Below, piece after piece: positions 1 to 64,000 of a stretch of 64,000 nucleotides of DNA. The translations under genes and the position numbers were made by a program. Positions within the stretch are counted from its first letter, which is position 1, and the number at the start of each line of letters is the position of its first letter. The stretch is taken from NCBI GenBank assembly GCA_016206085.1, contig JACQSF010000009.1:9412-73411 (forward strand), read 5' to 3'. Source of the DNA: Candidatus Uhrbacteria bacterium. GTDB taxonomy: Bacteria > Patescibacteriota > Patescibacteriia > UBA9934 > GWF2-40-263. Under the pieces are notes generated by a model that saw nothing but the letters and a program-made list of their open reading frames with translations, was not told the origin of the DNA and made no database searches.

Positions 1-1151
1 AAGAACTCCACGGTCACATCGGTCGCGACGCCTTCGCCGACTAACAGCTCGCGCACCTCCTCTTCTGACATCCCCACGAATCGACCCACCTGGAGTGCCT
101 CACTCGTGCGTGACGTAATCGCTGGAACCGCGAGAGAGACAAGGATATTCGCCTGTCCTGCTTCTTCGTCGACTGCCTCGACCGTTACGACCATATTGCC
201 TGCATCTGCGTTCATGAATTCCTGTCCCTGCCCAAGACCCTCGTACAGCTTTGCCACGGCGATCTTGCCTAGAGCCTCTTGATCAAAGAATACCGCCGTA
301 ACCTTAAGTGTGAGCGTCACATCAAAACTTTGAGCTTCTGTATCTGGTTCAATGCTGAATGTCTTATCGACGACTTCGACATCATACGACTGACCCGTGA
401 ACGTTTCCCCTACTTCGGCGATCAGCATAGCCTTGGCGTCCTCAAGGAGACTCAGCTCGAGCTCTGAAGCGGCCGCATCAAGTTCCGCTTGCGAAACAAC
501 CGCAACGGAGTAGACGCCACCAGTAAACGCCTCGGCGCTGGTTGCGTACACAGACTCTTGTCGAGTCGCTGACAGACCTGGGATCGAGAACCGTGTGGGT
601 TGGATGTTTCCACTCTCCCCTGCGATATCTGCATACACCTGCGCCTCGACGGAGCCACCGGCCGGAACGGTTACGGCTGACTCCAATCGGAACAAGATAC
701 CAGTCTCAGACAACAATCGCGTTGTGGCGACCAGTGCTTGAGCAAACGTCAGGCTGTTGTAGATCGTTACCGTTCCACGAGCGGTATCCTCGACCGTCTT
801 TGCCGACTCACCCGTTGGTTCAAACGTTTGGGTCCGACCAAGCGTTCCAGAAACCACCGCACCGCGCACATCGGTTGCACGCGTTGGCACCTCATACACG
901 TTGACGACGAACTCCGTTGTAATCGGTTCCTCGGTGGAATCGACGTGAATCACGGCCTGGACGGTGGAGAGATACAACACTGCCAACAGCGCCGCCGCCA
1001 CAAGCACAATAAACGTGAGGGCTATGCGTCGATACATAATAAGTGGCACGGCCGCAGGTTGGGTGATCTCAAGATCCTCGATGTCGGTTACGGTAATCTT
1101 CTTGGCTCCTCCCTTTCTCACAGCCACCCGCTTCCTTGGTACAACGTTCTT
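1..1151 (-). CDS. Hypothetical membrane-anchored protein. The 5' end is in the window (ATG near 1151); the gene runs off the window edge.
   Basis: Hand translation of the minus strand from 1151 (MPTKNVVPRKRVAVRKGGAKKITVTDIEDLEI...) gives an N-terminal TM helix (IALTFIVLVAAALLAVLYL). The frame appeared open through position 1 on hand translation. It is absent from the ORF track, consistent with having no stop codon inside the window. Confidence 0.5.
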
Positions 1152-1199
1152 GGTGGGCATATGAGTCTATTATAAATCATTCACTGTGTTTAGCCAAAA

Positions 1200-1217
1200 G
1201 ATGCCCACTCAGTGGGT
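1200..1217. repeat. Short hairpin motif GATGCCCACTCAGTGGGT (copy 1; copy 2 at 31144-31161)
   Basis: Identical 18-mer containing cccac-tca-gtggg. Both copies sit in 3' intergenic spacers. Confidence 0.4.
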
Positions 1218-1259
1218 CATGCTGTCGACGTCACAAAGTGACGATCTCAAGTCCATCAC

Positions 1260-1937
1260 TTATCTTTTTAACTGTTGCATGGCATTTCTTGCAAAAACAT
1301 CTGCAAATCTTTCTTTATCAAGTTGCCGATATGCGTTTTCTTGGAGAGTAACAAGCTGTCTCTCAGAGTGAACGTTCAGCTTACGACACAACTCTTTTCG
1401 TTTCTCATCTTGCGCAAGCCATTGGTCAAACCCCCCCCCATCAAAAATCTGTTCACGAAGTTCCGCAGGAGAAAGGCTCGGATATGGAAGTTGCCCAAGT
1501 TGGAACTCTGAATTAGCCATCCAGATCGACGCGGCTGATTCAAAATCCATATCCATTCCGAAGTTTGTAAGAAAATCATAGGCGTGTCCAATCTCATGAA
1601 AAAAAATGAATTGTCTAATCTGCTCCCCATCTATCTGGTCAAATGCCACACCAAGTTGTTCCGCCATCAAACGAACGGCTTGTTCACGCGTCTGCTTAAG
1701 ATTCTCAAAATCTCTTTCGCTCCCAAACGCCATGTGAATTCGTGACCCCTCCTCTTCAGATTCTGGAAGACAAAAACGTCCACCTTCAAAAGCGGGATCG
1801 TCCACTACTTCAATACTCAAACTCTCCAAGATCGGAAACCGTTCTTGTAACCTGACCAAATCGCGTCTAAAAGCCTCTGTCCCTTTTCTTTGATGTTCGA
1901 TTATGGTTGATTCTCTGTTAGCTGATATTTCTAACAT
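1260..1937 (-). CDS. HExxH zinc-peptidase-like protein (ImmA/IrrE/DUF955-like)
   Basis: 225-aa ORF with motif IFFHEIGHAYDF (HExxH). No signal peptide. Family assignment is by motif only. Confidence 0.4.
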   Translation of the reverse strand: MLEISANRESTIIEHQRKGTEAFRRDLVRLQERFPILESLSIEVVDDPAFEGGRFCLPESEEEGSRIHMAFGSERDFENLKQTREQAVRLMAEQLGVAFDQIDGEQIRQFIFFHEIGHAYDFLTNFGMDMDFESAASIWMANSEFQLGQLPYPSLSPAELREQIFDGGGFDQWLAQDEKRKELCRKLNVHSERQLVTLQENAYRQLDKERFADVFARNAMQQLKR

Positions 1938-2009
1938 ATAGCCCTCTCAAAATCCGGCGAAAAATGCTTCGCCTCAAAAAAGCCTTGACGCTCTTCTTTT
2001 AGTTCTGAA

Positions 2010-2168
2010 TTAAAGATGCTCATAGGTTTCCAAAACCAATTCGAGAGCTTCCTCTAAATTCGACTCCACATCTGCCTGTGACCTACCCTGAGTATTAACT
2101 CCGGAAATCTCCTTTATCCAACCAATCCACCGACCATCACTTTGTTTTACTATTTTTGTGTATTGCAT
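2010..2168 (-). CDS. Small UPF0150/HicB-like (RNase-H-fold antitoxin-like) protein, about 52 aa
   Basis: C-terminal part of the listed 96-aa ORF. MQYTKIVKQSDGRWIGWIKEISGVNTQGRSQADVESNLEEALELVLE matches the HicB/UPF0150 signature (..G.V.E.PG....G.T.EEA..N..EA.E). ATG lies 7 nt after the dnaE stop, with GGAG upstream. The N-terminal 44 aa of the listed ORF overlap dnaE and are discounted. Confidence 0.4.
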   Translation of the reverse strand: MQYTKIVKQSDGRWIGWIKEISGVNTQGRSQADVESNLEEALELVLETYEHL

Positions 2169-2173
2169 ACTGC

Positions 2174-5100
2174 TTACTCCACACTCACATTCTGTCTCCC
2201 CACGAGTGCCGCGATCGCGCTTACGACCGAATCGGTAGCGGCGACGGAGTAGTCCGTCTGGATGCGACGCATTTGTCCTCCAGACTCCACCATCAGGCAC
2301 ACCGGCTTGGATCCAGGCGTCGACGTCAAAATTTCTCGCAGTCTCGCCACCATCTCCTGCGTGGGCTTGCCCTTGAGCGCGATCGAGAGTGAACCGCGAT
2401 GGAGAATCGCTGGCTCAGGATCAGGTTCATGTGCGGCTTCTTGCGTGCTGGGTATGGCCCATTGTTCCGATTGTAACATGCGTTGCACATCCGCAATGCT
2501 TGTCTCGTCAACAGGAATAAAGCTGTTGGCGAGGAGCTTTGCCTCTTCCCCATCGCGGATCGATACTTTCGCCGAAACAAGCACGATAGAATCCGACACC
2601 ATCATTGGCCTCGCCTCTTTGTACGTTCGGGGGAACACAATCACTTCTGTCGTGCCCGTGAGGTCTTCTAGTCCGACAAACGCCATCGGTTCACCTTTTT
2701 TTGTGATGATCTCTTTCACGCTTGTGATGATGCCCCCACAACGCACAAACTCTTTGTCTTTGCACTCGATCACCTTCCCACATCCAATCAGCGATCCTTC
2801 AAACGCATTCGCAAACGGCTCATACGGATGCCCGCTCACATACAATCCTAACAACTCCTTCTCCCATGCCAACGTTTCGCGCATGGTCGCTGGCGAACAA
2901 TCACGCAAAACAATCCCTTGGTTCATGACGGTCGAAGCACCGATAAACAGACTTTGCTGATTGCTGGCTTTTTCTTTTTGAATAGCCTTGTTGTGAAGCA
3001 AGATCCGATCCATGTTCTCCAGAAGTTGCTTGCGCTCGCCAAACCGATCCAGCGCACCTACTTTGATAAGTGCTTCCAGCGACTTCTTGTTAAACGCCCG
3101 ATGCGAAATGCGTCCCGCAAGATCGGCCAAGTCTTTGAATGGGCCGCTTGTTTTGCGCTCCGAGATAATGGATTCGATCACTTCCTCGCCGAGGTTCTTA
3201 ATCACCAACAACCCGAAACGAATCTGCGCGTCACTCATGAACGTAAAATCTTTGCGACTCTCATTGATGTCTGGCGAGAGTACCGCAATACCCATACGTG
3301 CACACTCCTTCACGGCCTCAGCGATCTTTTCCAAGTCACCGGACTCCGCGGTCATGAGTGCCGTCATATACTCAGCCGGATAATTGGCCTTCATGTACGC
3401 CGTCTGGTACGCGACCATACCGTAAGAAGCCGCATGCGCCTTGTTGAATCCATACGCGGCAAACGGTTCGATGAGTTTCCACAATTCCGTCGCGTGTGCC
3501 TTGGTCATGCCATGTTCCATGAACCCATCGACAAGTTTTACTTTTTGCAATGCCATCTCCTCGGGAATCTTTTTGCCCATGGCTTTGCGCAGCTTGTCGG
3601 CTTCCAGCCATGAGTAGCCGGCCAAATGAATGGCCGTCAACATCACGTCGTCTTGATACACAAGGAGCCCATACGACTTCTGCAAAAAACCCTCCATACG
3701 AGGATCCATAAACTGCACCAGGCTCGCGTCATGCTTGCGACGGATATACTCAGGGATCACTTCGATCGGTCCCGGGCGATACAACGCCACCATCGCCATG
3801 ATGTCCTCCACCCGCTCAGGACGCAGATCCATGAGGTACTTCGTCATACCGTCGCCGTTCAATTGAAACACCCCCATGGTGTGACCGGCCGCCAGAAGCT
3901 CGAACGTCTTTTTGTCGTCGACAGGGATATCTTGCGTCACCACCTCAATTCTCTTCACGGCGCGCACCAACGCCACCGCATCTCCCAAAATTGACAAGTT
4001 GCGAATCCCAAGAAAATCCATTTTCACGAGACCCGCGGATTCAACGGCATGCATCTCGTACTGCGTGATCATCTTTCCCTCCTTGGTATCAATCTGCAGT
4101 GGAGTGAAGTCCGTCAGATCGGTTGGTGAGATCACCGTTCCCGCCGCATGGATGGAAACATGACGTGCACAACCCTCGATACGCTGCGCCAGATCGATCA
4201 CCCGATGCACGTTTGCGTCGCCCTCGTATTTCTTTCTCAAATCAGGCGCCTCATTAAGCGCACGCTCAAGCGTCATGGGAAATCCCTGTGACCCCATCGG
4301 TACGAGTTTTGCGACCTCATCGATCATGCCATACGGAAACCCAAGCGCCCGACCCACGTCGCGCACGCTCCCGCGCGCCAACATCGTTCCAAAAGTACAA
4401 ATCTGCGCAACCTTCTCGTGTCCGTACTTACCTCGAACATAGTCGAGCACTTCGTCTCGACGGTTATCCGCAAAATCCGCATCGATATCCGGCGCCGAAG
4501 GACGCTCTGGATTCAAGAAGCGCTCAAACGGCAACTGGTACTGCAACGGGTCGATCGAAGAAATACCGATCGAATAACTCACCAGTGACCCGGCCGCCGA
4601 TCCTCGCGTAGTCGTGACAATCCCATGCTCGTTCGCCCAGGTGAGGAAGTCGGATACGATGAGCAGATAGGGACAAAACCCCTTCTTGTCGATGATATCG
4701 AGTTCGTAGGTGAGACGTTTCGTCTCAATCTCGTCGAGCTCCCGCGCCCGCCGCTCTTTGAGTTTTGCAAACGCTCGATCCGTAAGCACTTGTCGGAACG
4801 TCTTTCCTTCTTCAATTTCAAACTTCGGAAAGTTCCACTTGCCCAATTCCAGCGTCACCTCGCATCGATCGGCAATGAGTCGAGTATTCTCGATGGCTTC
4901 AGGACAATCGCGGAATCGCTCCTCCATGTACTCGCCTGTCACCATCGATGCGTCGTACTCATACTGGTTCATTCGGTCGAATTGTTCGAGGGTTCTCCCG
5001 CCCTTAATACAGTTCAAAATCTTCCACGCTTCCATGTCCTGTGGCTTGAGGTAAAACGTGTTCTTGGTCGCAACAACAGGAACACCGAGTTCTTTCCCAA

Positions 5101-5701
5101 GTGCCATGAGTCGCGTATTCGCCGCCTCTTGCTCTGCAATTTCCGGTCGATCCACAAGCTCGAGATAATAGTTTCCCTCACCAAAAACGTTCACATACCA
5201 ACGAATCATCTCACGCGCCTCAGCTTCCTTCTCAAGTTTCAACAACCCATCAATCTCCCCCATGTATCCACCTGAGAGCGCAATCAAGCCTTGACTGAAT
5301 TTCTGGATGAGCTCTTTGTCGATACGAGGCTTGTAGTAAAACCCTTCAAGGAACCCGAGACTCGAAAGTTGAATCAAATTCTTGTAGCCCTCATTATTTT
5401 GCGCCAGACACACCAGACGGTTTGGTCGCGTGTCGATACGCGCACGTTTCAAGTGTCGGCCATCTTGCGCCATATAAAAATCGACGCCAATGATGGGCTT
5501 CACGCCCGCGTCGATTGCCTTCTGATAAAACTCGATCGCTCCGTAGAGCGTCCCATTGTCGGTCAGCGCCACCGCCTTTTGTTCCAGCGCGCCTACATGC
5601 TTTAAGAGCTCCTTTACCTTTGGAAGAGCCTCAAGAAGCGAATAATGTGAGTGCGTGTGGAGATGGACAAAATTGGACATATCAGGACTCGAGCTTACCA
5701 T
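2174..5701 (-). CDS. dnaE: DNA polymerase III alpha subunit
   Basis: 1175 aa. N-terminal PHP motif (HLHTHSHYSLL) and overall DnaE architecture. The true start is probably the internal MSNFVHLH near 5680. Confidence 0.95.
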   Translation of the reverse strand: MVSSSPDMSNFVHLHTHSHYSLLEALPKVKELLKHVGALEQKAVALTDNGTLYGAIEFYQKAIDAGVKPIIGVDFYMAQDGRHLKRARIDTRPNRLVCLAQNNEGYKNLIQLSSLGFLEGFYYKPRIDKELIQKFSQGLIALSGGYMGEIDGLLKLEKEAEAREMIRWYVNVFGEGNYYLELVDRPEIAEQEAANTRLMALGKELGVPVVATKNTFYLKPQDMEAWKILNCIKGGRTLEQFDRMNQYEYDASMVTGEYMEERFRDCPEAIENTRLIADRCEVTLELGKWNFPKFEIEEGKTFRQVLTDRAFAKLKERRARELDEIETKRLTYELDIIDKKGFCPYLLIVSDFLTWANEHGIVTTTRGSAAGSLVSYSIGISSIDPLQYQLPFERFLNPERPSAPDIDADFADNRRDEVLDYVRGKYGHEKVAQICTFGTMLARGSVRDVGRALGFPYGMIDEVAKLVPMGSQGFPMTLERALNEAPDLRKKYEGDANVHRVIDLAQRIEGCARHVSIHAAGTVISPTDLTDFTPLQIDTKEGKMITQYEMHAVESAGLVKMDFLGIRNLSILGDAVALVRAVKRIEVVTQDIPVDDKKTFELLAAGHTMGVFQLNGDGMTKYLMDLRPERVEDIMAMVALYRPGPIEVIPEYIRRKHDASLVQFMDPRMEGFLQKSYGLLVYQDDVMLTAIHLAGYSWLEADKLRKAMGKKIPEEMALQKVKLVDGFMEHGMTKAHATELWKLIEPFAAYGFNKAHAASYGMVAYQTAYMKANYPAEYMTALMTAESGDLEKIAEAVKECARMGIAVLSPDINESRKDFTFMSDAQIRFGLLVIKNLGEEVIESIISERKTSGPFKDLADLAGRISHRAFNKKSLEALIKVGALDRFGERKQLLENMDRILLHNKAIQKEKASNQQSLFIGASTVMNQGIVLRDCSPATMRETLAWEKELLGLYVSGHPYEPFANAFEGSLIGCGKVIECKDKEFVRCGGIITSVKEIITKKGEPMAFVGLEDLTGTTEVIVFPRTYKEARPMMVSDSIVLVSAKVSIRDGEEAKLLANSFIPVDETSIADVQRMLQSEQWAIPSTQEAAHEPDPEPAILHRGSLSIALKGKPTQEMVARLREILTSTPGSKPVCLMVESGGQMRRIQTDYSVAATDSVVSAIAALVGRQNVSVE

Positions 5702-5745
5702 CTCGCGGCTGAATCTAAAAGCGGAGCCTGAACCCCGCTTTTGTC

Positions 5746-6078
5746 TTACGTTTCATCGTCCGCGACCACCTTTTTCTTCTTACTCGCCTTCTTGGAGGCA
5801 GGCGCGCTCTTGTTCAGTTTTCTCTCGATCATGTATTCAACCGCCTTGGTTGTGGTGTGCATGATCGCTCCTAGCGCCGTACCCGTGGAATCGAACTTAC
5901 GACGAATTCCATCAAGGGCTGCTTCCATCTTCGCAAGCGTCTCCTGCACAAGCGTGACCGTATCATTCGCACGCTTGAGAATACTCGCCACCTGCCACAA
6001 CAACCAGAACACAACGGCTGAAATCCATAGGACACAGAACGCGAGCACGATGTAGAGAATCTCAAGGGGTGTGAACAT
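5746..6078 (-). CDS. Small membrane protein (DUF948-like)
   Basis: 110 aa. N-terminal TM helix, coiled-coil middle, Lys-rich tail. Confidence 0.4.
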   Translation of the reverse strand: MFTPLEILYIVLAFCVLWISAVVFWLLWQVASILKRANDTVTLVQETLAKMEAALDGIRRKFDSTGTALGAIMHTTTKAVEYMIERKLNKSAPASKKASKKKKVVADDET

Positions 6079-6094
6079 ATCCTCCGTTTAGAAC

Positions 6095-8515
6095 TTATGA
6101 TCTCATTGTAGCACCAAATTCTTTTTCGAGCATCTGACGAATCTTGCGCATCTCTTCATCAACCTCCTGCGCCTCCAGCGTCTTCTCCAAGGAGCGGAAT
6201 GTTATGTGTGCGGCCATGGACTTCTGCCCTTCCTCTATCCCTTTACCGCGGTAGATGTCGAATAGGTCGTATTCGACCAATAAGGCCGACGCCTTCCGCA
6301 CCGCCTTCTCAAGTCCTTCCGCTGGTGTGCGCTCCGCGACGGTAAACGCGATGTCACGCTTGGCGTCCGGATACGGGGGGATTGGCGAAAAGACGCTCGG
6401 CGCTCGCCCAAGTGCCGCCAACATGCTGAGATTAAGCTCCGCTATGGCGACGCGTCGATCGATACCAAGAGCCTGTGCCACATCAGGACGCGCTTCCGCG
6501 AGGACACCGTGCTTTTTTCCGTTAACGAGAATCTCGGCCGCACGACTTGGATGCATCCACGCTCCCGGCTCTTCCATCTCGCGGAAGGTCACGTCAAAAC
6601 CTGCAATGTGAAGAGTCGTCTCAACTTGTCGACGGAGTTCCACGATCGGCGATTCATCGCCTTGGGCGCTATACGCTATTCCGAAATGATACGGCTGTGC
6701 GGGAAGCATGCCGCCTTGTCCATCCTCATCTCCCTTGAGTTTGCCAAAAAATACTCGATCAATCTCGAAGACGGATACAACCGGGAACGCCCGATGATTG
6801 ATTATGACGGTGTCAAACAAATTTGGAACAAGCGACTGACACAAGTACGGACGATCTTCTGCAAGCGGATTGGCGAGCTTGAGATGATCGCCCGGATCAA
6901 ACCCGAGCGTCTGCAGCATCTCAGGAGAAACGAACGCATAGCGGTACACCTCTGTTGCGCCCAGTCCCAGCGACATCGTTTTGCGTACTCTTCGAGCAAA
7001 ATCACGTACAGGATCCTGGACAGGCGGCTTGATCGAAAATGACGGGAGAGACGATTCAATCTGGTCGTATCCCCATATGCGAGCAATCTCTTCGACGACA
7101 TCTTCGACAATCGATACGTCCTTGGTGGCGCGCCAGCTTGGAATCGTTACAGCGAACACTTCTTTCTTCATGCGTACTTCAAATCCCAGTCGCGTCAGAA
7201 TATCCTCCACATCCTTTGCAGGAATCTCTGTTCCGAGCCGCTCATTTACCAAGTCGGCTGTCAACGAGACCGTTATCGATTTTGGTGGTCGTGGATATTC
7301 GTCAATGACCTTCGACGCGACTCGCGCGCCAGGATTCAATTCGCTCATCAGTTCCACCGCACGGCGCAGAGCCAGCTCGCACAAATTCGGATCCAACGAC
7401 TTTTCAAAACGAGCCGACGACTCTGATCGCAATGCGAGCTTCGTCGACGTCTTGCGCACGCTCACGGGATTGAAGTTTGCCGACTCAAATATAATCCTCG
7501 TCGTCTTCTCACTCACGCCACTCCCCTCACCTCCCATCACGCCCGCAATCGCCATCGGCTTTTGTCCGTCGGTGATAAGAAGCATCGACAAATCGAGTTG
7601 ATATGTCTTCTCAGCAAGCGTGGTTATTTTCTCTTTTGGATATGCAGCGCGCACCGCAATCTTATCGCCTAGAATATCCGCATCAAACGCATGCATCGGC
7701 TGGCCAAGCTCAAGCATCACATAATTCGTGACGTCGACCACATTGTTGATTGATCGCACCCCGCAGGCTTCAAGCCGACGCTTTATCCATTCCGGGGACG
7801 CTCCCACGACGATTCCATCCATGGCAACCGCCATGTAGCGCGGACAAGCTTCCTCGTCTTCAACCTTTACGGAAAGACCAATCCCTTTCCCGACGGGAAT
7901 CTTCTTTGGCTCGTAACTCTTAAGTTTCGACTTCGTGAGCGCCGCCACTTCCCGCGCCATGCCGTAATGCCCCATGAGGTCAGGACGGTTCGTGAGCGAT
8001 TTGTGTTCGATATCAAAAATAACATCGTCGAGTCCAAGCACTGTGGCAAGAGGCGTACCGGCTTTTGCGTCGACGTTGCCCAGATCGCGAATCTCGTGAT
8101 CGCCTTCTGTCTGTGAGAGCCCAATCTCGTTGCTTGAACAAATCATGCCTTCACTGTCTTCACCCCGAAGCTTTGTTTTCTTGATCTCCACAAGCTCCCC
8201 TTCCCCATGCCATTTCACCCACGCCCCAGGAAGCGCAACCGCAACCTTCATGCCAGAAGTGACGTTGGTTCCTCCACAGACAATTTGGGTCTTGCGTGTA
8301 CCGACATCGACATGACAGATGCGAAGTTTATCCGCGCTTGGGTGCGCAGAAACCGACTTGATCATTCCCACGACAATCTGCTCAAGCGCCGCCGCCTGAT
8401 CCTTCATACTCTCCACCTCAACGGTCGAAAGCGTAATCTTCTGCGCAAGCTCCGTGTCGGTGAGACTCTTGGGAGTCGCGACAAATTCCTGTAGCCATTT
8501 TTTTGAAATCAACAT
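6095..8515 (-). CDS. pheT: Phenylalanine--tRNA ligase beta subunit
   Basis: The listed ORF (to 8590) begins with a TTG-initiated extension that reads through an intergenic hairpin. The conserved PheT N-terminus MLISKKWLQEF starts at residue 26. Length and domain order match PheT. Start is +/-1 nt because of a 1-nt inconsistency I could not resolve by eye. Confidence 0.93.
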   Translation of the reverse strand: MLISKKWLQEFVATPKSLTDTELAQKITLSTVEVESMKDQAAALEQIVVGMIKSVSAHPSADKLRICHVDVGTRKTQIVCGGTNVTSGMKVAVALPGAWVKWHGEGELVEIKKTKLRGEDSEGMICSSNEIGLSQTEGDHEIRDLGNVDAKAGTPLATVLGLDDVIFDIEHKSLTNRPDLMGHYGMAREVAALTKSKLKSYEPKKIPVGKGIGLSVKVEDEEACPRYMAVAMDGIVVGASPEWIKRRLEACGVRSINNVVDVTNYVMLELGQPMHAFDADILGDKIAVRAAYPKEKITTLAEKTYQLDLSMLLITDGQKPMAIAGVMGGEGSGVSEKTTRIIFESANFNPVSVRKTSTKLALRSESSARFEKSLDPNLCELALRRAVELMSELNPGARVASKVIDEYPRPPKSITVSLTADLVNERLGTEIPAKDVEDILTRLGFEVRMKKEVFAVTIPSWRATKDVSIVEDVVEEIARIWGYDQIESSLPSFSIKPPVQDPVRDFARRVRKTMSLGLGATEVYRYAFVSPEMLQTLGFDPGDHLKLANPLAEDRPYLCQSLVPNLFDTVIINHRAFPVVSVFEIDRVFFGKLKGDEDGQGGMLPAQPYHFGIAYSAQGDESPIVELRRQVETTLHIAGFDVTFREMEEPGAWMHPSRAAEILVNGKKHGVLAEARPDVAQALGIDRRVAIAELNLSMLAALGRAPSVFSPIPPYPDAKRDIAFTVAERTPAEGLEKAVRKASALLVEYDLFDIYRGKGIEEGQKSMAAHITFRSLEKTLEAQEVDEEMRKIRQMLEKEFGATMRS

Positions 8516-8517
8516 GT

Positions 8518-8590
8518 GTGTGGGGATCAGGTTGTATAAGAAAAAATTTATTGGCTCGGCTTTGCCAGCAAGAAATTTTTCCTTATACAA
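8518..8590. repeat. Intercistronic palindromic element, copy 1 (19-20 bp arms flanking the core GGCYCGRCTTTGCCAGC)
   Basis: gttgtataagaaaaaattt...ggctcggctttgccagc...aaatttttccttatacaac forms a near-perfect hairpin between pheS and pheT. The core and architecture recur at 38640-38720. Confidence 0.6.
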
Positions 8591-8603
8591 CCTGATCCTG
8601 GTA

Positions 8604-9665
8604 TTAAAACTGATTAAGGAATCTCAAGTCTCCGCTCTCTAAATGCCTAATATCGTCTATCCCGTACTTGAGCATGACCAACCTCGTAAGACCAAAGCCG
8701 AAGGCAAATCCAGAATACTTCTCTGGATCGATGCCCGCCTGGCGCAAAACGTTTGGATGAATCATGCCGCCGGGCATGGCCTCGAGCCACCCACTCTGTT
8801 TGCACACACGGCATCCTTTTCCTTTACACAAGAAACACTCAAGCTCTCCGCGGACACCTGGTTCAACGAATGGATAAAACTTTGGTGAGAGGCGAATCTT
8901 TGTGCCCTTCCCGTAAAGATGATCCGCGACGGCTTGGAACACCCCCTTCATATGCGCAAACGAAATCCCCTCGCCTACCACCACGCCTTCCAACTGATGG
9001 AACGTGTGCTCATGGCGTGCGTCCGTCGCCTCGTTACGGAAACATCGGCCAGGGACAATCGCGCGCAAAGGAACGCCGTGCTCTCGCATGGCACGAACCT
9101 GGAAGGAGGAGGTGTGCGTGCGCATGACCCATCCGGTTTCTTCTGATCCAGCTTTTCCGGCCGCACCTGTCTTCCCTTCGATGTAAAACGTATCCTGCAT
9201 GTCGCGCGCGGGATGCGATGGCGGAATGTTCAACGCGGTAAAATTGTAATAATCACTTTCAAGCTCTGGTCCATCCAGAACCATGAACCCCATGGACGTG
9301 AACAACTCTTCGAGCTCTTGCTGAACCTGCGTAACGGGATGGAGCGTTCCATGAGGCCGGGCGTGAAACGTGGGCTCAGTTACATCGATCCATTCCTTTG
9401 CCGCAGTCGCTGACCATGAGGCTTTCGAGACTTTTTGTTCCGCCTCACCAAACGCGGCCTCAATTGCTTCTTTGACCTCATTGGCCACCGCGCCAACAAG
9501 CTTGCGCTCCCCGTCCGCCAAGCTCGCCATCTCTTTCATGAGACCACTGAGTTTTCCTTTGCGACCCAGGAACTGAGTTTTTAATTCCTCAAGCGCCTCG
9601 CGACTGGCAACCTTGTCAACGAGCTCAACAAATTCTTTTTTCAGTTGTTCAAGCTGTCCTTTCAT
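8604..9665 (-). CDS. pheS: Phenylalanine--tRNA ligase alpha subunit
   Basis: 353 aa. FLGRKGKL... class-II aaRS motifs. Lies immediately upstream of pheT. Confidence 0.95.
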   Translation of the reverse strand: MKGQLEQLKKEFVELVDKVASREALEELKTQFLGRKGKLSGLMKEMASLADGERKLVGAVANEVKEAIEAAFGEAEQKVSKASWSATAAKEWIDVTEPTFHARPHGTLHPVTQVQQELEELFTSMGFMVLDGPELESDYYNFTALNIPPSHPARDMQDTFYIEGKTGAAGKAGSEETGWVMRTHTSSFQVRAMREHGVPLRAIVPGRCFRNEATDARHEHTFHQLEGVVVGEGISFAHMKGVFQAVADHLYGKGTKIRLSPKFYPFVEPGVRGELECFLCKGKGCRVCKQSGWLEAMPGGMIHPNVLRQAGIDPEKYSGFAFGFGLTRLVMLKYGIDDIRHLESGDLRFLNQF

Positions 9666-9678
9666 AATCGAAAAAACG

Positions 9679-10047
9679 TTATGGCCTCAGTACACTAATA
9701 TCGCGAATTTTCTTGAAGACAACATCTCTCGTCGCTACGGGAGACTGTAGCAAAACAGCCGTGGCTGCAATCACACTATCAGAAACGGTAAGCTTTAATT
9801 CTCGTCGAATACGCGCGGCTTCCCTGGCAATTGACCCATCAACGTCCACTACCAGGACGTACTGAAGCCATGACTCAATCAGAAATATCTCGTCGTGTGA
9901 AATATTCTGAAAACCTAAAAGCTCTACCACGGTAATGGTAGAGACACAAAATCGTTCACCTTTCGATCGTTGTCGATTGATCCATTCAACAATAACCGGA
10001 TCCTTCTTGATGAAAAAAATGACAACGTTCGTATCAAGTACAATCAT
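9679..10047 (-). CDS. vapC: PIN-domain ribonuclease toxin (VapC-like)
   Basis: MIVLDTNVVIFF... is a typical PIN N-terminus with conserved Asp; ...ITVVELL... follows. The start is taken at the internal Met, which overlaps the stop of an upstream small ORF by ATGA. Confidence 0.8.
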   Translation of the reverse strand: MIVLDTNVVIFFIKKDPVIVEWINRQRSKGERFCVSTITVVELLGFQNISHDEIFLIESWLQYVLVVDVDGSIAREAARIRRELKLTVSDSVIAATAVLLQSPVATRDVVFKKIRDISVLRP

Positions 10048-10220
10048 ACTCGGACATGATCCGCCTCTTTGCGTATCTTCCGTTGATATGCAACCGGATC
10101 GATTCGCTTCTTTTCCCACATTCCACAAATGGCGCTCCATGCATCATCCTCCGCCGATCGCATGACTCGATTCTTAGTACAGGACATTTTCACTCGATTT
10201 TTTGCAACAGCAATAGTCAT
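10044..10220 (-). CDS. Putative antitoxin (58 aa), not in the ORF track
   Basis: Hand translation gives MTIAVAKNRVKMSCTKNRVMRSAEDDAWSAICGMWEKKRIDPVAYQRKIRKEADHVRV. Its TGA overlaps the vapC ATG (ATGA), the classic type-II TA arrangement. Fold family not recognised. Confidence 0.4.
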   Translation of the reverse strand: MTIAVAKNRVKMSCTKNRVMRSAEDDAWSAICGMWEKKRIDPVAYQRKIRKEADHVRV

Positions 10221-10261
10221 ACATGGTTACTATGCCACAAAAACAAACCTAAAACAACAAC

Positions 10262-11389
10262 TTAAATCGCCACCATCGACTTAATCGCGCCCCAGATTTG
10301 GTCGCCGAAGGTCACGAAATCTTTGTAGGTGACCAGCACCACCAACACCATCAGAAGCATGAACCCTAGGTTGTGCACCGTTACTTCCACTTTCTGATTT
10401 ACGGCACGTCCGCGGACTTTCTCGATAAGCAAGAACAAGATCCGTCCGCCATCGAGCGCCGGGAATGGCAACACGTTGATGATCGCAAGATTAATCGAAA
10501 GCACAGCCGTAAACTGAAGAAGATAGATGAGCCCCATGGCCGCCACTTGGCCGGTCATGACCGCAATGCCAACCGGACCAGAAAGATCAACAGCGACTTC
10601 TTGACGCACTACCAAATCCGCAATAAGTCCACCGAACGCTTTCAAAATCTCGATGGTGAACTGGTACGTCGTATAGATTCCCTGGCCGATCGCTTGAAAG
10701 AATGGATAGGACACAAGGCCGGTAGAGACGAATGCGATTCCCACGCCGGTTGTATCTACGGACTCGAGGTACGCACTCGTCAATGTATAGGTCGAGTAGG
10801 ATCCATCCTCCTTCTGAACAAGCACGTCAACGCCGTCCGCGGCGTGCTGGGCAAAATAGTCGCGCGCTTCCGCGTCGCTCGTTACCACCGCCCCATCAAG
10901 GGACTCGATCACGTCGCCGCTCACCACGCCGGCTTGTGCCGCAGGTGAACCCTCCACAACTTGCATCACCGTAATCTCCTGGGACTCCACACGTGCAGAG
11001 GCGGGCAGTGAGTCGTCGATGATGCTCGGAAGTCCGGCCATGTACCCAATCGAGAACAACACCGCCGCGAGTACGAGGTTCATCGCCACACCGGCGATCA
11101 ACACCACAAATCGTTTCCAGGCTTTCTTTGAGGCAAAACTATCCGGGTCATGCGCCTGCTCGCCGCTCTCGCCCTTAATCTTCACGAATCCGCCAAGTGG
11201 AATCCAGTTGATCGAGTAAACCGTCTCGCCACGTTTCACGCCCCATAATCGAGGAGGAAACCCAAATCCAAACTCCTCCACCTTCATGCCCATGCGCTTG
11301 GCCATCACAAAGTGACCAAGTTCATGTGCAAACACAAGGAGCGAGAGGACGATGATAAACAATAAAAGTGTTCCCATAAATCGCGTCAA
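10262..11389 (-). CDS. rseP: RIP zinc metalloprotease (site-2 protease, RseP family) with PDZ domain
   Basis: HELGHF motif in the first TM segment, multi-pass membrane topology, central PDZ-like region. Confidence 0.85.
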   Translation of the reverse strand: MTRFMGTLLLFIIVLSLLVFAHELGHFVMAKRMGMKVEEFGFGFPPRLWGVKRGETVYSINWIPLGGFVKIKGESGEQAHDPDSFASKKAWKRFVVLIAGVAMNLVLAAVLFSIGYMAGLPSIIDDSLPASARVESQEITVMQVVEGSPAAQAGVVSGDVIESLDGAVVTSDAEARDYFAQHAADGVDVLVQKEDGSYSTYTLTSAYLESVDTTGVGIAFVSTGLVSYPFFQAIGQGIYTTYQFTIEILKAFGGLIADLVVRQEVAVDLSGPVGIAVMTGQVAAMGLIYLLQFTAVLSINLAIINVLPFPALDGGRILFLLIEKVRGRAVNQKVEVTVHNLGFMLLMVLVVLVTYKDFVTFGDQIWGAIKSMVAI

Positions 11390-11464
11390 TCATAACGATT
11401 TTCTGGATTGCAAGCAATATCTTAGCACATGGAATGCTCTACGAACCATTTCTAATCTCAGTAT

Positions 11465-11492
11465 TATAAAAAAGTGACCTACGAGGGGTCAC
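11465..11492 (-). terminator. Rho-independent terminator at the left edge of the high-GC island
   Basis: Hairpin gtgacc-tacgag-ggtcac overlaps the stop codon and is followed on the minus strand by a T-run (plus strand ataaaaaa). Confidence 0.6.
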
Positions 11493-12526
11493 AGCAGATT
11501 GGCACGTTCGCGGCCAATGGTGCGGAAATCGCGGCCGAGGAGTGCCGAGATGAGCGTGATTTCCGCGCTCACGATCGGTGTCGGGATGCTGGTCAGCTCT
11601 CCGATGCGCTCCCAGCACACGAGACCGGCGGCCGTGTCCTCGGTGAGGTAGCGGTGCTCGAGGACGTTCGGCCCCTTGAACCCGGCCGCGCGGCCGCACG
11701 CGAGGAACTCGAGATCCTGTCGCTCGGGCTCGGCCATGGAGCCGGACTTGGAGAACAACCCGCGCAGTTCGTTCCATGCGAGCCCGCGGCCCTCCACCTC
11801 CGCGAGCAGCGTCATGCGCTCCGCATCCTTGCGCCCGAGGAGCGCGCGCACCCCGGGGGTGACCCCGTGCTCGTACATCCGGAAGTCTGGGTCGAGCTCG
11901 ATGCGGCTCGCGGAGAGCAGGCAGGGCGTGGTGTGGAAGAGCGGGTTCGGGTTCGAGAGCAACACGGACTGGACTGTGCCGCCGAACACCGGGTTCGGGG
12001 TCAGGATCGCGAGCATCTCCGCGAGTTCCGGCACGGACGACGGATCGCCCGAGTAGAGCACCGACGGGGTGAGCACGGTAACGCGCGCGACCTCTGCGTC
12101 GTGCGGGGAGATCCGACACCCGTAAGGGAGGGTATTGGCCTCCACGAGCAGCGGCACCCGCGCCTGCGAGCCGAGCCGCCGGAGCAGGAACAGCGAGCCG
12201 AGGTTGCCCGGGAAGTACAGCACCGCGCGGACGGCATCAACGACGGGCGCGAGCATGTCCGCGACCGCCTTGTGCGCGTCGGCCACCGTGGTGACGACCA
12301 CGAAGTCGACACCTTCCACCTGCGAGAGATCGGCCGCGAACGCGACGAACCCCTCGGCACGCAACATCCCGTAGATCCGAACCCCCTTCCCCGCGGCACG
12401 GATATTGTCGAGGCGGTCGATAAATCCTGGCACTTCCGAGAGCGTGACGCGGTACCCGTTGGAAGACAGATGGGCCGCGATGGTGGTGCCGGCGGCGCCA
12501 GCACCGATGATAAGAATGTGAGGCAT
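11489..12526 (-). CDS. NAD(P)-binding dehydrogenase, opine dehydrogenase / ketopantoate-reductase-like
   Basis: N-terminal Rossmann GxGxxG (MPHILIIGAGAAGTTIAAHL), 345 aa, GC-rich codon usage. Confidence 0.5.
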   Translation of the reverse strand: MPHILIIGAGAAGTTIAAHLSSNGYRVTLSEVPGFIDRLDNIRAAGKGVRIYGMLRAEGFVAFAADLSQVEGVDFVVVTTVADAHKAVADMLAPVVDAVRAVLYFPGNLGSLFLLRRLGSQARVPLLVEANTLPYGCRISPHDAEVARVTVLTPSVLYSGDPSSVPELAEMLAILTPNPVFGGTVQSVLLSNPNPLFHTTPCLLSASRIELDPDFRMYEHGVTPGVRALLGRKDAERMTLLAEVEGRGLAWNELRGLFSKSGSMAEPERQDLEFLACGRAAGFKGPNVLEHRYLTEDTAAGLVCWERIGELTSIPTPIVSAEITLISALLGRDFRTIGRERANLL

Positions 12527-12902
12527 CTACTAACTCCAATCAGCAACGGAACCGTATCCATTTTTTGAATAAATGTCAAGGGAATATGAAAAAACCGCCC
12601 GGGATTAGCCGAGCGGGACGAGGATGGCGCAGATCGCCTGCGCGTCCGGGATCACGGTGCGTCCCGCGCAGTTGGGTCGGATCTTCAGCCCGCGCTCGAC
12701 GAGCACCTTGGCGATGGCGAGCGTGTCCGCCCATACCGTGCATGTTATCTCCATCCAGAACTTCGTCTACCAGCGACGACCAATGCTGTTGAGAATACGA
12801 ATGGGCGGATTCGCTCTGTCCTCAATCGTGCTCGTGGGTGTCGGACTCCTGAATCACTCATTCACTGGATCACGGCGTTTCTCTGGTTCCATCCGACAGT
12901 GA

Positions 12903-13283
12903 AATGTCGACCAAAATTACCAACAGAAATTCGGCGTGTATCCCACATATGCCCGAGCCATTCGGACACTGCCAAAGGAACTCGCGAAGTCACTCACCTA
13001 CGACCAAGGGAAAGAAATGAGTGACCACAAAGCGTTTACATTTTCTACCGGCATGAAGGTATACTTCGCTCATCCAAGCAGTCCATGGGAACGTGGCACA
13101 AACGAAAATACCAACGGACTTATTCGTCAGTATTTTCCAAAGGGCACGGACTTCCGTACAGTCTCAACAAAAGAGATTAAGCGGGTACAGCGTCAGTTGA
13201 ATCAACGACCAAGAAAGACGCTCGGCCACCTCACGCCAGAAGAAACCATTAACAATATCGTTGCGTTAAAAGTTGGAAACTAA
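12903..13283 (+). mobile_element. IS30-family transposase C-terminal fragment (remnant/pseudogene)
   Basis: ...YFAHPSSPWERGTNENTNGLIRQYFPKGTDF...LNQRPRKTLG is the conserved IS30 DDE C-terminus. Only about 126 codons are present, an in-frame stop lies at 12900, and no N-terminal HTH/DDE region or inverted repeats were seen. Its low G+C contrasts with the surrounding high-GC DNA. Confidence 0.75.
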
Positions 13284-13302
13284 GTATCAAAAAACCTCCC
13301 CG

Positions 13303-14376
13303 TTACGAGGAGGTTACGATCCAGAGGACGTCGCCGTCCTGAACCGCGTAGTCGCGGCCGACCGTTTGGAAGGTACCGCGGGCGCGGATGGCCTGTTCGC
13401 CGACCTCGCAGATTTGGTCGAGCGAGAACACCTGCGCCTTCAGAAAGGTGCCGAGGAAGTCCGTGTGGATCATTCCGGCGGCCTCGTGCGCCGTGGTTCC
13501 GCAGCGGATGGGCCACGCACGGGTCACGCCCTTGCCGAACGTGTAGAAGGTGACGAGGCCAAGCGTGTCGTAGCAGCCGCGAACCACCTCGTCGACGGAC
13601 CCGTCGACGCCGAGCGATGTACGTAGCTCCGCGCGCTCCGCCACGTCGTCGATGTCCGAGAGTTCGCGCTCGGCGCGGATGCTGAGCGGAATCGCCGGGT
13701 GGCCGAGTGCCTTCTCCCAGTGCGCGCGGTCGAATGGGCCGTTCTCGCCGACGTTCATGACCACGAGCACGGGCTTGAGCGTGAGGAACTCGTAGACGCG
13801 CAGGCGCTCGAGCTCGTCGGGGGTTAGTCCGGCCTCGCGCGCGGTCTTGCGCTCGTCGCGCATGGCGCGCCAGAGCTTCTCGAGCGCGGCGTGCTTCGCG
13901 ATCGAATCCTTGTCGTTGGTGTTGCGCGCGCGGGATTTCTCCGCGATGCGGTACTTGTTGACGAGTGCGAGGTCGGCCATGACCAGCTCCTCGTCGATGA
14001 TCCGGAGGTCGCGCGACGGGTCGACCGAATCCTCCACGTGCGTCACGTCGCCGTCCTCGAAGGCGCGAACCACGTGCAGGATCATGTCCACGCCGCGCAC
14101 GTGCGCGAGGAACTCGTTGCCGAGCCCCACGCCCTGATGCGCGTTGCGAACCAGCCCCGCGATGTCCACGAACTCGATCTGGCTTGCCATGAGCTCCGCG
14201 CAGCCGGTGGCTCGAGCCAGGCGGTCGAGCCGCTCGTCCGGAATCGTGACGATGGAGACGTTCGGTTCGATCGTGCAGAACGCAAAATTCTCCGCGGGCA
14301 CGTTCCGGCGGGTCAGGGCGTTGAAGAGGGTGGACTTCCCGACGTTCGGGAGTCCGACGATTCCGACTCGAAGCAT
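13303..14376 (-). CDS. ychF: Ribosome-binding ATPase YchF (Obg-family GTPase-like, TGS C-terminal domain)
   Basis: GIVGLPNVGKSTLFNALT P-loop plus the characteristic YchF C-terminus. High-GC codon usage. Confidence 0.9.
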   Translation of the reverse strand: MLRVGIVGLPNVGKSTLFNALTRRNVPAENFAFCTIEPNVSIVTIPDERLDRLARATGCAELMASQIEFVDIAGLVRNAHQGVGLGNEFLAHVRGVDMILHVVRAFEDGDVTHVEDSVDPSRDLRIIDEELVMADLALVNKYRIAEKSRARNTNDKDSIAKHAALEKLWRAMRDERKTAREAGLTPDELERLRVYEFLTLKPVLVVMNVGENGPFDRAHWEKALGHPAIPLSIRAERELSDIDDVAERAELRTSLGVDGSVDEVVRGCYDTLGLVTFYTFGKGVTRAWPIRCGTTAHEAAGMIHTDFLGTFLKAQVFSLDQICEVGEQAIRARGTFQTVGRDYAVQDGDVLWIVTSS

Positions 14377-14406
14377 AGGGATTCTCCAGGAAACCGAACT
14401 GACAGT

Positions 14407-14432
14407 GTAGCCAAACCGCGCGACGTTGGCAA
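14407..14432 (-). promoter_or_regulatory. Putative sigma70-type promoter for ychF (TTGCCA-N17-TACACT)
   Basis: Minus-strand read ttgccaacgtcgcgcggtttggctacact lies about 30 nt upstream of the ychF ATG. GGAG Shine-Dalgarno sits 9 nt upstream of the ATG. Confidence 0.35.
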
Positions 14433-14459
14433 GAAAAAAGCCCGAGCTAGCGCTCAGGC
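14431..14459 (-). terminator. Rho-independent terminator ending the tyrS...GATase operon
   Basis: GC-rich hairpin gcctgagcgctagctcgggc followed by TTTTTT on the minus strand. Overlaps the GATase stop codon. Confidence 0.5.
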
Positions 14460-15104
14460 CGTGATGGCATCGAAGAAAAACCGGCTCGCAAACGCCGCCG
14501 CGGGACCGGGATCCGGGAAGCGGTCGTTGTGGAGCTCGGACGGCGCGAGGCCCGCGCCACGGTAGATGCGCTCCGCGTCCGCGGGGCCGATCTCCGGGTG
14601 GTAGGCCGTCGCGAGGATACGATCCCCGACCGCAAACGCCTCCACTGCGTCACGTGGCGAGTCCGCAAGCAGGCGCGCCCCTGGCGGCAGCCGCACGATG
14701 TGGTTGCTGTGGAACTCAAACTGCACGTAACGGGTGCACAGCGGGAACATTCGATGATCCGCGAGCTGACGGATCTCGTTCCACCCGCGCACGGTCTCGC
14801 CGCGCACCACATCTCCTCCGAGCGCGAGCACAATGAGCTGCGCACCGAGGCAGATGCCCACCAGCATGGGCGCGGCCGGATCCGAGGCGAGCGCGCGGAC
14901 GCGGTCAAATTCCTCCTGGATGAACGGATGTCTAGCCCGATCCTCCTCGTTGGCGGACATGGGCCCGCCGCCGAGCATGAGGACATCAAACGACTCCGGA
15001 ACCGTCTCGCCGAGATAGCGCCGGACCACCCTGGAACCGGGAAGCCAGTTCATGAAGGCCGAGCCGCGTTCCGGGGCGAACTCGCAGACAATGATCCGCC
15101 TCAT
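14454..15104 (-). CDS. Class-I glutamine amidotransferase-like protein (GATase1 / gamma-glutamyl hydrolase-like)
   Basis: Nucleophile-elbow motif GICLGAQL. Start taken at MRRIIVCEF, which overlaps the upstream stop by ATGA. Confidence 0.7.
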   Translation of the reverse strand: MRRIIVCEFAPERGSAFMNWLPGSRVVRRYLGETVPESFDVLMLGGGPMSANEEDRARHPFIQEEFDRVRALASDPAAPMLVGICLGAQLIVLALGGDVVRGETVRGWNEIRQLADHRMFPLCTRYVQFEFHSNHIVRLPPGARLLADSPRDAVEAFAVGDRILATAYHPEIGPADAERIYRGAGLAPSELHNDRFPDPGPAAAFASRFFFDAITA

Positions 15105-16411
15105 GATGCACTCCTTTGTACGATGTTCCACCAAGGCGAGCGACCTGTGAGCCGCTCGTACATCTCGGGATACCCTTCACCCCCGCGCTCGATGGTGAGG
15201 TGTCGGCCACTTCCGGTCGTGCGGATCATCCCATACTCATCCTCCGGATCCGGCACCCGGAGGGCGACGATTTTCTCCCAGTCCGGCTCGGCGCCGAGCC
15301 CCTCGCCCGCGAATGCGACAGACCGGCCGTCCTCGGCCGTCTGAAACGCGCCGTGGATCAGGTGTCGCGCACCCGTGAACCAGTCTGACGCCGGCTGCCA
15401 TCCGTCGCACGGGAGCGAGACAGTGCGGAGCACCGACGCGGCGTGCTGGTCGTAGCAGCGACCGATCGCTGTCGGGAAGGTCCCGCCGACGAGGCTTCGC
15501 ACCGGCTGGTCAACGGTGGCCTCGACCGCCAGACGCTCGAGCTCGAGTGACCGACGGATCCCGCCGAGCTTCTGGATCTTCATGTTGAGCCAGACGCCCG
15601 AGCGCGCGAGAACGCGTGCGTCAGACTCGTTGAGGAACGACTCGTCCGCAACCACATGCAGGCCGAATGCATTCCGTGCGATTCGGTGCGCGTACACGAT
15701 TCCCTCGGCGCCGAAGCGCTCGCCAATAGGCTGCTCGCTGAACGCCCAGGTCTCGATCCATGGGATGTCCCGCGCCCACGCGATTACACCCTCCCACTCC
15801 TCCGGTCCGAGCGAGCCGTTGAAGTCCGTGGAAAAGGTGCCCTGCGTCTCGTGTGCGACCTCGGCGGCCGCGTGCAGGACGGTGCTGGTATATTCCATGT
15901 CCGTGCCGCACTTAAACTTGGGCGTGCGCCCGACGGCGAGGATGCGCCCGACGGCCGCGCGGATCGCGGGCTCATTGGCGAGGATACCGACGCTCTCGAG
16001 CACACACCCGCTTCCCGGCCGATGGCCGTACAGGTTGCAGACGTTGGTACCGGTCATGCGCGCGGCGGCTGCATCGAGTGCCATGTTGATGGCCGCCTGC
16101 GTCGCGTATACACCGTCACGCTCGCGCTCGACCCACGCCTCGTCGAGTAGCGTCTCGCGATCCCCGATGCGGCGGCCAACGAGCAGCGCGGAGTGGAGCG
16201 CGAAAATGATGTCCCACGCGTCGTAGTGCGAGAACGGGAAATCGATCGACGCTTCGCCGACGACGGTGAACGGTGCACCCGCGTCCGGCTCCACCGTGAG
16301 GCGGAGCAACACGCGCGGCAGGTCACGTAACGTCCCGAACCCGAGCCGAAACGGCTGGGAAAGCGGGATCGCGAGCAGCAGGATGTCTCTGCTAATGATC
16401 GTAGCGTTCAT
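15101..16411 (-). CDS. Enolase-superfamily enzyme (mandelate racemase / muconate lactonizing enzyme; dipeptide-epimerase-like)
   Basis: 436 aa. N-terminal capping domain, KxK-type motif MKIQKLGGI, barrel-domain acidic residues. Strong AAGGAGGG Shine-Dalgarno upstream. Confidence 0.65.
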   Translation of the reverse strand: MNATIISRDILLLAIPLSQPFRLGFGTLRDLPRVLLRLTVEPDAGAPFTVVGEASIDFPFSHYDAWDIIFALHSALLVGRRIGDRETLLDEAWVERERDGVYATQAAINMALDAAAARMTGTNVCNLYGHRPGSGCVLESVGILANEPAIRAAVGRILAVGRTPKFKCGTDMEYTSTVLHAAAEVAHETQGTFSTDFNGSLGPEEWEGVIAWARDIPWIETWAFSEQPIGERFGAEGIVYAHRIARNAFGLHVVADESFLNESDARVLARSGVWLNMKIQKLGGIRRSLELERLAVEATVDQPVRSLVGGTFPTAIGRCYDQHAASVLRTVSLPCDGWQPASDWFTGARHLIHGAFQTAEDGRSVAFAGEGLGAEPDWEKIVALRVPDPEDEYGMIRTTGSGRHLTIERGGEGYPEMYERLTGRSPWWNIVQRSAS

Positions 16412-16443
16412 CGATCCCTCCTTGATATCTGGAAATATAAAGA

Positions 16444-16489
16444 GCCACTCCGATCTTGGGACGTCTTGAACGTCCTGTCAAGGAGTGGC
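16444..16489 (-). other. Intercistronic stem-loop (8-bp stem gccactcc/ggagtggc enclosing a nested hairpin) between the 293-aa gene and the MR/MLE gene
   Basis: Seen directly. Lies 10 nt after the upstream stop and before the Shine-Dalgarno of the next cistron. No T-tract follows. Confidence 0.3.
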
Positions 16490-16498
16490 CGTTGACTT

Positions 16499-17380
16499 CT
16501 ATGCGAGGATCTGATCGATGAGTGCTTGGACGCGCACGAACACGTCCGTCCCGTGCTGAGGCTGCGATCCGGTGAGCCGGTCCCAGAGACGGAGAATACC
16601 ACCCAAGTGACGCACCAACCCACCCATGGTCTTGTCGGCACCCCAACTAGGCAAAGCTTGCTCGATCTTAGCACGAACATCCTCACCGGGCTTGAACAAG
16701 ATCCGTCGCTCGTCGGCGACCGCGATGTACGGGGACGCCCGCATGCGTTTCGGATCGAGCGTCCGTCCCGCGACCACGTAGGCGAAGGACATGTGCTCGT
16801 CGCAGCGCACGCGGAACTCCCGGTCGTACAGCCGTTCGTCGAAGCCAAGCTCCGACTCGCCCGCCTGGAGGAGCCAGCCGAGCTTCAGACGCACGCTGTG
16901 CGTCTCGCGGTACCAGAGCATGTCCGCGAGCTCGCGGCGCACGTACTCGGCCTTGTCGGTGTGCACGCGCGCGAGGAGCGCCTCGTACTCGTCCGAGCGG
17001 TCGAAGTCACTCGAGAGGCGGACGTCTACCGGGATGTCGGCGGCCCTCGCGATCTTGCCGATCACGTCCCGGTACTCCGCCGCCATGGCCGCGACCACTT
17101 CCGGCGTGCAGAAGGGGTTAGTCAGCGCGTGCGTGTCTGCGATGTGGTGGTAGATGCGGTCGAGCCCCATCAGCCTGCGAAGTCGCTCGGCTCCAAGGAT
17201 GAAGATGAGGATGTCAAACGGAAGCCCGATCGACGGCGAACGCGGGGTGGTCAGACCTGTCCCGTAGTAAACCGATCCGAAGGGTTTCGTGAGAAACGCC
17301 GGATCGATCATGGCGAGCGATGGTTCCGAGTGGAACAGGGGCTCGTTCTGCAAAAAAATCCTGAGTTGATCTTCAGTCAT
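16499..17380 (-). CDS. Hypothetical protein (293 aa) of the island operon
   Basis: Long GC-rich ORF, translationally coupled (ATGA) to the upstream GCS2 gene. No recognisable motif. Confidence 0.5.
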   Translation of the reverse strand: MTEDQLRIFLQNEPLFHSEPSLAMIDPAFLTKPFGSVYYGTGLTTPRSPSIGLPFDILIFILGAERLRRLMGLDRIYHHIADTHALTNPFCTPEVVAAMAAEYRDVIGKIARAADIPVDVRLSSDFDRSDEYEALLARVHTDKAEYVRRELADMLWYRETHSVRLKLGWLLQAGESELGFDERLYDREFRVRCDEHMSFAYVVAGRTLDPKRMRASPYIAVADERRILFKPGEDVRAKIEQALPSWGADKTMGGLVRHLGGILRLWDRLTGSQPQHGTDVFVRVQALIDQILA

Positions 17381-18801
17381 ATGTCTTCGTCCTTGTAGGT
17401 GAGGAAATACTGCCGAAACAAATCACGATCGATCGGTTTATTGCCGATGCTACGCTCTCCCCACATCTGTCGCAAGCTCCGAAACGCGATGTCCGACGGG
17501 CTGCCGAACACGCTGCGGTCTTTCCAAATCTCGCGAACCTGGTCGATCTCCTCGGACGAGGCACCGAGCTCACACATACCATTCTCGGCGAGCTGGGTCT
17601 GCCGTTTCATGACGTCGCGCGCCGACAGACGGACAGGTTCGCCTTCCGTCATCTGCCAGAGCTTGCCGTCCATGCCGAGCGTCATCGCAGACCACCGATT
17701 GTCATGCAGGAGCGGCATGGGCAGGAGCGGGATATCCGCGGCTCGCGCACCAATGACGTGTCCGACGGCGAAGGCGACCATCGCATAGTCCTCGAGCGAG
17801 GTCGGCTGTATGGAAAGCGGCCGAAACTCGAGTACGATCTGCGGATCGGATTCCCCGATGCGAAGAAATTTAATCCGCGCGTCGCGCCAGTACAAGCCGG
17901 TCGCGAGCGGGAACGCCGCCTCCGGGATGTGCAGGATCGACGGCTGGTCGTGGAGATCCTCGAAGTACGCCTCGAGGGTGTGGAAATAGCCCGTCGGGAG
18001 CCCCGTGCGTCCACTCAGGCCACGCGACACCTCCCCAGGAGTACGAATGTCATGACTGAACTCCCACACGATCCCGCGGATGTCCGCGTAACCACTGTCC
18101 ACACCGTCAACGAAGCGCGCGTTTGCACCCATCGCCACGGCGTATGGCCCGGAGACCAACGCCAGATTCAGGAGCTGGAGCGCCTCCTCGGAGGAGTGAC
18201 AATCAAGGTTGTACTGCACGCTCGACATCATCCCCAGTCCGGCTGCGTGGTCGCAACGAATGAGTCCCCCGTCCCGACCGATGAAGGTCGGGAGTCCGTC
18301 TCGACGGTGGCGGCGGTGGAAGTCGGGGACGAGGACGTAGCGATCCTTCGCGCGCTTGGAGCGGCCGCGTTGGTCTGCGTGGACGAGCGGATCGGATCCG
18401 AGGCGCACGATGGAAGCTCCAACCGCGCCAACCCGACTCCGGAGGAGCGAGGTTTCGGAACGGATGGCATTGCGCAACTGACCAAACCCGCCCGCGACCG
18501 TGATGTCGATTGGAGGGGTCATGATCTCAATCTGGGCGGCACCAAGCTCGTATTGGTAGGACGGATACTTCTGAACTAACGCGTTGCGCGTGTCCTCGTC
18601 GAGCGGCTCACCCTCCCGTGTCATACAGGAGAACTCGAGCTCGACGCCGACGCGTCTACCGGTCTTGTTGGATCCGGTGTCGACCGTGCGGTCGAGAATA
18701 GACTCCGCCGTCTCACGGAAGAGCGCACGCATCTCTGGGAAGAACGGATAGAGCGCATCAAAGCGCTCCGCACGACTGGTGGAAAATCGCCGGAACATCA
18801 T
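17377..18801 (-). CDS. Carboxylate-amine ligase, glutamate--cysteine ligase family 2 (GCS2/YbdK-like)
   Basis: Real start MMFRRF... at 18801, with ATGA overlap of the tyrS stop. N-terminal GVELEFS motif is typical of GCS2. The 140-aa Arg-rich N-terminal extension in the listed 614-aa ORF is a GC-rich out-of-frame read through tyrS. Confidence 0.65.
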   Translation of the reverse strand: MMFRRFSTSRAERFDALYPFFPEMRALFRETAESILDRTVDTGSNKTGRRVGVELEFSCMTREGEPLDEDTRNALVQKYPSYQYELGAAQIEIMTPPIDITVAGGFGQLRNAIRSETSLLRSRVGAVGASIVRLGSDPLVHADQRGRSKRAKDRYVLVPDFHRRHRRDGLPTFIGRDGGLIRCDHAAGLGMMSSVQYNLDCHSSEEALQLLNLALVSGPYAVAMGANARFVDGVDSGYADIRGIVWEFSHDIRTPGEVSRGLSGRTGLPTGYFHTLEAYFEDLHDQPSILHIPEAAFPLATGLYWRDARIKFLRIGESDPQIVLEFRPLSIQPTSLEDYAMVAFAVGHVIGARAADIPLLPMPLLHDNRWSAMTLGMDGKLWQMTEGEPVRLSARDVMKRQTQLAENGMCELGASSEEIDQVREIWKDRSVFGSPSDIAFRSLRQMWGERSIGNKPIDRDLFRQYFLTYKDEDI

Positions 18802-20084
18802 GCACCCTCCTGAGCGTTGATAATGAAACGGACGAACGTGCGCTTGCCGACGCGCACGTCCTGCTGCGTCCCGGGAGCCGGAACGGGATCGGACTGCTTC
18901 ATCACCTGATCCGCACCCGCGGTCACCAGGTGGACGCCGCCGCCGTCGAGCAGTCGGCGCGCGTCGGAGTTGCTCGCGGCCTGCGTGATGCCGAGCGCCC
19001 GCAGGAGGGTGATCCAGGTGGCTGCCTTGCCCGCGGGAACCTGCACGACCGGAAGGTCGGCAGGCACTTCCTTCTCGACGATGCGCCGACGGAAGTCCTC
19101 GTCGGCCGCGTCGGCCGCCGCGAGACCGTTGAGATCCGCGACGACGACTCGCGCGAGTAATCGCTTCGCGTTGCGCGGATGTACAGAGCCGTTCACGATG
19201 GCCGCGGCGAGTTCGTCCCACTGAGCGTCGCGCATGTCTGTGAGCAACTTGAAGTACGACTCCACCTGCGCGTCCGGGATGGACATAATCTTGCCGAACA
19301 TGTCCACCGGGTCGGCGGTGACTGGGATGTAGTTGCCTAGCGACTTCGACATCTTGTGCCCGTCACCCGTGGTGCCTAGCAGAATGTCGGTTGTGATCGC
19401 GGACTCCGGCGATAATCCCTCGTTCTCCATCACACGCTCGGTGGTGTAAAAGTTGAGAAGTTGATCGTCACCGCCGAGCTCGATCTCACTCTTGAGTTCG
19501 ACCGAGTCGATGGCCATGAGGAGCGCGTAGAGCATCTCGGCGACCGTGACGGACTCACGCTTGCGGAAGTCGTCGCGTTGCATCGCCATCGAGACGTTGA
19601 TGCCGCGACACACGGTAAAAAACCGCGCCAGCTTGAACACATCGAGCCACTCGCTGTTGAACCGAACCTCGGTGCGCTTCAGGTCGAGGATCTTCCCCGC
19701 CTGCGCTGCGAAGAGCTCCGCGTTGGCGCGAATCTCGGCGGACGAGAGCACAGGACGGGTCGACACGCGACCGGTCGGATCCCCTACCTGGGCGGTGAAG
19801 TCGCCGATGAGTAGCACAACGTGGTGGCCCATGTTCTGCAGGCGGCGCAGCACGAACAGCGGAACCGCATGGCCGAGATGAATGTCCTTGGCCGTGGCGT
19901 CGATGCCGTACTTCACGCGTAGCCCGCGTCCTTCCTTGCGGGCGATCACGAGGGTTGCGCGTAGACGATCCTCGCCGACGATGTGCTTAGCGCGCTCCTT
20001 AAGCAGCGCGAGCTGTTCGTCCGGCGTCAATCCGGAAAGGTTCGGATGCTCGAGCAACGAGCGTTCCAGTGCCTGAATGTCCAT
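18798..20084 (-). CDS. tyrS: Tyrosine--tRNA ligase
   Basis: HIGH-like GHAVPL and KMSKS motifs, C-terminal S4-like domain. Start likely MDIQALERS (20084). G+C drops sharply immediately upstream of the start. Confidence 0.9.
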   Translation of the reverse strand: MDIQALERSLLEHPNLSGLTPDEQLALLKERAKHIVGEDRLRATLVIARKEGRGLRVKYGIDATAKDIHLGHAVPLFVLRRLQNMGHHVVLLIGDFTAQVGDPTGRVSTRPVLSSAEIRANAELFAAQAGKILDLKRTEVRFNSEWLDVFKLARFFTVCRGINVSMAMQRDDFRKRESVTVAEMLYALLMAIDSVELKSEIELGGDDQLLNFYTTERVMENEGLSPESAITTDILLGTTGDGHKMSKSLGNYIPVTADPVDMFGKIMSIPDAQVESYFKLLTDMRDAQWDELAAAIVNGSVHPRNAKRLLARVVVADLNGLAAADAADEDFRRRIVEKEVPADLPVVQVPAGKAATWITLLRALGITQAASNSDARRLLDGGGVHLVTAGADQVMKQSDPVPAPGTQQDVRVGKRTFVRFIINAQEGA

Positions 20085-20249
20085 GTTGTTTTTCCTTTTC
20101 ATAAAAAACAAATTGTGAAAGAACGACAAAAAACGCTATCAATTTCCTCAAAAAGTGTCAACAAAGTAAATCGAGACCGCTGAAATATGCTCTCCATACC
20201 TGATTCGGAATGTTCCTCAATTTTTTTCTGATCGGTTGATACGGACATA

Positions 20250-21662
20250 TTATTCTGGCTTCATTGTGCCAACTTCTGGGTACTTGGCAATGAGTTCGAC
20301 AAATTCATTCATAATCTCGTCCATCCGCTCCTGTGTCTTTGCCTCGAACACGAGCACGAGCTTGGGGAGGTTTGACGAGGCCCGGACAAGGCCCCAGCCG
20401 TCATCAAACTCAACGCGCGCCCCATTTACATCTATGACTTTCTCTGAACCGTACTTCTCTTTCACATCCTGTACGAGCTTATCGACAATTCCATACTTCA
20501 CTTCATCCGCACAATGTGCCTCGTAGGTCGGAGACGTGGCATACGTACTCACTTCGTCATGAAGCTCCGCAACTGATTTCTCCTGCGAGGTCACATACTC
20601 AAGGAATTTCATCGAAGCAAACAGACCATCGTCATAGCCAAAATAGTCTCGACGAATAAAAATATGTCCACTCCGTTCACCAGCGACAGGAGCATCCACC
20701 TCTCGGGACTTTGCTTTGATATGCGAGTGCCCTGTTTTCCAGATCACGGGTTTCCCTCCATGAGCGATCACGTCATCCGAAATCGCACGTGTCGCTTTTA
20801 CGTCATATACAATGGAAGCTCCGGGCTCCTTGGCGAGCGCAAGACGTGCAAGAAAGATTAAAATCTTGTCCGGATACATGGTTCGACCACGTTCATCAAC
20901 CACTCCAAGGCGATCCCCATCGGCGTCGTAACCCAATCCACAATCCGCTCCAACCTCCATCACCTTTGCTTCCAATGCTTTTTGAAATCCAACAGAACTG
21001 GGGTTGGGTTCATGGTTTGGAAATGTCGCATCGGGTGTTGTGTTTTGTTCTATAACTTCGCACCCAAACGCTTTGAGCGCCGGAACGTTAATCGGCCCAG
21101 CAGCCCCGTTACCCGTATTCACCACAACTTTCAAAGGTCGATGGAGCGTTGCGCGACTCGTGAGATCTTTGATATATGCCTGAACGATCTCACCCATCGA
21201 CACGTCTTCACAAGACCCCTCACCGCTCAAAAAATCTTCACGCACAATCCGATTATAGAGTTCGTCGAACCCCTGAAGCGTACTGGACTTATCCATTCCA
21301 AGTTTTAGACCAAACCAACCGTTGGGATTGTGCGAGGCCGTACCCATACAAATTCCTTTCACATCTAAGTGGTACTGCGCCCAATAGGCAACCGGGACCG
21401 TCACCTGACCCACATTCTTTACGTGAACTCCCGTAGAAACCAAACCTTCAATGGCTGCCTCCGCCAGTCCTTTCGAGTAAGAACGGTTGTCATACCCGAC
21501 CACACACTGGTTCACACCCACCTCGATCAAGGTCGATCCAAAGGCCTTTGCGATCAATTTTACGGAGGTTTCGTTTAACTCCTCAGGACCAACTTGTCCT
21601 CGAATGTCATACTCCCGAAACATGGTTCGTTTTAGCTCTGGCATATTTTTGACGGATATCAA
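20250..21662 (-). CDS. Phosphomannomutase / phosphoglucomutase family
   Basis: Active-site GTASHNP phosphoserine loop. Four-domain length (470 aa). Confidence 0.85.
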   Translation of the reverse strand: MISVKNMPELKRTMFREYDIRGQVGPEELNETSVKLIAKAFGSTLIEVGVNQCVVGYDNRSYSKGLAEAAIEGLVSTGVHVKNVGQVTVPVAYWAQYHLDVKGICMGTASHNPNGWFGLKLGMDKSSTLQGFDELYNRIVREDFLSGEGSCEDVSMGEIVQAYIKDLTSRATLHRPLKVVVNTGNGAAGPINVPALKAFGCEVIEQNTTPDATFPNHEPNPSSVGFQKALEAKVMEVGADCGLGYDADGDRLGVVDERGRTMYPDKILIFLARLALAKEPGASIVYDVKATRAISDDVIAHGGKPVIWKTGHSHIKAKSREVDAPVAGERSGHIFIRRDYFGYDDGLFASMKFLEYVTSQEKSVAELHDEVSTYATSPTYEAHCADEVKYGIVDKLVQDVKEKYGSEKVIDVNGARVEFDDGWGLVRASSNLPKLVLVFEAKTQERMDEIMNEFVELIAKYPEVGTMKPE

Positions 21663-21698
21663 GAAATTTCGTACTATTTTAGAAGAAATCTCATAAAA

Positions 21699-22262
21699 TT
21701 GAAACCATCTATGGAACTCATTTGGATCCTCGTCATTATCCTTATCCTTGTTTCGCTGTGGCTCATTCTAACATACAACGGCCTCATCACCTCCCGAAAC
21801 CGCGTGGATGAATCTTGGTCGGATATTGAGGTTCAACTCAAGCGCCGCTATGACCTCATCCCCAACATCGTAAACACGGTGAAAGGCTATGCCAAGCATG
21901 AAGATTCCGTGTTCACAAAAGTCACGGAAGCGCGCACAGCCGCCATGGGAGCTAAGACCATGCAGGAACATGCCAAGGCGGAAAATATGTTGAGCGAGAC
22001 GCTCAAGTCGCTCTTTGCCGTCTCCGAGGCCTATCCTGCGCTCCAAGCCTCAACGAACTTCCTTCAGCTCCAGCACGAGCTTACCGATGCCGAAGACAAA
22101 ATCATGGCATCCCGACGTTTTTACAACGCCAACGTCCGCGACTTCAACACCAAGCTCCAGGTCTTCCCAACCAATCTCATCGCTGGAATGTTCGGTTTCG
22201 TGAAACGCGAATTCTTTGACGCCCCCGACGTTGCTCTTGAAGCCCCACAAGTCACCTTCTAA
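21699..22262 (+). CDS. lemA: LemA family membrane protein
   Basis: N-terminal TM helix plus conserved LemA body (..RYDLIPN.V..VKGYA.HE...). Confidence 0.85.
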   Translation: MKPSMELIWILVIILILVSLWLILTYNGLITSRNRVDESWSDIEVQLKRRYDLIPNIVNTVKGYAKHEDSVFTKVTEARTAAMGAKTMQEHAKAENMLSETLKSLFAVSEAYPALQASTNFLQLQHELTDAEDKIMASRRFYNANVRDFNTKLQVFPTNLIAGMFGFVKREFFDAPDVALEAPQVTF

Positions 22263-23150
22263 TTGACTATGTATTCCCAGATCACGGCGAACAAGCACAA
22301 GACATGGTTTCTGATCGTGATCTTTACGATCGTCATCGTGGGCTTAGGTTGGACACTTGGGGAATACACCAACACTGGAAACATCGGGCTCATCGTGGCT
22401 GTGATGTTCGCCACCGGCATGAACCTCATCGGCTACTTCCATGGCGACAAAGTTGCGTTGGCGACTTCCGGAGCGAAATCGATCCAGAAGGTCGACAATC
22501 CGCGGCTGTATCGCATGGTCGAAAACCTTGTGATCACCGCTGGCATGCAGACCCCAAAGATTTATCTCATCAATGACCCCGCGGGAAACGCCTTTGCGAC
22601 CGGTCGTGATCCGGAGCATGCATCGATCGCGGTGACGACGGGTCTCATGGATATGCTGGACGACCAAGAATTGCAGGGCGTGCTTTCCCATGAGCTCTCT
22701 CACATCAAGAACTACGACATTCGCGTGATGACGATCGTCATCGTGTTGGTCGGCGTGATCCTGCTTCTCTCCGACATGCTGATGCGATCGATGTTCTGGG
22801 GTGGCCGTGATAGCGACAACAAAGGCGGCGGCATTCTACTCCTCATCGGTCTCGTGCTCGCGATCCTTTCTCCCCTCTTTGCTGAGCTCATCAAACTCGC
22901 GGTCTCACGTTCTCGTGAATACCTCGCGGACGCCGACGGAGCGCTTCTCACTCGCTATCCAGAAGGACTGGCTCGTGCGCTTGAAAAAATCGCAGGCCAG
23001 GACAGACCCCTCAAGCGCGCGAACCATGCGACCGCGCATTTGTTCCTTGCCAACCCGTTTGACCCGCACGTGACCAAAAAATTTGAACACCTATTCAGCA
23101 CACACCCACCGATTGAGGAACGCATCAAAAAACTCAGAAACATGCTATGA
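22263..23150 (+). CDS. htpX: M48 zinc metalloprotease HtpX
   Basis: HELSHIKNYD HExxH motif, four TM segments. Classic lemA-htpX pair. Confidence 0.85.
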   Translation: MTMYSQITANKHKTWFLIVIFTIVIVGLGWTLGEYTNTGNIGLIVAVMFATGMNLIGYFHGDKVALATSGAKSIQKVDNPRLYRMVENLVITAGMQTPKIYLINDPAGNAFATGRDPEHASIAVTTGLMDMLDDQELQGVLSHELSHIKNYDIRVMTIVIVLVGVILLLSDMLMRSMFWGGRDSDNKGGGILLLIGLVLAILSPLFAELIKLAVSRSREYLADADGALLTRYPEGLARALEKIAGQDRPLKRANHATAHLFLANPFDPHVTKKFEHLFSTHPPIEERIKKLRNML

Positions 23151-25630
23151 GCCACGACATCGTCGATAAATTTTCTACACACCTCAAAAATGTCCTCACA
23201 CGGGCGCTGTGCTTTGTTGTTGAACAAGACCAAAAGACCATCCAGCCTGAGCACCTCTTGTGGGCTTTGGGGACACAAAAAGGCTGTATCGCTGCCGAAA
23301 TCCTGAAAAAAAATGGCGTGAAAGCAATGGATCTAAAAAAATTGGCCGGCACGGGACAGACCACACGAGTCCTGTGCGACGCATCTGGCCTCACGCTTCA
23401 TTTGTCTAATGATGCCAAACGCATTGTTGAAAAAGCCGTACTCACAGCCAACGTCTATGGCCACCGTTACATTGGCACCGAACACCTCTTATCAGGACTC
23501 ATCCAAATCAATCCCAGGGTGACCGAATCGTTCTTTACTGAAATACAACTGGATCTCAAAGAACTGAAGTCCCAACTTGCCGTTGTGCTCAAGAGTACTT
23601 CCAAATTTCCAAATCTCACCGGCACAAGTACCGTAGAATCTCTTTCGACCGTACAAGCCCAACCTCAAAAGCCGGAAGGACAAATCAACGAAGAAAAAAA
23701 AGTTTCCGCACTTGAATATTTTGCGATGGAACTCACGAGTCTTGAATCACAGAAAAAAATTGACCCGGTCATCGGTCGCGAAACAGAAATCGAGCGCATT
23801 ATGGAAGTTCTCTGTCGACGCACAAAGAATAATCCCTTGCTCCTGGGCGAACCGGGCGTAGGAAAGACGGCGATCGTGGAAGGCCTTGCCAAGCAGATTA
23901 CCCAAGGACGCGTTCCACCGGTGCTTGCGAACAAGCGCATTTTTTCCATCGACATGGCGCTTCTCATTGCGGGAACGATGTATCGAGGAGAGTTCGAGGG
24001 GCGTTTGCGACAGATCGTGGATGAAGTAAGGAACAACCCCGAAATCATTCTCTTCATCGATGAGATTCATTCGATCGTCGGCGCCGGAGCCGCATCTGGT
24101 TCCATGGATGCAGCACATATTTTGAAACCTGCTCTTGCCCGTGGCGAGATCCGCTGCATCGGGGCAACAACCCCAGGAGAATTTAAAAAACACATTGAAA
24201 CTGACGCGGCTCTTGAGCGTCGCTTCCAAACGATTCTCGTCGACGAGCCCTCTCAAGAAAAAACCGTTGAAATTCTTGAAGGAATCGCCCCCTACTACGA
24301 ACAGTTCCACCGCGTACGAATCAGTCATGACGCCCTGACACAAGCGGTAGCGCTTTCCAGTCGCTACCTCCAGGATCGTCAACTTCCGGATAAGGCGATT
24401 GACTTGATTGACGAAGCCGCCGCCTCCGTGCGTGTTCATACTCTCACACCTGGTCCCATTGAACGCGAACGTGAACTGCAAGATACACTCGTAGCCCTCA
24501 AAGAAACCAAGCGTCAAGCGGTGATCGAAGAACGGTTTGATGAAGCTATGCGTCTCAAAGAAGAAGAGGAACGACTTTCCGTGCACCTTCATGTCATGAC
24601 CAATCAAGAGGATCTCTCTCCCATCCCCGCGATTACCACGCAAGATATCGCCCGCGTCGTCTCACGTACCACTGGCATTCCGTTTGAGGATCTTGTGGCA
24701 TCAGACAAGAGTCAACTCTTAAAACTGGAGGAACAGCTGCGTACGAACATCCTTGGCCAAGACCGTGTCATCGACACCGTTGCCGGTGCACTGCGACGTG
24801 CAAAAACCGGTATTGCCCATCCGAACCGACCGCTTGCGTCCCTGCTGTTCCTTGGTCCGTCGGGCGTGGGCAAGACGGAACTCGCTAAAACGATTGCTCA
24901 AATCCTCTTCCACACCAAACAGCATTTCATTCGATTGGACATGAGCGAGTACGCCGAAGGGTTCACCATGTCAAAACTCATCGGAGCGCCGGCGGGATAT
25001 GTCGGGTACAAGGAAGGCGCGAACCTCACCGACCGCGTGAAGCAACGACCGTACTGCGTCGTCCTCTTTGATGAAATAGAAAAAGCACACCGAGATGTGC
25101 AGAATTTGCTTTTACAAATTCTTGAGGAAGGAGAACTCACGGATGCGACGGGGCGCACCATCAACTTCAAAAACGCCATTATCGTTCTCACGTCCAATGT
25201 CGGGCTTGAGCGATTTGAGCGTGGAGATATGGGGTTCCTGGGCTCACAGATCGATCGAACAATCGCGATGAACCAAGATCTCCGAAAAGAACTCGAGGAT
25301 CGTTTCCGCCCTGAACTGCTTAATCGCCTGGATCACACTTGTATCTTCCAACCACTCGAAGAAACTATTCTCGAGCGCATCGTTGAGAAACAACTTGGCG
25401 AGCTTGTGGAACGCATGCAGACACAGGGACTCACTCTGAACCTTCATAAAAACCTCACGAGCCACATTAGTGCAAAACTTGAACCAAAGTTCGGCGCTCG
25501 TCATGTGCGTACGGTCATCCAGAATGAAATCGAACACAAAATCGCGGAACGCCTCAGTAAAAAAGATCAACCCACATCGCTCACCGTCTCTCTCAAAGGC
25601 AAAGCCGTGTGCGTGACAAAAGGACGCTAG
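23147..25630 (+). CDS. clpC: Clp/Hsp100 AAA+ chaperone (ClpC-like, two AAA+ modules, N-terminal Clp_N repeats)
   Basis: Two Walker A motifs ([16 protein letters not shown]), short middle domain, 827 aa. ATGA overlap with htpX. Confidence 0.85.
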
Positions 25631-25636
25631 TCCCCT

Positions 25637-26476
25637 ATGGCCACTCCGGAGGAACAAAAATCAACACTCCTCGCCAATCGACGTCTTCCGTCGACCTCCT
25701 TTGCCCCCCCAAAAACTCCCCCTATCAGGGGCGACATAGAGTCGAGTCGCCGATCAGCATTTGTTTCAAATCGTCTGCAAGCGTTCGCCTTGTCCTCCGC
25801 TCCTGCATTTCAAACATCGCCCACAACTCAACAAACCGAGGATGAATCCTTTGCACAGACGCAACAGGCTGTTCAAGAGGAACACCTTGAGGAAGTTCAA
25901 CAAGCACAAAAGACTCAGCTTCTCGCCAGTATTCAGGGGGCTCTTATCGCTCAAACAGCACAACAAACGCAAGCAAAAAAATCTGAACAAGCAAATGCAC
26001 AGACCATCCAACAGCGCCAGGAGATAAAACAGACAGCAAAAGCCGCGATGAAACGTGGAGCTATTTTTGTCACGGATTCCATCGCCGCCGCATTTGATCT
26101 GGGGTCTAGCGGACTTTCCCTCATCATCGACATCTTTATTTATCTGTTCACGTTGGGATGGTTGAACCTCGAGATGATTTATGGAAAATACTTTGCAAAA
26201 GGAAAAAGCAAATTCATTGGCCCCATTTCTTGGGATCCGATTCCGATGCCACTGGATAAAGACGCGATCATCCTTTCAGGATTTGTGGTTGCCGCAGACA
26301 TTGCTCTTTGTGTTGTCGGAGTCATCCTCGCCTTCACCGGATTTTGTTTCCTTCATGATATGGTCAAAATCACCAATTCTGTGACAGGAGCGTTCGCCAT
26401 TGGCGCCTCCCTTGCCCAGGGGGACACAGCGGGATTGTGTTTGGGTGGTATACTTACTTCAGCTTTCGGTTTGTAA
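25637..26476 (+). CDS. Hypothetical Gln-rich membrane protein
   Basis: 279 aa. Q-rich low-complexity middle, C-terminal TM helices. Confidence 0.4.
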   Translation: MATPEEQKSTLLANRRLPSTSFAPPKTPPIRGDIESSRRSAFVSNRLQAFALSSAPAFQTSPTTQQTEDESFAQTQQAVQEEHLEEVQQAQKTQLLASIQGALIAQTAQQTQAKKSEQANAQTIQQRQEIKQTAKAAMKRGAIFVTDSIAAAFDLGSSGLSLIIDIFIYLFTLGWLNLEMIYGKYFAKGKSKFIGPISWDPIPMPLDKDAIILSGFVVAADIALCVVGVILAFTGFCFLHDMVKITNSVTGAFAIGASLAQGDTAGLCLGGILTSAFGL

Positions 26477-26595
26477 CAGAGACCTCTGCAAAAGTCGCGA
26501 TCTTGCGGCTTACGGGCACCCGCCGACCCCACTCTCCCTATGTGGCATAGGGTTCGTGGGGCTCGGCAGCCCGTGCACCACAATCTCATCGACTT

Positions 26596-27846
26596 TTGCA
26601 GAGGTCCCAACAATCTTCTATGTCCGAGCGTACAAAAAAACTTTTACTCGTTGGCGGATTTATCCTATCCGTATTTGTCATCGCGTTTCTTCTCTACCGA
26701 CTTTTCTTTCAAGCCGCTCCTCCTGAACCGACCGTAGAAGACCAAGTCGAAATTTCAACAGGAATCCTTCCCAGTGCCATCGAGGCAGACCTTCGAGCTC
26801 GCCAGGAAGCGCAACGTGAAGCAGCATCAGGGCGACTTGAAGGGTCAGATGACGTTGCGCGTGGAGGCATCACACAAACAACAGAACTCACAACCGGAGC
26901 GGTCTATCACGTTGTGATCGGGGCTGATGGAACATCGATGAATTACTACAACGCGTCGGACGGTCGGTTCTACACCATCGACAAAGACGGGAATGTCGTT
27001 GCGCTGTCTGATACGCAATTCCCTGATGCAGAAACGGTTGCATGGAACAAAGACTCCAACAAGGCGCTCGTCGAGTTTCCTGATGGTTCAAATATTATTT
27101 ACAACTTTGATACCCAGAAACAGGTGACCCTTCCTGCTCACTGGAAGGATTTTGACTTCTCTCCTGTCTCTGACGAAGTTATCGCAAAATCGATCGCCCT
27201 GGATCCAAACAATCGCTGGCTTGTCGTGACAAGTGACGATGGATCCAAAACAACAAGCATCCAAGCGCTGGGTGAACATGAAGATTCCGTGCAAGTCAAC
27301 TGGTCTCCTAATAACCAAGTCGTTGCTTTCGCTGATACCTCAGATGCCATCCAAGGAGGCGTGGATCGAAATGTCATCTATCCCGTTGGAAAGAATAAAG
27401 AAAATTTCAAAGGATTGGTGGTGGAGGGACTTGGATTTGATTCCCTCTGGTCTCCCAACGGAAAACAATTGCTGTACTCGGTCGCGGGAAGCTACAGCAG
27501 TAACAAGCCGCTCTTATGGATTGTTGATGCGACGTCCGCCACCATGGGAGACAATCGACAGTCCTTGGGGCTGTATACGTGGGTCGATAAATGCACCTGG
27601 AGCTCTGCCTCCGTTGTGTACTGTGCCGTTCCACTTGAACTTCCGGCAAACGCGGGACTCCAACGATCCCTCTACGAAAATGAACCTGACGCCTTGTACA
27701 AACTCAATCTATCGACGGGAACTTCCACCCTCATCGCCATCCCCACAGAAGAAACGTCCATGAACAATCTCCAGGTTTCAGACGATGAATCCGTGATCTA
27801 CTTCACCAACACCTCCGGTCAGCTTGAACTCATGCGACTCAAATAA
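26596..27846 (+). CDS. Hypothetical membrane-anchored protein with beta-propeller-like (TolB/PD40-like) repeats
   Basis: N-terminal TM helix, repeated ..DG.......S..G... segments. Confidence 0.35.
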   Translation: MQRSQQSSMSERTKKLLLVGGFILSVFVIAFLLYRLFFQAAPPEPTVEDQVEISTGILPSAIEADLRARQEAQREAASGRLEGSDDVARGGITQTTELTTGAVYHVVIGADGTSMNYYNASDGRFYTIDKDGNVVALSDTQFPDAETVAWNKDSNKALVEFPDGSNIIYNFDTQKQVTLPAHWKDFDFSPVSDEVIAKSIALDPNNRWLVVTSDDGSKTTSIQALGEHEDSVQVNWSPNNQVVAFADTSDAIQGGVDRNVIYPVGKNKENFKGLVVEGLGFDSLWSPNGKQLLYSVAGSYSSNKPLLWIVDATSATMGDNRQSLGLYTWVDKCTWSSASVVYCAVPLELPANAGLQRSLYENEPDALYKLNLSTGTSTLIAIPTEETSMNNLQVSDDESVIYFTNTSGQLELMRLK

Positions 27847-27848
27847 GT

Positions 27849-28505
27849 ATGGAACACCGATGGTTAGGATTTTTGTCGATTGGCGCGTTGGGTCTGATGG
27901 TCTTTGTCTTTTTTTGGTATCGAAATCAGCCCGTGGAAATCACCATTCCTGAATCAACAGTCGAGGTCGGCTCCATCACCCAACCGACAGTTACGTTTGT
28001 GAACCCAGCAAAGGGCGCGGAAGAACCTACCGTCACGATTGTAGAGTTTGGAGATTTTGAGTGCGAACCGTGTCAAACACTCGCCAGCTCGTTAGAGGTC
28101 TTAGTCAAGACCTTTCCCGATGATGTACAGGTCGTCTGGAAGGACATGCCAAACGAATCCATTCATGAGCTTGCAACACCGGCGGCGATTGCAGCGCATT
28201 GCGCGGATCGACAAGGAGCTTTCTGGACCTATCATGACGCCTTGTTTGATCGCCAAGCCTATTTGAACGAATCTCAATTTACGCAGATCGCCCAAGATCT
28301 CCAGTTGGATGTAGAAAAATTTCAGAGTTGCTACGACGAGCGGGACACACTCCCGATTGTGAAAAAAGACTACGAGGAAGGTCTGGCTCTGGGGATCACA
28401 TCAACACCAACCTTATTTATCGGCGATCAAACGCTTGTCGGAGCCGTGACGACGCAGGATCTCACGACACTGGTAACCGAATTACTACAGGACTCATCTA
28501 AATAG
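27849..28505 (+). CDS. DsbA-like thiol:disulfide oxidoreductase
   Basis: N-terminal TM/signal anchor, CEPC thioredoxin motif in EFGDFECEPCQ. Confidence 0.7.
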   Translation: MEHRWLGFLSIGALGLMVFVFFWYRNQPVEITIPESTVEVGSITQPTVTFVNPAKGAEEPTVTIVEFGDFECEPCQTLASSLEVLVKTFPDDVQVVWKDMPNESIHELATPAAIAAHCADRQGAFWTYHDALFDRQAYLNESQFTQIAQDLQLDVEKFQSCYDERDTLPIVKKDYEEGLALGITSTPTLFIGDQTLVGAVTTQDLTTLVTELLQDSSK

Positions 28506-28509
28506 ACGT

Positions 28510-29784
28510 ATGAGGATTGCGTTACACATAGGAATAGGGGTATTCATACTTCTTTTATCATTTCCCACTCATGTCGAAGCGGCAAGTGTCTGCACCTGTA
28601 CGTACACAAGAACATCTATCTCCTCAGGAACCACCTCAAGTGAAAACACCTACGACGTTTCAACCTACGAAGGGGCAACCATCACCAGTGACACGAGCTG
28701 TCAACTGGGATGTAGCGCATGGGCTGATGGAAAAACCACAGACTCAGGAGGAACGCTCCTGTACACCATTACGAACACATCCTACGCCGCTACTACCACA
28801 ACCACACCTGCACCCACGACGACATCCACTCCGACAGTAACCAGCCGACCCTTGCTCACACCAACTCTCTCAGTTGATATTCCCACGGTGACGTTTACTG
28901 ATGCCTTTATCAAAAATGATGTTCTCAATATAAACTACTTGGGCGATTACATCGCTGGCGTCTATAAGTACCTCTTAGGCATTGCGACTACGATTGCGAT
29001 TGTCATGATCATGGTGAGCGGATTGCAGTGGACGTTGGGGGGAACCACTCCGGAAGCCATCGGCAAAGCACAAACACGAATCAAGAATGCGGTAACGGGA
29101 CTTGTTCTTTTACTTTGCACATACCTTATTCTTTCCATCGTCAATCCTAATCTTATCAATCTTCAATTCCCGACACTTGAAATCATTCAATACGAAGCCC
29201 TGGTGGCAGACTCTGGAGATGCGACAGGAACGACATCCACAGAAAACCTTGCTGCTGCCGGTATTGATTGTCCTGGATCGGGTGATGTGGCCACCATTGC
29301 AAAATCATTTCTTGGGAAAACAACCTATCGAACCGGAGGAAAGGGTGGTGGAGCCCCATATAGTGCCGAGAAAAAAATCGATTCTTCTGGGAGACCTTAT
29401 TCGGAATATTGTCCGGAAGGGACGGTGTGCTTAGATTGTTCCGGGTTTGTTGGAATCGTTGCTCAGTGTGCAGGACTCGCATCCAAAAATGAAAGTAGTG
29501 GAACCGCTGGAATTTTTGCTTCCGCTCCCCGTATCACCTCGTGTGGAACAGATATAGTCACACTTGAAAGTGGTAACACATTCACTCTTACGGCTGGCGA
29601 CCTTGTTGGATTTAAGGCAGGTGAGTATTCAAAAAATCCTAAAAATGGACATGTCTGGATGTATATTGGTAATGGAACTCTCATCAATAGTGTTGGTTCA
29701 GGACGTATCTCGGGAACAGCCGTTATCACGCAGTCCCTCGAATCCGCCTGCCAAACATTCCCTTTACGGTTTATTGCTCGTTAA
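28510..29784 (+). CDS. Secreted/membrane NlpC/P60-family cell-wall peptidase with Thr-rich linker and two hydrophobic helices
   Basis: Signal peptide. Thr/Ser/Pro-rich stalk, two TM helices. C-terminal catalytic Cys in LDCSGFV and His in GHVWMYIGNG, typical of NlpC/P60. Confidence 0.6.
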   Translation: MRIALHIGIGVFILLLSFPTHVEAASVCTCTYTRTSISSGTTSSENTYDVSTYEGATITSDTSCQLGCSAWADGKTTDSGGTLLYTITNTSYAATTTTTPAPTTTSTPTVTSRPLLTPTLSVDIPTVTFTDAFIKNDVLNINYLGDYIAGVYKYLLGIATTIAIVMIMVSGLQWTLGGTTPEAIGKAQTRIKNAVTGLVLLLCTYLILSIVNPNLINLQFPTLEIIQYEALVADSGDATGTTSTENLAAAGIDCPGSGDVATIAKSFLGKTTYRTGGKGGGAPYSAEKKIDSSGRPYSEYCPEGTVCLDCSGFVGIVAQCAGLASKNESSGTAGIFASAPRITSCGTDIVTLESGNTFTLTAGDLVGFKAGEYSKNPKNGHVWMYIGNGTLINSVGSGRISGTAVITQSLESACQTFPLRFIAR

Positions 29785-29817
29785 TCATTTTTCAACCTAA
29801 CCTTCAACCACTTCTAC

Positions 29818-31137
29818 TTGATAATTATGTTCATTTGTACGCATTGTGATGCCCAGTCGTCGAAGTGGTCAGGCAAATGCCTCACCTGCGACAAGTGGGG
29901 GACGATCGTAGAGGAACAAGCCGAACGCAGGCTAAAGCCTGCGGCTACCGGTGCCAAAGCCAAGGCCGCGCAAAGTACGCCCCTGCGAGATGTCATGAAA
30001 CAAAACGAAACCGACAGACTCAGCACGCTGGACGCGGAAGTGGATCGAGTACTTGGCGGCGGGATCGTGAAAGGATCGCTTGTGTTGTTATCTGGTGAGC
30101 CTGGGATTGGAAAATCGACGCTGGTCGCGGCGATCGCAGGTTCAATCAAAGGAAACGTCTTGTACATCTCCGGCGAGGAGTCCCCCACCCAACTGGCAGC
30201 GCGGTTTGAACGACTCAAGAAGAATACAGACTCAGTGCGTTTCCTTGAGCCTTATCCTGTTGAGACATTAGTCGCAACGATGGAAAAAGAGGCGCCCGTC
30301 TTAGCCGTGATCGACTCTGTCCAAACGCTTACCTCTTCAGAACTGGACTCCACCGCCGGGACACCGACGCTTGTCCGCTACGCCACCTCACTCTTGCTTG
30401 ACCTTGCCAAGCGTACAAACGTCTCAATCCTGCTGGTCGGCCAGGTTACGAAGGACGGTTCAATCGCGGGTCCCAAGACACTTGAACATCTTGTCGATGT
30501 CGTTGTGAACCTCGAAGGTGATCCAGTCCACAGCTACCGCATGCTACGCGCGGCTAAAAACCGATTTGGGGCCACGGATGAGATAGGCGTATTTGAAATG
30601 ACCGAGGGTGGACTTGTGGCCGTTGCGAACCCATCCGAAAGATTCCTTGCAGAACGTTCAGCGACTCCTGGATCGGTTATTGCTGCGACGATTGAGGGGT
30701 CTCGCGTATTTCTTGTAGAGGTACAGGCACTCGTTGAAACGGCATTCTATGGAACACCTGTTCGTCGAGCCTCTGGTTTTGATCCAAACCGATTGCAGAT
30801 GCTCGTGGCGATTCTGTCTAAACGAGCGGGATTGAAGCTCGGCGACAAAGATGTATTTGTAAACGTGGTCGGTGGCATGAGTCTCGCTGAACCCGCGGCT
30901 GATCTCGCCATCTGTGCCGCCATCACCGGCGCATTCAAAAACCGCGCAGACGAATCCGCAACGGTGTATATGGGAGAAGTGGGTCTGGGTGGCGAAGTGC
31001 GCTCTGTTCCTCTGGTCGACCGACGACTCATGGAAACATCTCGACTTGGTCTCTCAAACGCCGTCATTCCGTCAAAGTCAAAAGCGAAAAAAGTAGAGCT
31101 CGTCGTGAAACAGGTAGGAAATATTAGCGAACTTTAG
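29818..31137 (+). CDS. radA: DNA repair protein RadA/Sms
   Basis: C4 zinc finger (CTHCDA...CLTCDKW), RecA-like Walker A (SGEPGIGKST), Lon-like C-terminal domain. Confidence 0.9.
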   Translation: MIIMFICTHCDAQSSKWSGKCLTCDKWGTIVEEQAERRLKPAATGAKAKAAQSTPLRDVMKQNETDRLSTLDAEVDRVLGGGIVKGSLVLLSGEPGIGKSTLVAAIAGSIKGNVLYISGEESPTQLAARFERLKKNTDSVRFLEPYPVETLVATMEKEAPVLAVIDSVQTLTSSELDSTAGTPTLVRYATSLLLDLAKRTNVSILLVGQVTKDGSIAGPKTLEHLVDVVVNLEGDPVHSYRMLRAAKNRFGATDEIGVFEMTEGGLVAVANPSERFLAERSATPGSVIAATIEGSRVFLVEVQALVETAFYGTPVRRASGFDPNRLQMLVAILSKRAGLKLGDKDVFVNVVGGMSLAEPAADLAICAAITGAFKNRADESATVYMGEVGLGGEVRSVPLVDRRLMETSRLGLSNAVIPSKSKAKKVELVVKQVGNISEL

Positions 31138-31162
31138 CAAATGGATGCCCACTCAGTGGGTA

Positions 31163-33241
31163 TCACTCCAAATGCACCATTTCAAACTGATGCTCGATTC
31201 GTGCTTTGATCAACGGATGAAAATCGAGGTCAGGATCCTGGACAAGAAGCTCCGTGGCGTAGTCACGGGCTTTTTTCATAATGTCTGTATCGGCCGGCGT
31301 AGCAAGTTGGAAATCGGCAAACCCAGATTGGGCATTTCCGAACACATTTCCAGCTCCGCGAAGCCCAAGGTCGATCTGAGCCAGTCTGAACCCATCGATT
31401 GTTTCCTCCATCGCCCGCAATCGTGCTTCGCTTGTACTCGAAAGTTGCTCAGGGAGAAGATAGCAGTACGATTGGATGTCGCTGCGTCCGACTCGACCGC
31501 GCAATTGATGAAGCTGTGCGAGCCCAAACCGCTCGGCGCCGACGATCACCATGACGCTTGCGTTTGGGATATCAACCCCAACCTCCACGACAGTGGTTGA
31601 GACAAGGACATCGATCTTCCCTGTGCGAAACTTCTCGATTACTTTTTCCTTCTCATCTGTTTTGAGTCGTCCATGAAGCATCTCGATCTTTGCGTCCTTG
31701 AGTGTTCCTTTTTTGAGTTCGCGTGCGACTTCCGCCACGGACTTCACCCCAAGCTTGTCGCTTGGATCAATGAGCGGACACACCACAAAGACCTGTCTTC
31801 CTTGTTCGATCTGCTCGCGGACATGCTTCCACATTCCCGCCTGTTGTGATTCTGGTACAACCGCAGTCGCCAGCGGTTTTCGGCCAGGCGGCATCTCATT
31901 CAAAATCGAAAGCTCGAGGTCGCCAAAGATCGTCAACGCGAGTGTGCGAGGAATCGGTGTCGCACTCATCGAGAGTAGATGTGGGGCAGGCCCCTCATCG
32001 GTGTGCAACAGGGCATGGCGCTGTTCCACGCCAAATCGGTGCTGTTCGTCCACGATCACAAGCCGAAAATCGCTCAATTTTAGACGATCCTGAAGAAGCG
32101 CATGGGTTCCAACAATACATCCGATCCCCCTTCTTTTTAAGGAGGGGCTAGGGGTGGTTAAGAGTTGTAGCGACTCGAGGAGTTCGTCGCGAGTGATGTC
32201 CTTGTCGCCTATCTTGCACATGGTCCGTGTGAGCAGCCCAACAGGTTCATCCAGAAACCGTGATAACGCCGCGTGCTGCTGAGCCGCCAGAATCTCGGTC
32301 GGTGCCAAGTACACAACCCGTGAACCCGCGTGGAGCACACTCGCCGCTGCCGCTGCCGCGACGACCGTCTTTCCGCTTCCCACATCTCCTTCCAACAGTC
32401 GATTCATCGGGTGTGGCTTTTCCAGATCCTGAACAACCTCCCAGATCGCCTTGCGTTGTGCGACTGTAAGCTCAAAAGGCAGACTCGCAACAAACGATTT
32501 GAGGAACGCCTCGTCCAGGTGAATCACGGTTGCGGCCTTTCTTTCTCTGTCTACGCGGACGCGGGCGAACATGAGCTGGTGTAAAAAGAGCTCATCAAAC
32601 TTCAAACGCTGTACCGCCTCATCTAATTCTCGTTGCGACTCAGGAAAATGAACCCCTTGAAGTGCCTGCGCAAGACTTGGATACGATTCGTGTTCAACGA
32701 TGTGGTTCGGAAGCCAATCTGGAAACTCAGCCGCTGCCGGAAGTGCGGCACGCATGGCATCACGCAGCCGACGCATGGTAAGTGAGCCTGTGAGTCCGTA
32801 GACTGGTACGATCCTACCCGTGTGGGTCTGTTCCCCGGCCCGTTCAATGATTGGATTAGTGAGGCATCGTCCGAAGCGACCATCAATACGACCTGCGAGC
32901 GAGACCCTCGATCCAACCAGAAGGGTTTTCTCGAGATACGACTGATTAAACCAAACCACTTTCAACTCTCCTGTTTCGTCGCCTACGACTGCCTCAACAA
33001 TCTTCAAATGTCGGTTCCTTGCCGGTCGTGACTGGATCGACTGAATCGTCCCAGTCACGGTCACCGTGTCCCCGCTTCTGGCCTTCCCTGCCCCAACGAC
33101 ACGAGAAAAGTCGTCATAACGAAATGGCACATACCACAAAAGGTCTCGCACAGACGTAATGTCTAGGCTACGTAAATCCGCCACTGCTTTGGCTCCAAGA
33201 CCAGGTAAGTCAGAAACCGGCGAGCTTAAATGAATGGCCAT
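31163..33241 (-). CDS. recG: ATP-dependent DNA helicase RecG
   Basis: Wedge domain plus SF2 helicase motifs (GSGKT, DEQHRFG). Start at MAIHLSS (33241). Confidence 0.9.
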   Translation of the reverse strand: MAIHLSSPVSDLPGLGAKAVADLRSLDITSVRDLLWYVPFRYDDFSRVVGAGKARSGDTVTVTGTIQSIQSRPARNRHLKIVEAVVGDETGELKVVWFNQSYLEKTLLVGSRVSLAGRIDGRFGRCLTNPIIERAGEQTHTGRIVPVYGLTGSLTMRRLRDAMRAALPAAAEFPDWLPNHIVEHESYPSLAQALQGVHFPESQRELDEAVQRLKFDELFLHQLMFARVRVDRERKAATVIHLDEAFLKSFVASLPFELTVAQRKAIWEVVQDLEKPHPMNRLLEGDVGSGKTVVAAAAAASVLHAGSRVVYLAPTEILAAQQHAALSRFLDEPVGLLTRTMCKIGDKDITRDELLESLQLLTTPSPSLKRRGIGCIVGTHALLQDRLKLSDFRLVIVDEQHRFGVEQRHALLHTDEGPAPHLLSMSATPIPRTLALTIFGDLELSILNEMPPGRKPLATAVVPESQQAGMWKHVREQIEQGRQVFVVCPLIDPSDKLGVKSVAEVARELKKGTLKDAKIEMLHGRLKTDEKEKVIEKFRTGKIDVLVSTTVVEVGVDIPNASVMVIVGAERFGLAQLHQLRGRVGRSDIQSYCYLLPEQLSSTSEARLRAMEETIDGFRLAQIDLGLRGAGNVFGNAQSGFADFQLATPADTDIMKKARDYATELLVQDPDLDFHPLIKARIEHQFEMVHLE

Positions 33242-33295
33242 ATTGAGAAAATAGTAGCACAAACAAAATGACCCCACTTGAGTGGAGTCCTTTTG

Positions 33296-33372
33296 TGGTG
33301 CACCCGGCAGGACTTGAACCTACGACCCTCAGCTCCGCAAGCTGATGCTCTATCCAACTGAGCTACGGGTGC
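33296..33372 (-). tRNA. tRNA-Arg (anticodon read as GCG), CCA encoded
   Basis: Cloverleaf folded by hand: acceptor GCACCCG/CGGGTGC, D-stem GCTC/GAGC, anticodon stem TCAGC/GCTGA with loop TTGCGGA, T-stem GTAGG/CCTGC, 3' CCA. Confidence 0.8.
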
Positions 33373-33378
33373 AAAAGC

Positions 33379-33876
33379 TCAGAGTTTATACAGTCTTCGG
33401 AGCACATCCGTCAAGTTCTCTTCCACCCGCTGTAAGTTCTCCAAACAGTAAGGAAGAAGCAGCTCACGCACCTCATTTGGATCGATATCCTCAAGTGGGA
33501 CGGTCAGAAGTGGTTGCCAAGGAGAGTGGAACTCAAAGTAGAGATTCTTTACCTGTGGTGGGTCGTAGGCAATCGAAAAATCTTTAATGGCTTGGAAATC
33601 ATAGTACATGTCCGAGACAACCACGCCCGTATTGGTGATCACAACCGGGACACGGTCAGGGGGCACAAAACTCGACAACAGCGTGATCACGCCGATCATA
33701 AGGATGATGACGGCAAACAAAAAATTCGCTGTCGCGATGGCATAGATGATGAGCGCCACACCAAGAACGGCTGCGATTATGTACCAAAGCCGTGAGCGCT
33801 GGTGCATCGGATACTCATTCACCTCCCACTCAAGCTGCGGGGCACCGATATTGATTTGTCCTTCCTCTTGCTCCAT
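33379..33876 (-). CDS. Hypothetical membrane protein
   Basis: 165 aa with two TM helices. Confidence 0.4.
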   Translation of the reverse strand: MEQEEGQINIGAPQLEWEVNEYPMHQRSRLWYIIAAVLGVALIIYAIATANFLFAVIILMIGVITLLSSFVPPDRVPVVITNTGVVVSDMYYDFQAIKDFSIAYDPPQVKNLYFEFHSPWQPLLTVPLEDIDPNEVRELLLPYCLENLQRVEENLTDVLRRLYKL

Positions 33877-34016
33877 AGCCCTTCTATTTTATCACGATCC
33901 AGAACTTAATTCACGAATTTTGTCCTCAAGCTCGGGGAAAAACCCATCGTTTCATACGGTCTATTATCCTTGATCTTTTGAATATCTTCCAGTATTCTAT
34001 CCCCGTAATTGAATAC

Positions 34017-34105
34017 GGAGAGGTACCCAAGTGGTTGAAGGGGACGGTTTGCTAAATCGTTAGGGGCGAAAGCCCGCGAGGGTTCGAATCCCTCCCTCTC
34101 CGCCA
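34017..34105 (+). tRNA. tRNA-Ser (anticodon GCU), long variable arm, CCA encoded
   Basis: GGAGAGGTACCCAAGTGG..., anticodon loop TTGCTAA, long variable arm, 3' CCA. Confidence 0.85.
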
Positions 34106-34131
34106 GTAGACATTTACATACATTTTATATT

Positions 34132-34220
34132 GGAGAGGTGGCCGAGTGGTTGAAGGCAACAGTCTTGAAAACTGTCGAGGTGAATAGCCTCCGTGAGTTC
34201 GAATCTCACCCTCTCCGCCA
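34132..34220 (+). tRNA. tRNA-Ser (anticodon UGA), long variable arm, CCA encoded
   Basis: GGAGAGGTGGCCGAGTGG..., anticodon loop CTTGAAA, long variable arm, 3' CCA. Confidence 0.85.
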
Positions 34221-34252
34221 CAAAAACACCGCCTCGTGCGATGTTTTTGTTT

Positions 34253-34951
34253 TTACGAACTCCCCTTAGCCAAGGTAAACCCCCACACAGTCTTGGCGCC
34301 GTTCTCTTTCAGCAATCGCGCGACTGCGTCCATCGTGGTGCCGCTGGTGAAAACGTCATCACATAAGAGAACATGCCCTGGCACACTCATTCCTGGCGCA
34401 ATCTCAAAGACATGATCCATCTCCCCCACCCGACGCTGACCATGGAACGTCCGTGACTGTTGGGCGGTTTTTTTCGCTCGACGCACAAGCATCTCCACTG
34501 GAAGTCCAAACAGCTCCCCGACCCACGTCGCGACGAGTTGAGCCTGATCGAACCCACGAGATCGAAGACGCGACTCATGCAAGGGCACATGTGTCACCCA
34601 ATACGGGGCGAGCGGTGGCTGCATCCTGGGTGCGGCGCGGCGCAAACTTTTCACAAACACGTCTTCGACGGATCTATCGCCATGGAACTTCCAACTTGCG
34701 ATGAGCTCACGCATGAGTGCGTTTCCATATGGAACAAAATACGTCAGCCCGTCGAGGTACCGATCCTCGCAGCACTCTGTGCAGGTTCGCGGTGATCCAC
34801 CCCGTCCACAAAATGCACAAGACACCTGTGGGGGCACAGGTGTCCAGAAGTCTAGACACGGTCGGCACAGAAGCGCTCCCTCGCGCTTGCATGAAACGCA
34901 AAATCGCGGGAACAGCGCCTCTATTGCCAGATCGCAGAGTCGACTTTCCAT
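34253..34951 (-). CDS. comFC: Competence protein ComFC (phosphoribosyltransferase-domain protein)
   Basis: N-terminal Cys4 zinc-finger region. C-terminal PRTase motif VLLCDDVFTSGTT. Confidence 0.8.
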   Translation of the reverse strand: MESRLCDLAIEALFPRFCVSCKREGALLCRPCLDFWTPVPPQVSCAFCGRGGSPRTCTECCEDRYLDGLTYFVPYGNALMRELIASWKFHGDRSVEDVFVKSLRRAAPRMQPPLAPYWVTHVPLHESRLRSRGFDQAQLVATWVGELFGLPVEMLVRRAKKTAQQSRTFHGQRRVGEMDHVFEIAPGMSVPGHVLLCDDVFTSGTTMDAVARLLKENGAKTVWGFTLAKGSS

Positions 34952-35502
34952 GTGTCTACCTCCTTCACAAAAGTTAAGATGATGTCCTGGTACTTTACCG
35001 TCACGTTTTGGGTCGATCCAATCGCTTCTTCACGCTGAGTCGTAACCGTCACCAAAGCCGTGCCTGCCGTCTCATCTTCTTGTTGAACCTTCACGGTCAC
35101 AATGCTTGTGGTCACGCCATAGTATTCCTCGGGTGCCTTCTGGGTATCAACAATGTTTTGAAGCTGTGCGGCAAATGAGGCACTCGTCAGTGGAATCACG
35201 TCTGCAAGGTTGGCAAAATGTGCCTCATTTGAATAACTCCCATACCGTGTCACAAATGACTTAGAAAGGGAAACAACTTCCGCGGACGTCGTGCGCGTTT
35301 CCCGTTCTTCCTCCAACTCCTGCTCGGAAATTGTGGGTCGCGTCGGGAGAACCTCTTGTCCCTGCGGCGCCTGCACCACCTCTTCCACTTGCGGCTCCTC
35401 TTCGCCCCCAGAAAAAAGGATCCACAAAAACCAGATCAACAACAAGAAAAGAGCCAAGAGAATAAGGGCAATAATCGTCAATCGTTTTCTTCGAGTCATC
35501 AT
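34921..35502 (-). CDS. Hypothetical membrane-anchored protein
   Basis: N-terminal TM helix, acidic linker. ATGA-coupled to upstream virB4. Confidence 0.4.
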   Translation of the reverse strand: MMTRRKRLTIIALILLALFLLLIWFLWILFSGGEEEPQVEEVVQAPQGQEVLPTRPTISEQELEEERETRTTSAEVVSLSKSFVTRYGSYSNEAHFANLADVIPLTSASFAAQLQNIVDTQKAPEEYYGVTTSIVTVKVQQEDETAGTALVTVTTQREEAIGSTQNVTVKYQDIILTFVKEVDTWKVDSAIWQ

Positions 35503-37505
35503 ACAAAAAGCGAGTCACGAATCTTCTCTGCCTGCGCTTTCCCCTGCGTCTGGTTTGCAAGGACACTTGCCGTCGCGTTTGCCTGCTGAGCTTCTTCTTG
35601 AACCTGCTGCGCCGCAACCGACGCTTCCTTCTTCACCCGTTCCTGTTCAAGAAGCTGTTGGGGATTCGTTGTCACGATTTGATCTTCCGTATAAGACGCA
35701 ACGACTTTAATAGCCGCATGCTTGTTTCCAGCAAAGAAAATTCCTTCGCCCACGCCCGACTCAAGTAATAAGTATTTTTCTCCGTCGGTAAGGTGAAATG
35801 TATTTTGCACAACGTCCACGGCCGAGGGAGCTTGCTTCAAAAGAATCTGCATGGCCGAGTTGGTCACAATCGCCTGACCATATTGACTCCGCAGAAAGTC
35901 GTTCACGTCCTGGGTGATGGTGGTAACCCCCAAATAATATTTTCGCGCACGTTTTACCAGAGCAAAAATAAACTTCGCGGAGTCCTCATTTTGCATGAGC
36001 CACCATGCCTCATCCACAACCAGGATGCGCTTCTTGCGCTCACTGCGTGTCACGTTCCAAATGTAGTTGATGATCGTATAGATGGCCGTAGGACGTAACT
36101 CATCTTCCAAATCTCGCACCGAAAATACCACAAGTTGATTCTTCATCTCAACGTTGGTCGGTGAATCGAGAAGTCCAGAAAATGTGCCATTGGTATACTT
36201 CTGAAGTCGCGCCACAAGATCCGCGGAGCCATCCATCCCTTCCAAAACGTCTTGAAAATCTGTCAGAGTCGGCGGTTCCACATCCGCAAGACTCAATAGG
36301 TCTGGGGTGATGTCTTTCTTCGCGTACGTTTCAATGAGAGCTCGATCCAAAAGTGAATCCTCCTCAGGAGTAAACCCAAGCTTCCCCCCCTCACCAATGG
36401 GCTGGCCGATCATGATACGCAATAACCCTTTGAGCGTAATAACGGCGGACCGAATAATATCATCCACCTTCGTGCCCTCGCCAATCCCGCGAGGCAAATC
36501 AAACGGGTTGACCTTCGCTTCTGACGCAAGTGAAACATTGATGAATGTTCCACCGACGGCATCGGACAAATCCTTGTACTCGTACTCCGGATCAATGACA
36601 ATCACGTCCGTTCCCATCATGAGGGAGCGCAAGATCTCAAGCTTAATGGCGTAGGACTTTCCCGCTCCGGAAGTCGCAAACACCACGGAGTTCGCGTTTT
36701 GCAAACTGAATCGATCAAACAAAATGAGCGAATTATTGTGGCGGTTGATGCCGTAGAGAATGCCGTTGTCAGACGTCAGATCAGAACTAATAAACGGGAA
36801 CGATGCCGCAATCGGACTTGTGTTCATGTTATACGAAATCTGAAGTTCGTCGTTTCCTAATGGGGTGGTCGAATTGAAACCCTGTTCGGCCTGATAAAAG
36901 CCACTCTTGGTATAGATGAGCTTGCTGCCAAACAATGACTCGACTTCTTCTGTGTACTTCTCAAGTTCCTGTTCGTTCTTAGCGTAGATCGTAACGTAGA
37001 ACGAAAATTGAAAAAAATGTTCAATCCCTTGCGTAAGCGCATCTCGAAGAGATTCGGTGTCCCGCAGAGCCGTTTCAGCAATCGGATCGCGCGGGGCTCC
37101 CTTCTCCGCGTCCCCCAAAATCTTCGCTTCAAAAATTCCGACTTTCTTTTGGAGCTGCTTTAAAATAATTCTGGCCTTGAGCGGATAGAAAAACATCCCC
37201 ACATCAAATGTCTTGTTGAGATTAATGAGGGCAGAGGACCAGCCAAGACCAATATGACGGGGGTACGTGATGATAAACAGTGTCCGAACATAGAGCCCGG
37301 AAAGCAACAAAAACGTCGGCTTCACCTCAAATGAGGCAGGAGCAATAATATCCTTTACCGTGACAACTCCACGCCGATAAATGCGTTCCTCCTCCAAGAC
37401 CTCCCGCTCCTGGCGCGTCTTTACCACTTCCTCGTTGATCTTCTGTGGCTTTTCAGGCGCCGGCATGGGCATGGCCTGTTTTATTTTTCTTATCTCAATG
37501 GCCAT
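35499..37505 (-). CDS. virB4: VirB4/TraC-type type-IV secretion/conjugation ATPase
   Basis: Walker A FATSGAGKS, Walker B ILVVDEAWW, length 668 aa. Confidence 0.8.
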   Translation of the reverse strand: MAIEIRKIKQAMPMPAPEKPQKINEEVVKTRQEREVLEEERIYRRGVVTVKDIIAPASFEVKPTFLLLSGLYVRTLFIITYPRHIGLGWSSALINLNKTFDVGMFFYPLKARIILKQLQKKVGIFEAKILGDAEKGAPRDPIAETALRDTESLRDALTQGIEHFFQFSFYVTIYAKNEQELEKYTEEVESLFGSKLIYTKSGFYQAEQGFNSTTPLGNDELQISYNMNTSPIAASFPFISSDLTSDNGILYGINRHNNSLILFDRFSLQNANSVVFATSGAGKSYAIKLEILRSLMMGTDVIVIDPEYEYKDLSDAVGGTFINVSLASEAKVNPFDLPRGIGEGTKVDDIIRSAVITLKGLLRIMIGQPIGEGGKLGFTPEEDSLLDRALIETYAKKDITPDLLSLADVEPPTLTDFQDVLEGMDGSADLVARLQKYTNGTFSGLLDSPTNVEMKNQLVVFSVRDLEDELRPTAIYTIINYIWNVTRSERKKRILVVDEAWWLMQNEDSAKFIFALVKRARKYYLGVTTITQDVNDFLRSQYGQAIVTNSAMQILLKQAPSAVDVVQNTFHLTDGEKYLLLESGVGEGIFFAGNKHAAIKVVASYTEDQIVTTNPQQLLEQERVKKEASVAAQQVQEEAQQANATASVLANQTQGKAQAEKIRDSLFV

Positions 37506-37507
37506 AC

Positions 37508-38206
37508 CTATTTTTCAGAAACGAATGATGATTCTTCAAACTGTACCTGACGTATATCCACAAGCTTCTGTGTATCAAACACATTGGGATTATAGACCGT
37601 ATAATAGAGTTCAATGAGTCCTTGGGTATCCAAACGTGCGGAAGAAAGACCCATACTATTGAGTTGCCCTTGAGTGATTTCAAGTCGACGAGAGAGCTGT
37701 TCCATGCGATCCGCCAGCTGTTTCTTGTTCAGTTTAGCAGCCGCCGCTGGAGAAAGGGCTTCGGTGAATCTTGTCCAAAAATTTTTCTTCTTGTTTGTGA
37801 GCGGGTCGTATGGCACAACAAGATAAAACATTTTCTGCATGATCTGACCTAGCTCGACTAACTCCGTTACGAACGCCCGATAATCGAAAATCTGATTACG
37901 CAGAAGGTCATTTTCCACGACTCGTTCGCGTTCACGCAATCGATTCATATACGCATCAATATTCATGCGGCGTGACTGAATCACAATCTGGATGGGATAC
38001 GCCAGGGAATTCAGAAACGTCATGTAGGCCTGAATGATGGCTTCCTGTTCGTCCGCGGATTTAAGCGCGAAGTTAATGCTTGAAACCAAAAGCACGGCGC
38101 GCACCGTCCCGTCATTGAGAAGTACCATGTCATCACGAATCTCGGCGATGTCCAAAAATCGTTCCGTTGATGATCCTGGTTTTGGCTTGGCAAGTTTATG
38201 GGCCAT
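37508..38206 (-). CDS. Hypothetical protein in the T4SS-like operon
   Basis: ORF directly upstream of virB4. Start uncertain (MAHKL...). Confidence 0.4.
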   Translation of the reverse strand: MAHKLAKPKPGSSTERFLDIAEIRDDMVLLNDGTVRAVLLVSSINFALKSADEQEAIIQAYMTFLNSLAYPIQIVIQSRRMNIDAYMNRLRERERVVENDLLRNQIFDYRAFVTELVELGQIMQKMFYLVVPYDPLTNKKKNFWTRFTEALSPAAAAKLNKKQLADRMEQLSRRLEITQGQLNSMGLSSARLDTQGLIELYYTVYNPNVFDTQKLVDIRQVQFEESSFVSEK

Positions 38207-38639
38207 ACGATTCCTCGGGCTTGTACACACCGCCGGTATTCACGACGAGCGTCAATTCTTGCAAACGAGACGTGCCAGCAAAGGTTTTTCGGATATAGGG
38301 CGTGGAGGGTGATGGCAAAGAAGTTTTCATGAGCTCTTTGAGTTCCCTATCCGTATATTCTCGACTCCAGACCCGCAGTCGTGGCTTCTTCAATGTCTGG
38401 ATGAGATTCAAGAAAAAATAATGAAACGGAGCGCCGTTGATCCTCAGAAAGGCGACCGTTCCGCCCACCGCGAACAACGGAATCCCCAAAAGAAGAAACT
38501 GAACAAATGGGAGGAGTCGAAACAAGATGAACTCGACCAAAAAAACCACCATAAGAATAATAAACTGCCTCGCTGTGATGGGGCCGAAAATTTTGTCCTC
38601 TGCGTCGATGAATTGTGGCACTACGAATTGGTCGGGCAT
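38196..38639 (-). CDS. Small two-TM membrane protein (possibly VirB3/PrgI-like)
   Basis: Real start taken at MPDQFVVPQF... The first 27 residues of the listed ORF read through the palindromic repeat. Two hydrophobic helices. Confidence 0.4.
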   Translation of the reverse strand: MPDQFVVPQFIDAEDKIFGPITARQFIILMVVFLVEFILFRLLPFVQFLLLGIPLFAVGGTVAFLRINGAPFHYFFLNLIQTLKKPRLRVWSREYTDRELKELMKTSLPSPSTPYIRKTFAGTSRLQELTLVVNTGGVYKPEESYGP

Positions 38640-38720
38640 AAGCTCAGAGATGAGACTATACGGAAGAAAATTTCTTGGCCCGACTTTGCCAGCAAGAAAT
38701 TTTCTTCCGTATAGTCTCAT
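38640..38720. repeat. Intercistronic palindromic element, copy 2 (21-bp perfect arms flanking GGCCCGACTTTGCCAGC)
   Basis: ctatacggaagaaaatttctt-ggcccgactttgccagc-aagaaattttcttccgtatag. Same core as 8518-8590 with compensatory arm changes. Confidence 0.6.
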
Positions 38721-38732
38721 CTCTGTAGTGTA

Positions 38733-40043
38733 TCAGAAACGCAGGTCGGCGTTTAACTTCATCACCGCCTTGAGCTCTTCATCAGAAAGCGTTTCCTCTC
38801 CTGCTGTCCGTTTCTTCCCCAAAACCTCGGCCACCGGAATTCCCGTCAACACAGCCTCTCGCGTAATCCCGACGTACATTTGGTTCAACGGAGAACTTCG
38901 CCACGCCTGAACGGCTTCCACTTTCTTTTCATATCCCTGTTCTTCCATGAGATCGACTTTATCTTTCACCTTTGTCGCTGCCTGAGTCGGATCTTTGGAG
39001 AGACGATGGAAGTCTGTGAGCGTCAGCGACCGCAACTCATCAATAGGACCAGAGAGACGTTTTTCAAATGTGACTTCCTGCATGCTTGCAACCGTCTTGG
39101 GTCGTGGTTCCGTGCTCGTCTCTCGCGCGGCCATGACTGCATCCTTCACTTTGGAGGCATCGATTTTCCCCTCACGTGAGAGCTGTTCATGATGAGCCGA
39201 GATGGCCACGCTTGTGCGTGAGACAGATGGCGCAACGGGCGCGACATGTTCTCCCGGAACTTTTCCGGTGAGCTCGACGTAGCGCTTTGTGAGAAGTGTT
39301 TCTTCATTCTTTGCAAGTTCTCCCTTGTCTGGAATAGCCGCGAGCTTCTCAACCCTTTTGCGCTGTTCCTCTTGATTCACGTTCCCTTGAAAGGCCGAGA
39401 TGCGTCCCTCGATCATGGCCAGCATGTCTGAGAGTCGGCGACCTGTGACGCCCAATCCACCACTCTCGACAGCCTTTTCAAGCTGAGCCCGTGTCTGCTC
39501 CGGTGTACGGACATCACGTACTCGCGACTCGATGAGCTTCGCACAGCGTTCTTGTAACTGCGCGTCCTCAAACGTAAACATTGGGTTCGTACAGATTTCT
39601 TTGATGATTTCCGGGATGTCGAGTGGTCCCTTCGTCTCAAGAATGGAGGACTTCTCTTGAGCGATACTCGCCGCTTCGGCTTCTTCCTTTGAAAAATCTG
39701 GCTCAACGGAAATCCCTGGATTCCCTTTTAGCTCAAAAAGTGAAAACGGCAGATCATTCTGAAGCGGAGTCAGAACACGCTCGACAACCCCCCTTACGAT
39801 CTGCTTGGCAACATCCTGCGTCACGCGAAATTCGGATAGGATCACCCCAACAAAATCCTGAGGCTCAAGAACACGACTCACAAGGCGCATCACATAGAAC
39901 CCCAGAAGAGATTCATCCGCATCCTTCAAGCCAGCCTGAGACAAAATTTCACTGTATGTCTCATACGTGGATTCCTGCTGCAACGCAGCATCAACCCGTT
40001 CTTCTTGGGCTTGCTGTGGTGTGGATTGAGAAACCTCCGCCAT
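38733..40043 (-). CDS. Hypothetical soluble protein in the T4SS-like operon
   Basis: 436 aa, charged/helical, no TM segment. Confidence 0.4.
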   Translation of the reverse strand: MAEVSQSTPQQAQEERVDAALQQESTYETYSEILSQAGLKDADESLLGFYVMRLVSRVLEPQDFVGVILSEFRVTQDVAKQIVRGVVERVLTPLQNDLPFSLFELKGNPGISVEPDFSKEEAEAASIAQEKSSILETKGPLDIPEIIKEICTNPMFTFEDAQLQERCAKLIESRVRDVRTPEQTRAQLEKAVESGGLGVTGRRLSDMLAMIEGRISAFQGNVNQEEQRKRVEKLAAIPDKGELAKNEETLLTKRYVELTGKVPGEHVAPVAPSVSRTSVAISAHHEQLSREGKIDASKVKDAVMAARETSTEPRPKTVASMQEVTFEKRLSGPIDELRSLTLTDFHRLSKDPTQAATKVKDKVDLMEEQGYEKKVEAVQAWRSSPLNQMYVGITREAVLTGIPVAEVLGKKRTAGEETLSDEELKAVMKLNADLRF

Positions 40044-40046
40044 ACA

Positions 40047-42815
40047 CTATGTTGTTCGCTTGTTTCGCTCTTGTACCAATCGTACCCTTGTCTTTTCCAA
40101 TCGATCTGCCTGTTCCTGAAGTTCTTGGAGTCGTCGACTCTTTTCCTTCGCCGCCTCAAGGCCGGCTTTGCCACCAGCATCATCAATCATCTTCTTTACC
40201 TCGGCCTCAAGCGACGTAATATCTGGACTTCCCTTCATCTCTTCATCCCCTTCCTGTACGACCTTGTCATAGGATGCCTGGAACTTATCTAGTTCTTTTT
40301 GTGCACGAGCAATTTCATTCGCATTTCCTTTTTGTTGCGCAACGGCCAAATTCTTTCGTGCTCTTCGTAATGGCTGGTAGGCTTGCTTACGATCACCTTC
40401 AACAGACTGCTGGATTCTCTTACGAACATCCGCGATCTGCTTCTCTTTATCCGCAATCGTCTTTTCAACCCCTCTGAGTGCCTGAACCTCACCCTCAAGT
40501 GCGGCCACCGCTCCTTGGGCAGCGGTCTTCTCAGATTCGATCTGACTCATGGCTGCATCAATACGCTCACCACTGGACTGGCCGAAATTCTCATCGACAT
40601 AGGTATCAGCCCCTTGTCCGGCAGCTGGAGCTGGAGGCAAGCCAAAGCCTGCTTGTGTTTCCATCGCTGTTCGTGCCGTATCAAAGGCTGTAAGTGAATC
40701 AACAGCCGTCGCATTTCCACCCTTACCCATCTTGTCAGCCGCCGCACGCATACGATCCATCGAGAGCGCCATCTTTTGACGATCTTGGTCAGAAGTTCCA
40801 GCATCCGTGTATTTTGCACGCATCTGCGCGATGACCGCGTCTGCGCTGTCCCTATCATTCATTTGCAGAGCCGCTTCAAATTGTCCTTCCACCTGCGTTC
40901 CAATGTCGAGCTTCGTGACATCCGTTCCCTTCACAGCCGCCTGTTGTGCCTCTATCCCATAATGACCTGCGCGTGCGGCTTCCAGAGCGTTGAGATTCTT
41001 CCCGTCCTTATCCCTAAACGTCGTCCTGATACCAGCGGCACGCCCTTGAACAGCCGAGTCTTCCCAGGCTCCTGCGGCAAGAGCCTTTGTATCATCGGCA
41101 TCCTTAATCCTATCTGTCGAACCAGTAATGTGTGCGTATTTCTTTTTGAAGCTATCAAGCTCAGCCGTCTTGGCAACATTCCCGTTGGACATCTCTGTAT
41201 AGCCTTTTCCTTGAATCGCCCAAAGCTTCTTCATCGCCTCTGGATCTTTCCTCAAAAGATCTTTTTGGAGTCGGCCATCGGCCATCGTCTCTTCAAACAA
41301 TGCGGCCATCTTGTCCTTTCCGGCTTGCGTCTTAGGAGGACTCTTGAGCATGGCTTCAAGCTGACCCTGCTTCCAGTTGCGGTCTTTGTTTTTCATGGCC
41401 TCCTTCTCTTTGTTTACACCGTCAAACTTTGTCGCACGAATCCCTTGTTGAATATCCGCTTGTTTGCCTTTAAAAAAACGACCTATAGCGCCCTCACCCG
41501 CCATATCGGCAACTCGACCAGCCACCGCCGCCTTAGCTCGTGAAGGAATGTTCTGAAAGGCTGCAGGGGCTGGTGGGAGGTATCGAGAAGCTGCTGCAGC
41601 GGCTCCAGGTGTACCAGCAATAGCGCGACCACCAAGTCGTGCTACATATCCACCAGCTTTCAAACCCACGCCAGCCCCAAACCTCGCGACTTTCTCAGGA
41701 CTGAAGGCTTTTGCTGTTTCTAAACGCTTGCCAATAAATCCACCCGCTATTCCCGCGCTACAAAATTGCGATGCGGCCTTAAAACCCGCAAACAACATTC
41801 CCATGCCAATGAGAAAACTCAGAAAGTTGTTCACTTCCAACCAAGAAGCCGTAAAATCGGCATTGTTCGAATTCGCGCTTACGTCAAAGCCTGAATTGGC
41901 CGCAATGTTTCCCGCCCCGGCAACGGCAAGAGTGAGCCATAAGAAAAAAGTAAGAACCGGCCCGATGCCGACAAGACACTTAAACTCTTTCCACCAATCT
42001 TCATACGCATTGGAGTCAATAATGCCTTTGGCTCCCTTCATAAACCACGCCAGAGGGGCGATCACAACCAGCACCCACAACATGATAATGCGAAAGAGTA
42101 AAATCGAAACCAAAATAAGGAGTGTCGCAAAAACCCAAATAGTCAATAAAACAGACAGAACGGCTGAACCAAAAAAATCAAACGCTTGCGAAGCCCCTTG
42201 GGCATTCACCTGCTCAACCCCATCAATAACTGAGCTTGCTTGACTCACTTGATATATTTTATTCAAACCCAACAATTGAATAAAGTTTCCAGCCGCAATC
42301 TCGCGAAGTGCATTGGCGAACGTCAACATGATGACTTGCCCAAAATCAATCATGATGCCGCAAAGGGTTTTAGAAAAATTCACGACGATGGCCATGACCA
42401 GAAGTCTTGGAACTTGCTGCTGCCACTTAAACCGTTCACTTCCAAAAATCGTACCAAACGCGATGATGATCAAGATGACCACAAAAAACATATTCACCGT
42501 GTCGCGCACGATCGCCCACCCGGCTCTCACCACCGGGTTCCCGACAAAATTGTTGTAGGTCATGATCGGTACCATCACATCGATAAGCAAAACGATCCCT
42601 TGCGTAATGGCAGCCGCTATCGTGAAGGCAATGTAGGCAAAACTTTGAACAATACTCTCCACCCATAATGGAGCGGCGTGAACGGGAGTCGGATGCAACA
42701 GCAACGAAAAAACAAACACAATAATTCCAACACGGGCTCGTTTGGTTACGAGATTCTTCGTGCGACTCGAAAGCCACGATTTGAGCGCGAGCAATCGAAG
42801 GACAATCCAAGGCAT
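40047..42815 (-). CDS. VirB6/TrbL-like polytopic membrane protein with long C-terminal coiled-coil/charged region
   Basis: Signal/TM followed by 6-7 TM helices, then about 500 aa Ala/Lys/Glu-rich coiled-coil. Sits first in the operon with virB4. Confidence 0.5.
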   Translation of the reverse strand: MPWIVLRLLALKSWLSSRTKNLVTKRARVGIIVFVFSLLLHPTPVHAAPLWVESIVQSFAYIAFTIAAAITQGIVLLIDVMVPIMTYNNFVGNPVVRAGWAIVRDTVNMFFVVILIIIAFGTIFGSERFKWQQQVPRLLVMAIVVNFSKTLCGIMIDFGQVIMLTFANALREIAAGNFIQLLGLNKIYQVSQASSVIDGVEQVNAQGASQAFDFFGSAVLSVLLTIWVFATLLILVSILLFRIIMLWVLVVIAPLAWFMKGAKGIIDSNAYEDWWKEFKCLVGIGPVLTFFLWLTLAVAGAGNIAANSGFDVSANSNNADFTASWLEVNNFLSFLIGMGMLFAGFKAASQFCSAGIAGGFIGKRLETAKAFSPEKVARFGAGVGLKAGGYVARLGGRAIAGTPGAAAAASRYLPPAPAAFQNIPSRAKAAVAGRVADMAGEGAIGRFFKGKQADIQQGIRATKFDGVNKEKEAMKNKDRNWKQGQLEAMLKSPPKTQAGKDKMAALFEETMADGRLQKDLLRKDPEAMKKLWAIQGKGYTEMSNGNVAKTAELDSFKKKYAHITGSTDRIKDADDTKALAAGAWEDSAVQGRAAGIRTTFRDKDGKNLNALEAARAGHYGIEAQQAAVKGTDVTKLDIGTQVEGQFEAALQMNDRDSADAVIAQMRAKYTDAGTSDQDRQKMALSMDRMRAAADKMGKGGNATAVDSLTAFDTARTAMETQAGFGLPPAPAAGQGADTYVDENFGQSSGERIDAAMSQIESEKTAAQGAVAALEGEVQALRGVEKTIADKEKQIADVRKRIQQSVEGDRKQAYQPLRRARKNLAVAQQKGNANEIARAQKELDKFQASYDKVVQEGDEEMKGSPDITSLEAEVKKMIDDAGGKAGLEAAKEKSRRLQELQEQADRLEKTRVRLVQERNKRTT

Positions 42816-42962
42816 AACTGATGAAAGTATAGCATGAAAATGGCCTTCTGCCGCTGATAAATGGGGATAAGAAACTTTGAATTACGAAACAAGATCGCGA
42901 ATTTTATAATTCAAGATAAGAAAAACCCTCAACCGTATGTCAAGGGTCTGTATCGTGGTCGC

Positions 42963-44822
42963 CTAGTAGACGGCGCCCACCGAGATGCTGGTCGTGTTCC
43001 CAAACCACAGCAGTGCGCTGCAGCCCAGGTTCGTGTCGCTCTCGGATCCGGGACTCCAGGTCACGAGATCGTTCTCGTCCCAAGAGTTGCTGTCCAGGGT
43101 GATGTCCACCGCCACCCCGTACTCCAGGAAAGCACTACTGTAGTGGCCGTAGCAGTACCAGTCATCATACGTGCCATCGCCGTCGCTATCGACGTCGACG
43201 TTGAAGCGTACACCCAGAAGTCCTGAGTAGTCGCCTTCATCACTCCAGCTCACCTCGTCATCCTCGGTCACACTGGTTTCGACCAACCAGTAATCGCCCA
43301 GGCTCGAGATGGCATAGACGGGCTGAACCGTGAGCGTGAGCTCGGGGGAGTTGGCCGGATAGTCCACTTCGACCGTGAGTGTGCTCACGTCGCTGGTCTC
43401 TTCCTCTTCCTCCTGCTCGACTTCCTCCTCGGACTCCTCTTGCTCCTGCTCGACCTCGTCGGCGGGATCATCCTGCTCCTCATCGGGATCATCGTAGTCG
43501 TCTTGGTTCAAGTCTCCACCCTCACCAGGACCATCGCTGAGCTCCAGACCGCCTCCGCAGGTCGTGACCGCCTCGTAGTCCAAACACATCTGATCGGTTG
43601 TGCAGCTGCCGATCTGGTGGAGTTCTCCCACGATCCCGTCGTCAACCGTGAGGATGTCACGACGATAGTGATTCATGAGCAAGTAGACGTCCCAGGTCTT
43701 CACCGGGAGCGCAAACCCGCCGGAGATGATGTACACATCTGAGGCATCGGACTCCTTGACGATGGTGCCGTCGCGCATGCTGACATAGCTCGCGCTGGGC
43801 GGCCAGTTGGTCATGTAGGAGCTGGTGTCCCCGTACGTGTCAGGCTCGTTGCTCCTGTCGTAGGAAAGACCCCAGGAACTCAGAACGTCCTCCCAACCCG
43901 TCCCTCGCACTCGCGCGCGGTACCGGTTGGAGTCGCTTGCGGCGCCCACGATGAGCCAAAGCTCCTCCTCTGTGTCGAAGGCGGCATCGATGAACGTCTC
44001 GCCGACGATGTCCGACCCATCGCCGTAGCAATCAAGTTCCGACTCAGAGACAAGCGTGACGTCGTCGAAATCGTACTCGAGTCCCCAGAAGGTGGACTCG
44101 TTCTGGATCCATCGCGTCTTGCCGTCTTGAAGCACGTACACGCGCGCGTTGTCCGGGGTCATCACGAGCGCCCCGTCGGGGTGCCAGAGGTTGATCAAGA
44201 GATCGGACTTGTAGAAGTCACCGTCCTGGGGATCTCCCTGGCTGCGGATGCCGCAGGAGAACTCCTCCGAGGAGATTGTGGTCACCTCGGTTCCATCGCT
44301 CTGGTTCCCCGTCCAGTAGGTCGCGGGAATCGAGGTGCCGTTGTCAGCCGTGAGCGAAGCATCGCCTTGGTGCAGACCGATGTGCACATGCTCACCGGTG
44401 GCGTTTCCGGTCTTGCCTTCGTAGCCCAGGAGGCTTCCGACCGACACCTCGTCCCCATCGGAGATGAAGATGTCGGAGAGGTGTGCAATCACGACGTAGG
44501 TTCCGTCACCCAGATCGATGTTCACATGGTAGCCGAAACCCGAGGTCGCGGACTCCATGTGCACGTAGGCCACACCCGTGACCGACGCGAACACTTCCTC
44601 GTCGGCGTAGTCATTCGTGTCCAGATCGATGTCGTAGCGGGTCGAAATACCCGTGTGGCTGTGGGTGCCACCCGCGCCCTGGGTGCAGAGCTTCTCGGTA
44701 CCCGCGGAGAACGGGAGCTCGATCACGAGTCCAGCTCCGCCCTGATTGCTCTGGTTGGAACCATCGTACTGAGGAATGAACAGAGAACCGCAACCCGTGA
44801 GGGTGAAAAAGACGAGGGACAT
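42963..44822 (-). CDS. M23 (LytM) family metallopeptidase lipoprotein, high-GC codon usage
   Basis: Lipobox LTGC at the start MSLVFFTLTGCGSL. M23 motifs HTGISTRYDIDL and GEHVHIGLH. Long acidic C-terminal region. GC3-rich codons unlike the neighbouring genes. Confidence 0.75.
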   Translation of the reverse strand: MSLVFFTLTGCGSLFIPQYDGSNQSNQGGAGLVIELPFSAGTEKLCTQGAGGTHSHTGISTRYDIDLDTNDYADEEVFASVTGVAYVHMESATSGFGYHVNIDLGDGTYVVIAHLSDIFISDGDEVSVGSLLGYEGKTGNATGEHVHIGLHQGDASLTADNGTSIPATYWTGNQSDGTEVTTISSEEFSCGIRSQGDPQDGDFYKSDLLINLWHPDGALVMTPDNARVYVLQDGKTRWIQNESTFWGLEYDFDDVTLVSESELDCYGDGSDIVGETFIDAAFDTEEELWLIVGAASDSNRYRARVRGTGWEDVLSSWGLSYDRSNEPDTYGDTSSYMTNWPPSASYVSMRDGTIVKESDASDVYIISGGFALPVKTWDVYLLMNHYRRDILTVDDGIVGELHQIGSCTTDQMCLDYEAVTTCGGGLELSDGPGEGGDLNQDDYDDPDEEQDDPADEVEQEQEESEEEVEQEEEEETSDVSTLTVEVDYPANSPELTLTVQPVYAISSLGDYWLVETSVTEDDEVSWSDEGDYSGLLGVRFNVDVDSDGDGTYDDWYCYGHYSSAFLEYGVAVDITLDSNSWDENDLVTWSPGSESDTNLGCSALLWFGNTTSISVGAVY

Positions 44823-45090
44823 GACATGCTCCGTTGAGCTGGTCGTTGATGGGTTGGCGCCAGAATGGTGAACCTTCCCGGGCGACGCGCCAGATCTTGC
44901 GCGTCGACCCGTGCGGGTCAACCAAGCATGGTCATCACCCCACTTCCTGCCCCTCTCTCCAGGAACTTTTGTCTATTGATCGTCTAGTCCGACATGACCC
45001 CGGCGGGGTCTTTGGCAAACGGCTTCTGTTACGGGTGTCTGCCACAGGCCAGTCGAGAGAGTGATGTGGATGTCGATCTATCTTTACAAC

Positions 45091-45124
45091 ACCAAAAAAC
45101 CGCTTGAAGGTCAAGCAGTTTTTG
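45091..45124 (-). terminator. Rho-independent (bidirectional-type) terminator downstream of serS
   Basis: Hairpin gcttgaaggtcaagc flanked by an A-run and a T-run. Confidence 0.5.
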
Positions 45125-45253
45125 GCTAAATTTAGTGCCTTTTTTGTACACGACCGTTTTACAGTCCGCTTACAGTTAACAACATTTTTTCTCAAACACA
45201 TTGATTTTTCTGTTCACTGCCCAGAACAACACAACAGTGTGAATACCAACGCA

Positions 45254-46522
45254 TCATGTACGCTTCACGATTCGATCCTTGCCAACCCAAGGACGCAAAA
45301 TATCCGGAACCAACACACAACCATCTGCTTGTTGATAATTCTCCAAGATCGCGACAATCACACGACCGATCGCAAACGCCGTGCCATTGAGGGCATGAGC
45401 AAATTCATTTTTGCCTTCAAATCTCACTCGCGTATTAAGACGTCGTGTTTGAAAATCTGTTGTGTTGGAAGTAGAACTGGTCTCGCGATACGTTTTTTGA
45501 GACGGAATCCAGGTTTCGATATCGTACGTGCGCGCACTTGGCGCCCCCGTGTCCCCACTACACAGTTTCATCACTCGGTGAGGGAGTTTGAGTCCTTGCA
45601 TAAGACGCTCTTGAATCGAAAGGAAAAGATGGTGTTCCTCGTCTGATCTCTCCGGCGTTGTGAAACTAAACATCTCAATCTTATCAAACTGGTGCACGCG
45701 AATAATGCCATGTGTATCTTTCCCGTAGGATCCAGCCTCACGACGATAACAGGGCGAAAATCCGAGATATCGCAAAGGGATATTTTCTGCATCGATAATC
45801 TCGTCCATACGCATGGGTCCAATAGATTGTTCACTTGTCCCGATCAACACGAGGTCATCGTTTTTCAGATGGTAAATCTCTTCTTCCCCTCCATGTTCAA
45901 GGTACCCCATCGCGCTCATTGCCGCGGTTGAAATCATGTGCGGTGGGATAATGGGAACAAAACCTTCCCTGAGCGTCTCTTGAAACGCATACTGGATGAG
46001 CGCAAACTGCAGAAGAACGGCGTCCCCCTTGAGATAGGCAAAACGCGCTCCAGAAACTTTTGCCGCCCGATCCATGTCGATAAGATCCAAATCTATCCCA
46101 ATGGCAAGATGATCTTTTGGTTCAAAATCAAACGTTGTCGGTTCACCGAATGTCCGCAATAATTCATTTCCCGTCTCGTCTTTTCCAATCGGAACATCAG
46201 AACGCAAGATGTTTGGATACCGTTTGAGTTCTGTGAAAAGCTCGATCTCTACATGGGAAAGTTCTGCTTCCTTTTCTTTGACCTGCTCCTTAATCGTCTT
46301 TCCTTCTTCTACCAGGGCTTTGCGCTCAACAGGTGAGGAAACCGAGGGAATCTTGGCGGCAATTTCGTTTCCGCGGGTACGAAGGGTCTGCACAGATTCA
46401 ATCAACTCCACACGTTGGGCGTGCCACGCGATGGCCGCCTGTGGGTCCATAGATTTTCCCCGATTTTTATTGTTTTGCGCCACGCGCTCTGGTTCCTCCA
46501 AAAGACGTTTGATATCGATCAT
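45254..46522 (-). CDS. serS: Serine--tRNA ligase
   Basis: N-terminal coiled-coil arm and class-II catalytic core. Start taken at MIDIKRLL. Confidence 0.9.
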   Translation of the reverse strand: MIDIKRLLEEPERVAQNNKNRGKSMDPQAAIAWHAQRVELIESVQTLRTRGNEIAAKIPSVSSPVERKALVEEGKTIKEQVKEKEAELSHVEIELFTELKRYPNILRSDVPIGKDETGNELLRTFGEPTTFDFEPKDHLAIGIDLDLIDMDRAAKVSGARFAYLKGDAVLLQFALIQYAFQETLREGFVPIIPPHMISTAAMSAMGYLEHGGEEEIYHLKNDDLVLIGTSEQSIGPMRMDEIIDAENIPLRYLGFSPCYRREAGSYGKDTHGIIRVHQFDKIEMFSFTTPERSDEEHHLFLSIQERLMQGLKLPHRVMKLCSGDTGAPSARTYDIETWIPSQKTYRETSSTSNTTDFQTRRLNTRVRFEGKNEFAHALNGTAFAIGRVIVAILENYQQADGCVLVPDILRPWVGKDRIVKRT

Positions 46523-46584
46523 ACGTCGATCATCATGCCTCATTTTGCAAAAAAGAAGAAGACCCCCATTTGGGGATCTTCTTG

Positions 46585-46947
46585 TTAAAACCCAGATTCA
46601 CCAGCGATCATCCCACCAAGGAGGTCGTCGACCTCATCTGCAAGATCTTGGAGATCGGCTGTGGAGGATGAGGAACTTGCGTCTACAGAACTATTCACAT
46701 CGTATTGTGCTTCCACACCTTCTGTCTCTTGATTCTCATCGGACTCTGCTTGTGTCTCTTCCTCTTCCACTTCGTTTTCGTCCTCCTCTTCTTGGTCTGA
46801 CTGATTCGAACGGCCAGAACGGTCTTGTCGGGTCTCCCCAGAGATATCCGCATCGACGTCCGCCTGCGTTTGTGCGCAGCCAGCTCCTAACAAAATGAGT
46901 ACAGACAAGAGTGGAAGAATGAGGGTCGGGGTGTAACGATTACGCAT
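46585..46947 (-). CDS. Acidic lipoprotein
   Basis: Lipobox LLGAGC followed by an extremely Asp/Glu-rich body. Confidence 0.4.
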   Translation of the reverse strand: MRNRYTPTLILPLLSVLILLGAGCAQTQADVDADISGETRQDRSGRSNQSDQEEEDENEVEEEETQAESDENQETEGVEAQYDVNSSVDASSSSSTADLQDLADEVDDLLGGMIAGESGF

Positions 46948-46953
46948 AGAAAC

Positions 46954-47481
46954 TTAGGATGAAGTTTCTGTATTGAGGGAGGATTGGATCGCGTCGAAAA
47001 TGACTTCTACATGTGACTTGATCGATTGTCGAATCTCCTTGATCACCGCGATATTTTCTTTGACCGCCTCAAAGAGCGTTTTTGCGGTGGCGATCTGGTT
47101 GTCGTATTCCTCAATGGTCATCGTTGTACAATCAACCTGCGTCATAGCGGTTAAATTATCTTGAACAGCCTGGTGATCCGCAGCAAGATCTACAAGAGCG
47201 GATTCAAGGGCGGCGATATCTCCCTCCAGAGTGGAGGTATCTGCCCCGAGAGTTTGTGCTTTCTCAACAAATTTCTTGAGTTTCTCAATGGATTTATTCA
47301 TGCGTTCGATGTTTTTCGCGTGGCGAGTTTCGTTCGCCGTCAATCGTTCCTGTGAACGCGTGACCATGGCCTCACACTGAGCGCTCACATCGAAAGAACT
47401 TTTTGGCGTTTCTTGGGCAAACACTGCGGCAGAAGGGACGAGCATAGCTCCCACAACCGCCAGGATAAGAAATTTCTTCAT
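46954..47481 (-). CDS. Secreted coiled-coil protein
   Basis: Signal peptide MKKFLILAVVGAMLVPSAAVFA, helical heptad-rich body. Confidence 0.4.
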   Translation of the reverse strand: MKKFLILAVVGAMLVPSAAVFAQETPKSSFDVSAQCEAMVTRSQERLTANETRHAKNIERMNKSIEKLKKFVEKAQTLGADTSTLEGDIAALESALVDLAADHQAVQDNLTAMTQVDCTTMTIEEYDNQIATAKTLFEAVKENIAVIKEIRQSIKSHVEVIFDAIQSSLNTETSS

Positions 47482-47631
47482 AGAGAGAAATGTAAAGATT
47501 TATTTTCTGTTTTACAGTAACCGAACGTCTCAAAAAGGTAACAAGACTATATCCTTGGACAGAAAACTTCAGATTCTGAGAGGTTTTGATTCAAACTTAA
47601 CCATGGAAATAAGGAAGAGTCAATGGACTGT

Positions 47632-47675
47632 ATTTTCTTCAAGCAGGTCGGAAGCGAAGCTCCCGACAAATGAAG
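47632..47675. repeat. 44-nt direct repeat with internal hairpin (gtcggaagc-gaa-gcttccgac), copy 1
   Basis: attttcttcaagcRggtcggaagcgaagctYccgacaaatgaRg recurs at 50100-50143 with 3 mismatches. Both copies lie just 3' of minus-strand genes. Confidence 0.6.
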
Positions 47676-47691
47676 CCCTTGTCGGAAACTG

Positions 47692-48405
47692 TCACTTGAT
47701 CGTCCACGTCTTGGGAAGACTACATTGATACCGTTTCTTCAAATGCTGATAGATCTTTTTGACCAACTGCATTTGCTGACTAACCTCATGTGTCTGATAC
47801 ACAGCACGAACAGACCGAACGAATCCCGCATCGCGGTGACTCAGGACCTCAATAGTTTCATCGAATCGACGAAAATAGTCTCCATGTTTACGCAAAACAC
47901 ATTCGATGGCGTTGTTTATAAACAGCTGTAGGTTGCAGGCAAACAACAACCGATCGTCGTTTTTGGCACTTCTTTCAAGCTCTCCCAAAAAATCATGCAA
48001 GGAGTAAGCATGCATGAGATAGTCACTTTTGCTCGTACGAGTTTTCCCATTCAAATTTTGTTTCGCCAATCGTTGTAAGACACGCAACTGAGGCGTACGT
48101 TCAAAAATGATCTTTCCATTCGCCAGTATATGCGAGGTCGGACGACGTAATGCGTTTCGGTCTTGCTGTAAAAAAGCCGTTGCGGTTTCCACAGAGTCAA
48201 TGATTACATCGATCAATATCTCGCCAACAAAAAATCCTTTTCGTGTTACTGCTGTAGATGTGCGTGTCAGCACGTACACATCAACGTCAGAAAACTGATC
48301 TGCCTTCCCGTTCACCACCGAACCAAAAACCATAATACCAACAACATTCTGATCGCGACTAAAATGGGACAATAAACGATCTTCTATACTCTTCATGTTG
48401 ATCAT
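47692..48405 (-). CDS. Nucleotidyltransferase-domain protein (KNTase/ANT-like; possible aminoglycoside or lincosamide nucleotidyltransferase)
   Basis: N-terminal minimal NTase motif VFGSVVNGKADQFSDVDVYV (GS...D.D) and helical C-terminal domain. 237 aa. Confidence 0.5.
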   Translation of the reverse strand: MINMKSIEDRLLSHFSRDQNVVGIMVFGSVVNGKADQFSDVDVYVLTRTSTAVTRKGFFVGEILIDVIIDSVETATAFLQQDRNALRRPTSHILANGKIIFERTPQLRVLQRLAKQNLNGKTRTSKSDYLMHAYSLHDFLGELERSAKNDDRLLFACNLQLFINNAIECVLRKHGDYFRRFDETIEVLSHRDAGFVRSVRAVYQTHEVSQQMQLVKKIYQHLKKRYQCSLPKTWTIK

Positions 48406-48822
48406 AAAATAAAAACAGGAGCCGCACAGATGTGTTGAGTATACATCCGACGACCCCAGTCGTCACGTGCCGACCCTCAGCCTACATTCATTTATTTCTT
48501 GACAACTAATGTTTCTACTTTAAAAAAGAGCTGAGTCCTTTCACAAAGAGTAAGCATCAAATAATCCAACAGTTTTTCTCTCTCTGGGCAATGCTGAACG
48601 CCAGGCAGGCAACATCTCAAAGGCTCTCTTTTGGTACCAACAATACATCGATGAAAATGGTGAGGACTGGAATGTCTTGTCAAATATCGCCCTTGCAAAA
48701 TCGGATCAAACCGATATTGAGGGAGCAAGGTTAGCTGCAAAAAGCTTTGAAACTGTTCCCAACGACGGAACATCCGGAGATGAAAACGCTTCGAGAGTCG
48801 CTTGAGTCCATTGCTGGGAAAC

Positions 48823-48900
48823 CTATCCACATCTCACCCACAGGTTTAGTCAAAAATGGCTGATTTTGGCCTGTTTTTGAGGTCTGGGGGTTGACAAAAC
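48823..48900 (+). promoter_or_regulatory. Duplicated 78-nt upstream block (copy A) ending in TTGACAAAAC, with dyad CAAAAATGGCTNATTTTG
   Basis: About 85% identical to 51658-51734. Lies 50 nt upstream of the HExxH gene. AAGGAGG Shine-Dalgarno sits 5 nt before the ATG. Confidence 0.5.
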
Positions 48901-48951
48901 TTATTTTTTCTGAAACTATCGGTTGTCGCAACCTACAGCCAAGGAGGCACC

Positions 48952-49671
48952 ATGCGGCTCAATCAGACCCGATCCTTCACGCCAATGAATATGGTCATCA
49001 TGGCCGTAGTCGCCATTCTTCTGGGGATGGGAACCAAGACCTCTTCAGTTTCCGAAAGACCACTGGCTCCTGTCGTGAGCGAGCCACGTCCGAGGAACGC
49101 GCCGTCCGCACAGACGTCCCAACCCTCGCGTGGAGAGATCAAGGAATTCTTCCTCACCCATCCGCAGAAAGGGGTGCGTGATGACTTCCATCACTTGCTC
49201 ATCAGTGGGCAAATGTCATTCGTCTGGAATGCGGTCGGCACTCCGGTAGCCACATTCGGCTTGATCCAAGATGGGGATAGCGAGCCTGTTCTGGCACTGC
49301 TGGCGGATCCAGAGATCTTTCTGGAACGCAACCGCTCTCTCGCGCAGATCACCATCTACCACGAATACCTGCATTACCTGCAGTGGCGGGATGGAACCAT
49401 TCCCGAGTCCGCGTTCTACATTCGTGATTCCATGCCTCACGACGAGGTACACGACTGGTGCAAACAAAAATGGCACGCCGAGCGTCTGGCGTACCATGAA
49501 GCGTGCGCGTTCGGCCGAGAAGCCGGCCTGATAGGCGATCTGCGACCCGGAGGGCCGTTGTCAGTCGTCTGTACGGCTGATGAACCCCAGTTCATTCCGA
49601 TCCTGAAGCGTGTCCTCACGCTCGCGGATCCATCGGGCCCCATGTGTTCCCAGACGTGGAACACGATCTGA
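48952..49671 (+). CDS. Secreted/anchored HExxH protein (HEYLH), function unknown
   Basis: N-terminal hydrophobic segment, motif ITIYHEYLHYLQW, elevated G+C. Confidence 0.4.
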   Translation: MRLNQTRSFTPMNMVIMAVVAILLGMGTKTSSVSERPLAPVVSEPRPRNAPSAQTSQPSRGEIKEFFLTHPQKGVRDDFHHLLISGQMSFVWNAVGTPVATFGLIQDGDSEPVLALLADPEIFLERNRSLAQITIYHEYLHYLQWRDGTIPESAFYIRDSMPHDEVHDWCKQKWHAERLAYHEACAFGREAGLIGDLRPGGPLSVVCTADEPQFIPILKRVLTLADPSGPMCSQTWNTI

Positions 49672-49689
49672 CCAGACTGACCGACATTG

Positions 49690-49938
49690 TCAGTCTTTTT
49701 TGTTCCAGGATTCTACCGTGAGGGTTTCAGGCGGATGAAAGGCTAGATGCCTAGCCAGAATCCGTTCCCAAACTCCAGGCGGACAATCGAATTCGATGGA
49801 ACGGTAGGGCGAGCTGTCTTCGGCCTCACGGATGACACATCCATCCTCATTTGGGTGATCCCTTTCGATTGACTGATCGTTACAACCGTTCAGCAACGGA
49901 AGGACGATGAACGAAAGAACGTACAGGAACTGACGCAT
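49690..49938 (-). CDS. Small lipoprotein
   Basis: Lipobox LLNGC. 82 aa. Confidence 0.35.
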   Translation of the reverse strand: MRQFLYVLSFIVLPLLNGCNDQSIERDHPNEDGCVIREAEDSSPYRSIEFDCPPGVWERILARHLAFHPPETLTVESWNKKD

Positions 49939-50099
49939 GGGAACCTCGTTGGTAAGTTGTCCAAAAAAATAACCCCCAATCGTTATGATCTGGGGGATTA
50001 TTTTTCTACCTTCACTACATCAGAAATCTGAGCTCCCGTCAATGGTCATGTGTGGACAACTCACCTGAGATGCTCGAGTCGTCATCAGGCAAAAAGTGC

Positions 50100-50143
50100 A
50101 TTTTCTTCAAGCGGGTCGGAAGCGAAGCTTCCGACAAATGAGG
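50100..50143. repeat. 44-nt direct repeat with internal hairpin, copy 2
   Basis: See 47632-47675. Lies 7 nt 3' of the TPR gene stop. Confidence 0.6.
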
Positions 50144-50149
50144 AACTCT

Positions 50150-51019
50150 TTATCTCCTTGGATTTAATCCTGATGCGGGAAGATCTTGAACGATCTCCAT
50201 CATGGCCTTTTGAAATCGCCGTCCACCCTCACTACTCCGTTCCTTCCGTGGCTTAGACCTGAAAAGACGAAGAGCAACCTTCGCGTAATGACGGGCCTGT
50301 TTCTTGATTCCTCGAGCCACGTTTAGCTGGGCGAGATTGTAAACACACCCAAAGTCGGATGGGTCTCGTCGTCGCAATCGCTTAATAAGACATTCTGCTT
50401 CCTTAAATTTGCCCAACTGAAAATAGGCGTAGGCCAAAGAAAACTCAACTTTTGATCCCTTAGGATCAACCTGAAATGCTTTTCGATACCACTTGAGTGC
50501 ACGTGGATCCTTACGATTTATGAGAATACGACCTAACCCAATCATCGCCATCGTGCATTTTGGATTGAGTCGCAATGCCTGACGATACGCATGGCGTGCG
50601 GCGGCTTCCATTTCTTTTCGTATTTTCGGCCAGAGTGGATTCGCTAAATGATCATACATAAACCCAAGATAACACCACTTGAGCTCCTTTTCTTCTTTTG
50701 TCGCAGCTTTTATGTTCTTCAAGTTTCGTATCCCGCTTCTTGGATCCAAAGACCACGCTGCTTTGAGATATGCCTTAGACAATTGATCTGTTATAGACAT
50801 AGTTCCTAAAAAAATGCGCACCATGCAATGGTACGCTACAGGGTGAGAGAAGGCTACTTCATATGTTGTATCCCCAACGACCCGTTGACGGTGAAAGAAA
50901 AACCTGTTGTGATGGTTATGTAAGAACCCCTTCATTGCCTGCTTGTCGGGCTGGGGGTTGTTTTTGTTCGACTTAATCAGGAACATAAAGTTCACGATCG
51001 AAAACTTTATGTTCCACAC
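50150..51019 (-). CDS. TPR-repeat protein
   Basis: Multiple TPR-like 34-aa units (..AY..A..L.P....A...LG......). The true start is probably an internal Met, so the hairpin element at 50979-51014 would be intergenic. Confidence 0.55.
   Translation of the reverse strand: MWNIKFSIVNFMFLIKSNKNNPQPDKQAMKGFLHNHHNRFFFHRQRVVGDTTYEVAFSHPVAYHCMVRIFLGTMSITDQLSKAYLKAAWSLDPRSGIRNLKNIKAATKEEKELKWCYLGFMYDHLANPLWPKIRKEMEAAARHAYRQALRLNPKCTMAMIGLGRILINRKDPRALKWYRKAFQVDPKGSKVEFSLAYAYFQLGKFKEAECLIKRLRRRDPSDFGCVYNLAQLNVARGIKKQARHYAKVALRLFRSKPRKERSSEGGRRFQKAMMEIVQDLPASGLNPRR
50979..51014. repeat. Hairpin element ggaacataaaSttcacgatcg...tgttcc, copy 1 (13-bp perfect arms)
   Basis: ggaacataaagtt-cacgatcgaa-aactttatgttcc, 8 nt upstream of the 174-aa gene ATG. 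Related copy at 51538-51573. Confidence 0.55.
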
Positions 51020-51021
51020 CT

Positions 51022-51546
51022 ATGGCACAAAACCAAAAATCCAATAAGGTAACCCAAGAAATCATCGATACACTGGTCGAAGCTAGCGACCTTACTATCG
51101 AGTGGATGAACAACCCGTACAAACAATACAGACGGATTCGAGGAATCATGGAGCCGGAAGAGTGGGATCAAATCTTTCGAGAGAAAAAGAAACGTCGGGC
51201 TCTGAAAGAACTCAAACGCAAGAAATGGCTTACTGAGCGACGGGAAGGGAACCAAATCGTTTTTGAATTAGCAGAATCAGTCGCCATCCAACGTCTTAAA
51301 ACAATGATCCGATCAACGATTGCCGTCCTACCGGAACCATCGATTATTTTAGTAGCGTTTGATTTTCCTGAAGCGGCGAGAAAGGCCCGCGACTCGTTTC
51401 GATTTTTTCTGAAATCGGTCGGTTTCGGACAGAAACAGCTCAGCGTCTGGTTCTCCAACAAATCTATTCTTGATGAAATGCAGGCTCTGGTTCGTATACT
51501 CAAGATTGAAAAGTGGGTTAACATTTACCTCACGAGCGGAACATAA
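51022..51546 (+). CDS. Hypothetical small protein, possibly a wHTH-type regulator (PaaX-like)
   Basis: 174 aa, basic/helical N-terminal half, conserved-looking C-terminal SIILVAFDFPE...GFGQKQLSVWFS. No His residues, so not a HUH transposase. Confidence 0.3.
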   Translation: MAQNQKSNKVTQEIIDTLVEASDLTIEWMNNPYKQYRRIRGIMEPEEWDQIFREKKKRRALKELKRKKWLTERREGNQIVFELAESVAIQRLKTMIRSTIAVLPEPSIILVAFDFPEAARKARDSFRFFLKSVGFGQKQLSVWFSNKSILDEMQALVRILKIEKWVNIYLTSGT

Positions 51547-51573
51547 ACTTCACGATCGTGAAAAGATTGTTCC
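51538..51573. repeat. Hairpin element, copy 2 (contains the perfect 14-bp palindrome TTCACGATCGTGAA); overlaps the stop codon of the 174-aa gene
   Basis: ggaacataaacttcacgatcgtgaaaagattgttcc. Confidence 0.55.
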
Positions 51574-51657
51574 TTGGAAACTCTTGCTTTGGCGATGTTC
51601 AAGCGCGAAGATTCAAAAGTGAGCGTTCGATCTAAAGAACAGCGTTTCGGCCGAAAA

Positions 51658-51734
51658 CTATCCACATCTCACCCACAGATTTTGCCAAAAATGGCTAATT
51701 TTGTCTCATTTTTGAGGCAAAGGGGTTGACAAAA
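51658..51734 (+). promoter_or_regulatory. Duplicated 78-nt upstream block (copy B) ending in TTGACAAAAC
   Basis: Lies 41 nt upstream of the lipoprotein gene ATG (51776). Low-GC, unlike the gene it precedes. Confidence 0.5.
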
Positions 51735-51775
51735 CCCCAAAAATAGGATCAAATGTCAATAGATAGAGGTGAATT

Positions 51776-52402
51776 ATGTCCAGGTCCCTCCTGGTTTCTC
51801 TCCTGCCCCTCGCCTTCGTGGTGGGGTGCGGGAACAGCACCGGCGGCACCTGCGCCGGCGCCGAGTGCGACGCCACCGACGTCGACTCCGACTTCTCCGC
51901 GATGTTCCACAACGTCGCCCCCTACGGTTGGGTAGGTGACCACCTGGTGTGGCCGTACGACGAGAACTCGATGGGAATCGAGCCTCTGTGTTCCTCGGTC
52001 AACGAGTGCAACGCCGAACTCTCGGAGTTCGGGACCAGGATGGTCGACATCGACGGTGACACCTTCATGTGTGTCCCTCAGCTCCTCATCGTGGGCGAGG
52101 TCGACGACGGCACGACCGTCGACGCGACTTCTCCATGGCTAGGTGAGGGCATGTGTGGCCTCGCACCTGAGGGCGAAGACGATGGCTGGGAGGTACGTAC
52201 CGACATCCACGACCTCAACAGCGACGGGGATGACGAGGTGATCATTCACATCGCTTCCTGGACGGCGATCGTCACGGGCTCCGAATTCTTCTACGAGGAG
52301 GACGAGTACCTCCTCGAAGGCTGGATCTCGGAAGACCTCAGCCAGGTCTACTTCCACCGCGTCGTCGAGACAGGCGAGACAGAGCGGACACTCGACCTGT
52401 AG
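51776..52402 (+). CDS. Acidic lipoprotein, high-GC (GC3-rich) codon usage
   Basis: Lipobox LAFVVGCG, Asp/Glu-rich, Cys-containing. Strongly GC3-biased codons, unlike the flanks. Confidence 0.5.
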   Translation: MSRSLLVSLLPLAFVVGCGNSTGGTCAGAECDATDVDSDFSAMFHNVAPYGWVGDHLVWPYDENSMGIEPLCSSVNECNAELSEFGTRMVDIDGDTFMCVPQLLIVGEVDDGTTVDATSPWLGEGMCGLAPEGEDDGWEVRTDIHDLNSDGDDEVIIHIASWTAIVTGSEFFYEEDEYLLEGWISEDLSQVYFHRVVETGETERTLDL

Positions 52403-52458
52403 GAACCACCGTCTCTGACGGTACGCGCGACTCACTCACACGGAGTCGCTATTTATTT

Positions 52459-52488
52459 AAAAGACGAGCTTCAGAAGCTCGTCTTTTT
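52459..52488. terminator. Bidirectional rho-independent terminator between convergent genes
   Basis: aaaagacgagcttcagaagctcgtcttttt, a perfect 10-bp stem flanked by an A-run and a T-run. Confidence 0.7.
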
Positions 52489-52494
52489 GTGAGC

Positions 52495-55400
52495 TTACTC
52501 AGTTAGAATTTTCACGACCCCATCGTAATTGATCCAAGGATTTACTATCCTACCACTAGAATCTTCACATATACTGTCAGAATTATTTTCAGATGGACAT
52601 TCCTCAATGTTACACTCATCCTGCGTACTACTTCCTATCACTCCCGTATAACACCCCTCGGTCCCATCATCACCTGCCGTACAGTATCCCGTGCACCAAC
52701 CCCAGTTGTCCATCACGTGTACACGGGGCTGGAAGACACAGAAGTCCCCACTCACGCAAGGCGAGTAGATTAGCCTTCCGTCTTCTTCATCAAAGATACA
52801 CTCACGACCTTCCAGCTGCGCCAACCGTCCTGTGGTACAAGTGTAATCATGCGTAAAGGCGATATAAGAACTGCTACAGGCGTTAGATGATTGGCCAAAT
52901 TCATCCGGATCATTGCTGCACTCCTGTGAATCTGAAACGGAATTGAGTCCTCTATAGTTTTTATAGAAATTATTTCGAGCAATTGATCCGCTATAAGAAC
53001 CAAACGGCCATGGATTGGAATTGCCACCAATCCCAGCCATATTATCCCCCCAATCAACAATCACACGCCGGATCGGCATTTGATCCGAGTCCGCATAGGC
53101 ATAAAACGCTACCGTTACATGCTTGGATCCCTCGCCTTCAATATCGGCACTATCAACTTCATTCACAGAGAACTTGTTTTTCACTCCCTCGTAGCAAAGC
53201 GTTCCCTCACACTCGCCAATGGAAACGATCGTTGGAGCCTTATCTTCTGGATTATCTTGAGCGCTTGCTCGTGTGTCCCAAATCCAATCAGAGAAACTTG
53301 TTTCAAAATTATCTGTGTCAAAATCAAATCGTTCGAAGTCTCCCAGCGGTTCACGATCCGTAAAGATTGTTTCGTTTGTCGGGATGACTCCGGTGTCCAC
53401 CTCCCCGTATCCGTCATCGGTAAACTCAACAATACCGTAAATGCGTCCGAAGATCTGAGAAAGAAGCCCTATGGCATCCCCTTTTGAACCAACGGATAAC
53501 GCATACACTGGGGCATCATCATTTGCAATACAGGTCGCGCCCGATAACTGACGACTCCCATCTGTCGAATACGAACCATGGCAATAGTTGACCCAGCAGG
53601 TCTGATCTCCTTCACATGCCAGTCCATCATAGGAACCCCCCACACAGGTCCCAGCGGCACAGGCTCCATCAACGCCTTCATCCTCACAGGTATCATCCAC
53701 CCCATCTTCATTCGCGTCGATAAACGAACAGCTAATACTGTTGTCATTCTCACAATACCCGCCGCCACAATACACAGCCGCACCCGAACTGCTGTTCCAA
53801 TTGCACCATTGCTCATTTTCTTCACCGCTATCATTGCAATCACAATCAACATTCAAACAATAGCTTGAAATCACATCCGTCTGTACTGTCAATGAAACAT
53901 CCCTATTGGCTCGTGCATCTTCCCCACTACTGCTCGTCACCACGTCTCCCGAATCGCAAACTAAATCGACAGGTGGTAGCTCCTGTCCATAACCCTCAAC
54001 AAGACACATGGCCAATACCCAGGGTTCTGGGTCTCTCTCTAATTTAAGCGAAAGATAATCCGTCGCAATCCCATAGGGGGACTGTAACGAGCCGAATTGG
54101 TAGCCTAAGAAACTTGGATTGGAACTTGAAAGAGGTTGCGTGTTACTTTCATGATCCCAGAGCTTGTTTGTCCATGCCGCATTATACGTATCAAACGGGA
54201 GAACCTGCTCATCTTGAGTGGATTTTGCAGACACTTGAACCACGCTTGTGCAAACAGCACCAGGAACAAAATTATTATTCAAATTCCGAAATCCTTTTCC
54301 CGAGAGAGCTCCTCCCGCATCATAGGTTGAAAGCAGAAAGTCAACACCCCCTCCTGTATATTCACTATAACTAAACGCTTCGGCTCCTTCACTGAGAACC
54401 CCCCGCGCTTCACAATCGTCATAATAATCAACCGCCGTATCAAAATCTGTCGGAGGCAAAACGTACACACGGATATTTGGTGCGGCTAATCCCGCCCAAT
54501 GATCGCCCACCGAATTCACATTTAGGTAGTAGGCTCCCGTGGGTGCATCCGCGTCATTGTTCGCAGTAAACGGGGACGACTCGACGGTGATCCCTAATGC
54601 GGCATCCGGGGTCAAACACGTATCTCCGGACACTCCTCTATCATCATCTTGAGTTTTATAGGAAAGTTTTGGAACACAGAAATAGGGACAGTCTTTATCA
54701 CCGGAAGCCGTACATTCATTGTTTGTGTCATTTGACCCACAACCCGTCATCACAGCGAAGAATCCATCAGGACACCAAACAGCGGCAACACAATCATCTT
54801 GAGAATCTCTTGAATTATCCGCTTCATTGCTGAAATGTTGCCAATCGGAACCGTCATTACAGTTGTTATCTTGTACTTCCGCACAGGCGATCTCACTTGT
54901 TCCAACGGTGTATCCTAACTCCACCTCCGCACAGTAATACGTGTCCTGTGGTTGGTATCCAGCGGACGTATACTTTGCGTAGAGGTCTGTGGCGCCCGTA
55001 AGCTGGTCAACAGGAAGCCACGTTAAACAGGCTTGATCCTCTGGCGCGGATGAACCAAGCGTTTGGATCGATGAATCTTTTTCAATACAGTAGCCATTCC
55101 ATCCGTACACGGAATCAACACGGCTCACATAGGAACAGATGCCGGATTGCGTCGTTTTTCCGTCGGTACTCGTAAAAGAACAGTCGTCATCATCTTGGCA
55201 GGGAATTCCATTCACAGGACCGCCTGAACAAATTCCCTCGGGAACATCGGCAACTCCTGTCCCTAGTTCAAAGTATCGATAGCCTGTCCCGTCTCCATAT
55301 TCCGCCTTATCATAAGAACAAATACAATCAACAGGATTGCCAGAAGCATCTATCGCACAAGTGGTTGAATCCTGGAACCCATTAACGTAGCTATAGGGAA

Positions 55401-58400
55401 GAGCCGCCTGGCTGGTTGGAGGATTGACCTTTGAGTTGGAGTCAGAAGAAACAGGACTTTCTCCATCTGCCTCAATGTTCTCCGCTGTGTATTGAATCCA
55501 GTACTGCACCACATCCGTCGGGAACGGCGAATCAATCTCTGGATAGGCCCGACAGGACTGTTCACGAGCATCATCCACCTCAAGACGATCCGCAAAACCG
55601 TCACCATTTACGTCCAGAATATCTGTCAAACAGCGATCGTTGAAACAAGAACCCGTTGTTGATGTTGAGGCTGGAACACAGGTGCGATTGGAGGAGTCTG
55701 TCACGCAGGCGTCACGATATAACACATTTGTCGTCAGCTCATCCACACAGACAAACCCAATAGGATCACAAATCAATGTCGAAATGCCGCTGGACGATGT
55801 CACGCCGGAGCAATCCGCATTTGTTCCGTTCCCTTCGTTTTCGTCAGGATTACAGGAACAATCTTCATCACAACCCACCGTCCCCGTTGCTTGCAAGTAT
55901 CCAACCACACAGGACTCTCCATCTGAACAGTCGTCATCACTTGCACAGGAGACCGCGGAATCCTCACAATGCCCGATCACACAAGATCCCCCGTTTCCGT
56001 CCCCAGACTCCGTCGAGTCACAGGGTCCCGCGTTATAGACCAGTCGGTAGTCTGTTTCATTTGAATTTTCGCAGGCGAAATAGCACTGCCCGCTTGCCCG
56101 GTCGCACACGCCAGAAGCGTGACCACTGTTGCTCGTACAATCTGAATCAGTCGAGCAGCGTGCGGAGCTATCCAATGGACAATCCGCATACGACCCGCAC
56201 GCGCGTGGAAGCGTCGTATCCCCTTGAGTAATATAAGCTGATCCGGTGAGTGCCACTCCTGATGAATTGACACACACTGACTGGGCGGCAATGTTGTACT
56301 GGTCGTACAACTCAACTGGGAGCTGGTTTGGAATCGCATTTCCCGAATACTCATACCCCGTCCAACTTACATCGCGGACGGAATAGTGATACGCAGAAAG
56401 AATCGATGGGTCACTCTGATCCCATTGAGAACAAATTGCACGGTCTCCCTGCTGTTGTCCTTCCACACACAAGTTAATCGAATCACAAATCGTGTCATAC
56501 GTGTTGGTTTGTGTGTTCCAACTGGTGCGCGAACTCTCGCAAGAAAGCCATGCCGCACAGCTACGATCACGATTCACTTTTATCACCTCATTGGTGTCGT
56601 CCTCCAGAGCATAGGCATCAACAACATCGGTACAGGTTCCGCTCACATCTTCTCCCTTATAGGTAGTGAGAAGGCCACAGTCGGAATCAACAAAGCAGGA
56701 GCCATTGTAATAGACTGTATCTACCGCCCCCTGCTCTGAACCTGTTGTTGTGAGCTGATCCCCACTCTCAACCGTGTAGGCACAACGCCTGGCACAAAGA
56801 TCAACTTCTGTTCCTGTCCCGGCAATCGCCGCGTCGGCATCGGAAATCGTGAATACCCCACCGTCTTGTGTCGTACAACTAATCGGATCCACGAGATCGT
56901 TCATTTCTGTTCCGTAGAACACATCCGCATGGGTCGAAAGTACGTAGCTGGCGGAGGCATGGTAGGTTAATTCTGAAACAGTCGTATTATTAAAAAGGGC
57001 ACATCCAAACTTCTGACTCACTTGGCCGTTACAACGTTGCGAGTCCGTGAGCGTGTCTTCACTCAACAGATCGTCGTTGGTGAAATAATAGGACTGGCCG
57101 TCTTCATTGAGGCCTCCACCCGTGTCAACGACATCAATAAACTCGGTACACAAATCATACTTACTGCTACAACTTGCAACCCATCCATCATAGAAATCCC
57201 AATAGTCTGTGTCGCCATCGTCCTGGTCTCCATTATTCCAAACCCCAAATTCCTCGCCCGCAATCAAGTACGCTTCATCCTCATCCTGATCATAGACCCC
57301 ATCCCCATCTTTATCTTCCCAGTAACACGGTTCGTTTGTTCCGGTTCGGAACCACCCGAAGTAGGAACGGTTGTTGATCGTCACGCTGGTCTTGTATTCA
57401 CATTCTTTATCAAGCGGATCTTTAAAATAGAAATTCCCGTCTTGTGTTGACGCCCACTCCTCGCAGAACAAGGCTTCTTGATCGCACAAAATACTGTCGT
57501 AATCCGCAGGTAAGTTGATGTAATACACCGACTCAAAACTCTCCACTTCACGTTGGTCTTGCGTGTAGGTTGGTTTACCAAGCTCCTGACACCCCATCGC
57601 GCTGGAAGCACATTGATCGCTCTCATCCGCAACAATGTACACAGGCGTATCACCCGGAACAATCACGGTCTCCGAACCATACACGACGGCATAATACTCG
57701 CTGGAACTTACCTCCTCCACAGGGAGATCTCCTGGGAACGCCTGATCGGCATCAAAAAGACAGTAACTCTCTCCCACGATAATCGTGCAGTATTCAATCT
57801 CGTTGATCTTACACGCGGTGTTTCTAGTGACCACATCATCGTCTGTAAAATCCGTGTCTGAGGAATACATGCACCTGGCGTTGTACACCTGCGTGTAAGG
57901 CGAATCTGAATTGGCCGTGTGATAAAACCCCTCGCATCCCACAACCTCTTCTGAACACAGATCTGAAAACTGATACAGATCAACCGCACTCCCGTTATGA
58001 TCCGTGTAGGCTTCACAACCCAGGTAGTATTGGTCTGAATCAACACCTTCTGGCGTTTGATCACAGGTCGACGGAACCACCCAGGAATTTTTTATGATCG
58101 TAATATTCTCTTCGACCTGCTTGAGGGTGACGTTATCAAGATAAAACTCCATTTCCGCATCCGTGGCAAAACGGACTACCGCATTCTCATCAAAATCTGC
58201 ATAGGCGGACGTATCCACGGGTCCAAGGGAATAGAGAACCCACGATCCATCCAGGGCAACAGGAGTGAGATCGGAAACACCGCTGTTTGGATCGACGAAG
58301 TCATGTACGTCTCCCGCTCCTCCTTGCTCCCCAAACGTCACGTAGAGATTCCCATTTCCCTTGGCCCAAAAATCCAACACAAACGTCTTTCCCGCCACAA

Positions 58401-61400
58401 GATACCCCGTCAGAGCCCCACAACTCTCTTGTCCATCCAAGACGGAACAATCTTCATCGTCTGAACCATCCCCATCAATATCATCGGCGATATCGCATCC
58501 GCTATCGCCAATGGTTCCTCCATTACTCGTACAGGTCGTCGAAGTTCCTGCTGCGTCTCCAGCTTCATCATAGATCTCCGTTGTCACGGTAGAATCAAGA
58601 TAGATCTGTGTCGTTTCAATTCCTGCCATTCCACTTGAAGGAGCAAGGACATACAAAGAATGTCCTTCAGTCGCGACAGACTCATTGCTGATCGAAATTT
58701 CATCCGGATAATTCCCAATTTCTGCCATGACAAAATCTTCGTAGGTCCCTCCTTCAAATGTTTCCGAAAGGATCGTGGTCGCGTTGCGACCGGTCCCTCC
58801 TGTATATTCGCGGCAGCCGTTTTGTTCGGCCGGACAATCAACGCTCTCCTCAGGTAGGACATAATAACGACAGAATCCTTGGTCAGTCCACCATCCACCT
58901 GAATCCTCACAATCCGTTTCTTCACTTTCATCTTTTCGATAGGCAGAACACGCGTCTGAAATAGAAATCGTGTCTGAGTACTGACGGTAATGGATATTCC
59001 CTTTCGTATCGAAAAACTCCCGACAATCTGGATTGTTAAAAATATCATCATGCTCATCGCAGTCCTCGTTTGTCCAGACATCTGCCGTCAAATTTGCAGA
59101 GGTATCATCACACACGACCACATTTTCAGACGTCATCTGACGATGGGTACACGGGGCAAGATCAATCGCAAGTTCGGTGTATCCACTTGAGACAAACGTC
59201 TGACTCCCGGATGCGCTATTTGACTGCAACAGAGACCATGTTTGCAACTGGTAGCCTTCGTTGTCTGATCCTTCCCAGGTGAAATACGTCGCGGGTGTTT
59301 TGTTGGTGGCTGTGGCGTCCGCAATGTCAGGGCTCAAACAGAATCGAAGATCTGTATAGTATTCAATCCCCTCACCTCCCGCGTCAACGGCTCCGAGGTT
59401 TGTATACGAATCACATCCTACGTACTGCGATGCGCACACGCTTGCGCTGTCGGCGATAAAGTAGAGTGGGAATGACTCACGTTCAAAATCCGTGGCTTCT
59501 TGTTTGTACGTTGTGTACCCAACACACTCACTTGGACACGTATCAAGATCCGAGATAATCGCCGGCACATTCGGATCTCCGTCCTCTGGTGTGTACAGAC
59601 GACACCCTACTTCCTGTGCGGTACACACCTGGGCATACGAGTCACATTCCTCTGGATCTGTATCGTTTCCCGTGCATCCCAAGTAGCTTGGGGCAACCTG
59701 GTAGTACACTTGTGTCGGAGTACCGCTGTACCCCTCCGCAAAGATATTTGCATCTTCCCCAAGTTCGAGTTGCACCGCATCGATGTACACTTCATCAGAA
59801 GAGTAGAACGAAGAATTTCCGACTCCCACGCGAATCTGAACCGTTCCTTCCGGCGCAGTCACAAGACACTCAAATCGTTCAAAATCAGCCGTATCTGGTT
59901 CTTCAACCATCAGATACAAGTTAAACACACTGCTCCACTCACAATCTCCAGAAGACGATGTCCCGGAAGCATCAATGGAATTTCCGTCTTCATCTAAAAA
60001 GAGGAGGAGACCCACACCGCTATCACCCGATGTCTGTGCCTGAAAATAGGTACTGAAGGTATAAAAATTATTCTCAGAGGCACTGATATCCTGATAGAGA
60101 TAATTCAGGGTGCCTGCAGAATAGAGAAGTGAAGTCGACCCAAACTCTGAATTGCTTGTATCAAGCGTGTATCCTCCTGCTGTCAACGGAACCCATCCAT
60201 CAGGCGTTCCATCCGCGTCCTCATCCTCCTCAAACGAAGGATTCTGCACGCTGTTGAGATACACCGTCTCATCGAACTCATACAATTGGGTACAACCGAC
60301 ATCATTCTCACTACATTGTGTCGCGTCATTGGTGAGATAGAGACGATCCTCATAGGCATACTGTTCATACGTATACGTTTCACCAGAATCAGAAGTATAG
60401 ACGTACGATGTTCGTCCCACTGATCCACTCCCATCCCAGTAATTCCAATCCACGTCTCGCTCTTCTAGAAGATACTCATCTCCTGTGGCAAGCCATTCAT
60501 ACGTATCATCTTCTGTGTCCGTCGTCCCCGCATCCTCAAGATACTTATTTGTACGGTACCAACGACACCCAGCATTATCCTGATCACAGACACTGTAGTT
60601 CACCGTACTCACAAGAAAATCTCCATCGTCCCCTGTTTGGGTATTCGTAAACGAAAGACAGGTGGCGTACTGTGCCGGACACTCGTCGCCACGGAACCGC
60701 CAGACGTTCTTCTCCTGGGTGCAGTACCCATAGCCATCAACACAATTTCCCTTGTTATCCTCCCCAATACAACTTGGTGAATCAACACACGTCGTGTTGC
60801 GCCCGCTGGAAAGCGTTGAAATACGGATCTCGCCGTTGCCCACAGCGCGACATTCTGTTTTTGGATATTTCAAGACCCAGTTTGGATCAATGAGATGACA
60901 CCACTTGCTGTCAGAATCCGACGTGCTTGCCGACCCAATGGTTCCCTCTTGCGTACAATCATTGAACCCATCGATCACTTCTTGGAGCGTGGCGGGATTG
61001 GATTCACTGTTGCGACTTGCAGCCAACTCCCATCCAATCGGGAGCACGCGCGCTTTGCGCAGCTTCACAAGGTTTCCGTAGCAATACCCGTAGGTATAAC
61101 AAAACGGATCTTGGTTGGCGGCTTCGTTGTCAGGCGCAATGAGTGGCCAATCTCCATCAAGCAACCCCTCATCAATCGCCTCTTGCACCGTTAACGGGAC
61201 ACCGGCAGTTCCACGATTCACGGCTGCCAAAAAGTTCACGTCCATGACACAGTTATAGAGTCCTCGGTTGATCGTTCCTTGTGCTGTACACACAACAAAC
61301 TCGGAAAGCGCATCATACTCGGTCGTGGCGATTGGATTTGTTGTGATGATCGACGCAAATCGTTCCTGCGCCGCCTCCCTGTCCCCGGCTCCGACCGCTT

Positions 61401-62460
61401 CCAGGTCAAACGGATCGACGACCTCAGTATCAAACAATCCGGTATAAATTCGGTTAAGAAGCTGGGACAACAAGACGTTTGTAAAGGTCGACGCGGTCGA
61501 AAGGGCAAGACCCCCAATGAGATCTCCGGCGTTAGCAAGCTCGCCAACACGAATTTGAGAATCATCCCCTTTTGCTTTCTTGAGTGCCTCCTCAAAATCC
61601 GCTTGGAGCGTTTCAGAAGGTGTTTTAACCGTTCCCGTAATAAAGTCCTTTACGTTTTTATAGGTACTCTCGTTGCGCTCCAAAAACTGAAGCAATTTCT
61701 GTTCGTGAACTTTCTGGTCAATGGCGATATTAATACGTAACGTCGCTGTCAATTCGTTTTGACCCGGTTTAAGAGCACTGGCAAATGTTTTTAGAATTGC
61801 TTCCTGTCTTCCTTCTGGATCGAGATATTTCTGATAAATATCTGCTCCAAATTTCTCCCAATTACCCAGAACCTCCATGAAGTCACATTTGGGCTCGCTG
61901 GGTTGATACTTTTGTTTGATTCCCAATGAAAGAGCAAGTTGAAGGCTCTGGGAGGATGGTTGACACAGATCAAATTCAATTCCTAATTTGCTGGAAGAAA
62001 GTTGAGACATACTCCCAATCGCCTCTCCTGCGACTTCCAACCCCAACTGACCAAACGCTTCCGATGGAGTCTGATTGTAAAACAACGAGTCCTCACCAGG
62101 ACCACCCGAAGCAATCGCCACGGCTGCCTCGTAAGCAAGGCGGTTGAGCACAAACTGAGAAAGATTCAGCAGAGCCTGAATGAGCGCAATACGAAATGTC
62201 GGAGACAAAATCTTTTCTCCGACAATCTGCAAACTCTGTTTGATTCCTTTTTGTGGACACGGGACGGGGGAGGGACCACCAGACGTACATCCTCCTTCCG
62301 CGGCACCAGCTGCCAACTCCCCAGCCGCAATGGCCGCGGAATCCACGGCGTAGACCGGTTGCACAAAAGAAAAAATACCGACAACCAAAAATACTCCTAC
62401 ACACAAAGACAAAACTCCGGCCACGAACCATCGTTTGTGTTTGTGCCAGAACAGTCTCAT
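52495..62460 (-). CDS. Giant (3321 aa) secreted/surface protein, Cys-, Asp-, Gly-, Thr- and Ser-rich
   Basis: Uninterrupted 9.97 kb ORF. N-terminal signal/TM (FVAGVLSLCVGVFLVVGIFSF). Hundreds of Cys in CxxC/CxnC spacings, DGDG/DxDxDG motifs. No recognisable enzymatic motif. Confidence 0.7.
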   Translation of the reverse strand: MRLFWHKHKRWFVAGVLSLCVGVFLVVGIFSFVQPVYAVDSAAIAAGELAAGAAEGGCTSGGPSPVPCPQKGIKQSLQIVGEKILSPTFRIALIQALLNLSQFVLNRLAYEAAVAIASGGPGEDSLFYNQTPSEAFGQLGLEVAGEAIGSMSQLSSSKLGIEFDLCQPSSQSLQLALSLGIKQKYQPSEPKCDFMEVLGNWEKFGADIYQKYLDPEGRQEAILKTFASALKPGQNELTATLRINIAIDQKVHEQKLLQFLERNESTYKNVKDFITGTVKTPSETLQADFEEALKKAKGDDSQIRVGELANAGDLIGGLALSTASTFTNVLLSQLLNRIYTGLFDTEVVDPFDLEAVGAGDREAAQERFASIITTNPIATTEYDALSEFVVCTAQGTINRGLYNCVMDVNFLAAVNRGTAGVPLTVQEAIDEGLLDGDWPLIAPDNEAANQDPFCYTYGYCYGNLVKLRKARVLPIGWELAASRNSESNPATLQEVIDGFNDCTQEGTIGSASTSDSDSKWCHLIDPNWVLKYPKTECRAVGNGEIRISTLSSGRNTTCVDSPSCIGEDNKGNCVDGYGYCTQEKNVWRFRGDECPAQYATCLSFTNTQTGDDGDFLVSTVNYSVCDQDNAGCRWYRTNKYLEDAGTTDTEDDTYEWLATGDEYLLEERDVDWNYWDGSGSVGRTSYVYTSDSGETYTYEQYAYEDRLYLTNDATQCSENDVGCTQLYEFDETVYLNSVQNPSFEEDEDADGTPDGWVPLTAGGYTLDTSNSEFGSTSLLYSAGTLNYLYQDISASENNFYTFSTYFQAQTSGDSGVGLLLFLDEDGNSIDASGTSSSGDCEWSSVFNLYLMVEEPDTADFERFECLVTAPEGTVQIRVGVGNSSFYSSDEVYIDAVQLELGEDANIFAEGYSGTPTQVYYQVAPSYLGCTGNDTDPEECDSYAQVCTAQEVGCRLYTPEDGDPNVPAIISDLDTCPSECVGYTTYKQEATDFERESFPLYFIADSASVCASQYVGCDSYTNLGAVDAGGEGIEYYTDLRFCLSPDIADATATNKTPATYFTWEGSDNEGYQLQTWSLLQSNSASGSQTFVSSGYTELAIDLAPCTHRQMTSENVVVCDDTSANLTADVWTNEDCDEHDDIFNNPDCREFFDTKGNIHYRQYSDTISISDACSAYRKDESEETDCEDSGGWWTDQGFCRYYVLPEESVDCPAEQNGCREYTGGTGRNATTILSETFEGGTYEDFVMAEIGNYPDEISISNESVATEGHSLYVLAPSSGMAGIETTQIYLDSTVTTEIYDEAGDAAGTSTTCTSNGGTIGDSGCDIADDIDGDGSDDEDCSVLDGQESCGALTGYLVAGKTFVLDFWAKGNGNLYVTFGEQGGAGDVHDFVDPNSGVSDLTPVALDGSWVLYSLGPVDTSAYADFDENAVVRFATDAEMEFYLDNVTLKQVEENITIIKNSWVVPSTCDQTPEGVDSDQYYLGCEAYTDHNGSAVDLYQFSDLCSEEVVGCEGFYHTANSDSPYTQVYNARCMYSSDTDFTDDDVVTRNTACKINEIEYCTIIVGESYCLFDADQAFPGDLPVEEVSSSEYYAVVYGSETVIVPGDTPVYIVADESDQCASSAMGCQELGKPTYTQDQREVESFESVYYINLPADYDSILCDQEALFCEEWASTQDGNFYFKDPLDKECEYKTSVTINNRSYFGWFRTGTNEPCYWEDKDGDGVYDQDEDEAYLIAGEEFGVWNNGDQDDGDTDYWDFYDGWVASCSSKYDLCTEFIDVVDTGGGLNEDGQSYYFTNDDLLSEDTLTDSQRCNGQVSQKFGCALFNNTTVSELTYHASASYVLSTHADVFYGTEMNDLVDPISCTTQDGGVFTISDADAAIAGTGTEVDLCARRCAYTVESGDQLTTTGSEQGAVDTVYYNGSCFVDSDCGLLTTYKGEDVSGTCTDVVDAYALEDDTNEVIKVNRDRSCAAWLSCESSRTSWNTQTNTYDTICDSINLCVEGQQQGDRAICSQWDQSDPSILSAYHYSVRDVSWTGYEYSGNAIPNQLPVELYDQYNIAAQSVCVNSSGVALTGSAYITQGDTTLPRACGSYADCPLDSSARCSTDSDCTSNSGHASGVCDRASGQCYFACENSNETDYRLVYNAGPCDSTESGDGNGGSCVIGHCEDSAVSCASDDDCSDGESCVVGYLQATGTVGCDEDCSCNPDENEGNGTNADCSGVTSSSGISTLICDPIGFVCVDELTTNVLYRDACVTDSSNRTCVPASTSTTGSCFNDRCLTDILDVNGDGFADRLEVDDAREQSCRAYPEIDSPFPTDVVQYWIQYTAENIEADGESPVSSDSNSKVNPPTSQAALPYSYVNGFQDSTTCAIDASGNPVDCICSYDKAEYGDGTGYRYFELGTGVADVPEGICSGGPVNGIPCQDDDDCSFTSTDGKTTQSGICSYVSRVDSVYGWNGYCIEKDSSIQTLGSSAPEDQACLTWLPVDQLTGATDLYAKYTSAGYQPQDTYYCAEVELGYTVGTSEIACAEVQDNNCNDGSDWQHFSNEADNSRDSQDDCVAAVWCPDGFFAVMTGCGSNDTNNECTASGDKDCPYFCVPKLSYKTQDDDRGVSGDTCLTPDAALGITVESSPFTANNDADAPTGAYYLNVNSVGDHWAGLAAPNIRVYVLPPTDFDTAVDYYDDCEARGVLSEGAEAFSYSEYTGGGVDFLLSTYDAGGALSGKGFRNLNNNFVPGAVCTSVVQVSAKSTQDEQVLPFDTYNAAWTNKLWDHESNTQPLSSSNPSFLGYQFGSLQSPYGIATDYLSLKLERDPEPWVLAMCLVEGYGQELPPVDLVCDSGDVVTSSSGEDARANRDVSLTVQTDVISSYCLNVDCDCNDSGEENEQWCNWNSSSGAAVYCGGGYCENDNSISCSFIDANEDGVDDTCEDEGVDGACAAGTCVGGSYDGLACEGDQTCWVNYCHGSYSTDGSRQLSGATCIANDDAPVYALSVGSKGDAIGLLSQIFGRIYGIVEFTDDGYGEVDTGVIPTNETIFTDREPLGDFERFDFDTDNFETSFSDWIWDTRASAQDNPEDKAPTIVSIGECEGTLCYEGVKNKFSVNEVDSADIEGEGSKHVTVAFYAYADSDQMPIRRVIVDWGDNMAGIGGNSNPWPFGSYSGSIARNNFYKNYRGLNSVSDSQECSNDPDEFGQSSNACSSSYIAFTHDYTCTTGRLAQLEGRECIFDEEDGRLIYSPCVSGDFCVFQPRVHVMDNWGWCTGYCTAGDDGTEGCYTGVIGSSTQDECNIEECPSENNSDSICEDSSGRIVNPWINYDGVVKILTE

Positions 62461-62462
62461 AC

Positions 62463-63155
62463 CTACGGTGATGTTGTTAGATATTCATCCAGGAGTCCAG
62501 ACTCGGAAGCTTCCCCAAGTGCCCCGTAAAAAAATGCTTTGAGTGTTTCATCATCGATCTGGTCAAGTTCTTCCTGGGTCATTCCAGACTCCAGAAGCGC
62601 GGCGCGGATCTGATCCATGGTTGCCTGTTGAAAAAAGTTCGCCACGTCTTCTTCTGATTCAAATGTCACGCTTCCCGCATCCAACAGATCGCCCTCCCCC
62701 ACCAGTCCTTCAATGAACGCATCGGCAGCGGACGTTTCAGCCACGGCCTCTGCCGATCCAGAAATACGTCCACAATTTTGTCCAGTAGGACAGTTCGGAT
62801 TGTTCCCTGAGTACACTTCTTCCTGATCGCTAAAACCATCGGAATCAGAGTCGACAATATAGGGCGATGTTTTGTACACGTAGAGTTCGTCGTAATCGAC
62901 AAGCCCATCTTGATCCGTATCATTTGTTTTGGACTCCTCCAGTTCCCGTGCCTCGCGCGCGTCGGAGGTTAAAAATTCTTCCCCGGTGTAGAACGCCGCA
63001 ATTTGTTCTTGAATTGGTCTCATCATGTTGATGCCAAACGACTGAGCGCCAAATGCCACACCGCCCAGACCCAAAAACATCAAAAGACCAAAAGCAACCT
63101 TTTGCTCAGTCGATAGAGGCGAGGCTGGCTTAAGTCTCAACCGTTGTGTAGCCAT
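62463..63155 (-). CDS. Membrane-anchored protein with Ca-binding-like DxDxDG repeats (thrombospondin-type-3 / dockerin-like)
   Basis: TM helix AFGLLMFLGLGGVAFG. DTDQDGLVDYDE and DSDSDGFSDQEE motifs. Start taken at MATQRL (the listed ORF starts at a GTG inside the upstream hairpin). Immediately precedes the giant gene. Confidence 0.45.
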   Translation of the reverse strand: MATQRLRLKPASPLSTEQKVAFGLLMFLGLGGVAFGAQSFGINMMRPIQEQIAAFYTGEEFLTSDAREARELEESKTNDTDQDGLVDYDELYVYKTSPYIVDSDSDGFSDQEEVYSGNNPNCPTGQNCGRISGSAEAVAETSAADAFIEGLVGEGDLLDAGSVTFESEEDVANFFQQATMDQIRAALLESGMTQEELDQIDDETLKAFFYGALGEASESGLLDEYLTTSP

Positions 63156-63170
63156 GAGACTATTATAGCA

Positions 63171-63200
63171 AAACACCTGAGGTTAACCCAGGTGTTTTTT
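63171..63200. terminator. Hairpin (cacctgaggttaacccaggtg) with flanking A/T runs, overlapping the rsmA stop
   Basis: Seen directly. T-tract is weak on the minus strand (4 T), stronger on the plus strand (6 T). Confidence 0.35.
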
Positions 63201-63986
63201 ACTCTTTTCGTTGAGGATGTGGGTAAGTGCGATCCAGTTTTCCACAGAAAGCTCCTGGGCACGAGCCGAGGGAGAAAGCCCAAGACTCTTGAGAGCTTGT
63301 TTTATCTGTTCTGAATTATGTGCAAAGGACTTCAAATTCCCATGAAGTTGTTTGCGGCGTGAACAAAATCCACGCTTGACTAGAGCGATCACGTCTTCTG
63401 GATCGATTCCCCAAGACGATGAATCGAACACTTCAAATTGAACGACCGTTGAATCCACCTTTGGTATGGGTCGAAACGCTCCAGCGGGAACCTTGGCGAC
63501 GTGCTTGCATTTCGCATACAGCTGACACATGACGGACAAGAGACTCATGTCAGGGGGCACGGCCGTGATGCGGTCAGCGACTTCTTTCTGAACCATGAGG
63601 ATCATGCGAGAAGGTTTGGGATCAGTCGTCAAAAAACGTCTAAGAAGGTCGGAGGTGATGTTGTAAGGGATGTTGGCAATGAGCTTGTAGCGGTAGCCGC
63701 AGGCTTTAGCCTGCGCGGGAGTGAACCCCCAAGAGAGAACATCCCCTTCGATCAGTTCGATCGAATCGCCAAATCTTTCTCGCAGGGGGGCGATGAGCGA
63801 CGTGTCCGCTTCAACCGCGATGACGTGAGCACCCGCATCAACAAGCGCCTGCGTCAGAACACCTGTCCCAGGACCAACCTCAAGGACGGTTTCGCCAGGA
63901 GTAATCTGTGCAGCCTTGACAATCTTCTTCACGACCGTCTTGTCCATCAACCAATTCTGCCCAAATGATTTTTTCGCACGAGTCAT
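63183..63986 (-). CDS. rsmA: 16S rRNA (adenine1518/1519-N6)-dimethyltransferase
   Basis: SAM-binding motif VLEVGPGTGVLT and N-terminal FGQNWL. KsgA signature. Confidence 0.9.
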   Translation of the reverse strand: MTRAKKSFGQNWLMDKTVVKKIVKAAQITPGETVLEVGPGTGVLTQALVDAGAHVIAVEADTSLIAPLRERFGDSIELIEGDVLSWGFTPAQAKACGYRYKLIANIPYNITSDLLRRFLTTDPKPSRMILMVQKEVADRITAVPPDMSLLSVMCQLYAKCKHVAKVPAGAFRPIPKVDSTVVQFEVFDSSSWGIDPEDVIALVKRGFCSRRKQLHGNLKSFAHNSEQIKQALKSLGLSPSARAQELSVENWIALTHILNEKSKKHLG

Positions 63987-64000
63987 ACGTCGATCTCGAT

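Follow-up and report, generated by a model that had tools for sequence, protein, structure and literature searches.

A repeated upstream block in Candidatus Uhrbacteria, probably a clade-specific promoter cassette with a putative factor site

Two genes of a Candidatus Uhrbacteria bacterium, an uncultured organism from groundwater, one encoding a protein with an HExxH motif and the other a lipoprotein, are each preceded by nearly the same short block of DNA, which raises the question of what this block does and why both genes carry it. To our knowledge, almost nothing is known about gene regulation in the tiny genomes of CPR bacteria, which encode few regulators and are not culturable, and we found no paper on Uhrbacteria promoters or regulons, or on PaaX/Cas2-like regulators. 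We analysed the whole stretch of 64,000 nucleotides in which the blocks lie (the window), together with contigs of relatives, which are given L numbers here. An earlier note on this DNA had read the blocks as a portable promoter module that may drive acquired genes and as the signature of a regulon. Our analysis indicates that they are probably paralogous copies of a clade-specific sigma-70-type promoter cassette with a putative upstream factor site, serving a small local regulon. The features of the locus are collected in Table 1.

Table 1. Features of the locus, with positions counted from the first base of the window
Feature	Position	Strand	Basis or remark
Block A, 83-nt upstream cassette before the HExxH gene	48818..48900	+	Repeat family D3/D1; nhmmer E 4e-28
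Box 1 of block A, CTATCCACA, then TCTCACCCACAG to 48843	48823..48831	+	59 nt upstream of -35
Box 2 of block A, TTTAGTCAAAA (family consensus TTTTGTCAAAA)	48845..48855	+	Inverted copy of -35 region; near-invariant columns
-35 of block A, TTGACA	48891..48896	+	Sequence; aligns with -35 of orthologues' native HExxH promoters
Candidate -10 of block A promoter, AACTAT	48914-48919	+	17-nt spacer from -35
Shine-Dalgarno of HExxH gene, AAGGAGG	48940-48946	+	Sequence
HExxH protein gene, 239 aa, N-terminal membrane anchor, HEYLH	48952..49671	+	ORF; block A upstream
Block B, upstream cassette of the lipoprotein gene	51653..51735	+	Repeat and nhmmer; orthologous blocks before 8/8 lipoprotein orthologues
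Box 1 of block B, CTATCCACA	51658..51666	+	Family alignment, spacing
Box 2 of block B, TTTTGCCAAAA	51680..51690	+	Family alignment, RNAalifold
-35 of block B, TTGACA	51726..51731	+	Sequence
Candidate -10 of block B promoter, TCAAAT	51749-51754	+	17-nt spacer from -35
Lipoprotein gene, 208 aa, lipobox VVGC, GC3 0.84	51776..52402	+	ORF
PaaX-like gene, N-terminal helical region and Cas2-like domain	51022..51546	+	PF20803 E 4e-13
Palindrome P1, GGAACATAAAGTTCACGATCGAAAACTTTATGTTCC	50980..51015		6 nt before PaaX-like start codon
Palindrome P2	51538..51573		Overlaps PaaX-like stop codon; 79 nt upstream of block B
Candidate short-form Box 1 promoter of PaaX-like gene: GTATCCCCA, 8 nt, TTGACG, 17 nt, TGTGAT	50868..50913	+	Conserved in L002, L011, L012, L013, L014
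Candidate short-form Box 1 promoter of small82: TTGTCCACA, 8 nt, TTGACG, 17 nt, TGTAGT	50014..50059	-	Same architecture in L006, L008
Box 1-like TTATCCCCA, 30 nt upstream of TGCTATACT	42862..42870	-	Before 922-aa gene heading type IV secretion-like operon; conserved in L011

The repeat finder returned one two-copy family in the window, 83 nt long and 84% identical; by direct count 70 of its 83 bases agree, as do 66 of the 78 (85%) within the shorter limits drawn earlier. The 21-mer CTATCCACATCTCACCCACAG is identical between blocks A and B, and a search allowing up to three mismatches found it nowhere else in the window and in none of 100 shuffles. An nhmmer profile search of the whole window detected the two blocks alone (E 4e-28 for A and 1e-26 for B; next E >1). 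Similarity begins 5 nt left of CTATCC and stops directly after TTGACAAAAC, and both copies terminate in GGGGTTGACAAAAC, in agreement with the common end described previously. A larger duplication that includes coding sequence, named there as a ground for refutation, was excluded, since the similarity ends at the block borders and the HExxH protein and the lipoprotein are unrelated (BLASTP E 0.086). The blocks are AT-rich relative to the window (45% and 39% GC against 52%) and precede genes of higher GC, as had been noticed: 57.5% with GC3 0.67 for the HExxH gene, 62.5% with GC3 0.84 for the lipoprotein gene. The HExxH protein has only 6 homologues in 5.8 billion clusters (it is named hypothetical protein HY626_01710, Ca. 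Uhrbacteria) and no match in Pfam or NCBIfam. The quasi-palindrome that the note placed in each block, CAAAAATGGCTNATTTTG, is present as an A/T-rich dyad of 5-7 bp, but it is weakly conserved in the family alignment and is not kept as a palindrome in some relatives.

Related copies of the block number 13, in 10 contigs of one Candidatus Uhrbacteria clade, all from Candidatus Uhrbacteria or groundwater assemblies, and they stand before five different genes. The proposal of a reused module is thus borne out in the relatives, with no further copy in the window itself. Among 185,579 representative genomes the exact 21-mer was met once, in an Uhrbacteria MAG, and JGI metagenomes gave no match to it; a degenerate-pattern search of metagenomes added one orthologue, L013. 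The block lies at the same position before the lipoprotein gene in all eight orthologues, and copy B is the ancestral upstream region of that gene. In relatives, diverged copies stand before three other small genes; a block also lies upstream of a low-GC TPR gene in L006; no third, degenerate block was found before the TPR gene of the window.

Conservation within the family is specific to a few motifs. Box 1 reads CTATCCACA in 11 of 12 aligned members (CTATCCCCA in L006), TTGTCA.AAA and TTGACAAA form near-invariant columns, and 10 of 12 members, like the two window copies, have a perfect TTGACA (6/6) as their -35, whereas the 17 nt between conserved motifs are only 48% identical and the orthologous coding sequences share 67% DNA and about 50% protein identity. 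The stretch from Box 1 to the -35 is free of indels in 11 of the 12 copies; just downstream, the 5' UTR has undergone an ~85-nt deletion and a 28-nt insertion among copies. Common descent, and not constraint, could account for much of this fixed spacing.

Motif-specific, indel-free conservation upstream of eight of eight orthologues whose proteins have diverged to about 50% identity makes it very improbable that the blocks lack a regulatory role and are neutral remains of a segmental duplication or a small, MITE-like mobile repeat. The locus does differ visibly in arrangement from genome to genome, the distance between the two copies is 2.8 kb, and L013 has a MITE-like insertion nearby. Nevertheless, the block ends carry neither terminal inverted repeats nor target duplications, the duplication includes no coding sequence, and all copies sit in one locus, with none elsewhere in the ~130 kb of clade sequence covered. 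Phage, plasmid and viral collections gave no match to the block, nor did the degenerate-pattern search give a viral one; an origin from phage or plasmid was rejected for this reason.

We find it still less credible that the block is a structured RNA (a leader, small RNA or riboswitch) or encodes a small peptide. Single-sequence folds of the plus strand are somewhat more stable than those of shuffles (z -2.8 and -2.4), but copies A and B fold differently, and the consensus structure reaches only -2.5 kcal/mol, which amounts to the pairing of Box 2 with TTGACAAA at the -35. RNAalifold gave this fold a positive, unfavourable covariation term, with a compensatory change at one of eight pairs in a single sequence. 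Rfam had no match to the block even at E up to 1, and the predicted start of transcription would fall downstream of the block. An ORF crosses block B, where the gene caller annotated a 66-aa product in L004; its stops differ in copy A, L002b and L010, ATG is absent from several copies, and with the frame broken in this way a leader peptide was discarded.

The conserved parts are Box 1 CTATCCACA, Box 2 TTTTGTCAAAA, which is the -35 region inverted, and the -35 itself, TTGACAAAA. The block corresponds to the upstream part of a predicted promoter and ends in its -35 TTGACA, which agrees with the promoter module originally suggested. At a spacing of 17 nt, copy A has AACTAT as its candidate -10 (3/6 against TATAAT, with A2 and T6 present) and copy B has TCAAAT (4/6, without A2). 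The lipoprotein orthologues have CCAAAT at this position in five cases, TCAAAT in L002 and a canonical TATACT in L010. A simple promoter scan called neither block site because the -10 hexamers are weak. A sigma-54 promoter (TGGC...TTGC) was rejected, its spacing being off by one and both GG and GC unconserved.

Box 1 is found outside the blocks as well. In simpler predicted promoters nearby, those of the PaaX-like gene, small82 and others, it lies exactly 8 nt upstream of TTGACG. Of 13 such short forms, 12 have it 8 nt from the -35, and of 10 blocks, 9 have it at 59 nt; its orientation is the same throughout. A degenerate Box 1 pattern matched 36 times in 128 kb, where ~16 matches are expected by chance, and by our count about 24 of the 36 are in a promoter context. 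Box 1 thus stands before several genes, above chance and with constrained position and orientation. The regulon signature that had been surmised gains from this recurrence: further promoters of the locus share Box 1, and together they resemble a small local regulon of envelope and secreted proteins.

Could the conserved boxes instead be the elements of a second promoter, back to back with the first? On the reverse strand Box 2 would supply a -35 (TTGACAAAAC; TTGACA at 5-6/6 in 9 of 12 copies) and Box 1, exactly 17 nt away, an invariant -10, GTGGAT (GTGGATAG), giving a leftward transcript for a divergent gene or an antisense or non-coding RNA. In L005 and L007 the reverse-strand spacer has changed, as it would in a promoter; other promoters of the clade have a similarly non-canonical -10, TGTGAT; and a divergent gene lies to the left of the block in L004, L005, L006, L002b and L003. 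However, GTGGAT agrees with TATAAT at just two of six positions and is without the A at position 2, which is essential; in 5 of 12 copies a leftward transcript would run antisense to a co-directional gene (the PaaX-like gene three times, and in L007 and L010). Moreover, Box 1 is equally conserved in the 13 short-form promoters, which have no reverse -35, so its conservation there needs another explanation. We regard divergent promoters as an improbable account of the boxes.

Whether Box 1 is a DnaA box, through which DnaA would control these genes as a transcription factor, was considered next to its resemblance to that site. It matches the classical box TTATCCACA at 8 of 9 positions, its asymmetry and its length of 9 bp fit a site that a monomer binds, and the TTGTCCACA of the small82 promoter is what we take to be the actinobacterial DnaA box. 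Against the pattern TTWTNCACA, the block form scores 8/9; short forms include TTGTCCACA but also TTATCCCCA, CTATCCCCA and TTATCCACC, and about half of them read TATCCCCA, with the conserved A of the DnaA consensus changed. DnaA boxes with one mismatch number 15 in the window against 10 +/- 3 expected, hardly an enrichment; the window has no dnaA gene and no origin signal, GC skew being monotonic, and the genes with Box 1 encode envelope and secreted proteins, not replication functions. Control by DnaA appears doubtful, and somewhat more so than divergent transcription.

Another candidate for a regulator is the PaaX-like protein (174 aa; matches to Cas2, PaaX and VapD); no other gene of the 64-kb window that was scanned with Pfam gave a candidate DNA-binding protein. 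It might bind the block, at the dyad, as the note had suggested, or at Box 1, and repress or activate both genes. In the window, L002 and L013 the lipoprotein block directly follows the PaaX-like gene, and in six genomes Box 1 is part of that gene's own predicted promoter, which would fit autoregulation. On the other hand, the dyad is not conserved as a palindrome, and 5 of 13 block copies (L004, L005, L006, L007 and L010) have neither a PaaX-like gene nor its 36-nt palindrome in their recovered flanks. Foldseek found the Cas2 fold and PaaX (8a39) using a low-confidence model (pLDDT 67), of which only the Cas2-like half is confident to any degree; DNA binding by the N-terminal region is accordingly no more than putative. 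Furthermore, a much stronger 36-nt palindrome, P, flanks the PaaX-like gene, its arms co-varying with the protein lineage, and abuts the block directly in L003 and L002a. Palindrome P is a likelier operator for this protein than the block dyad, and we consider binding of the PaaX-like protein to the block unlikely. As regards other roles suggested by the Cas2-like neighbour, P was rejected as a CRISPR repeat (spacing 557-1369 nt, no array), and a defence system was dismissed, PADLOC giving only the Cas2-like domain and weak sub-family matches to nucleotidyltransferase and coiled-coil genes.

How the HExxH gene came to carry the block is suggested by its orthologues in L006, L009, L012 and L014, which have no block upstream. 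Their promoters consist of GGTTGACG/A, 17 nt and then TATCGT, TAATAT or TATTGT, with unrelated sequence further upstream, and the part they have in common with the window begins at the -35. The nearest relative of block A is block B, at 84% identity. The alignment indicates that copy A has replaced the upstream part of the native HExxH promoter at the -35, in this lineage only. A block of the lipoprotein type would have been copied and recombined into the native promoter at the common GGTTGAC, and this graft would have placed the HExxH gene under the same upstream control as the lipoprotein gene. It provides a clean documented case of promoter replacement by recombination at the -35.

The suggestion that the block may drive acquired genes was not supported. 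The composition of the HExxH and lipoprotein genes is atypical, but the lipoprotein gene keeps its place next to the giant gene in every contig that extends to it (the window, L003, L004 and L005), and its GC3 stays at 0.84-0.91 in six full-length orthologues with proteins only ~50% identical. Because high GC3 is conserved in syntenic orthologues, the idea of acquisition is unsupported and recent horizontal transfer was rejected; high GC3 here is a stable property, not a sign of recent transfer. The M23 peptidase gene likewise has GC3 0.74-0.81 in 3 genomes. Neither it nor the other GC-rich genes of the window, in the island at 11-20 kb, have a block upstream, and in L006 the block precedes a gene of low GC.

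The reading that we favour, a sigma-70-type cassette with an upstream factor site, can be put as follows. The cassette would comprise, in order, the asymmetric 9-mer Box 1, Box 2, a variable stretch of fixed length and the -35. A trans-acting factor would bind Box 1 and act, presumably as an activator rather than a repressor, on promoters with poor -10 hexamers (AACTAT, TCAAAT, TGTGAT); the simpler neighbouring promoters, with Box 1 at 8 bp from the -35, would join these in one small regulon of envelope and secreted proteins. More tentatively, Box 1 may define the first recognisable transcriptional regulon in a CPR lineage, with one factor acting through a DnaA-box-like 9-mer at 8 or 59 bp on a surface-protein cluster (the lipoprotein, the HExxH protease, small secreted proteins and the type IV secretion-like operon), in which promoter cassettes, leader terminators and palindromes are shuffled as modules. 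The cassette is an interesting yet ordinary kind of regulatory DNA. It has a sharp 9-bp box and stands before genes of orphan surface proteins, which are probably relevant to host-cell attachment, and the locus offers a testable entry to CPR regulation, having one motif, few target genes and one neighbouring candidate regulator.

Among known systems, the blocks resemble activator-dependent sigma-70 promoters of class I, such as those of CRP, in combining a consensus -35, a 17-nt spacer and a weak -10. In CRP-dependent class I promoters the site works from several helically phased distances; Box 1 lies in fixed orientation at 8 and 59 bp from the -35, a difference of 51 bp or about five helical turns, and is similarly common to several promoters of functionally related genes. 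Unlike the CRP-type site, it is an asymmetric 9-mer and not a palindrome, and the host is a CPR member. The DnaA box is likewise an asymmetric 9-bp site, here found beside or upstream of the -35, but many copies of Box 1 have CCCCA for CCACA, and the targets are surface proteins without origin context.

The PaaX-like neighbour recalls PaaX of the Escherichia coli phenylacetate regulon in its central Cas2-like domain and in having its gene bracketed by palindromes. It is about half as long, however, and has no C-terminal domain, paa genes are absent, and neither palindrome P nor the block resembles what we understand to be the PaaX operator. As with mobile or captured promoters, a promoter segment was copied before an unrelated gene, with its junction at the short GGTTGAC, although there is no transposase, integrase or attC-like structure and the one transfer documented is that to the HExxH gene. 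Finally, the locus is like variable surface-protein loci in that gene content between the SerRS gene and the giant gene varies from genome to genome.

The two blocks, one ahead of the gene for an HExxH protein (block A) and one ahead of a lipoprotein gene (block B), are identical at 70 of 83 bases (84%), and the 78-nt pair that the earlier note had put at about 85% agrees at 66 of 78 positions (85%). Both copies end in GGGGTTGACAAAAC, as that note had described. Similarity begins 5 nt to the left of CTATCC and stops directly after TTGACAAAAC, and the 21-mer CTATCCACATCTCACCCACAG is the same in both blocks. No other match to this 21-mer with three or fewer mismatches was found in the window or in shuffled sequences, and a profile built from the two blocks detected no further copy in the 64 kb. 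A larger duplication that included coding sequence was ruled out, since the products of the HExxH and lipoprotein genes are unrelated to each other.

The window's own two proteins (HY626_01710 and HY626_01725) are orphans, with 6 clusters each among 5.8 billion, all from Candidatus Uhrbacteria MAGs or groundwater assemblies. Among 185,579 representative genomes the exact 21-mer turned up a single time, in another Uhrbacteria MAG, and it was absent from JGI metagenomes; a degenerate pattern search matched one JGI contig and no viral contig. Profile searches of contigs encoding homologues of the downstream proteins yielded 13 block copies across 10 contigs. The block occupies the same position before all eight lipoprotein orthologues (block B, the copy L002b, and the relatives' contigs L003, L004, L005, L007, L010 and L013), and diverged copies precede a TPR gene (L006), a small ORF (L008) and the gene for a 93-aa secreted protein (L002a). 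Wherever the contig is long enough (window, L003, L004 and L005), the lipoprotein gene converges on a giant 3,300-aa gene. From this and the constant position of the block, block B is taken as the ancestral control region of the lipoprotein gene.

Only in the window does the block precede the HExxH gene. The promoters of the HExxH orthologues in L006, L009, L012 and L014 are different, reading GGTTGAC[G/A] and, after 17 nt, TATCGT, TAATAT or TATTGT, with unrelated sequence upstream, and the window agrees with them only from the -35 hexamer onward. Block A has block B as its nearest relative and clusters with the lipoprotein-type blocks; it is therefore a block of this type that entered the HExxH promoter by recombination at the common GGTTGAC. 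An 83-codon open frame without a start codon stops 13 nt short of block A; its TPR matches are weak and below threshold, and it is probably a gene remnant. The interval between the genes for SerRS and the PaaX-like protein differs wholly in gene content between related genomes, containing nucleotidyltransferase, HExxH, small82 and TPR genes, or a protein kinase and two orphans, or other orphans, and can be described as a variable island within conserved synteny. Directly 3' of the nucleotidyltransferase and TPR stop codons lies a 45-nt element (93% identical; hairpin GTCGGAAGC-GAA-GCTTCCGAC, with conserved flanks) that looks like a common 3'-end module. In L013, ~110 nt are inserted between the 36-nt palindrome described below and the block; the insertion has GTAAATCCTGTGGAG / CTCCACAGGATTTAC as terminal inverted repeats, shows a duplication of ATTGTTCC and resembles a miniature transposable element.

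Alignment of 12 block copies showed that conservation is concentrated in specific motifs. Box 1 reads CTATCCACA in 11 of 12 copies, with a looser TCTCACCCACAG after it; Box 2 is TTTTGTCAAAA, then CTGA; and the -35 is TTGACAAAA, the 17 nt ahead of it being only 48% identical. Between Box 1 and the -35, 11 of the 12 copies have no indels, while large indels occur in the 5' UTR just past the block, where the window is ~85 nt short compared to orthologues and L007 has an additional 28 nt. Overall, the blocks are 55-82% identical, similar to or above the DNA identity of coding sequences (mean 67%). The hexamer 17 nt after the -35 is CCAAAT or TCAAAT in most lipoprotein orthologues, the canonical TATACT in L010 and AACTAT in copy A. 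A simple promoter scan called neither window site because the -10 hexamers are weak. In the lipoprotein orthologues the 5' UTR measures ~100 nt and contains a pair of conserved hairpins (compensatory changes in 5 of 15 pairs, no Rfam match); this leader is lost from the window's lipoprotein gene.

Box 2 repeats the -35 region in inverted orientation and could be a second site for the putative reader of TTGACAAAA. Pairing of the two regions was predicted by RNAalifold, the covariation term being positive (unfavourable). The dyad proposed earlier is not kept in L005, L007 or L013. A conserved RNA fold was rejected for the block, as were a known RNA family (no match), a small ORF (stop codons lie at different places between copies), a MITE, phage or plasmid element and a defence system. 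Box 2 together with the reverse strand of Box 1 might also be read as a divergent promoter (TTGACA, 17 nt, GTGGAT); we consider this improbable because GTGGAT has no A at the critical second position, leftward transcription would run antisense to a gene in 5 of 12 copies, and short-form promoters, which lack a reverse -35, conserve Box 1 equally well.

These short forms carry Box 1-like 9-mers (YTRTCCMCA) exactly 8 nt upstream of TTGACG, and were seen before the PaaX-like gene in six genomes, small82 in three genomes and three further genes. Box 1 lies either 8 nt (12 of 13 cases) or 59 nt (9 of 10) from the -35, always in the same orientation; these two spacings differ by 51 bp, or close to five turns of the helix. 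Five such promoters fall within 42.8-51.7 kb of the window. The remaining intergenic matches with one mismatch are at 12745 and 33997 (the latter 11 nt ahead of a tRNA gene), with no TTGAC[AG] after them at either spacing; matches within coding sequence are at chance level (~12 observed by our own count, ~16 expected). A related TTATCCCCA, kept in L011, lies 30 nt ahead of an extended -10 (TGCTATACT) before a 922-aa gene; this orphan heads a type IV secretion-like operon. Downstream of short-form promoters, no more than ~10-25 nt from the predicted start, comes a GC-rich hairpin with a T-run, for example AATAATCCCCCAGATCATAACGATTGGGGGTTATTTTTTT; this terminator-like structure in the 5' leaders of the small82, PaaX-like and orf93 genes may serve attenuation or protect the 5' end.

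Read most economically, the block is a sigma-70-type promoter cassette, and Box 1, as a putative upstream factor site, would act on promoters with poor -10 elements. The sequence comparisons establish the repeat and its family, the conservation of particular motifs, the constant spacing and the junction of the graft, while we infer the transcription starts, the factor binding and the direction of its effect. The candidate regulon signature suggested earlier finds support in the recurrence and fixed spacing of Box 1, and the predicted promoter/operator cassette, conserved and reused before several genes, would mark a small local regulon in this Uhrbacteria clade. It is of value mainly as a starting point for studying how Candidate Phyla Radiation bacteria regulate their genes.

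The portable module of the earlier note stands as a conserved, reused cassette, but its tie to acquired genes is not supported. The contrast in composition is real, with 39-45% GC in the blocks as against 57.5% in the HExxH gene (GC3 0.67) and 62.5% in the lipoprotein gene (GC3 0.84). Lipoprotein GC3 is 0.84-0.91 in six full-length orthologues that are only ~50% identical, and that of an M23 peptidase is 0.74-0.81 in three genomes (orthologues ~50% identical; neighbouring genes 0.46-0.60). Because GC3 is conserved, the GC-rich genes are syntenic, no block was found at the M23 gene or the 11-20 kb island, and the block also precedes the low-GC TPR gene, high GC3 is a stable feature of the gene and does not point to a recent transfer linked with the block. 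Housekeeping genes (YchF GTPase, Tyr/Trp-tRNA synthetase) lie in a 9-kb stretch with 60-66% GC.

Coordinates of features in the window and in contigs of relatives (L numbers)
Feature	Window	Relatives	Remark
Two-copy direct repeat	48818-48900, 51653-51735		83 nt; only such family in window
Open frame before block A	48560-48805 (+)		
Hairpin + T-run leader	49960-50000 (-), 50925-50965 (+)	L002 6180-6235; L006 near 2040-2080 (-)	
Two-hairpin 5' UTR	absent at 51755-51775	L002 7620-7735; L004 2652-2764; L005 687-801; L007 982-1123; L013 1576-1686	
36-nt palindrome	50980-51015, 51538-51573	L002 5484, 6042, 7411; L003 1018; L008 1245; L011 9959, 10517; L012 5837; L013 694, 1252; L014 967	
Variable interval	45254-51019	L011 6521-9780; L012 3864-5630	
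45-nt hairpin element	47629-47673, 50097-50141	L008 near 1195-1240	
~110-nt insertion		L013 1290-1405	
GC3-extreme / GC-rich regions	51776-52402, 42963-44921, 11400-20100		lipoprotein, M23 peptidase, 9-kb stretch
Type IV secretion-like gene set	35499-42815 (-), 28510-29784 (+)		PrgI-like, VirB4/TraG-like ATPase, T4SS pilin, NlpC/P60 protein

A literature search found nothing on Uhrbacteria promoters or PaaX/Cas2-like regulators. Box 1 agrees with the DnaA box in 8 of its 9 positions, and its variant TTGTCCACA is what we take to be the actinobacterial DnaA box; however, half of the short-form boxes have CCCCA, DnaA boxes show hardly any enrichment, and the window gave no sign of an origin. The PaaX-like protein (PF20803, Cas2-like fold) is the only candidate regulator among the Pfam-scanned genes of the window, and its own promoter carries Box 1. 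However, copies of a 36-nt palindrome with the core CGATCG bracket its gene, and the arms of this palindrome co-vary between lineages (GGAACATAA... vs GACCTAACTT...). Every PaaX-like gene has this palindrome 6 nt before the start codon and again over the stop codon, and in L002 two identical palindromes bracket an inserted cassette of orf93 and a second HExxH-like gene. The palindrome is the likelier operator of the PaaX-like protein.

What the first reader, a model, noticed from the sequence alone, without database searches (positions are those of the whole stretch)
52495..63155. A 3321-aa Cys/Asp-rich giant surface protein co-oriented with a Ca-binding-repeat membrane protein
A single 9.97 kb ORF is about 15% of this window. 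It has an N-terminal signal anchor and a very high Cys content in regular spacings. It also has abundant DxDG-type acidic motifs, Thr/Ser/Gly-rich stretches, and no catalytic signature.

It is preceded, 2 nt apart on the same strand, by a small TM protein with thrombospondin-type-3/dockerin-like DxDxDG repeats. It is terminated by a perfect bidirectional terminator.

Giant extracellular proteins of this kind are candidates for host-cell attachment in episymbionts. The composition (many disulfides plus Ca2+-binding motifs) suggests a rigid extended fibre.
Basis: partly seen in the sequence, partly recalled or inferred. Interest (0 to 1): 0.55.

Follow-up and report, generated by a model that had tools for sequence, protein, structure and literature searches.

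The report
Giant disulfide-locked surface protein beside T4SS
This 3321-residue gene of a tiny groundwater bacterium (Candidatus Uhrbacteria) encodes a real, secreted protein held together by about 75 disulfide bonds; it is always paired with a small calcium-site membrane protein, and in most related lineages it sits directly in front of a type IV secretion system, which makes it a candidate for that machine's undiscovered cell-contact part.

Summary
The ORF is real: window 52495-62460 (-), 3321 aa, 151 Cys, identical to a "hypothetical protein" of Candidatus Uhrbacteria. It belongs to a large, uncharacterised family found so far only in Patescibacteria (1236 representative proteins, one per 50%-identity cluster).

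It is secreted. The signal-peptidase site is conserved (Ala at -1 in 105/113). 111 of 151 Cys are at least 90% conserved. The mature Cys count is even in 97/99 homologs.

It is not repetitive. It has two CBM_4_9-like jelly rolls. Its core domain models confidently but matches no known fold. A ~450-aa region near the C-terminus is hypervariable.

The small TM protein with two TSP3 Ca-site motifs lies directly upstream in 76/81 loci, behind a conserved extended -10 promoter.

In a sister lineage labelled Kerfeldbacteria the giant is split into two proteins. Each has an odd Cys count, which implies one disulfide between them.

In 28/33 related metagenomic loci a family gene lies upstream of a monoderm-type T4SS module, co-oriented and mostly within 1.5 kb. 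The window carries that module ~10 kb downstream.

Best reading (~0.5): a Ca-tethered contact or adhesion arm of the patescibacterial T4SS. "Abundant DxDG", "signal anchor" and "fibre" are not supported.

The parts
62463..63155 (-). Small partner gene, 230 aa. It has an N-terminal single TM segment (about aa 20-38), two TSP3-type motifs (DTDQDGLVDYDE at aa 79, DSDSDGFSDQEE at aa 102), a conserved NPxC...C loop, and a variable acidic helical tail.
   Evidence: 73 orthologs with a median of 231 aa; 59/73 have two motifs. It lies directly upstream of the giant in 76/81 loci.
63162..63170 (-). Extended -10 promoter, TGCTATAAT. It ends 6 nt before the ATG of the small gene, which implies a leaderless or near-leaderless mRNA.
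   Evidence: Read directly from the sequence. TTTTG[CTA]TATAAT recurs 7-17 nt upstream of the small-gene ATG in most of the listed orthologous loci; by pattern match 37/72 have an extended -10 and 45/72 a -10-like hexamer. The sigma-70 scan, which needs a -35 element, reports nothing.
63173..63195 (-). Hairpin spanning the ksgA stop codon and followed by UUUU. It is terminator-like and separates ksgA from the small-giant transcription unit.
   Evidence: dG -17.1 kcal/mol, z -4.35. Similar CCTAGG-type hairpins precede the promoter in orthologous loci.
62347..62460 (-). Signal peptide of the giant (aa 1-38). It has a K/R-rich n-region, a 22-aa hydrophobic core, and the site VYA|VD.
   Evidence: KD hydropathy 2.73, and no other TM segment. 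A/V/T at -3 in 98/113, Ala at -1 in 105/113.
61330..62346 (-). N-terminal Cys-poor domain (aa 39-377). It is predicted all-helical, with two moderately hydrophobic helices (aa 87-109 and 314-332).
   Evidence: helices, but pLDDT only 30-50; hydropathy; conserved at 0.4-0.54 identity. No fold or family match.
60847..61329 (-). Confidently modelled alpha/beta subdomain (aa 378-538). It is the most conserved stretch of the N-terminal region (YCYGNLVKLRKARxxPIGWELAA).
   Evidence: pLDDT 76-93; identity up to 0.74. It is shared with the Kerfeldbacteria protein P0137.
59746..60258 (-). Jelly roll 1 (aa 735-905), CBM_4_9-like. It begins with a conserved FExDEDxDGxPDxW loop.
   Evidence: CBM_4_9 hits in 14/15 homologs, best E 2e-9, at aa 743-892 and 710-854 in two of them. 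Weak PDB CBM hit, 2zew, E 0.01. The window protein itself has no Pfam hit.
58774..59745 (-). Core domain (aa 906-1229; confident part 984-1219). It is beta-rich and disulfide-rich, and is the region best conserved between the Uhrbacteria family and the shorter sister-lineage family.
   Evidence: mean pLDDT 80.2, pTM 0.69, above 90 for aa 984-1219. Foldseek best E 0.13 with TM at most 0.11 against PDB, and best E 0.054 against BFVD. K1 scores 216.8 bits over this block.
58096..58773 (-). Jelly roll 2 (aa 1230-1455), homologous to jelly roll 1. It carries an inserted four-Cys acidic loop (aa 1310-1347).
   Evidence: hhalign of JR1 against JR2: probability 90%, E 1.4e-6. The CBM_4_9 hit lies at the corresponding place in the K1 protein P0140.
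56881..58095 (-). The rest of the K1-equivalent half (aa 1456-1860). It contains further CX6C hairpin motifs and the K1/K3 fusion junction (about aa 1838-1860).
   Evidence: Family HMM: K1 covers positions 63-1766 and K3 covers 1788-2952.
54664..56880 (-). Conserved part of the K3-equivalent half (aa 1861-2599). It holds small Cys-rich modules and conserved blocks (RDRxCxxWLxC; GWxGYCxExD...ACLTWLPVDQL).
53311..54663 (-). Hypervariable region (aa 2600-3050).
   Evidence: family identity 0.09-0.25 and gaps 0.2-0.6; 26-50% identity per 100-aa window over aa 2601-3000 even against the closest relatives, which are 75-93% identical in the N-terminal half.
52495..53310 (-). Conserved C-terminal domain (aa 3051-3321) plus the stop codon. 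Motifs: QMPIRxIxVDWGD and PRVHVxDNWGWCTG. It has no LPXTG motif and no C-terminal hydrophobic anchor.
52459..52487 (.). Bidirectional intrinsic-terminator-like palindrome between the giant and the convergent lipoprotein ORF.
34921..42815 (-). Monoderm-type T4SS module, on the same strand and ~10 kb downstream. Genes:
- polytopic membrane protein in the VirB6 position (40047-42815)
- 436-aa ORF (38733-40043)
- PrgI/VirB3-like (38196-38720)
- TrsD-like (37508-38230)
- VirB4 ATPase (35499-37505)
- TM ORF (34921-35502)

Its association with the giant is inferred from related loci.
   Evidence: - VirB4: PDB 4ag5 E 6.7e-44; NF045971 334.4 bits, at or above the cut-off of 325.
- PrgI: PF12666, 37.5 bits, above 27.
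- The VirB6 assignment rests on 6-7 TM segments and position only.
- Linkage.
27849..28505 (+). Membrane-anchored DsbA-like thioredoxin-fold protein with a CEPC active site. It lies next to a VirB2-like pilin/NlpC-P60 gene (28510-29784). It is a candidate oxidase for the extracytoplasmic disulfides.
   Evidence: Thioredoxin_4 E 8e-21, DSBA E 4e-15, T4SS_pilin E 5e-7. N-terminal TM segment and the CEPC motif.

Best explanation
The ORF encodes a Sec-exported, extremely acidic, non-repetitive multidomain protein. Its roughly 150 mature cysteines are all paired, giving about 75 disulfides.

It is made from its own two-gene operon. That unit has a conserved extended -10 promoter, a leaderless-type start, a 2-nt stop/start junction and a strong terminator. 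The other gene encodes a single-pass membrane protein with two TSP3-type Ca2+ sites facing outwards.

Proposed mechanism: the small protein holds the secreted giant at the cell surface. The giant's conserved, disulfide-locked scaffold presents two lectin-like jelly rolls and a fast-evolving ~450-aa region to the outside. The assembly serves as the cell-contact or adhesion arm of the patescibacterial monoderm-type T4SS. It stabilises contact with a partner (host) cell or substrate so that the T4SS can move its cargo.

Shown here: export, the oxidised state, the obligate gene pairing, the fusion/split relationship with a two-protein version, and the genomic linkage to T4SS genes.

Inferred: tethering through the small protein, dependence on Ca2+, glycan or host binding, and any functional dependence on the T4SS.
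For: Export and oxidation:
- Conserved signal peptide with an AxA site.
- 111/151 Cys at least 90% conserved.
- Even mature Cys count in 97/99 homologs, p = 1.6e-26.
- A TM-anchored DsbA-like CEPC protein is encoded in the window.

Pairing with the small protein:
- It lies upstream in 76/81 loci.
- The stop-to-start gap is -1 to 6 nt in 53/69.
- The promoter is conserved.
- The same pairing holds in the sister family.

A complex rather than a lone enzyme:
- In loci of the sister lineage labelled Kerfeldbacteria the giant is split into K1 (HMM positions 63-1766, E 5e-160) and K3 (1788-2952, E about 1e-27).
- K1 has an odd Cys count in 20/20 proteins and K3 in 5/5 loci. This implies one K1-K3 disulfide.
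- An Ig/fn3-rich secreted protein, K2, is encoded between them.

Outward-facing elements:
- CBM_4_9-like jelly rolls.
- The hypervariable region.

T4SS link:
- K3 is followed, at -4 to +1 nt, by a polytopic membrane protein homologous to window ORF 40047-42815. That ORF heads a PrgI-TrsD-VirB4 module.
- In 28/33 metagenomic loci centred on that gene, a family ORF lies upstream on the same strand. It is within 200 nt in 10/27 and within 1.5 kb in 23/27.

Literature:
- Monoderm T4SSs rely on surface adhesins.
- No PrgB-like adhesin was detected in Patescibacteria.
- ABY1 T4SS loci include comF, recG and radA, as this window does (PMC12102498).
Against: - In this window the giant operon and the T4SS module are ~10 kb apart. 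They are separated by a strong terminator, convergent genes, SerS and an M23 peptidase, so here they are separate transcription units.
- Conserved gene order in streamlined genomes need not mean shared function. ksgA is just as constant a neighbour.
- Five of 33 VirB6-position loci lack the family.
- The 'VirB6-like' protein has no HMM or PDB support.
- There is no homology to any known adhesin, no sortase or SLH anchor, and no binding assay.
- The window protein itself does not reach any CBM threshold.
- Most of the protein could not be modelled. The N-terminal 340 aa have pLDDT 30-50, and aa 1241-3321 were not modelled at all.
Confidence: 0.5

Rival explanations
1. A surface adhesin or an S-layer-like envelope component that works independently of the T4SS. 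The small TM protein would be the membrane stalk and the giant an outer canopy or lattice subunit, analogous to SlaB/SlaA of Sulfolobales. It would protect the cell or mediate general attachment.
For: - It is lineage-wide and apparently single-copy. There is no paralog in the window, and the best 80 genome hits are 78 distinct loci.
- It sits at a fixed chromosomal position among housekeeping genes.
- A consensus promoter and a strong terminator fit an abundant structural protein.
- Its composition is acidic and poor in Lys, Met and His.
- Conserved domains plus one hypervariable exposed region is a pattern also seen in S-layer proteins (my knowledge).
- In this genome it is transcriptionally separate from the T4SS genes.
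Against: - No SLH, CWB2 or other S-layer family hit.
- Bacterial S-layer proteins are typically Cys-free (my knowledge), whereas this one has 150.
- There is operon-level coupling to the VirB6-position gene in many lineages: K3 to K4 at -4 to +1 nt in 5/5 loci, and a gap of 200 nt or less in 10/27 loci.
- Self-assembly could not be tested.
Confidence: 0.3
2. A secreted enzyme or toxin complex whose catalytic domain is too divergent to recognise, for example one that degrades polysaccharide or host cell wall. The CBM-like modules would target the substrate.
For: - CBM_4_9 modules usually accompany glycoside hydrolases (my knowledge).
- There are many invariant polar residues in conserved blocks, e.g. 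E478, E583, R1147/E1148/D1151/H1157, E2460/D2462.
- The core domain has no known fold relative, so a new catalytic fold cannot be excluded.
- Peptidoglycan hydrolase genes (M23, NlpC/P60) lie nearby.
Against: - No catalytic family was detected in the window protein or in 15 homologs, nor by the family profile against PDB.
- Most invariant positions are Cys, Gly, Trp or Pro, i.e. structural residues.
- The C-terminus is conserved rather than polymorphic, unlike polymorphic toxins.
- Obligate pairing with a membrane protein argues for retention at the surface.
Confidence: 0.08
3. The giant itself is the extracellular conduit or translocon of the T4SS. It would replace a pilus, and its N-terminal amphipathic helical domain would insert into the partner's membrane.
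For: - Genomic coupling to the membrane channel genes.
- A conserved 340-aa helical N-terminal domain with moderately hydrophobic helices models poorly on its own, as membrane-active or oligomeric domains often do.
- No relaxase or known adhesin in these systems (PMC12102498).
Against: - The window also encodes a VirB2-like pilin.
- There is no evidence of oligomerisation or of a pore.
- The helices reach only KD 1.2-1.3, below the TM range.
- The low pLDDT may simply reflect a shallow alignment.
Confidence: 0.1
4. Artefact or pseudogene: a chance ORF, a misassembly, or a decaying gene.
For: None found.
Against: - 100% identical to a deposited protein.
- About 120 full-length collinear homologs at 35-71% identity.
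- 448 confirmed stretches among GTDB species representatives.
- Conserved Cys framework and Cys-count parity.
Confidence: 0.01

Closest known systems
Surface adhesins encoded in Gram-positive conjugative T4SS operons (PrgA/PrgB/PrgC of Enterococcus pCF10, MPF_FATA class)
   Same: - Large secreted surface proteins encoded immediately upstream of, and co-oriented with, the VirB6/PrgH, PrgI and VirB4/PrgJ channel genes.
- The T4SS here is of the same monoderm class. VirB4 passes the NF045971 cut-off and PrgI passes the Pfam cut-off.
- Monoderm T4SSs depend on such adhesins for cell contact (PMC12102498).
   Different: - No sequence or domain homology to PrgB. The cited study also found none in Patescibacteria.
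- No LPXTG or sortase anchor.
- Three times larger than PrgB, with about 75 disulfides.
- Partnered with a TSP3-motif membrane protein.
- Chromosomal and vertically inherited, with no plasmid or phage homologs.
- In this window it lies 10 kb from the channel genes.
Large cysteine-rich extracellular proteins of Peribacteria (CPR), Anantharaman et al. 2016, PeerJ (PMC4736985)
   Same: - The same phenomenon in a related radiation: very large proteins bearing signal peptides, with several per cent Cys and no functional annotation.
- They were proposed to act in attachment.
   Different: - A different lineage and, as far as tested, a different family. Homology was not tested.
- Those occur as a 14-gene cluster of proteins of about 1655 aa. 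This one is a single conserved 3300-aa orthologue with a fixed partner, a fixed locus and a T4SS linkage.
Giant Ca2+-rigidified adhesins of Gram-negative bacteria (RTX/BIg-repeat adhesins such as LapA, SiiE, MpIBP)
   Same: Giant size, an acidic character, a surface location and a proposed adhesive role.
   Different: - Those are built from tens of tandem Ig-like repeats, are exported by a T1SS through a C-terminal RTX signal, and lack cysteines (my knowledge).
- This protein has no internal repeats, uses a Sec signal peptide, is stabilised by disulfides, and has only one conserved Ca-type loop.
Two-component archaeal S-layers (SlaA canopy plus SlaB membrane stalk of Sulfolobales)
   Same: A small membrane-anchored protein is co-encoded with a very large secreted outer protein. 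The resemblance is an analogy of architecture only.
   Different: No homology. Lattice formation is untested. This system is Cys-rich and T4SS-linked.
Bacterial TSP3-repeat proteins (Pfam PF18884; Myxococcus MtsD and CglD)
   Same: The small protein carries two DxDxDGxxDxxE motifs. It gives weak hits to TSP3_bac, MtsD and CglD.
   Different: - Only two motifs, and the score is below the curated cut-offs (23.6 against 25 bits; 23.3 against 800).
- The overall architecture is unrelated: TM segment, two motifs, a Cys loop and an acidic helical tail.

Membership tests
Gram-positive T4SS-operon surface adhesins (PrgB type) | Encoded with, and upstream of, the T4SS channel genes (VirB6/PrgH, PrgI, VirB4) | tested here: inconclusive
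   Met in relatives: 28/33 loci, with gaps of 200 nt or less in 10/27, and K3 to K4 at -4 to +1 nt in 5/5. In this window the two blocks are ~10 kb apart and separated by a terminator.
Gram-positive T4SS-operon surface adhesins (PrgB type) | LPXTG sortase signal with a C-terminal hydrophobic anchor | tested here: not met
   The C-terminus ...NPWINYDGVVKILTE has no LPXTG motif. There is no hydrophobic segment after aa 47.
Gram-positive T4SS-operon surface adhesins (PrgB type) | Homology to PrgB adhesin or polymer-adhesin domains | tested here: not met
   No Pfam or NCBIfam hit. No plasmid homolog among 72,556 records. PMC12102498 reports no PrgB in Patescibacteria.
Gram-positive T4SS-operon surface adhesins (PrgB type) | Mediates cell aggregation or mating-pair formation | not testable with these tools
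   Needs experiments.
CBM_4_9 (PF02018) carbohydrate-binding module | Pfam score at or above the gathering threshold (25.9 bits) | tested here: inconclusive
   The window protein has no hit even at E = 1. Homologs do: 14/15 at E of 0.5 or less, best 2e-9. P0045 scores 30.9 bits and P0140 35.9 bits, both above the cut-off; P0015 scores 25.4, below it. The family profile hits PDB CBM 2zew at E 0.01.
CBM_4_9 (PF02018) carbohydrate-binding module | Binds a carbohydrate ligand | not testable with these tools
   Needs glycan arrays with recombinant jelly rolls.
TSP3_bac (PF18884), small partner protein | Pfam score at or above 25 bits | tested here: not met
   23.6 bits, E 4.8e-5, one stretch.
TSP3_bac (PF18884), small partner protein | DxDxDGxxDxxE Ca-site motif conserved | tested here: met
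   There are two motifs in the window protein and two in 59/73 orthologs.
RTX / BIg-repeat giant adhesins | Tandem Ig-like repeats, RTX nonapeptides and a C-terminal T1SS signal | tested here: not met
   No internal repeat by self-BLAST. The only internal homology by hhalign is JR1 to JR2. No Pfam repeat family. It has an N-terminal Sec signal.
Bacterial S-layer proteins | SLH, CWB2 or another recognised S-layer anchoring or lattice domain | tested here: not met
   No such hit in Pfam or NCBIfam.
Bacterial S-layer proteins | Self-assembles into a 2-D lattice and is a dominant cell protein | not testable with these tools
   Needs cryo-ET or proteomics.
Monoderm (MPF_FATA-like) T4SS of Patescibacteria, neighbouring module | VirB4 ATPase of the monoderm clade plus PrgI/VirB3 | tested here: met
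   NF045971 (CD1110-family VirB4): 334.4 bits, at or above 325. PDB 4ag5: E 6.7e-44. PrgI PF12666: 37.5 bits, above 27.
Monoderm (MPF_FATA-like) T4SS of Patescibacteria, neighbouring module | VirB6/PrgH homolog recognised by HMM | tested here: not met
   ORF 40047-42815 has 6-7 TM segments and the right position. It has no Pfam, NCBIfam or PDB-profile hit.
Large Cys-rich extracellular CPR proteins (Peribacteria type, PMC4736985) | Large size, a signal peptide, several per cent Cys, and no annotation | tested here: met
   Sequence homology to the Peribacteria proteins was not tested.

The most novel reading that the evidence does not exclude
The small-TM/giant pair (split into K1 and K3, with K2, in the sister lineage) is the long-sought extracellular part of the patescibacterial T4SS. 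It would not be merely an adhesin. It would be a disulfide-locked, Ca-tethered docking structure or conduit built from folds without known relatives. That structure would bridge the ultra-small cell to its host, with the hypervariable region setting host range.
Probability: 0.15. Interest if true: 0.9.

Novelty: new variant of a known kind. Interest (0 to 1): 0.68.

Why it matters
Patescibacteria (CPR) are a large share of bacterial diversity, and the cultivated examples live attached to other cells. How they attach is poorly known. The T4SS is essential for epibiotic growth in the one lineage tested genetically, and a 2025 survey of T4SS genes across the phylum found no adhesin (PMC12102498).

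This locus offers a concrete and widespread candidate: 1236 representative proteins, one per 50%-identity cluster. Its properties are testable. It has a conserved partner protein, an all-disulfide scaffold, two lectin-like modules, a hypervariable patch that could set partner specificity, and a natural split/fusion pair that predicts one specific inter-subunit disulfide.

The core domain models confidently but matches nothing in the PDB, so it may be a new fold.

A genome of roughly 1 Mb (my knowledge; the longest contigs seen here are about 0.8 Mb) spends about 1% of its DNA on this one gene.

Tried and rejected
- **Direct family searches on the giant.** Pfam, NCBIfam and PHROGs gave nothing. 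The terminator and promoter consensus scans missed both real-looking signals because of their rules, so I read and folded the sequence instead.
- **Full-length family profile against PDB sequences.** Only weak CBM hits.
- **AF2 of aa 39-735 with 34 rows.** Poor result, pLDDT 52, and its Foldseek matches are meaningless, all E > 1.
- **AF2 of the core.** This worked, but Foldseek against PDB and BFVD found no relative. The norovirus P-domain hits (E 0.13-1, TM at most 0.11) were rejected as chance.
- **Self-BLAST for repeats.** None. 'Tandem-repeat fibre' is therefore rejected.
- **mafft --add of the K proteins onto the family alignment.** It smeared them globally and was discarded. HMM domain coordinates were used instead.
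- **Lipocone superfamily lead for the helical N-domain.** The paper concerns Omnitrophota giants, not this family.
- **Literature searches.** Uhrbacteria with cysteine-rich, large protein or metaproteome found nothing on this family.
- **Plasmid and phage collections.** No homolog, so a recent mobile-element origin is rejected.
- **VirB6 assignment.** Confirmation was tried by Pfam, NCBIfam and PDB profile and failed. It is kept only as 'VirB6-position'.
- **K1 sub-sequences from loci.** Full K1 rows were used instead.

Full report
**1. The observation**

The window has one uninterrupted ORF at 52495-62460 on the minus strand. It is 3321 aa long and takes 15.6% of the window. It is identical to the NCBI [quoted passage not shown]. 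It aligns end to end with about 120 listed homologs of 3000-3400 aa at 35-71% identity. It is therefore neither a chance ORF nor a pseudogene.

Composition:
- 151 Cys (4.55%)
- D 9.9%, S 9.5%, G 9.0%, T 7.8%
- K 2.0%, M 0.5%, H 0.7%
- net charge -403

Pfam, NCBIfam and PHROGs give no hit for the window protein.

A small ORF on the same strand ends 2 nt before the giant's ATG. Its true start is the ATG at 63155. It has one TM segment and two DxDxDGxxDxxE motifs. TSP3_bac scores 23.6 bits, just below the cut-off of 25.

The palindrome at 52459-52487 folds as a perfect 13-bp stem on both strands, flanked by A and T runs. The energies are -17.3 and -18.2 kcal/mol, with z -5.9 and -4.5.

- D.DG occurs 6 times, against about 3 expected by my estimate, and DxDxDG 3 times.
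- There is no periodic Cys spacing and no internal repeat. There is only a short recurrent C-x6-C-xx-[YFW] hairpin motif, about ten copies between aa 594 and 1771.
- The N-terminal hydrophobic segment is followed by a family-conserved signal-peptidase site. Position -3 is A/V/T in 98/113 and position -1 is Ala in 105/113. A cleaved signal peptide is more likely than an anchor. No other TM segment exists.

**2. A secreted, fully oxidised, non-repetitive protein**

In a 120-member alignment, 111 of the 151 cysteines are at least 90% conserved, although overall identity falls to 35%.

After removal of the signal peptide, which contains C20, the window protein has 150 Cys. Among 99 homologs complete at both ends, 97 have an even mature Cys count, ranging from 120 to 156 (binomial p = 1.6e-26). 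This is strong evidence that every cysteine is paired, and hence that the protein lives in an oxidising extracytoplasmic place.

The window also encodes a membrane-anchored DsbA-like protein with a CEPC motif at 27849-28505.

**3. Anatomy**

- aa 1-38: signal peptide.
- aa 39-377: Cys-poor and predicted all-helical, but with low confidence (pLDDT 30-50).
- aa 378-538: a confidently modelled alpha/beta subdomain, pLDDT 76-93.
- Two jelly rolls, aa 735-905 and 1230-1455, homologous to each other (hhalign 90%, E 1.4e-6). They are CBM_4_9-like in 14/15 homologs (best 2e-9; positions). The family profile gives a weak PDB CBM match.
- A core domain between the jelly rolls. It modelled well: mean pLDDT 80.2, pTM 0.69, and above 90 for aa 984-1219. 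Foldseek found no relative in PDB (best E 0.13, TM at most 0.11) or in BFVD (best E 0.054).
- Further conserved Cys-rich blocks up to about aa 2600.
- aa 2600-3050: a hypervariable region. Per 100-aa window over aa 2601-3000 it is only 26-50% identical even to the closest relatives, which are 75-93% identical over the N-terminal half.
- aa 3051-3321: a conserved C-terminal domain without LPXTG or a hydrophobic anchor.

This is a chain of different globular domains. It is not a repeat-built rod.

**4. An obligate partner and a dedicated operon**

The small protein's gene lies immediately upstream of the giant in 76 of 81 loci. The other five are contigs that start inside the gene.

The distance from its stop to the giant's start is -1 to 6 nt in 53/69 loci. 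That spacing suggests translational coupling.

Upstream of the small gene, a hairpin spans the ksgA stop codon (dG -17.1). It is followed by TTTTGCTATAAT, an extended -10 element that ends 6 nt before the ATG.

The same TTTTG[CTA]TATAAT element sits 7-17 nt before the start codon in most of the listed orthologous loci. By pattern match, 37/72 have an extended -10 and 45/72 a -10-like hexamer.

The two genes thus form their own unit, apparently leaderless, bounded by hairpins. The wider synteny GroEL-PrfA-epimerase-Sua5-KsgA-small-giant is conserved.

**5. Distribution and a natural split**

- The genome scan confirmed 448 stretches in GTDB species representatives. The best 80 carry Uhrbacteria, Patescibacteria-group or Parcubacteria labels, apart from placeholder or apparently mislabelled titles.
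- A profile of the core domain found 1236 representative proteins (one per 50%-identity cluster), 1072 of them at E of 1e-30 or less. Most of the 150 listed are about 1800-3900 aa long.
- Named members are Patescibacteria and Kerfeldbacteria.
- No homolog exists in 72,556 plasmids or 50,697 phages.

A sister family of about 1850 aa occurs in a lineage labelled Kerfeldbacteria. It shares the same ksgA-small upstream context. It is followed by three more genes for signal-peptide proteins.

- K1 matches family-HMM positions 63-1766 (E 5e-160).
- K3 matches positions 1788-2952, collinear with the giant's C-terminal half (E 1e-18 to 1e-29).
- K2, between them, is unrelated and rich in Ig/fn3-like domains.

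The Uhrbacteria giant is therefore K1 fused to K3. The junction lies near aa 1838-1860.

K1 has an odd Cys count in 20/20 proteins, and K3 in 5/5 loci. Their sum is even, like the fused protein. The simplest reading is one intermolecular K1-K3 disulfide that becomes intramolecular in the fusion.

**6. Link to a type IV secretion system**

The gene after K3, at -4 to +1 nt in all five loci, encodes a polytopic membrane protein. It is homologous to window ORF 40047-42815 (E 2.5e-22; 6-7 TM segments).

In the window that ORF heads a co-oriented module:
- a 436-aa ORF
- PrgI/VirB3-like (PF12666, 37.5 bits, above the cut-off of 27)
- a TrsD-like ORF
- a VirB4 ATPase (NF045971 334.4 bits, at or above 325; PDB 4ag5 E 6.7e-44)
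- a TM ORF

ComF, tRNAs, RecG and RadA follow. A VirB2-like pilin/NlpC-P60 gene lies next to the DsbA-like gene. This matches the ABY1-class T4SS context described in PMC12102498.

I scanned metagenomes with the membrane protein. In 28 of 33 loci with at least 8 kb of upstream sequence, a family ORF lies upstream on the same strand. It is mostly one fused ORF of 2400-3100 aa, with E of 1e-140 to 1e-300. The gap is 200 nt or less in 10/27 and 1.5 kb or less in 23/27. The longer gaps hold a conserved ORF of about 210-250 aa. In several loci ksgA-small-giant-membrane protein-...-VirB4 is contiguous.

In the window the two blocks are about 10 kb apart. They are separated by the terminator, a convergent lipoprotein ORF, SerS, an M23 peptidase and other genes.

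**7. Mechanism proposed**

Shown:
- Export through Sec and complete disulfide pairing.
- Co-production with a single-pass membrane protein that carries two Ca-site motifs.
- Equivalence to a covalent K1-K3 heterodimer.
- Conserved genomic, and in many lineages operonic, linkage to monoderm-type T4SS genes.

Inferred:
- The small protein tethers the giant at the membrane, probably with Ca2+.
- The scaffold displays two lectin-like jelly rolls and a hypervariable patch.
- The assembly acts as the contact or adhesion arm of the T4SS.

Monoderm T4SSs need surface adhesins, and no PrgB-like adhesin was detected in Patescibacteria (PMC12102498). My confidence in the whole statement is about 0.5. My confidence in [quoted passage not shown] is about 0.85.

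**8. Rivals**

- A T4SS-independent adhesin or S-layer-like envelope component: about 0.3. Arguments for it are the fixed housekeeping locus, the consensus promoter, the transcriptional separation in this genome, and the fact that ksgA is an equally constant but clearly unrelated neighbour.
- The giant as the conduit or translocon itself: about 0.1.
- An unrecognised enzyme or toxin: about 0.08.
- An artefact: about 0.01.

**9. Comparison and novelty**

The nearest functional analogue is the adhesin set of Gram-positive conjugation operons (PrgA, PrgB, PrgC). There is no homology to it, no sortase signal, and a different partner. The nearest described phenomenon is the set of large Cys-rich extracellular proteins of Peribacteria, which were suggested to act in attachment (PMC4736985).

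I found no paper on this family or on its T4SS linkage in the searchable library. I therefore rate it a new variant of a known kind. The core fold has no PDB or BFVD relative. AFDB could not be searched.

**10. Limits**

- Only aa 39-735 (poorly) and 905-1240 (well) were modelled.
- The 'VirB6-like' label rests on topology and position alone.
- Taxonomy of the metagenomic loci is unknown.
- Single-copy status and universality could not be checked on whole genomes.
- No binding, localisation or expression data exist.

Noticed in passing
window 34253-42815 (-), 27849-31137 (+), 31163-33277 (-): A complete ABY1-type T4SS/competence neighbourhood. Genes, in order:
- VirB6-position membrane protein
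- 436-aa ORF
- PrgI
- TrsD-like ORF
- VirB4
- TM ORF
- ComF
- tRNA-Ser (two), tRNA-Arg
- RecG
- RadA
- VirB2-like pilin fused to NlpC/P60
- DsbA-like protein

No relaxase or coupling protein was seen among the ORFs scanned.
   Followed up: yes
window 12000-20000: A block with GC 0.60-0.66, against 0.47-0.55 elsewhere. It carries YchF GTPase, an enolase-superfamily protein, a GCS2-like ORF and a TyrRS/TrpRS-class tRNA synthetase. The ORFs 17377-19221 and 18798-20129 overlap by about 420 nt. This could be horizontal acquisition or a chimeric assembly.
   Followed up: partly
window 51776-52402 (+): A convergent 208-aa acidic ORF with a lipoprotein-type start (...LAFVVGCGNS). It shares the bidirectional terminator with the giant. 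tblastn detects it in only 13 of 81 loci. Small lipoprotein ORFs also turn up between the giant and the T4SS genes in several metagenomic loci.
   Followed up: partly
window 51022-51546 (+); L143, L167: An ORF with a PaaX_M (Cas2-like) domain just downstream of the giant. It has homologs in the giant-to-VirB6 gap of two metagenomic loci (E 2e-11 and 6e-20). Its role is unknown.
   Followed up: partly
L097, L113, L118, L120, L127, L133, L135, L151, L152, L163, L168 (gap between the giant and the VirB6-position gene): A conserved ORF of about 210-250 aa on the + strand, starting M.LDEQLL, sits between the giant and the membrane protein in many related loci. tblastn finds no homolog in this window.
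   Followed up: partly
L084-L088 (sister-lineage, Kerfeldbacteria-like loci), K2 genes e.g. L084:15634-19785: A secreted protein of 1326-1419 aa with Big_7, Glucodextran_B, fn3 and BNR-type hits is encoded between K1 and K3. The family HMM does not match it, and tblastn finds no K2 homolog in this window. Its Cys count is usually even (12, 12, 18, 18, 19).
   Followed up: partly
L008, L013, L020, L028 and about 20 other loci: Many GTDB records that carry this Uhrbacteria-type gene are titled 'uncultured Gammaproteobacteria bacterium' (TPA assemblies). This looks like placeholder or wrong taxonomy in the record titles.
   Followed up: no
window 42963-44921 (-): A 652-aa M23 peptidase lies directly upstream of the VirB6-position gene. 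LysM-M23 peptidases also flank the sister-lineage (Kerfeldbacteria-like) loci. It could be the VirB1-like wall hydrolase of the T4SS.
   Followed up: partly
window 63153-63170 (-): The -10 box lies only 6 nt before the start codon, and no Shine-Dalgarno sequence is visible there or before the giant's ATG. This suggests leaderless initiation for the small gene and termination-reinitiation for the giant.
   Followed up: partly
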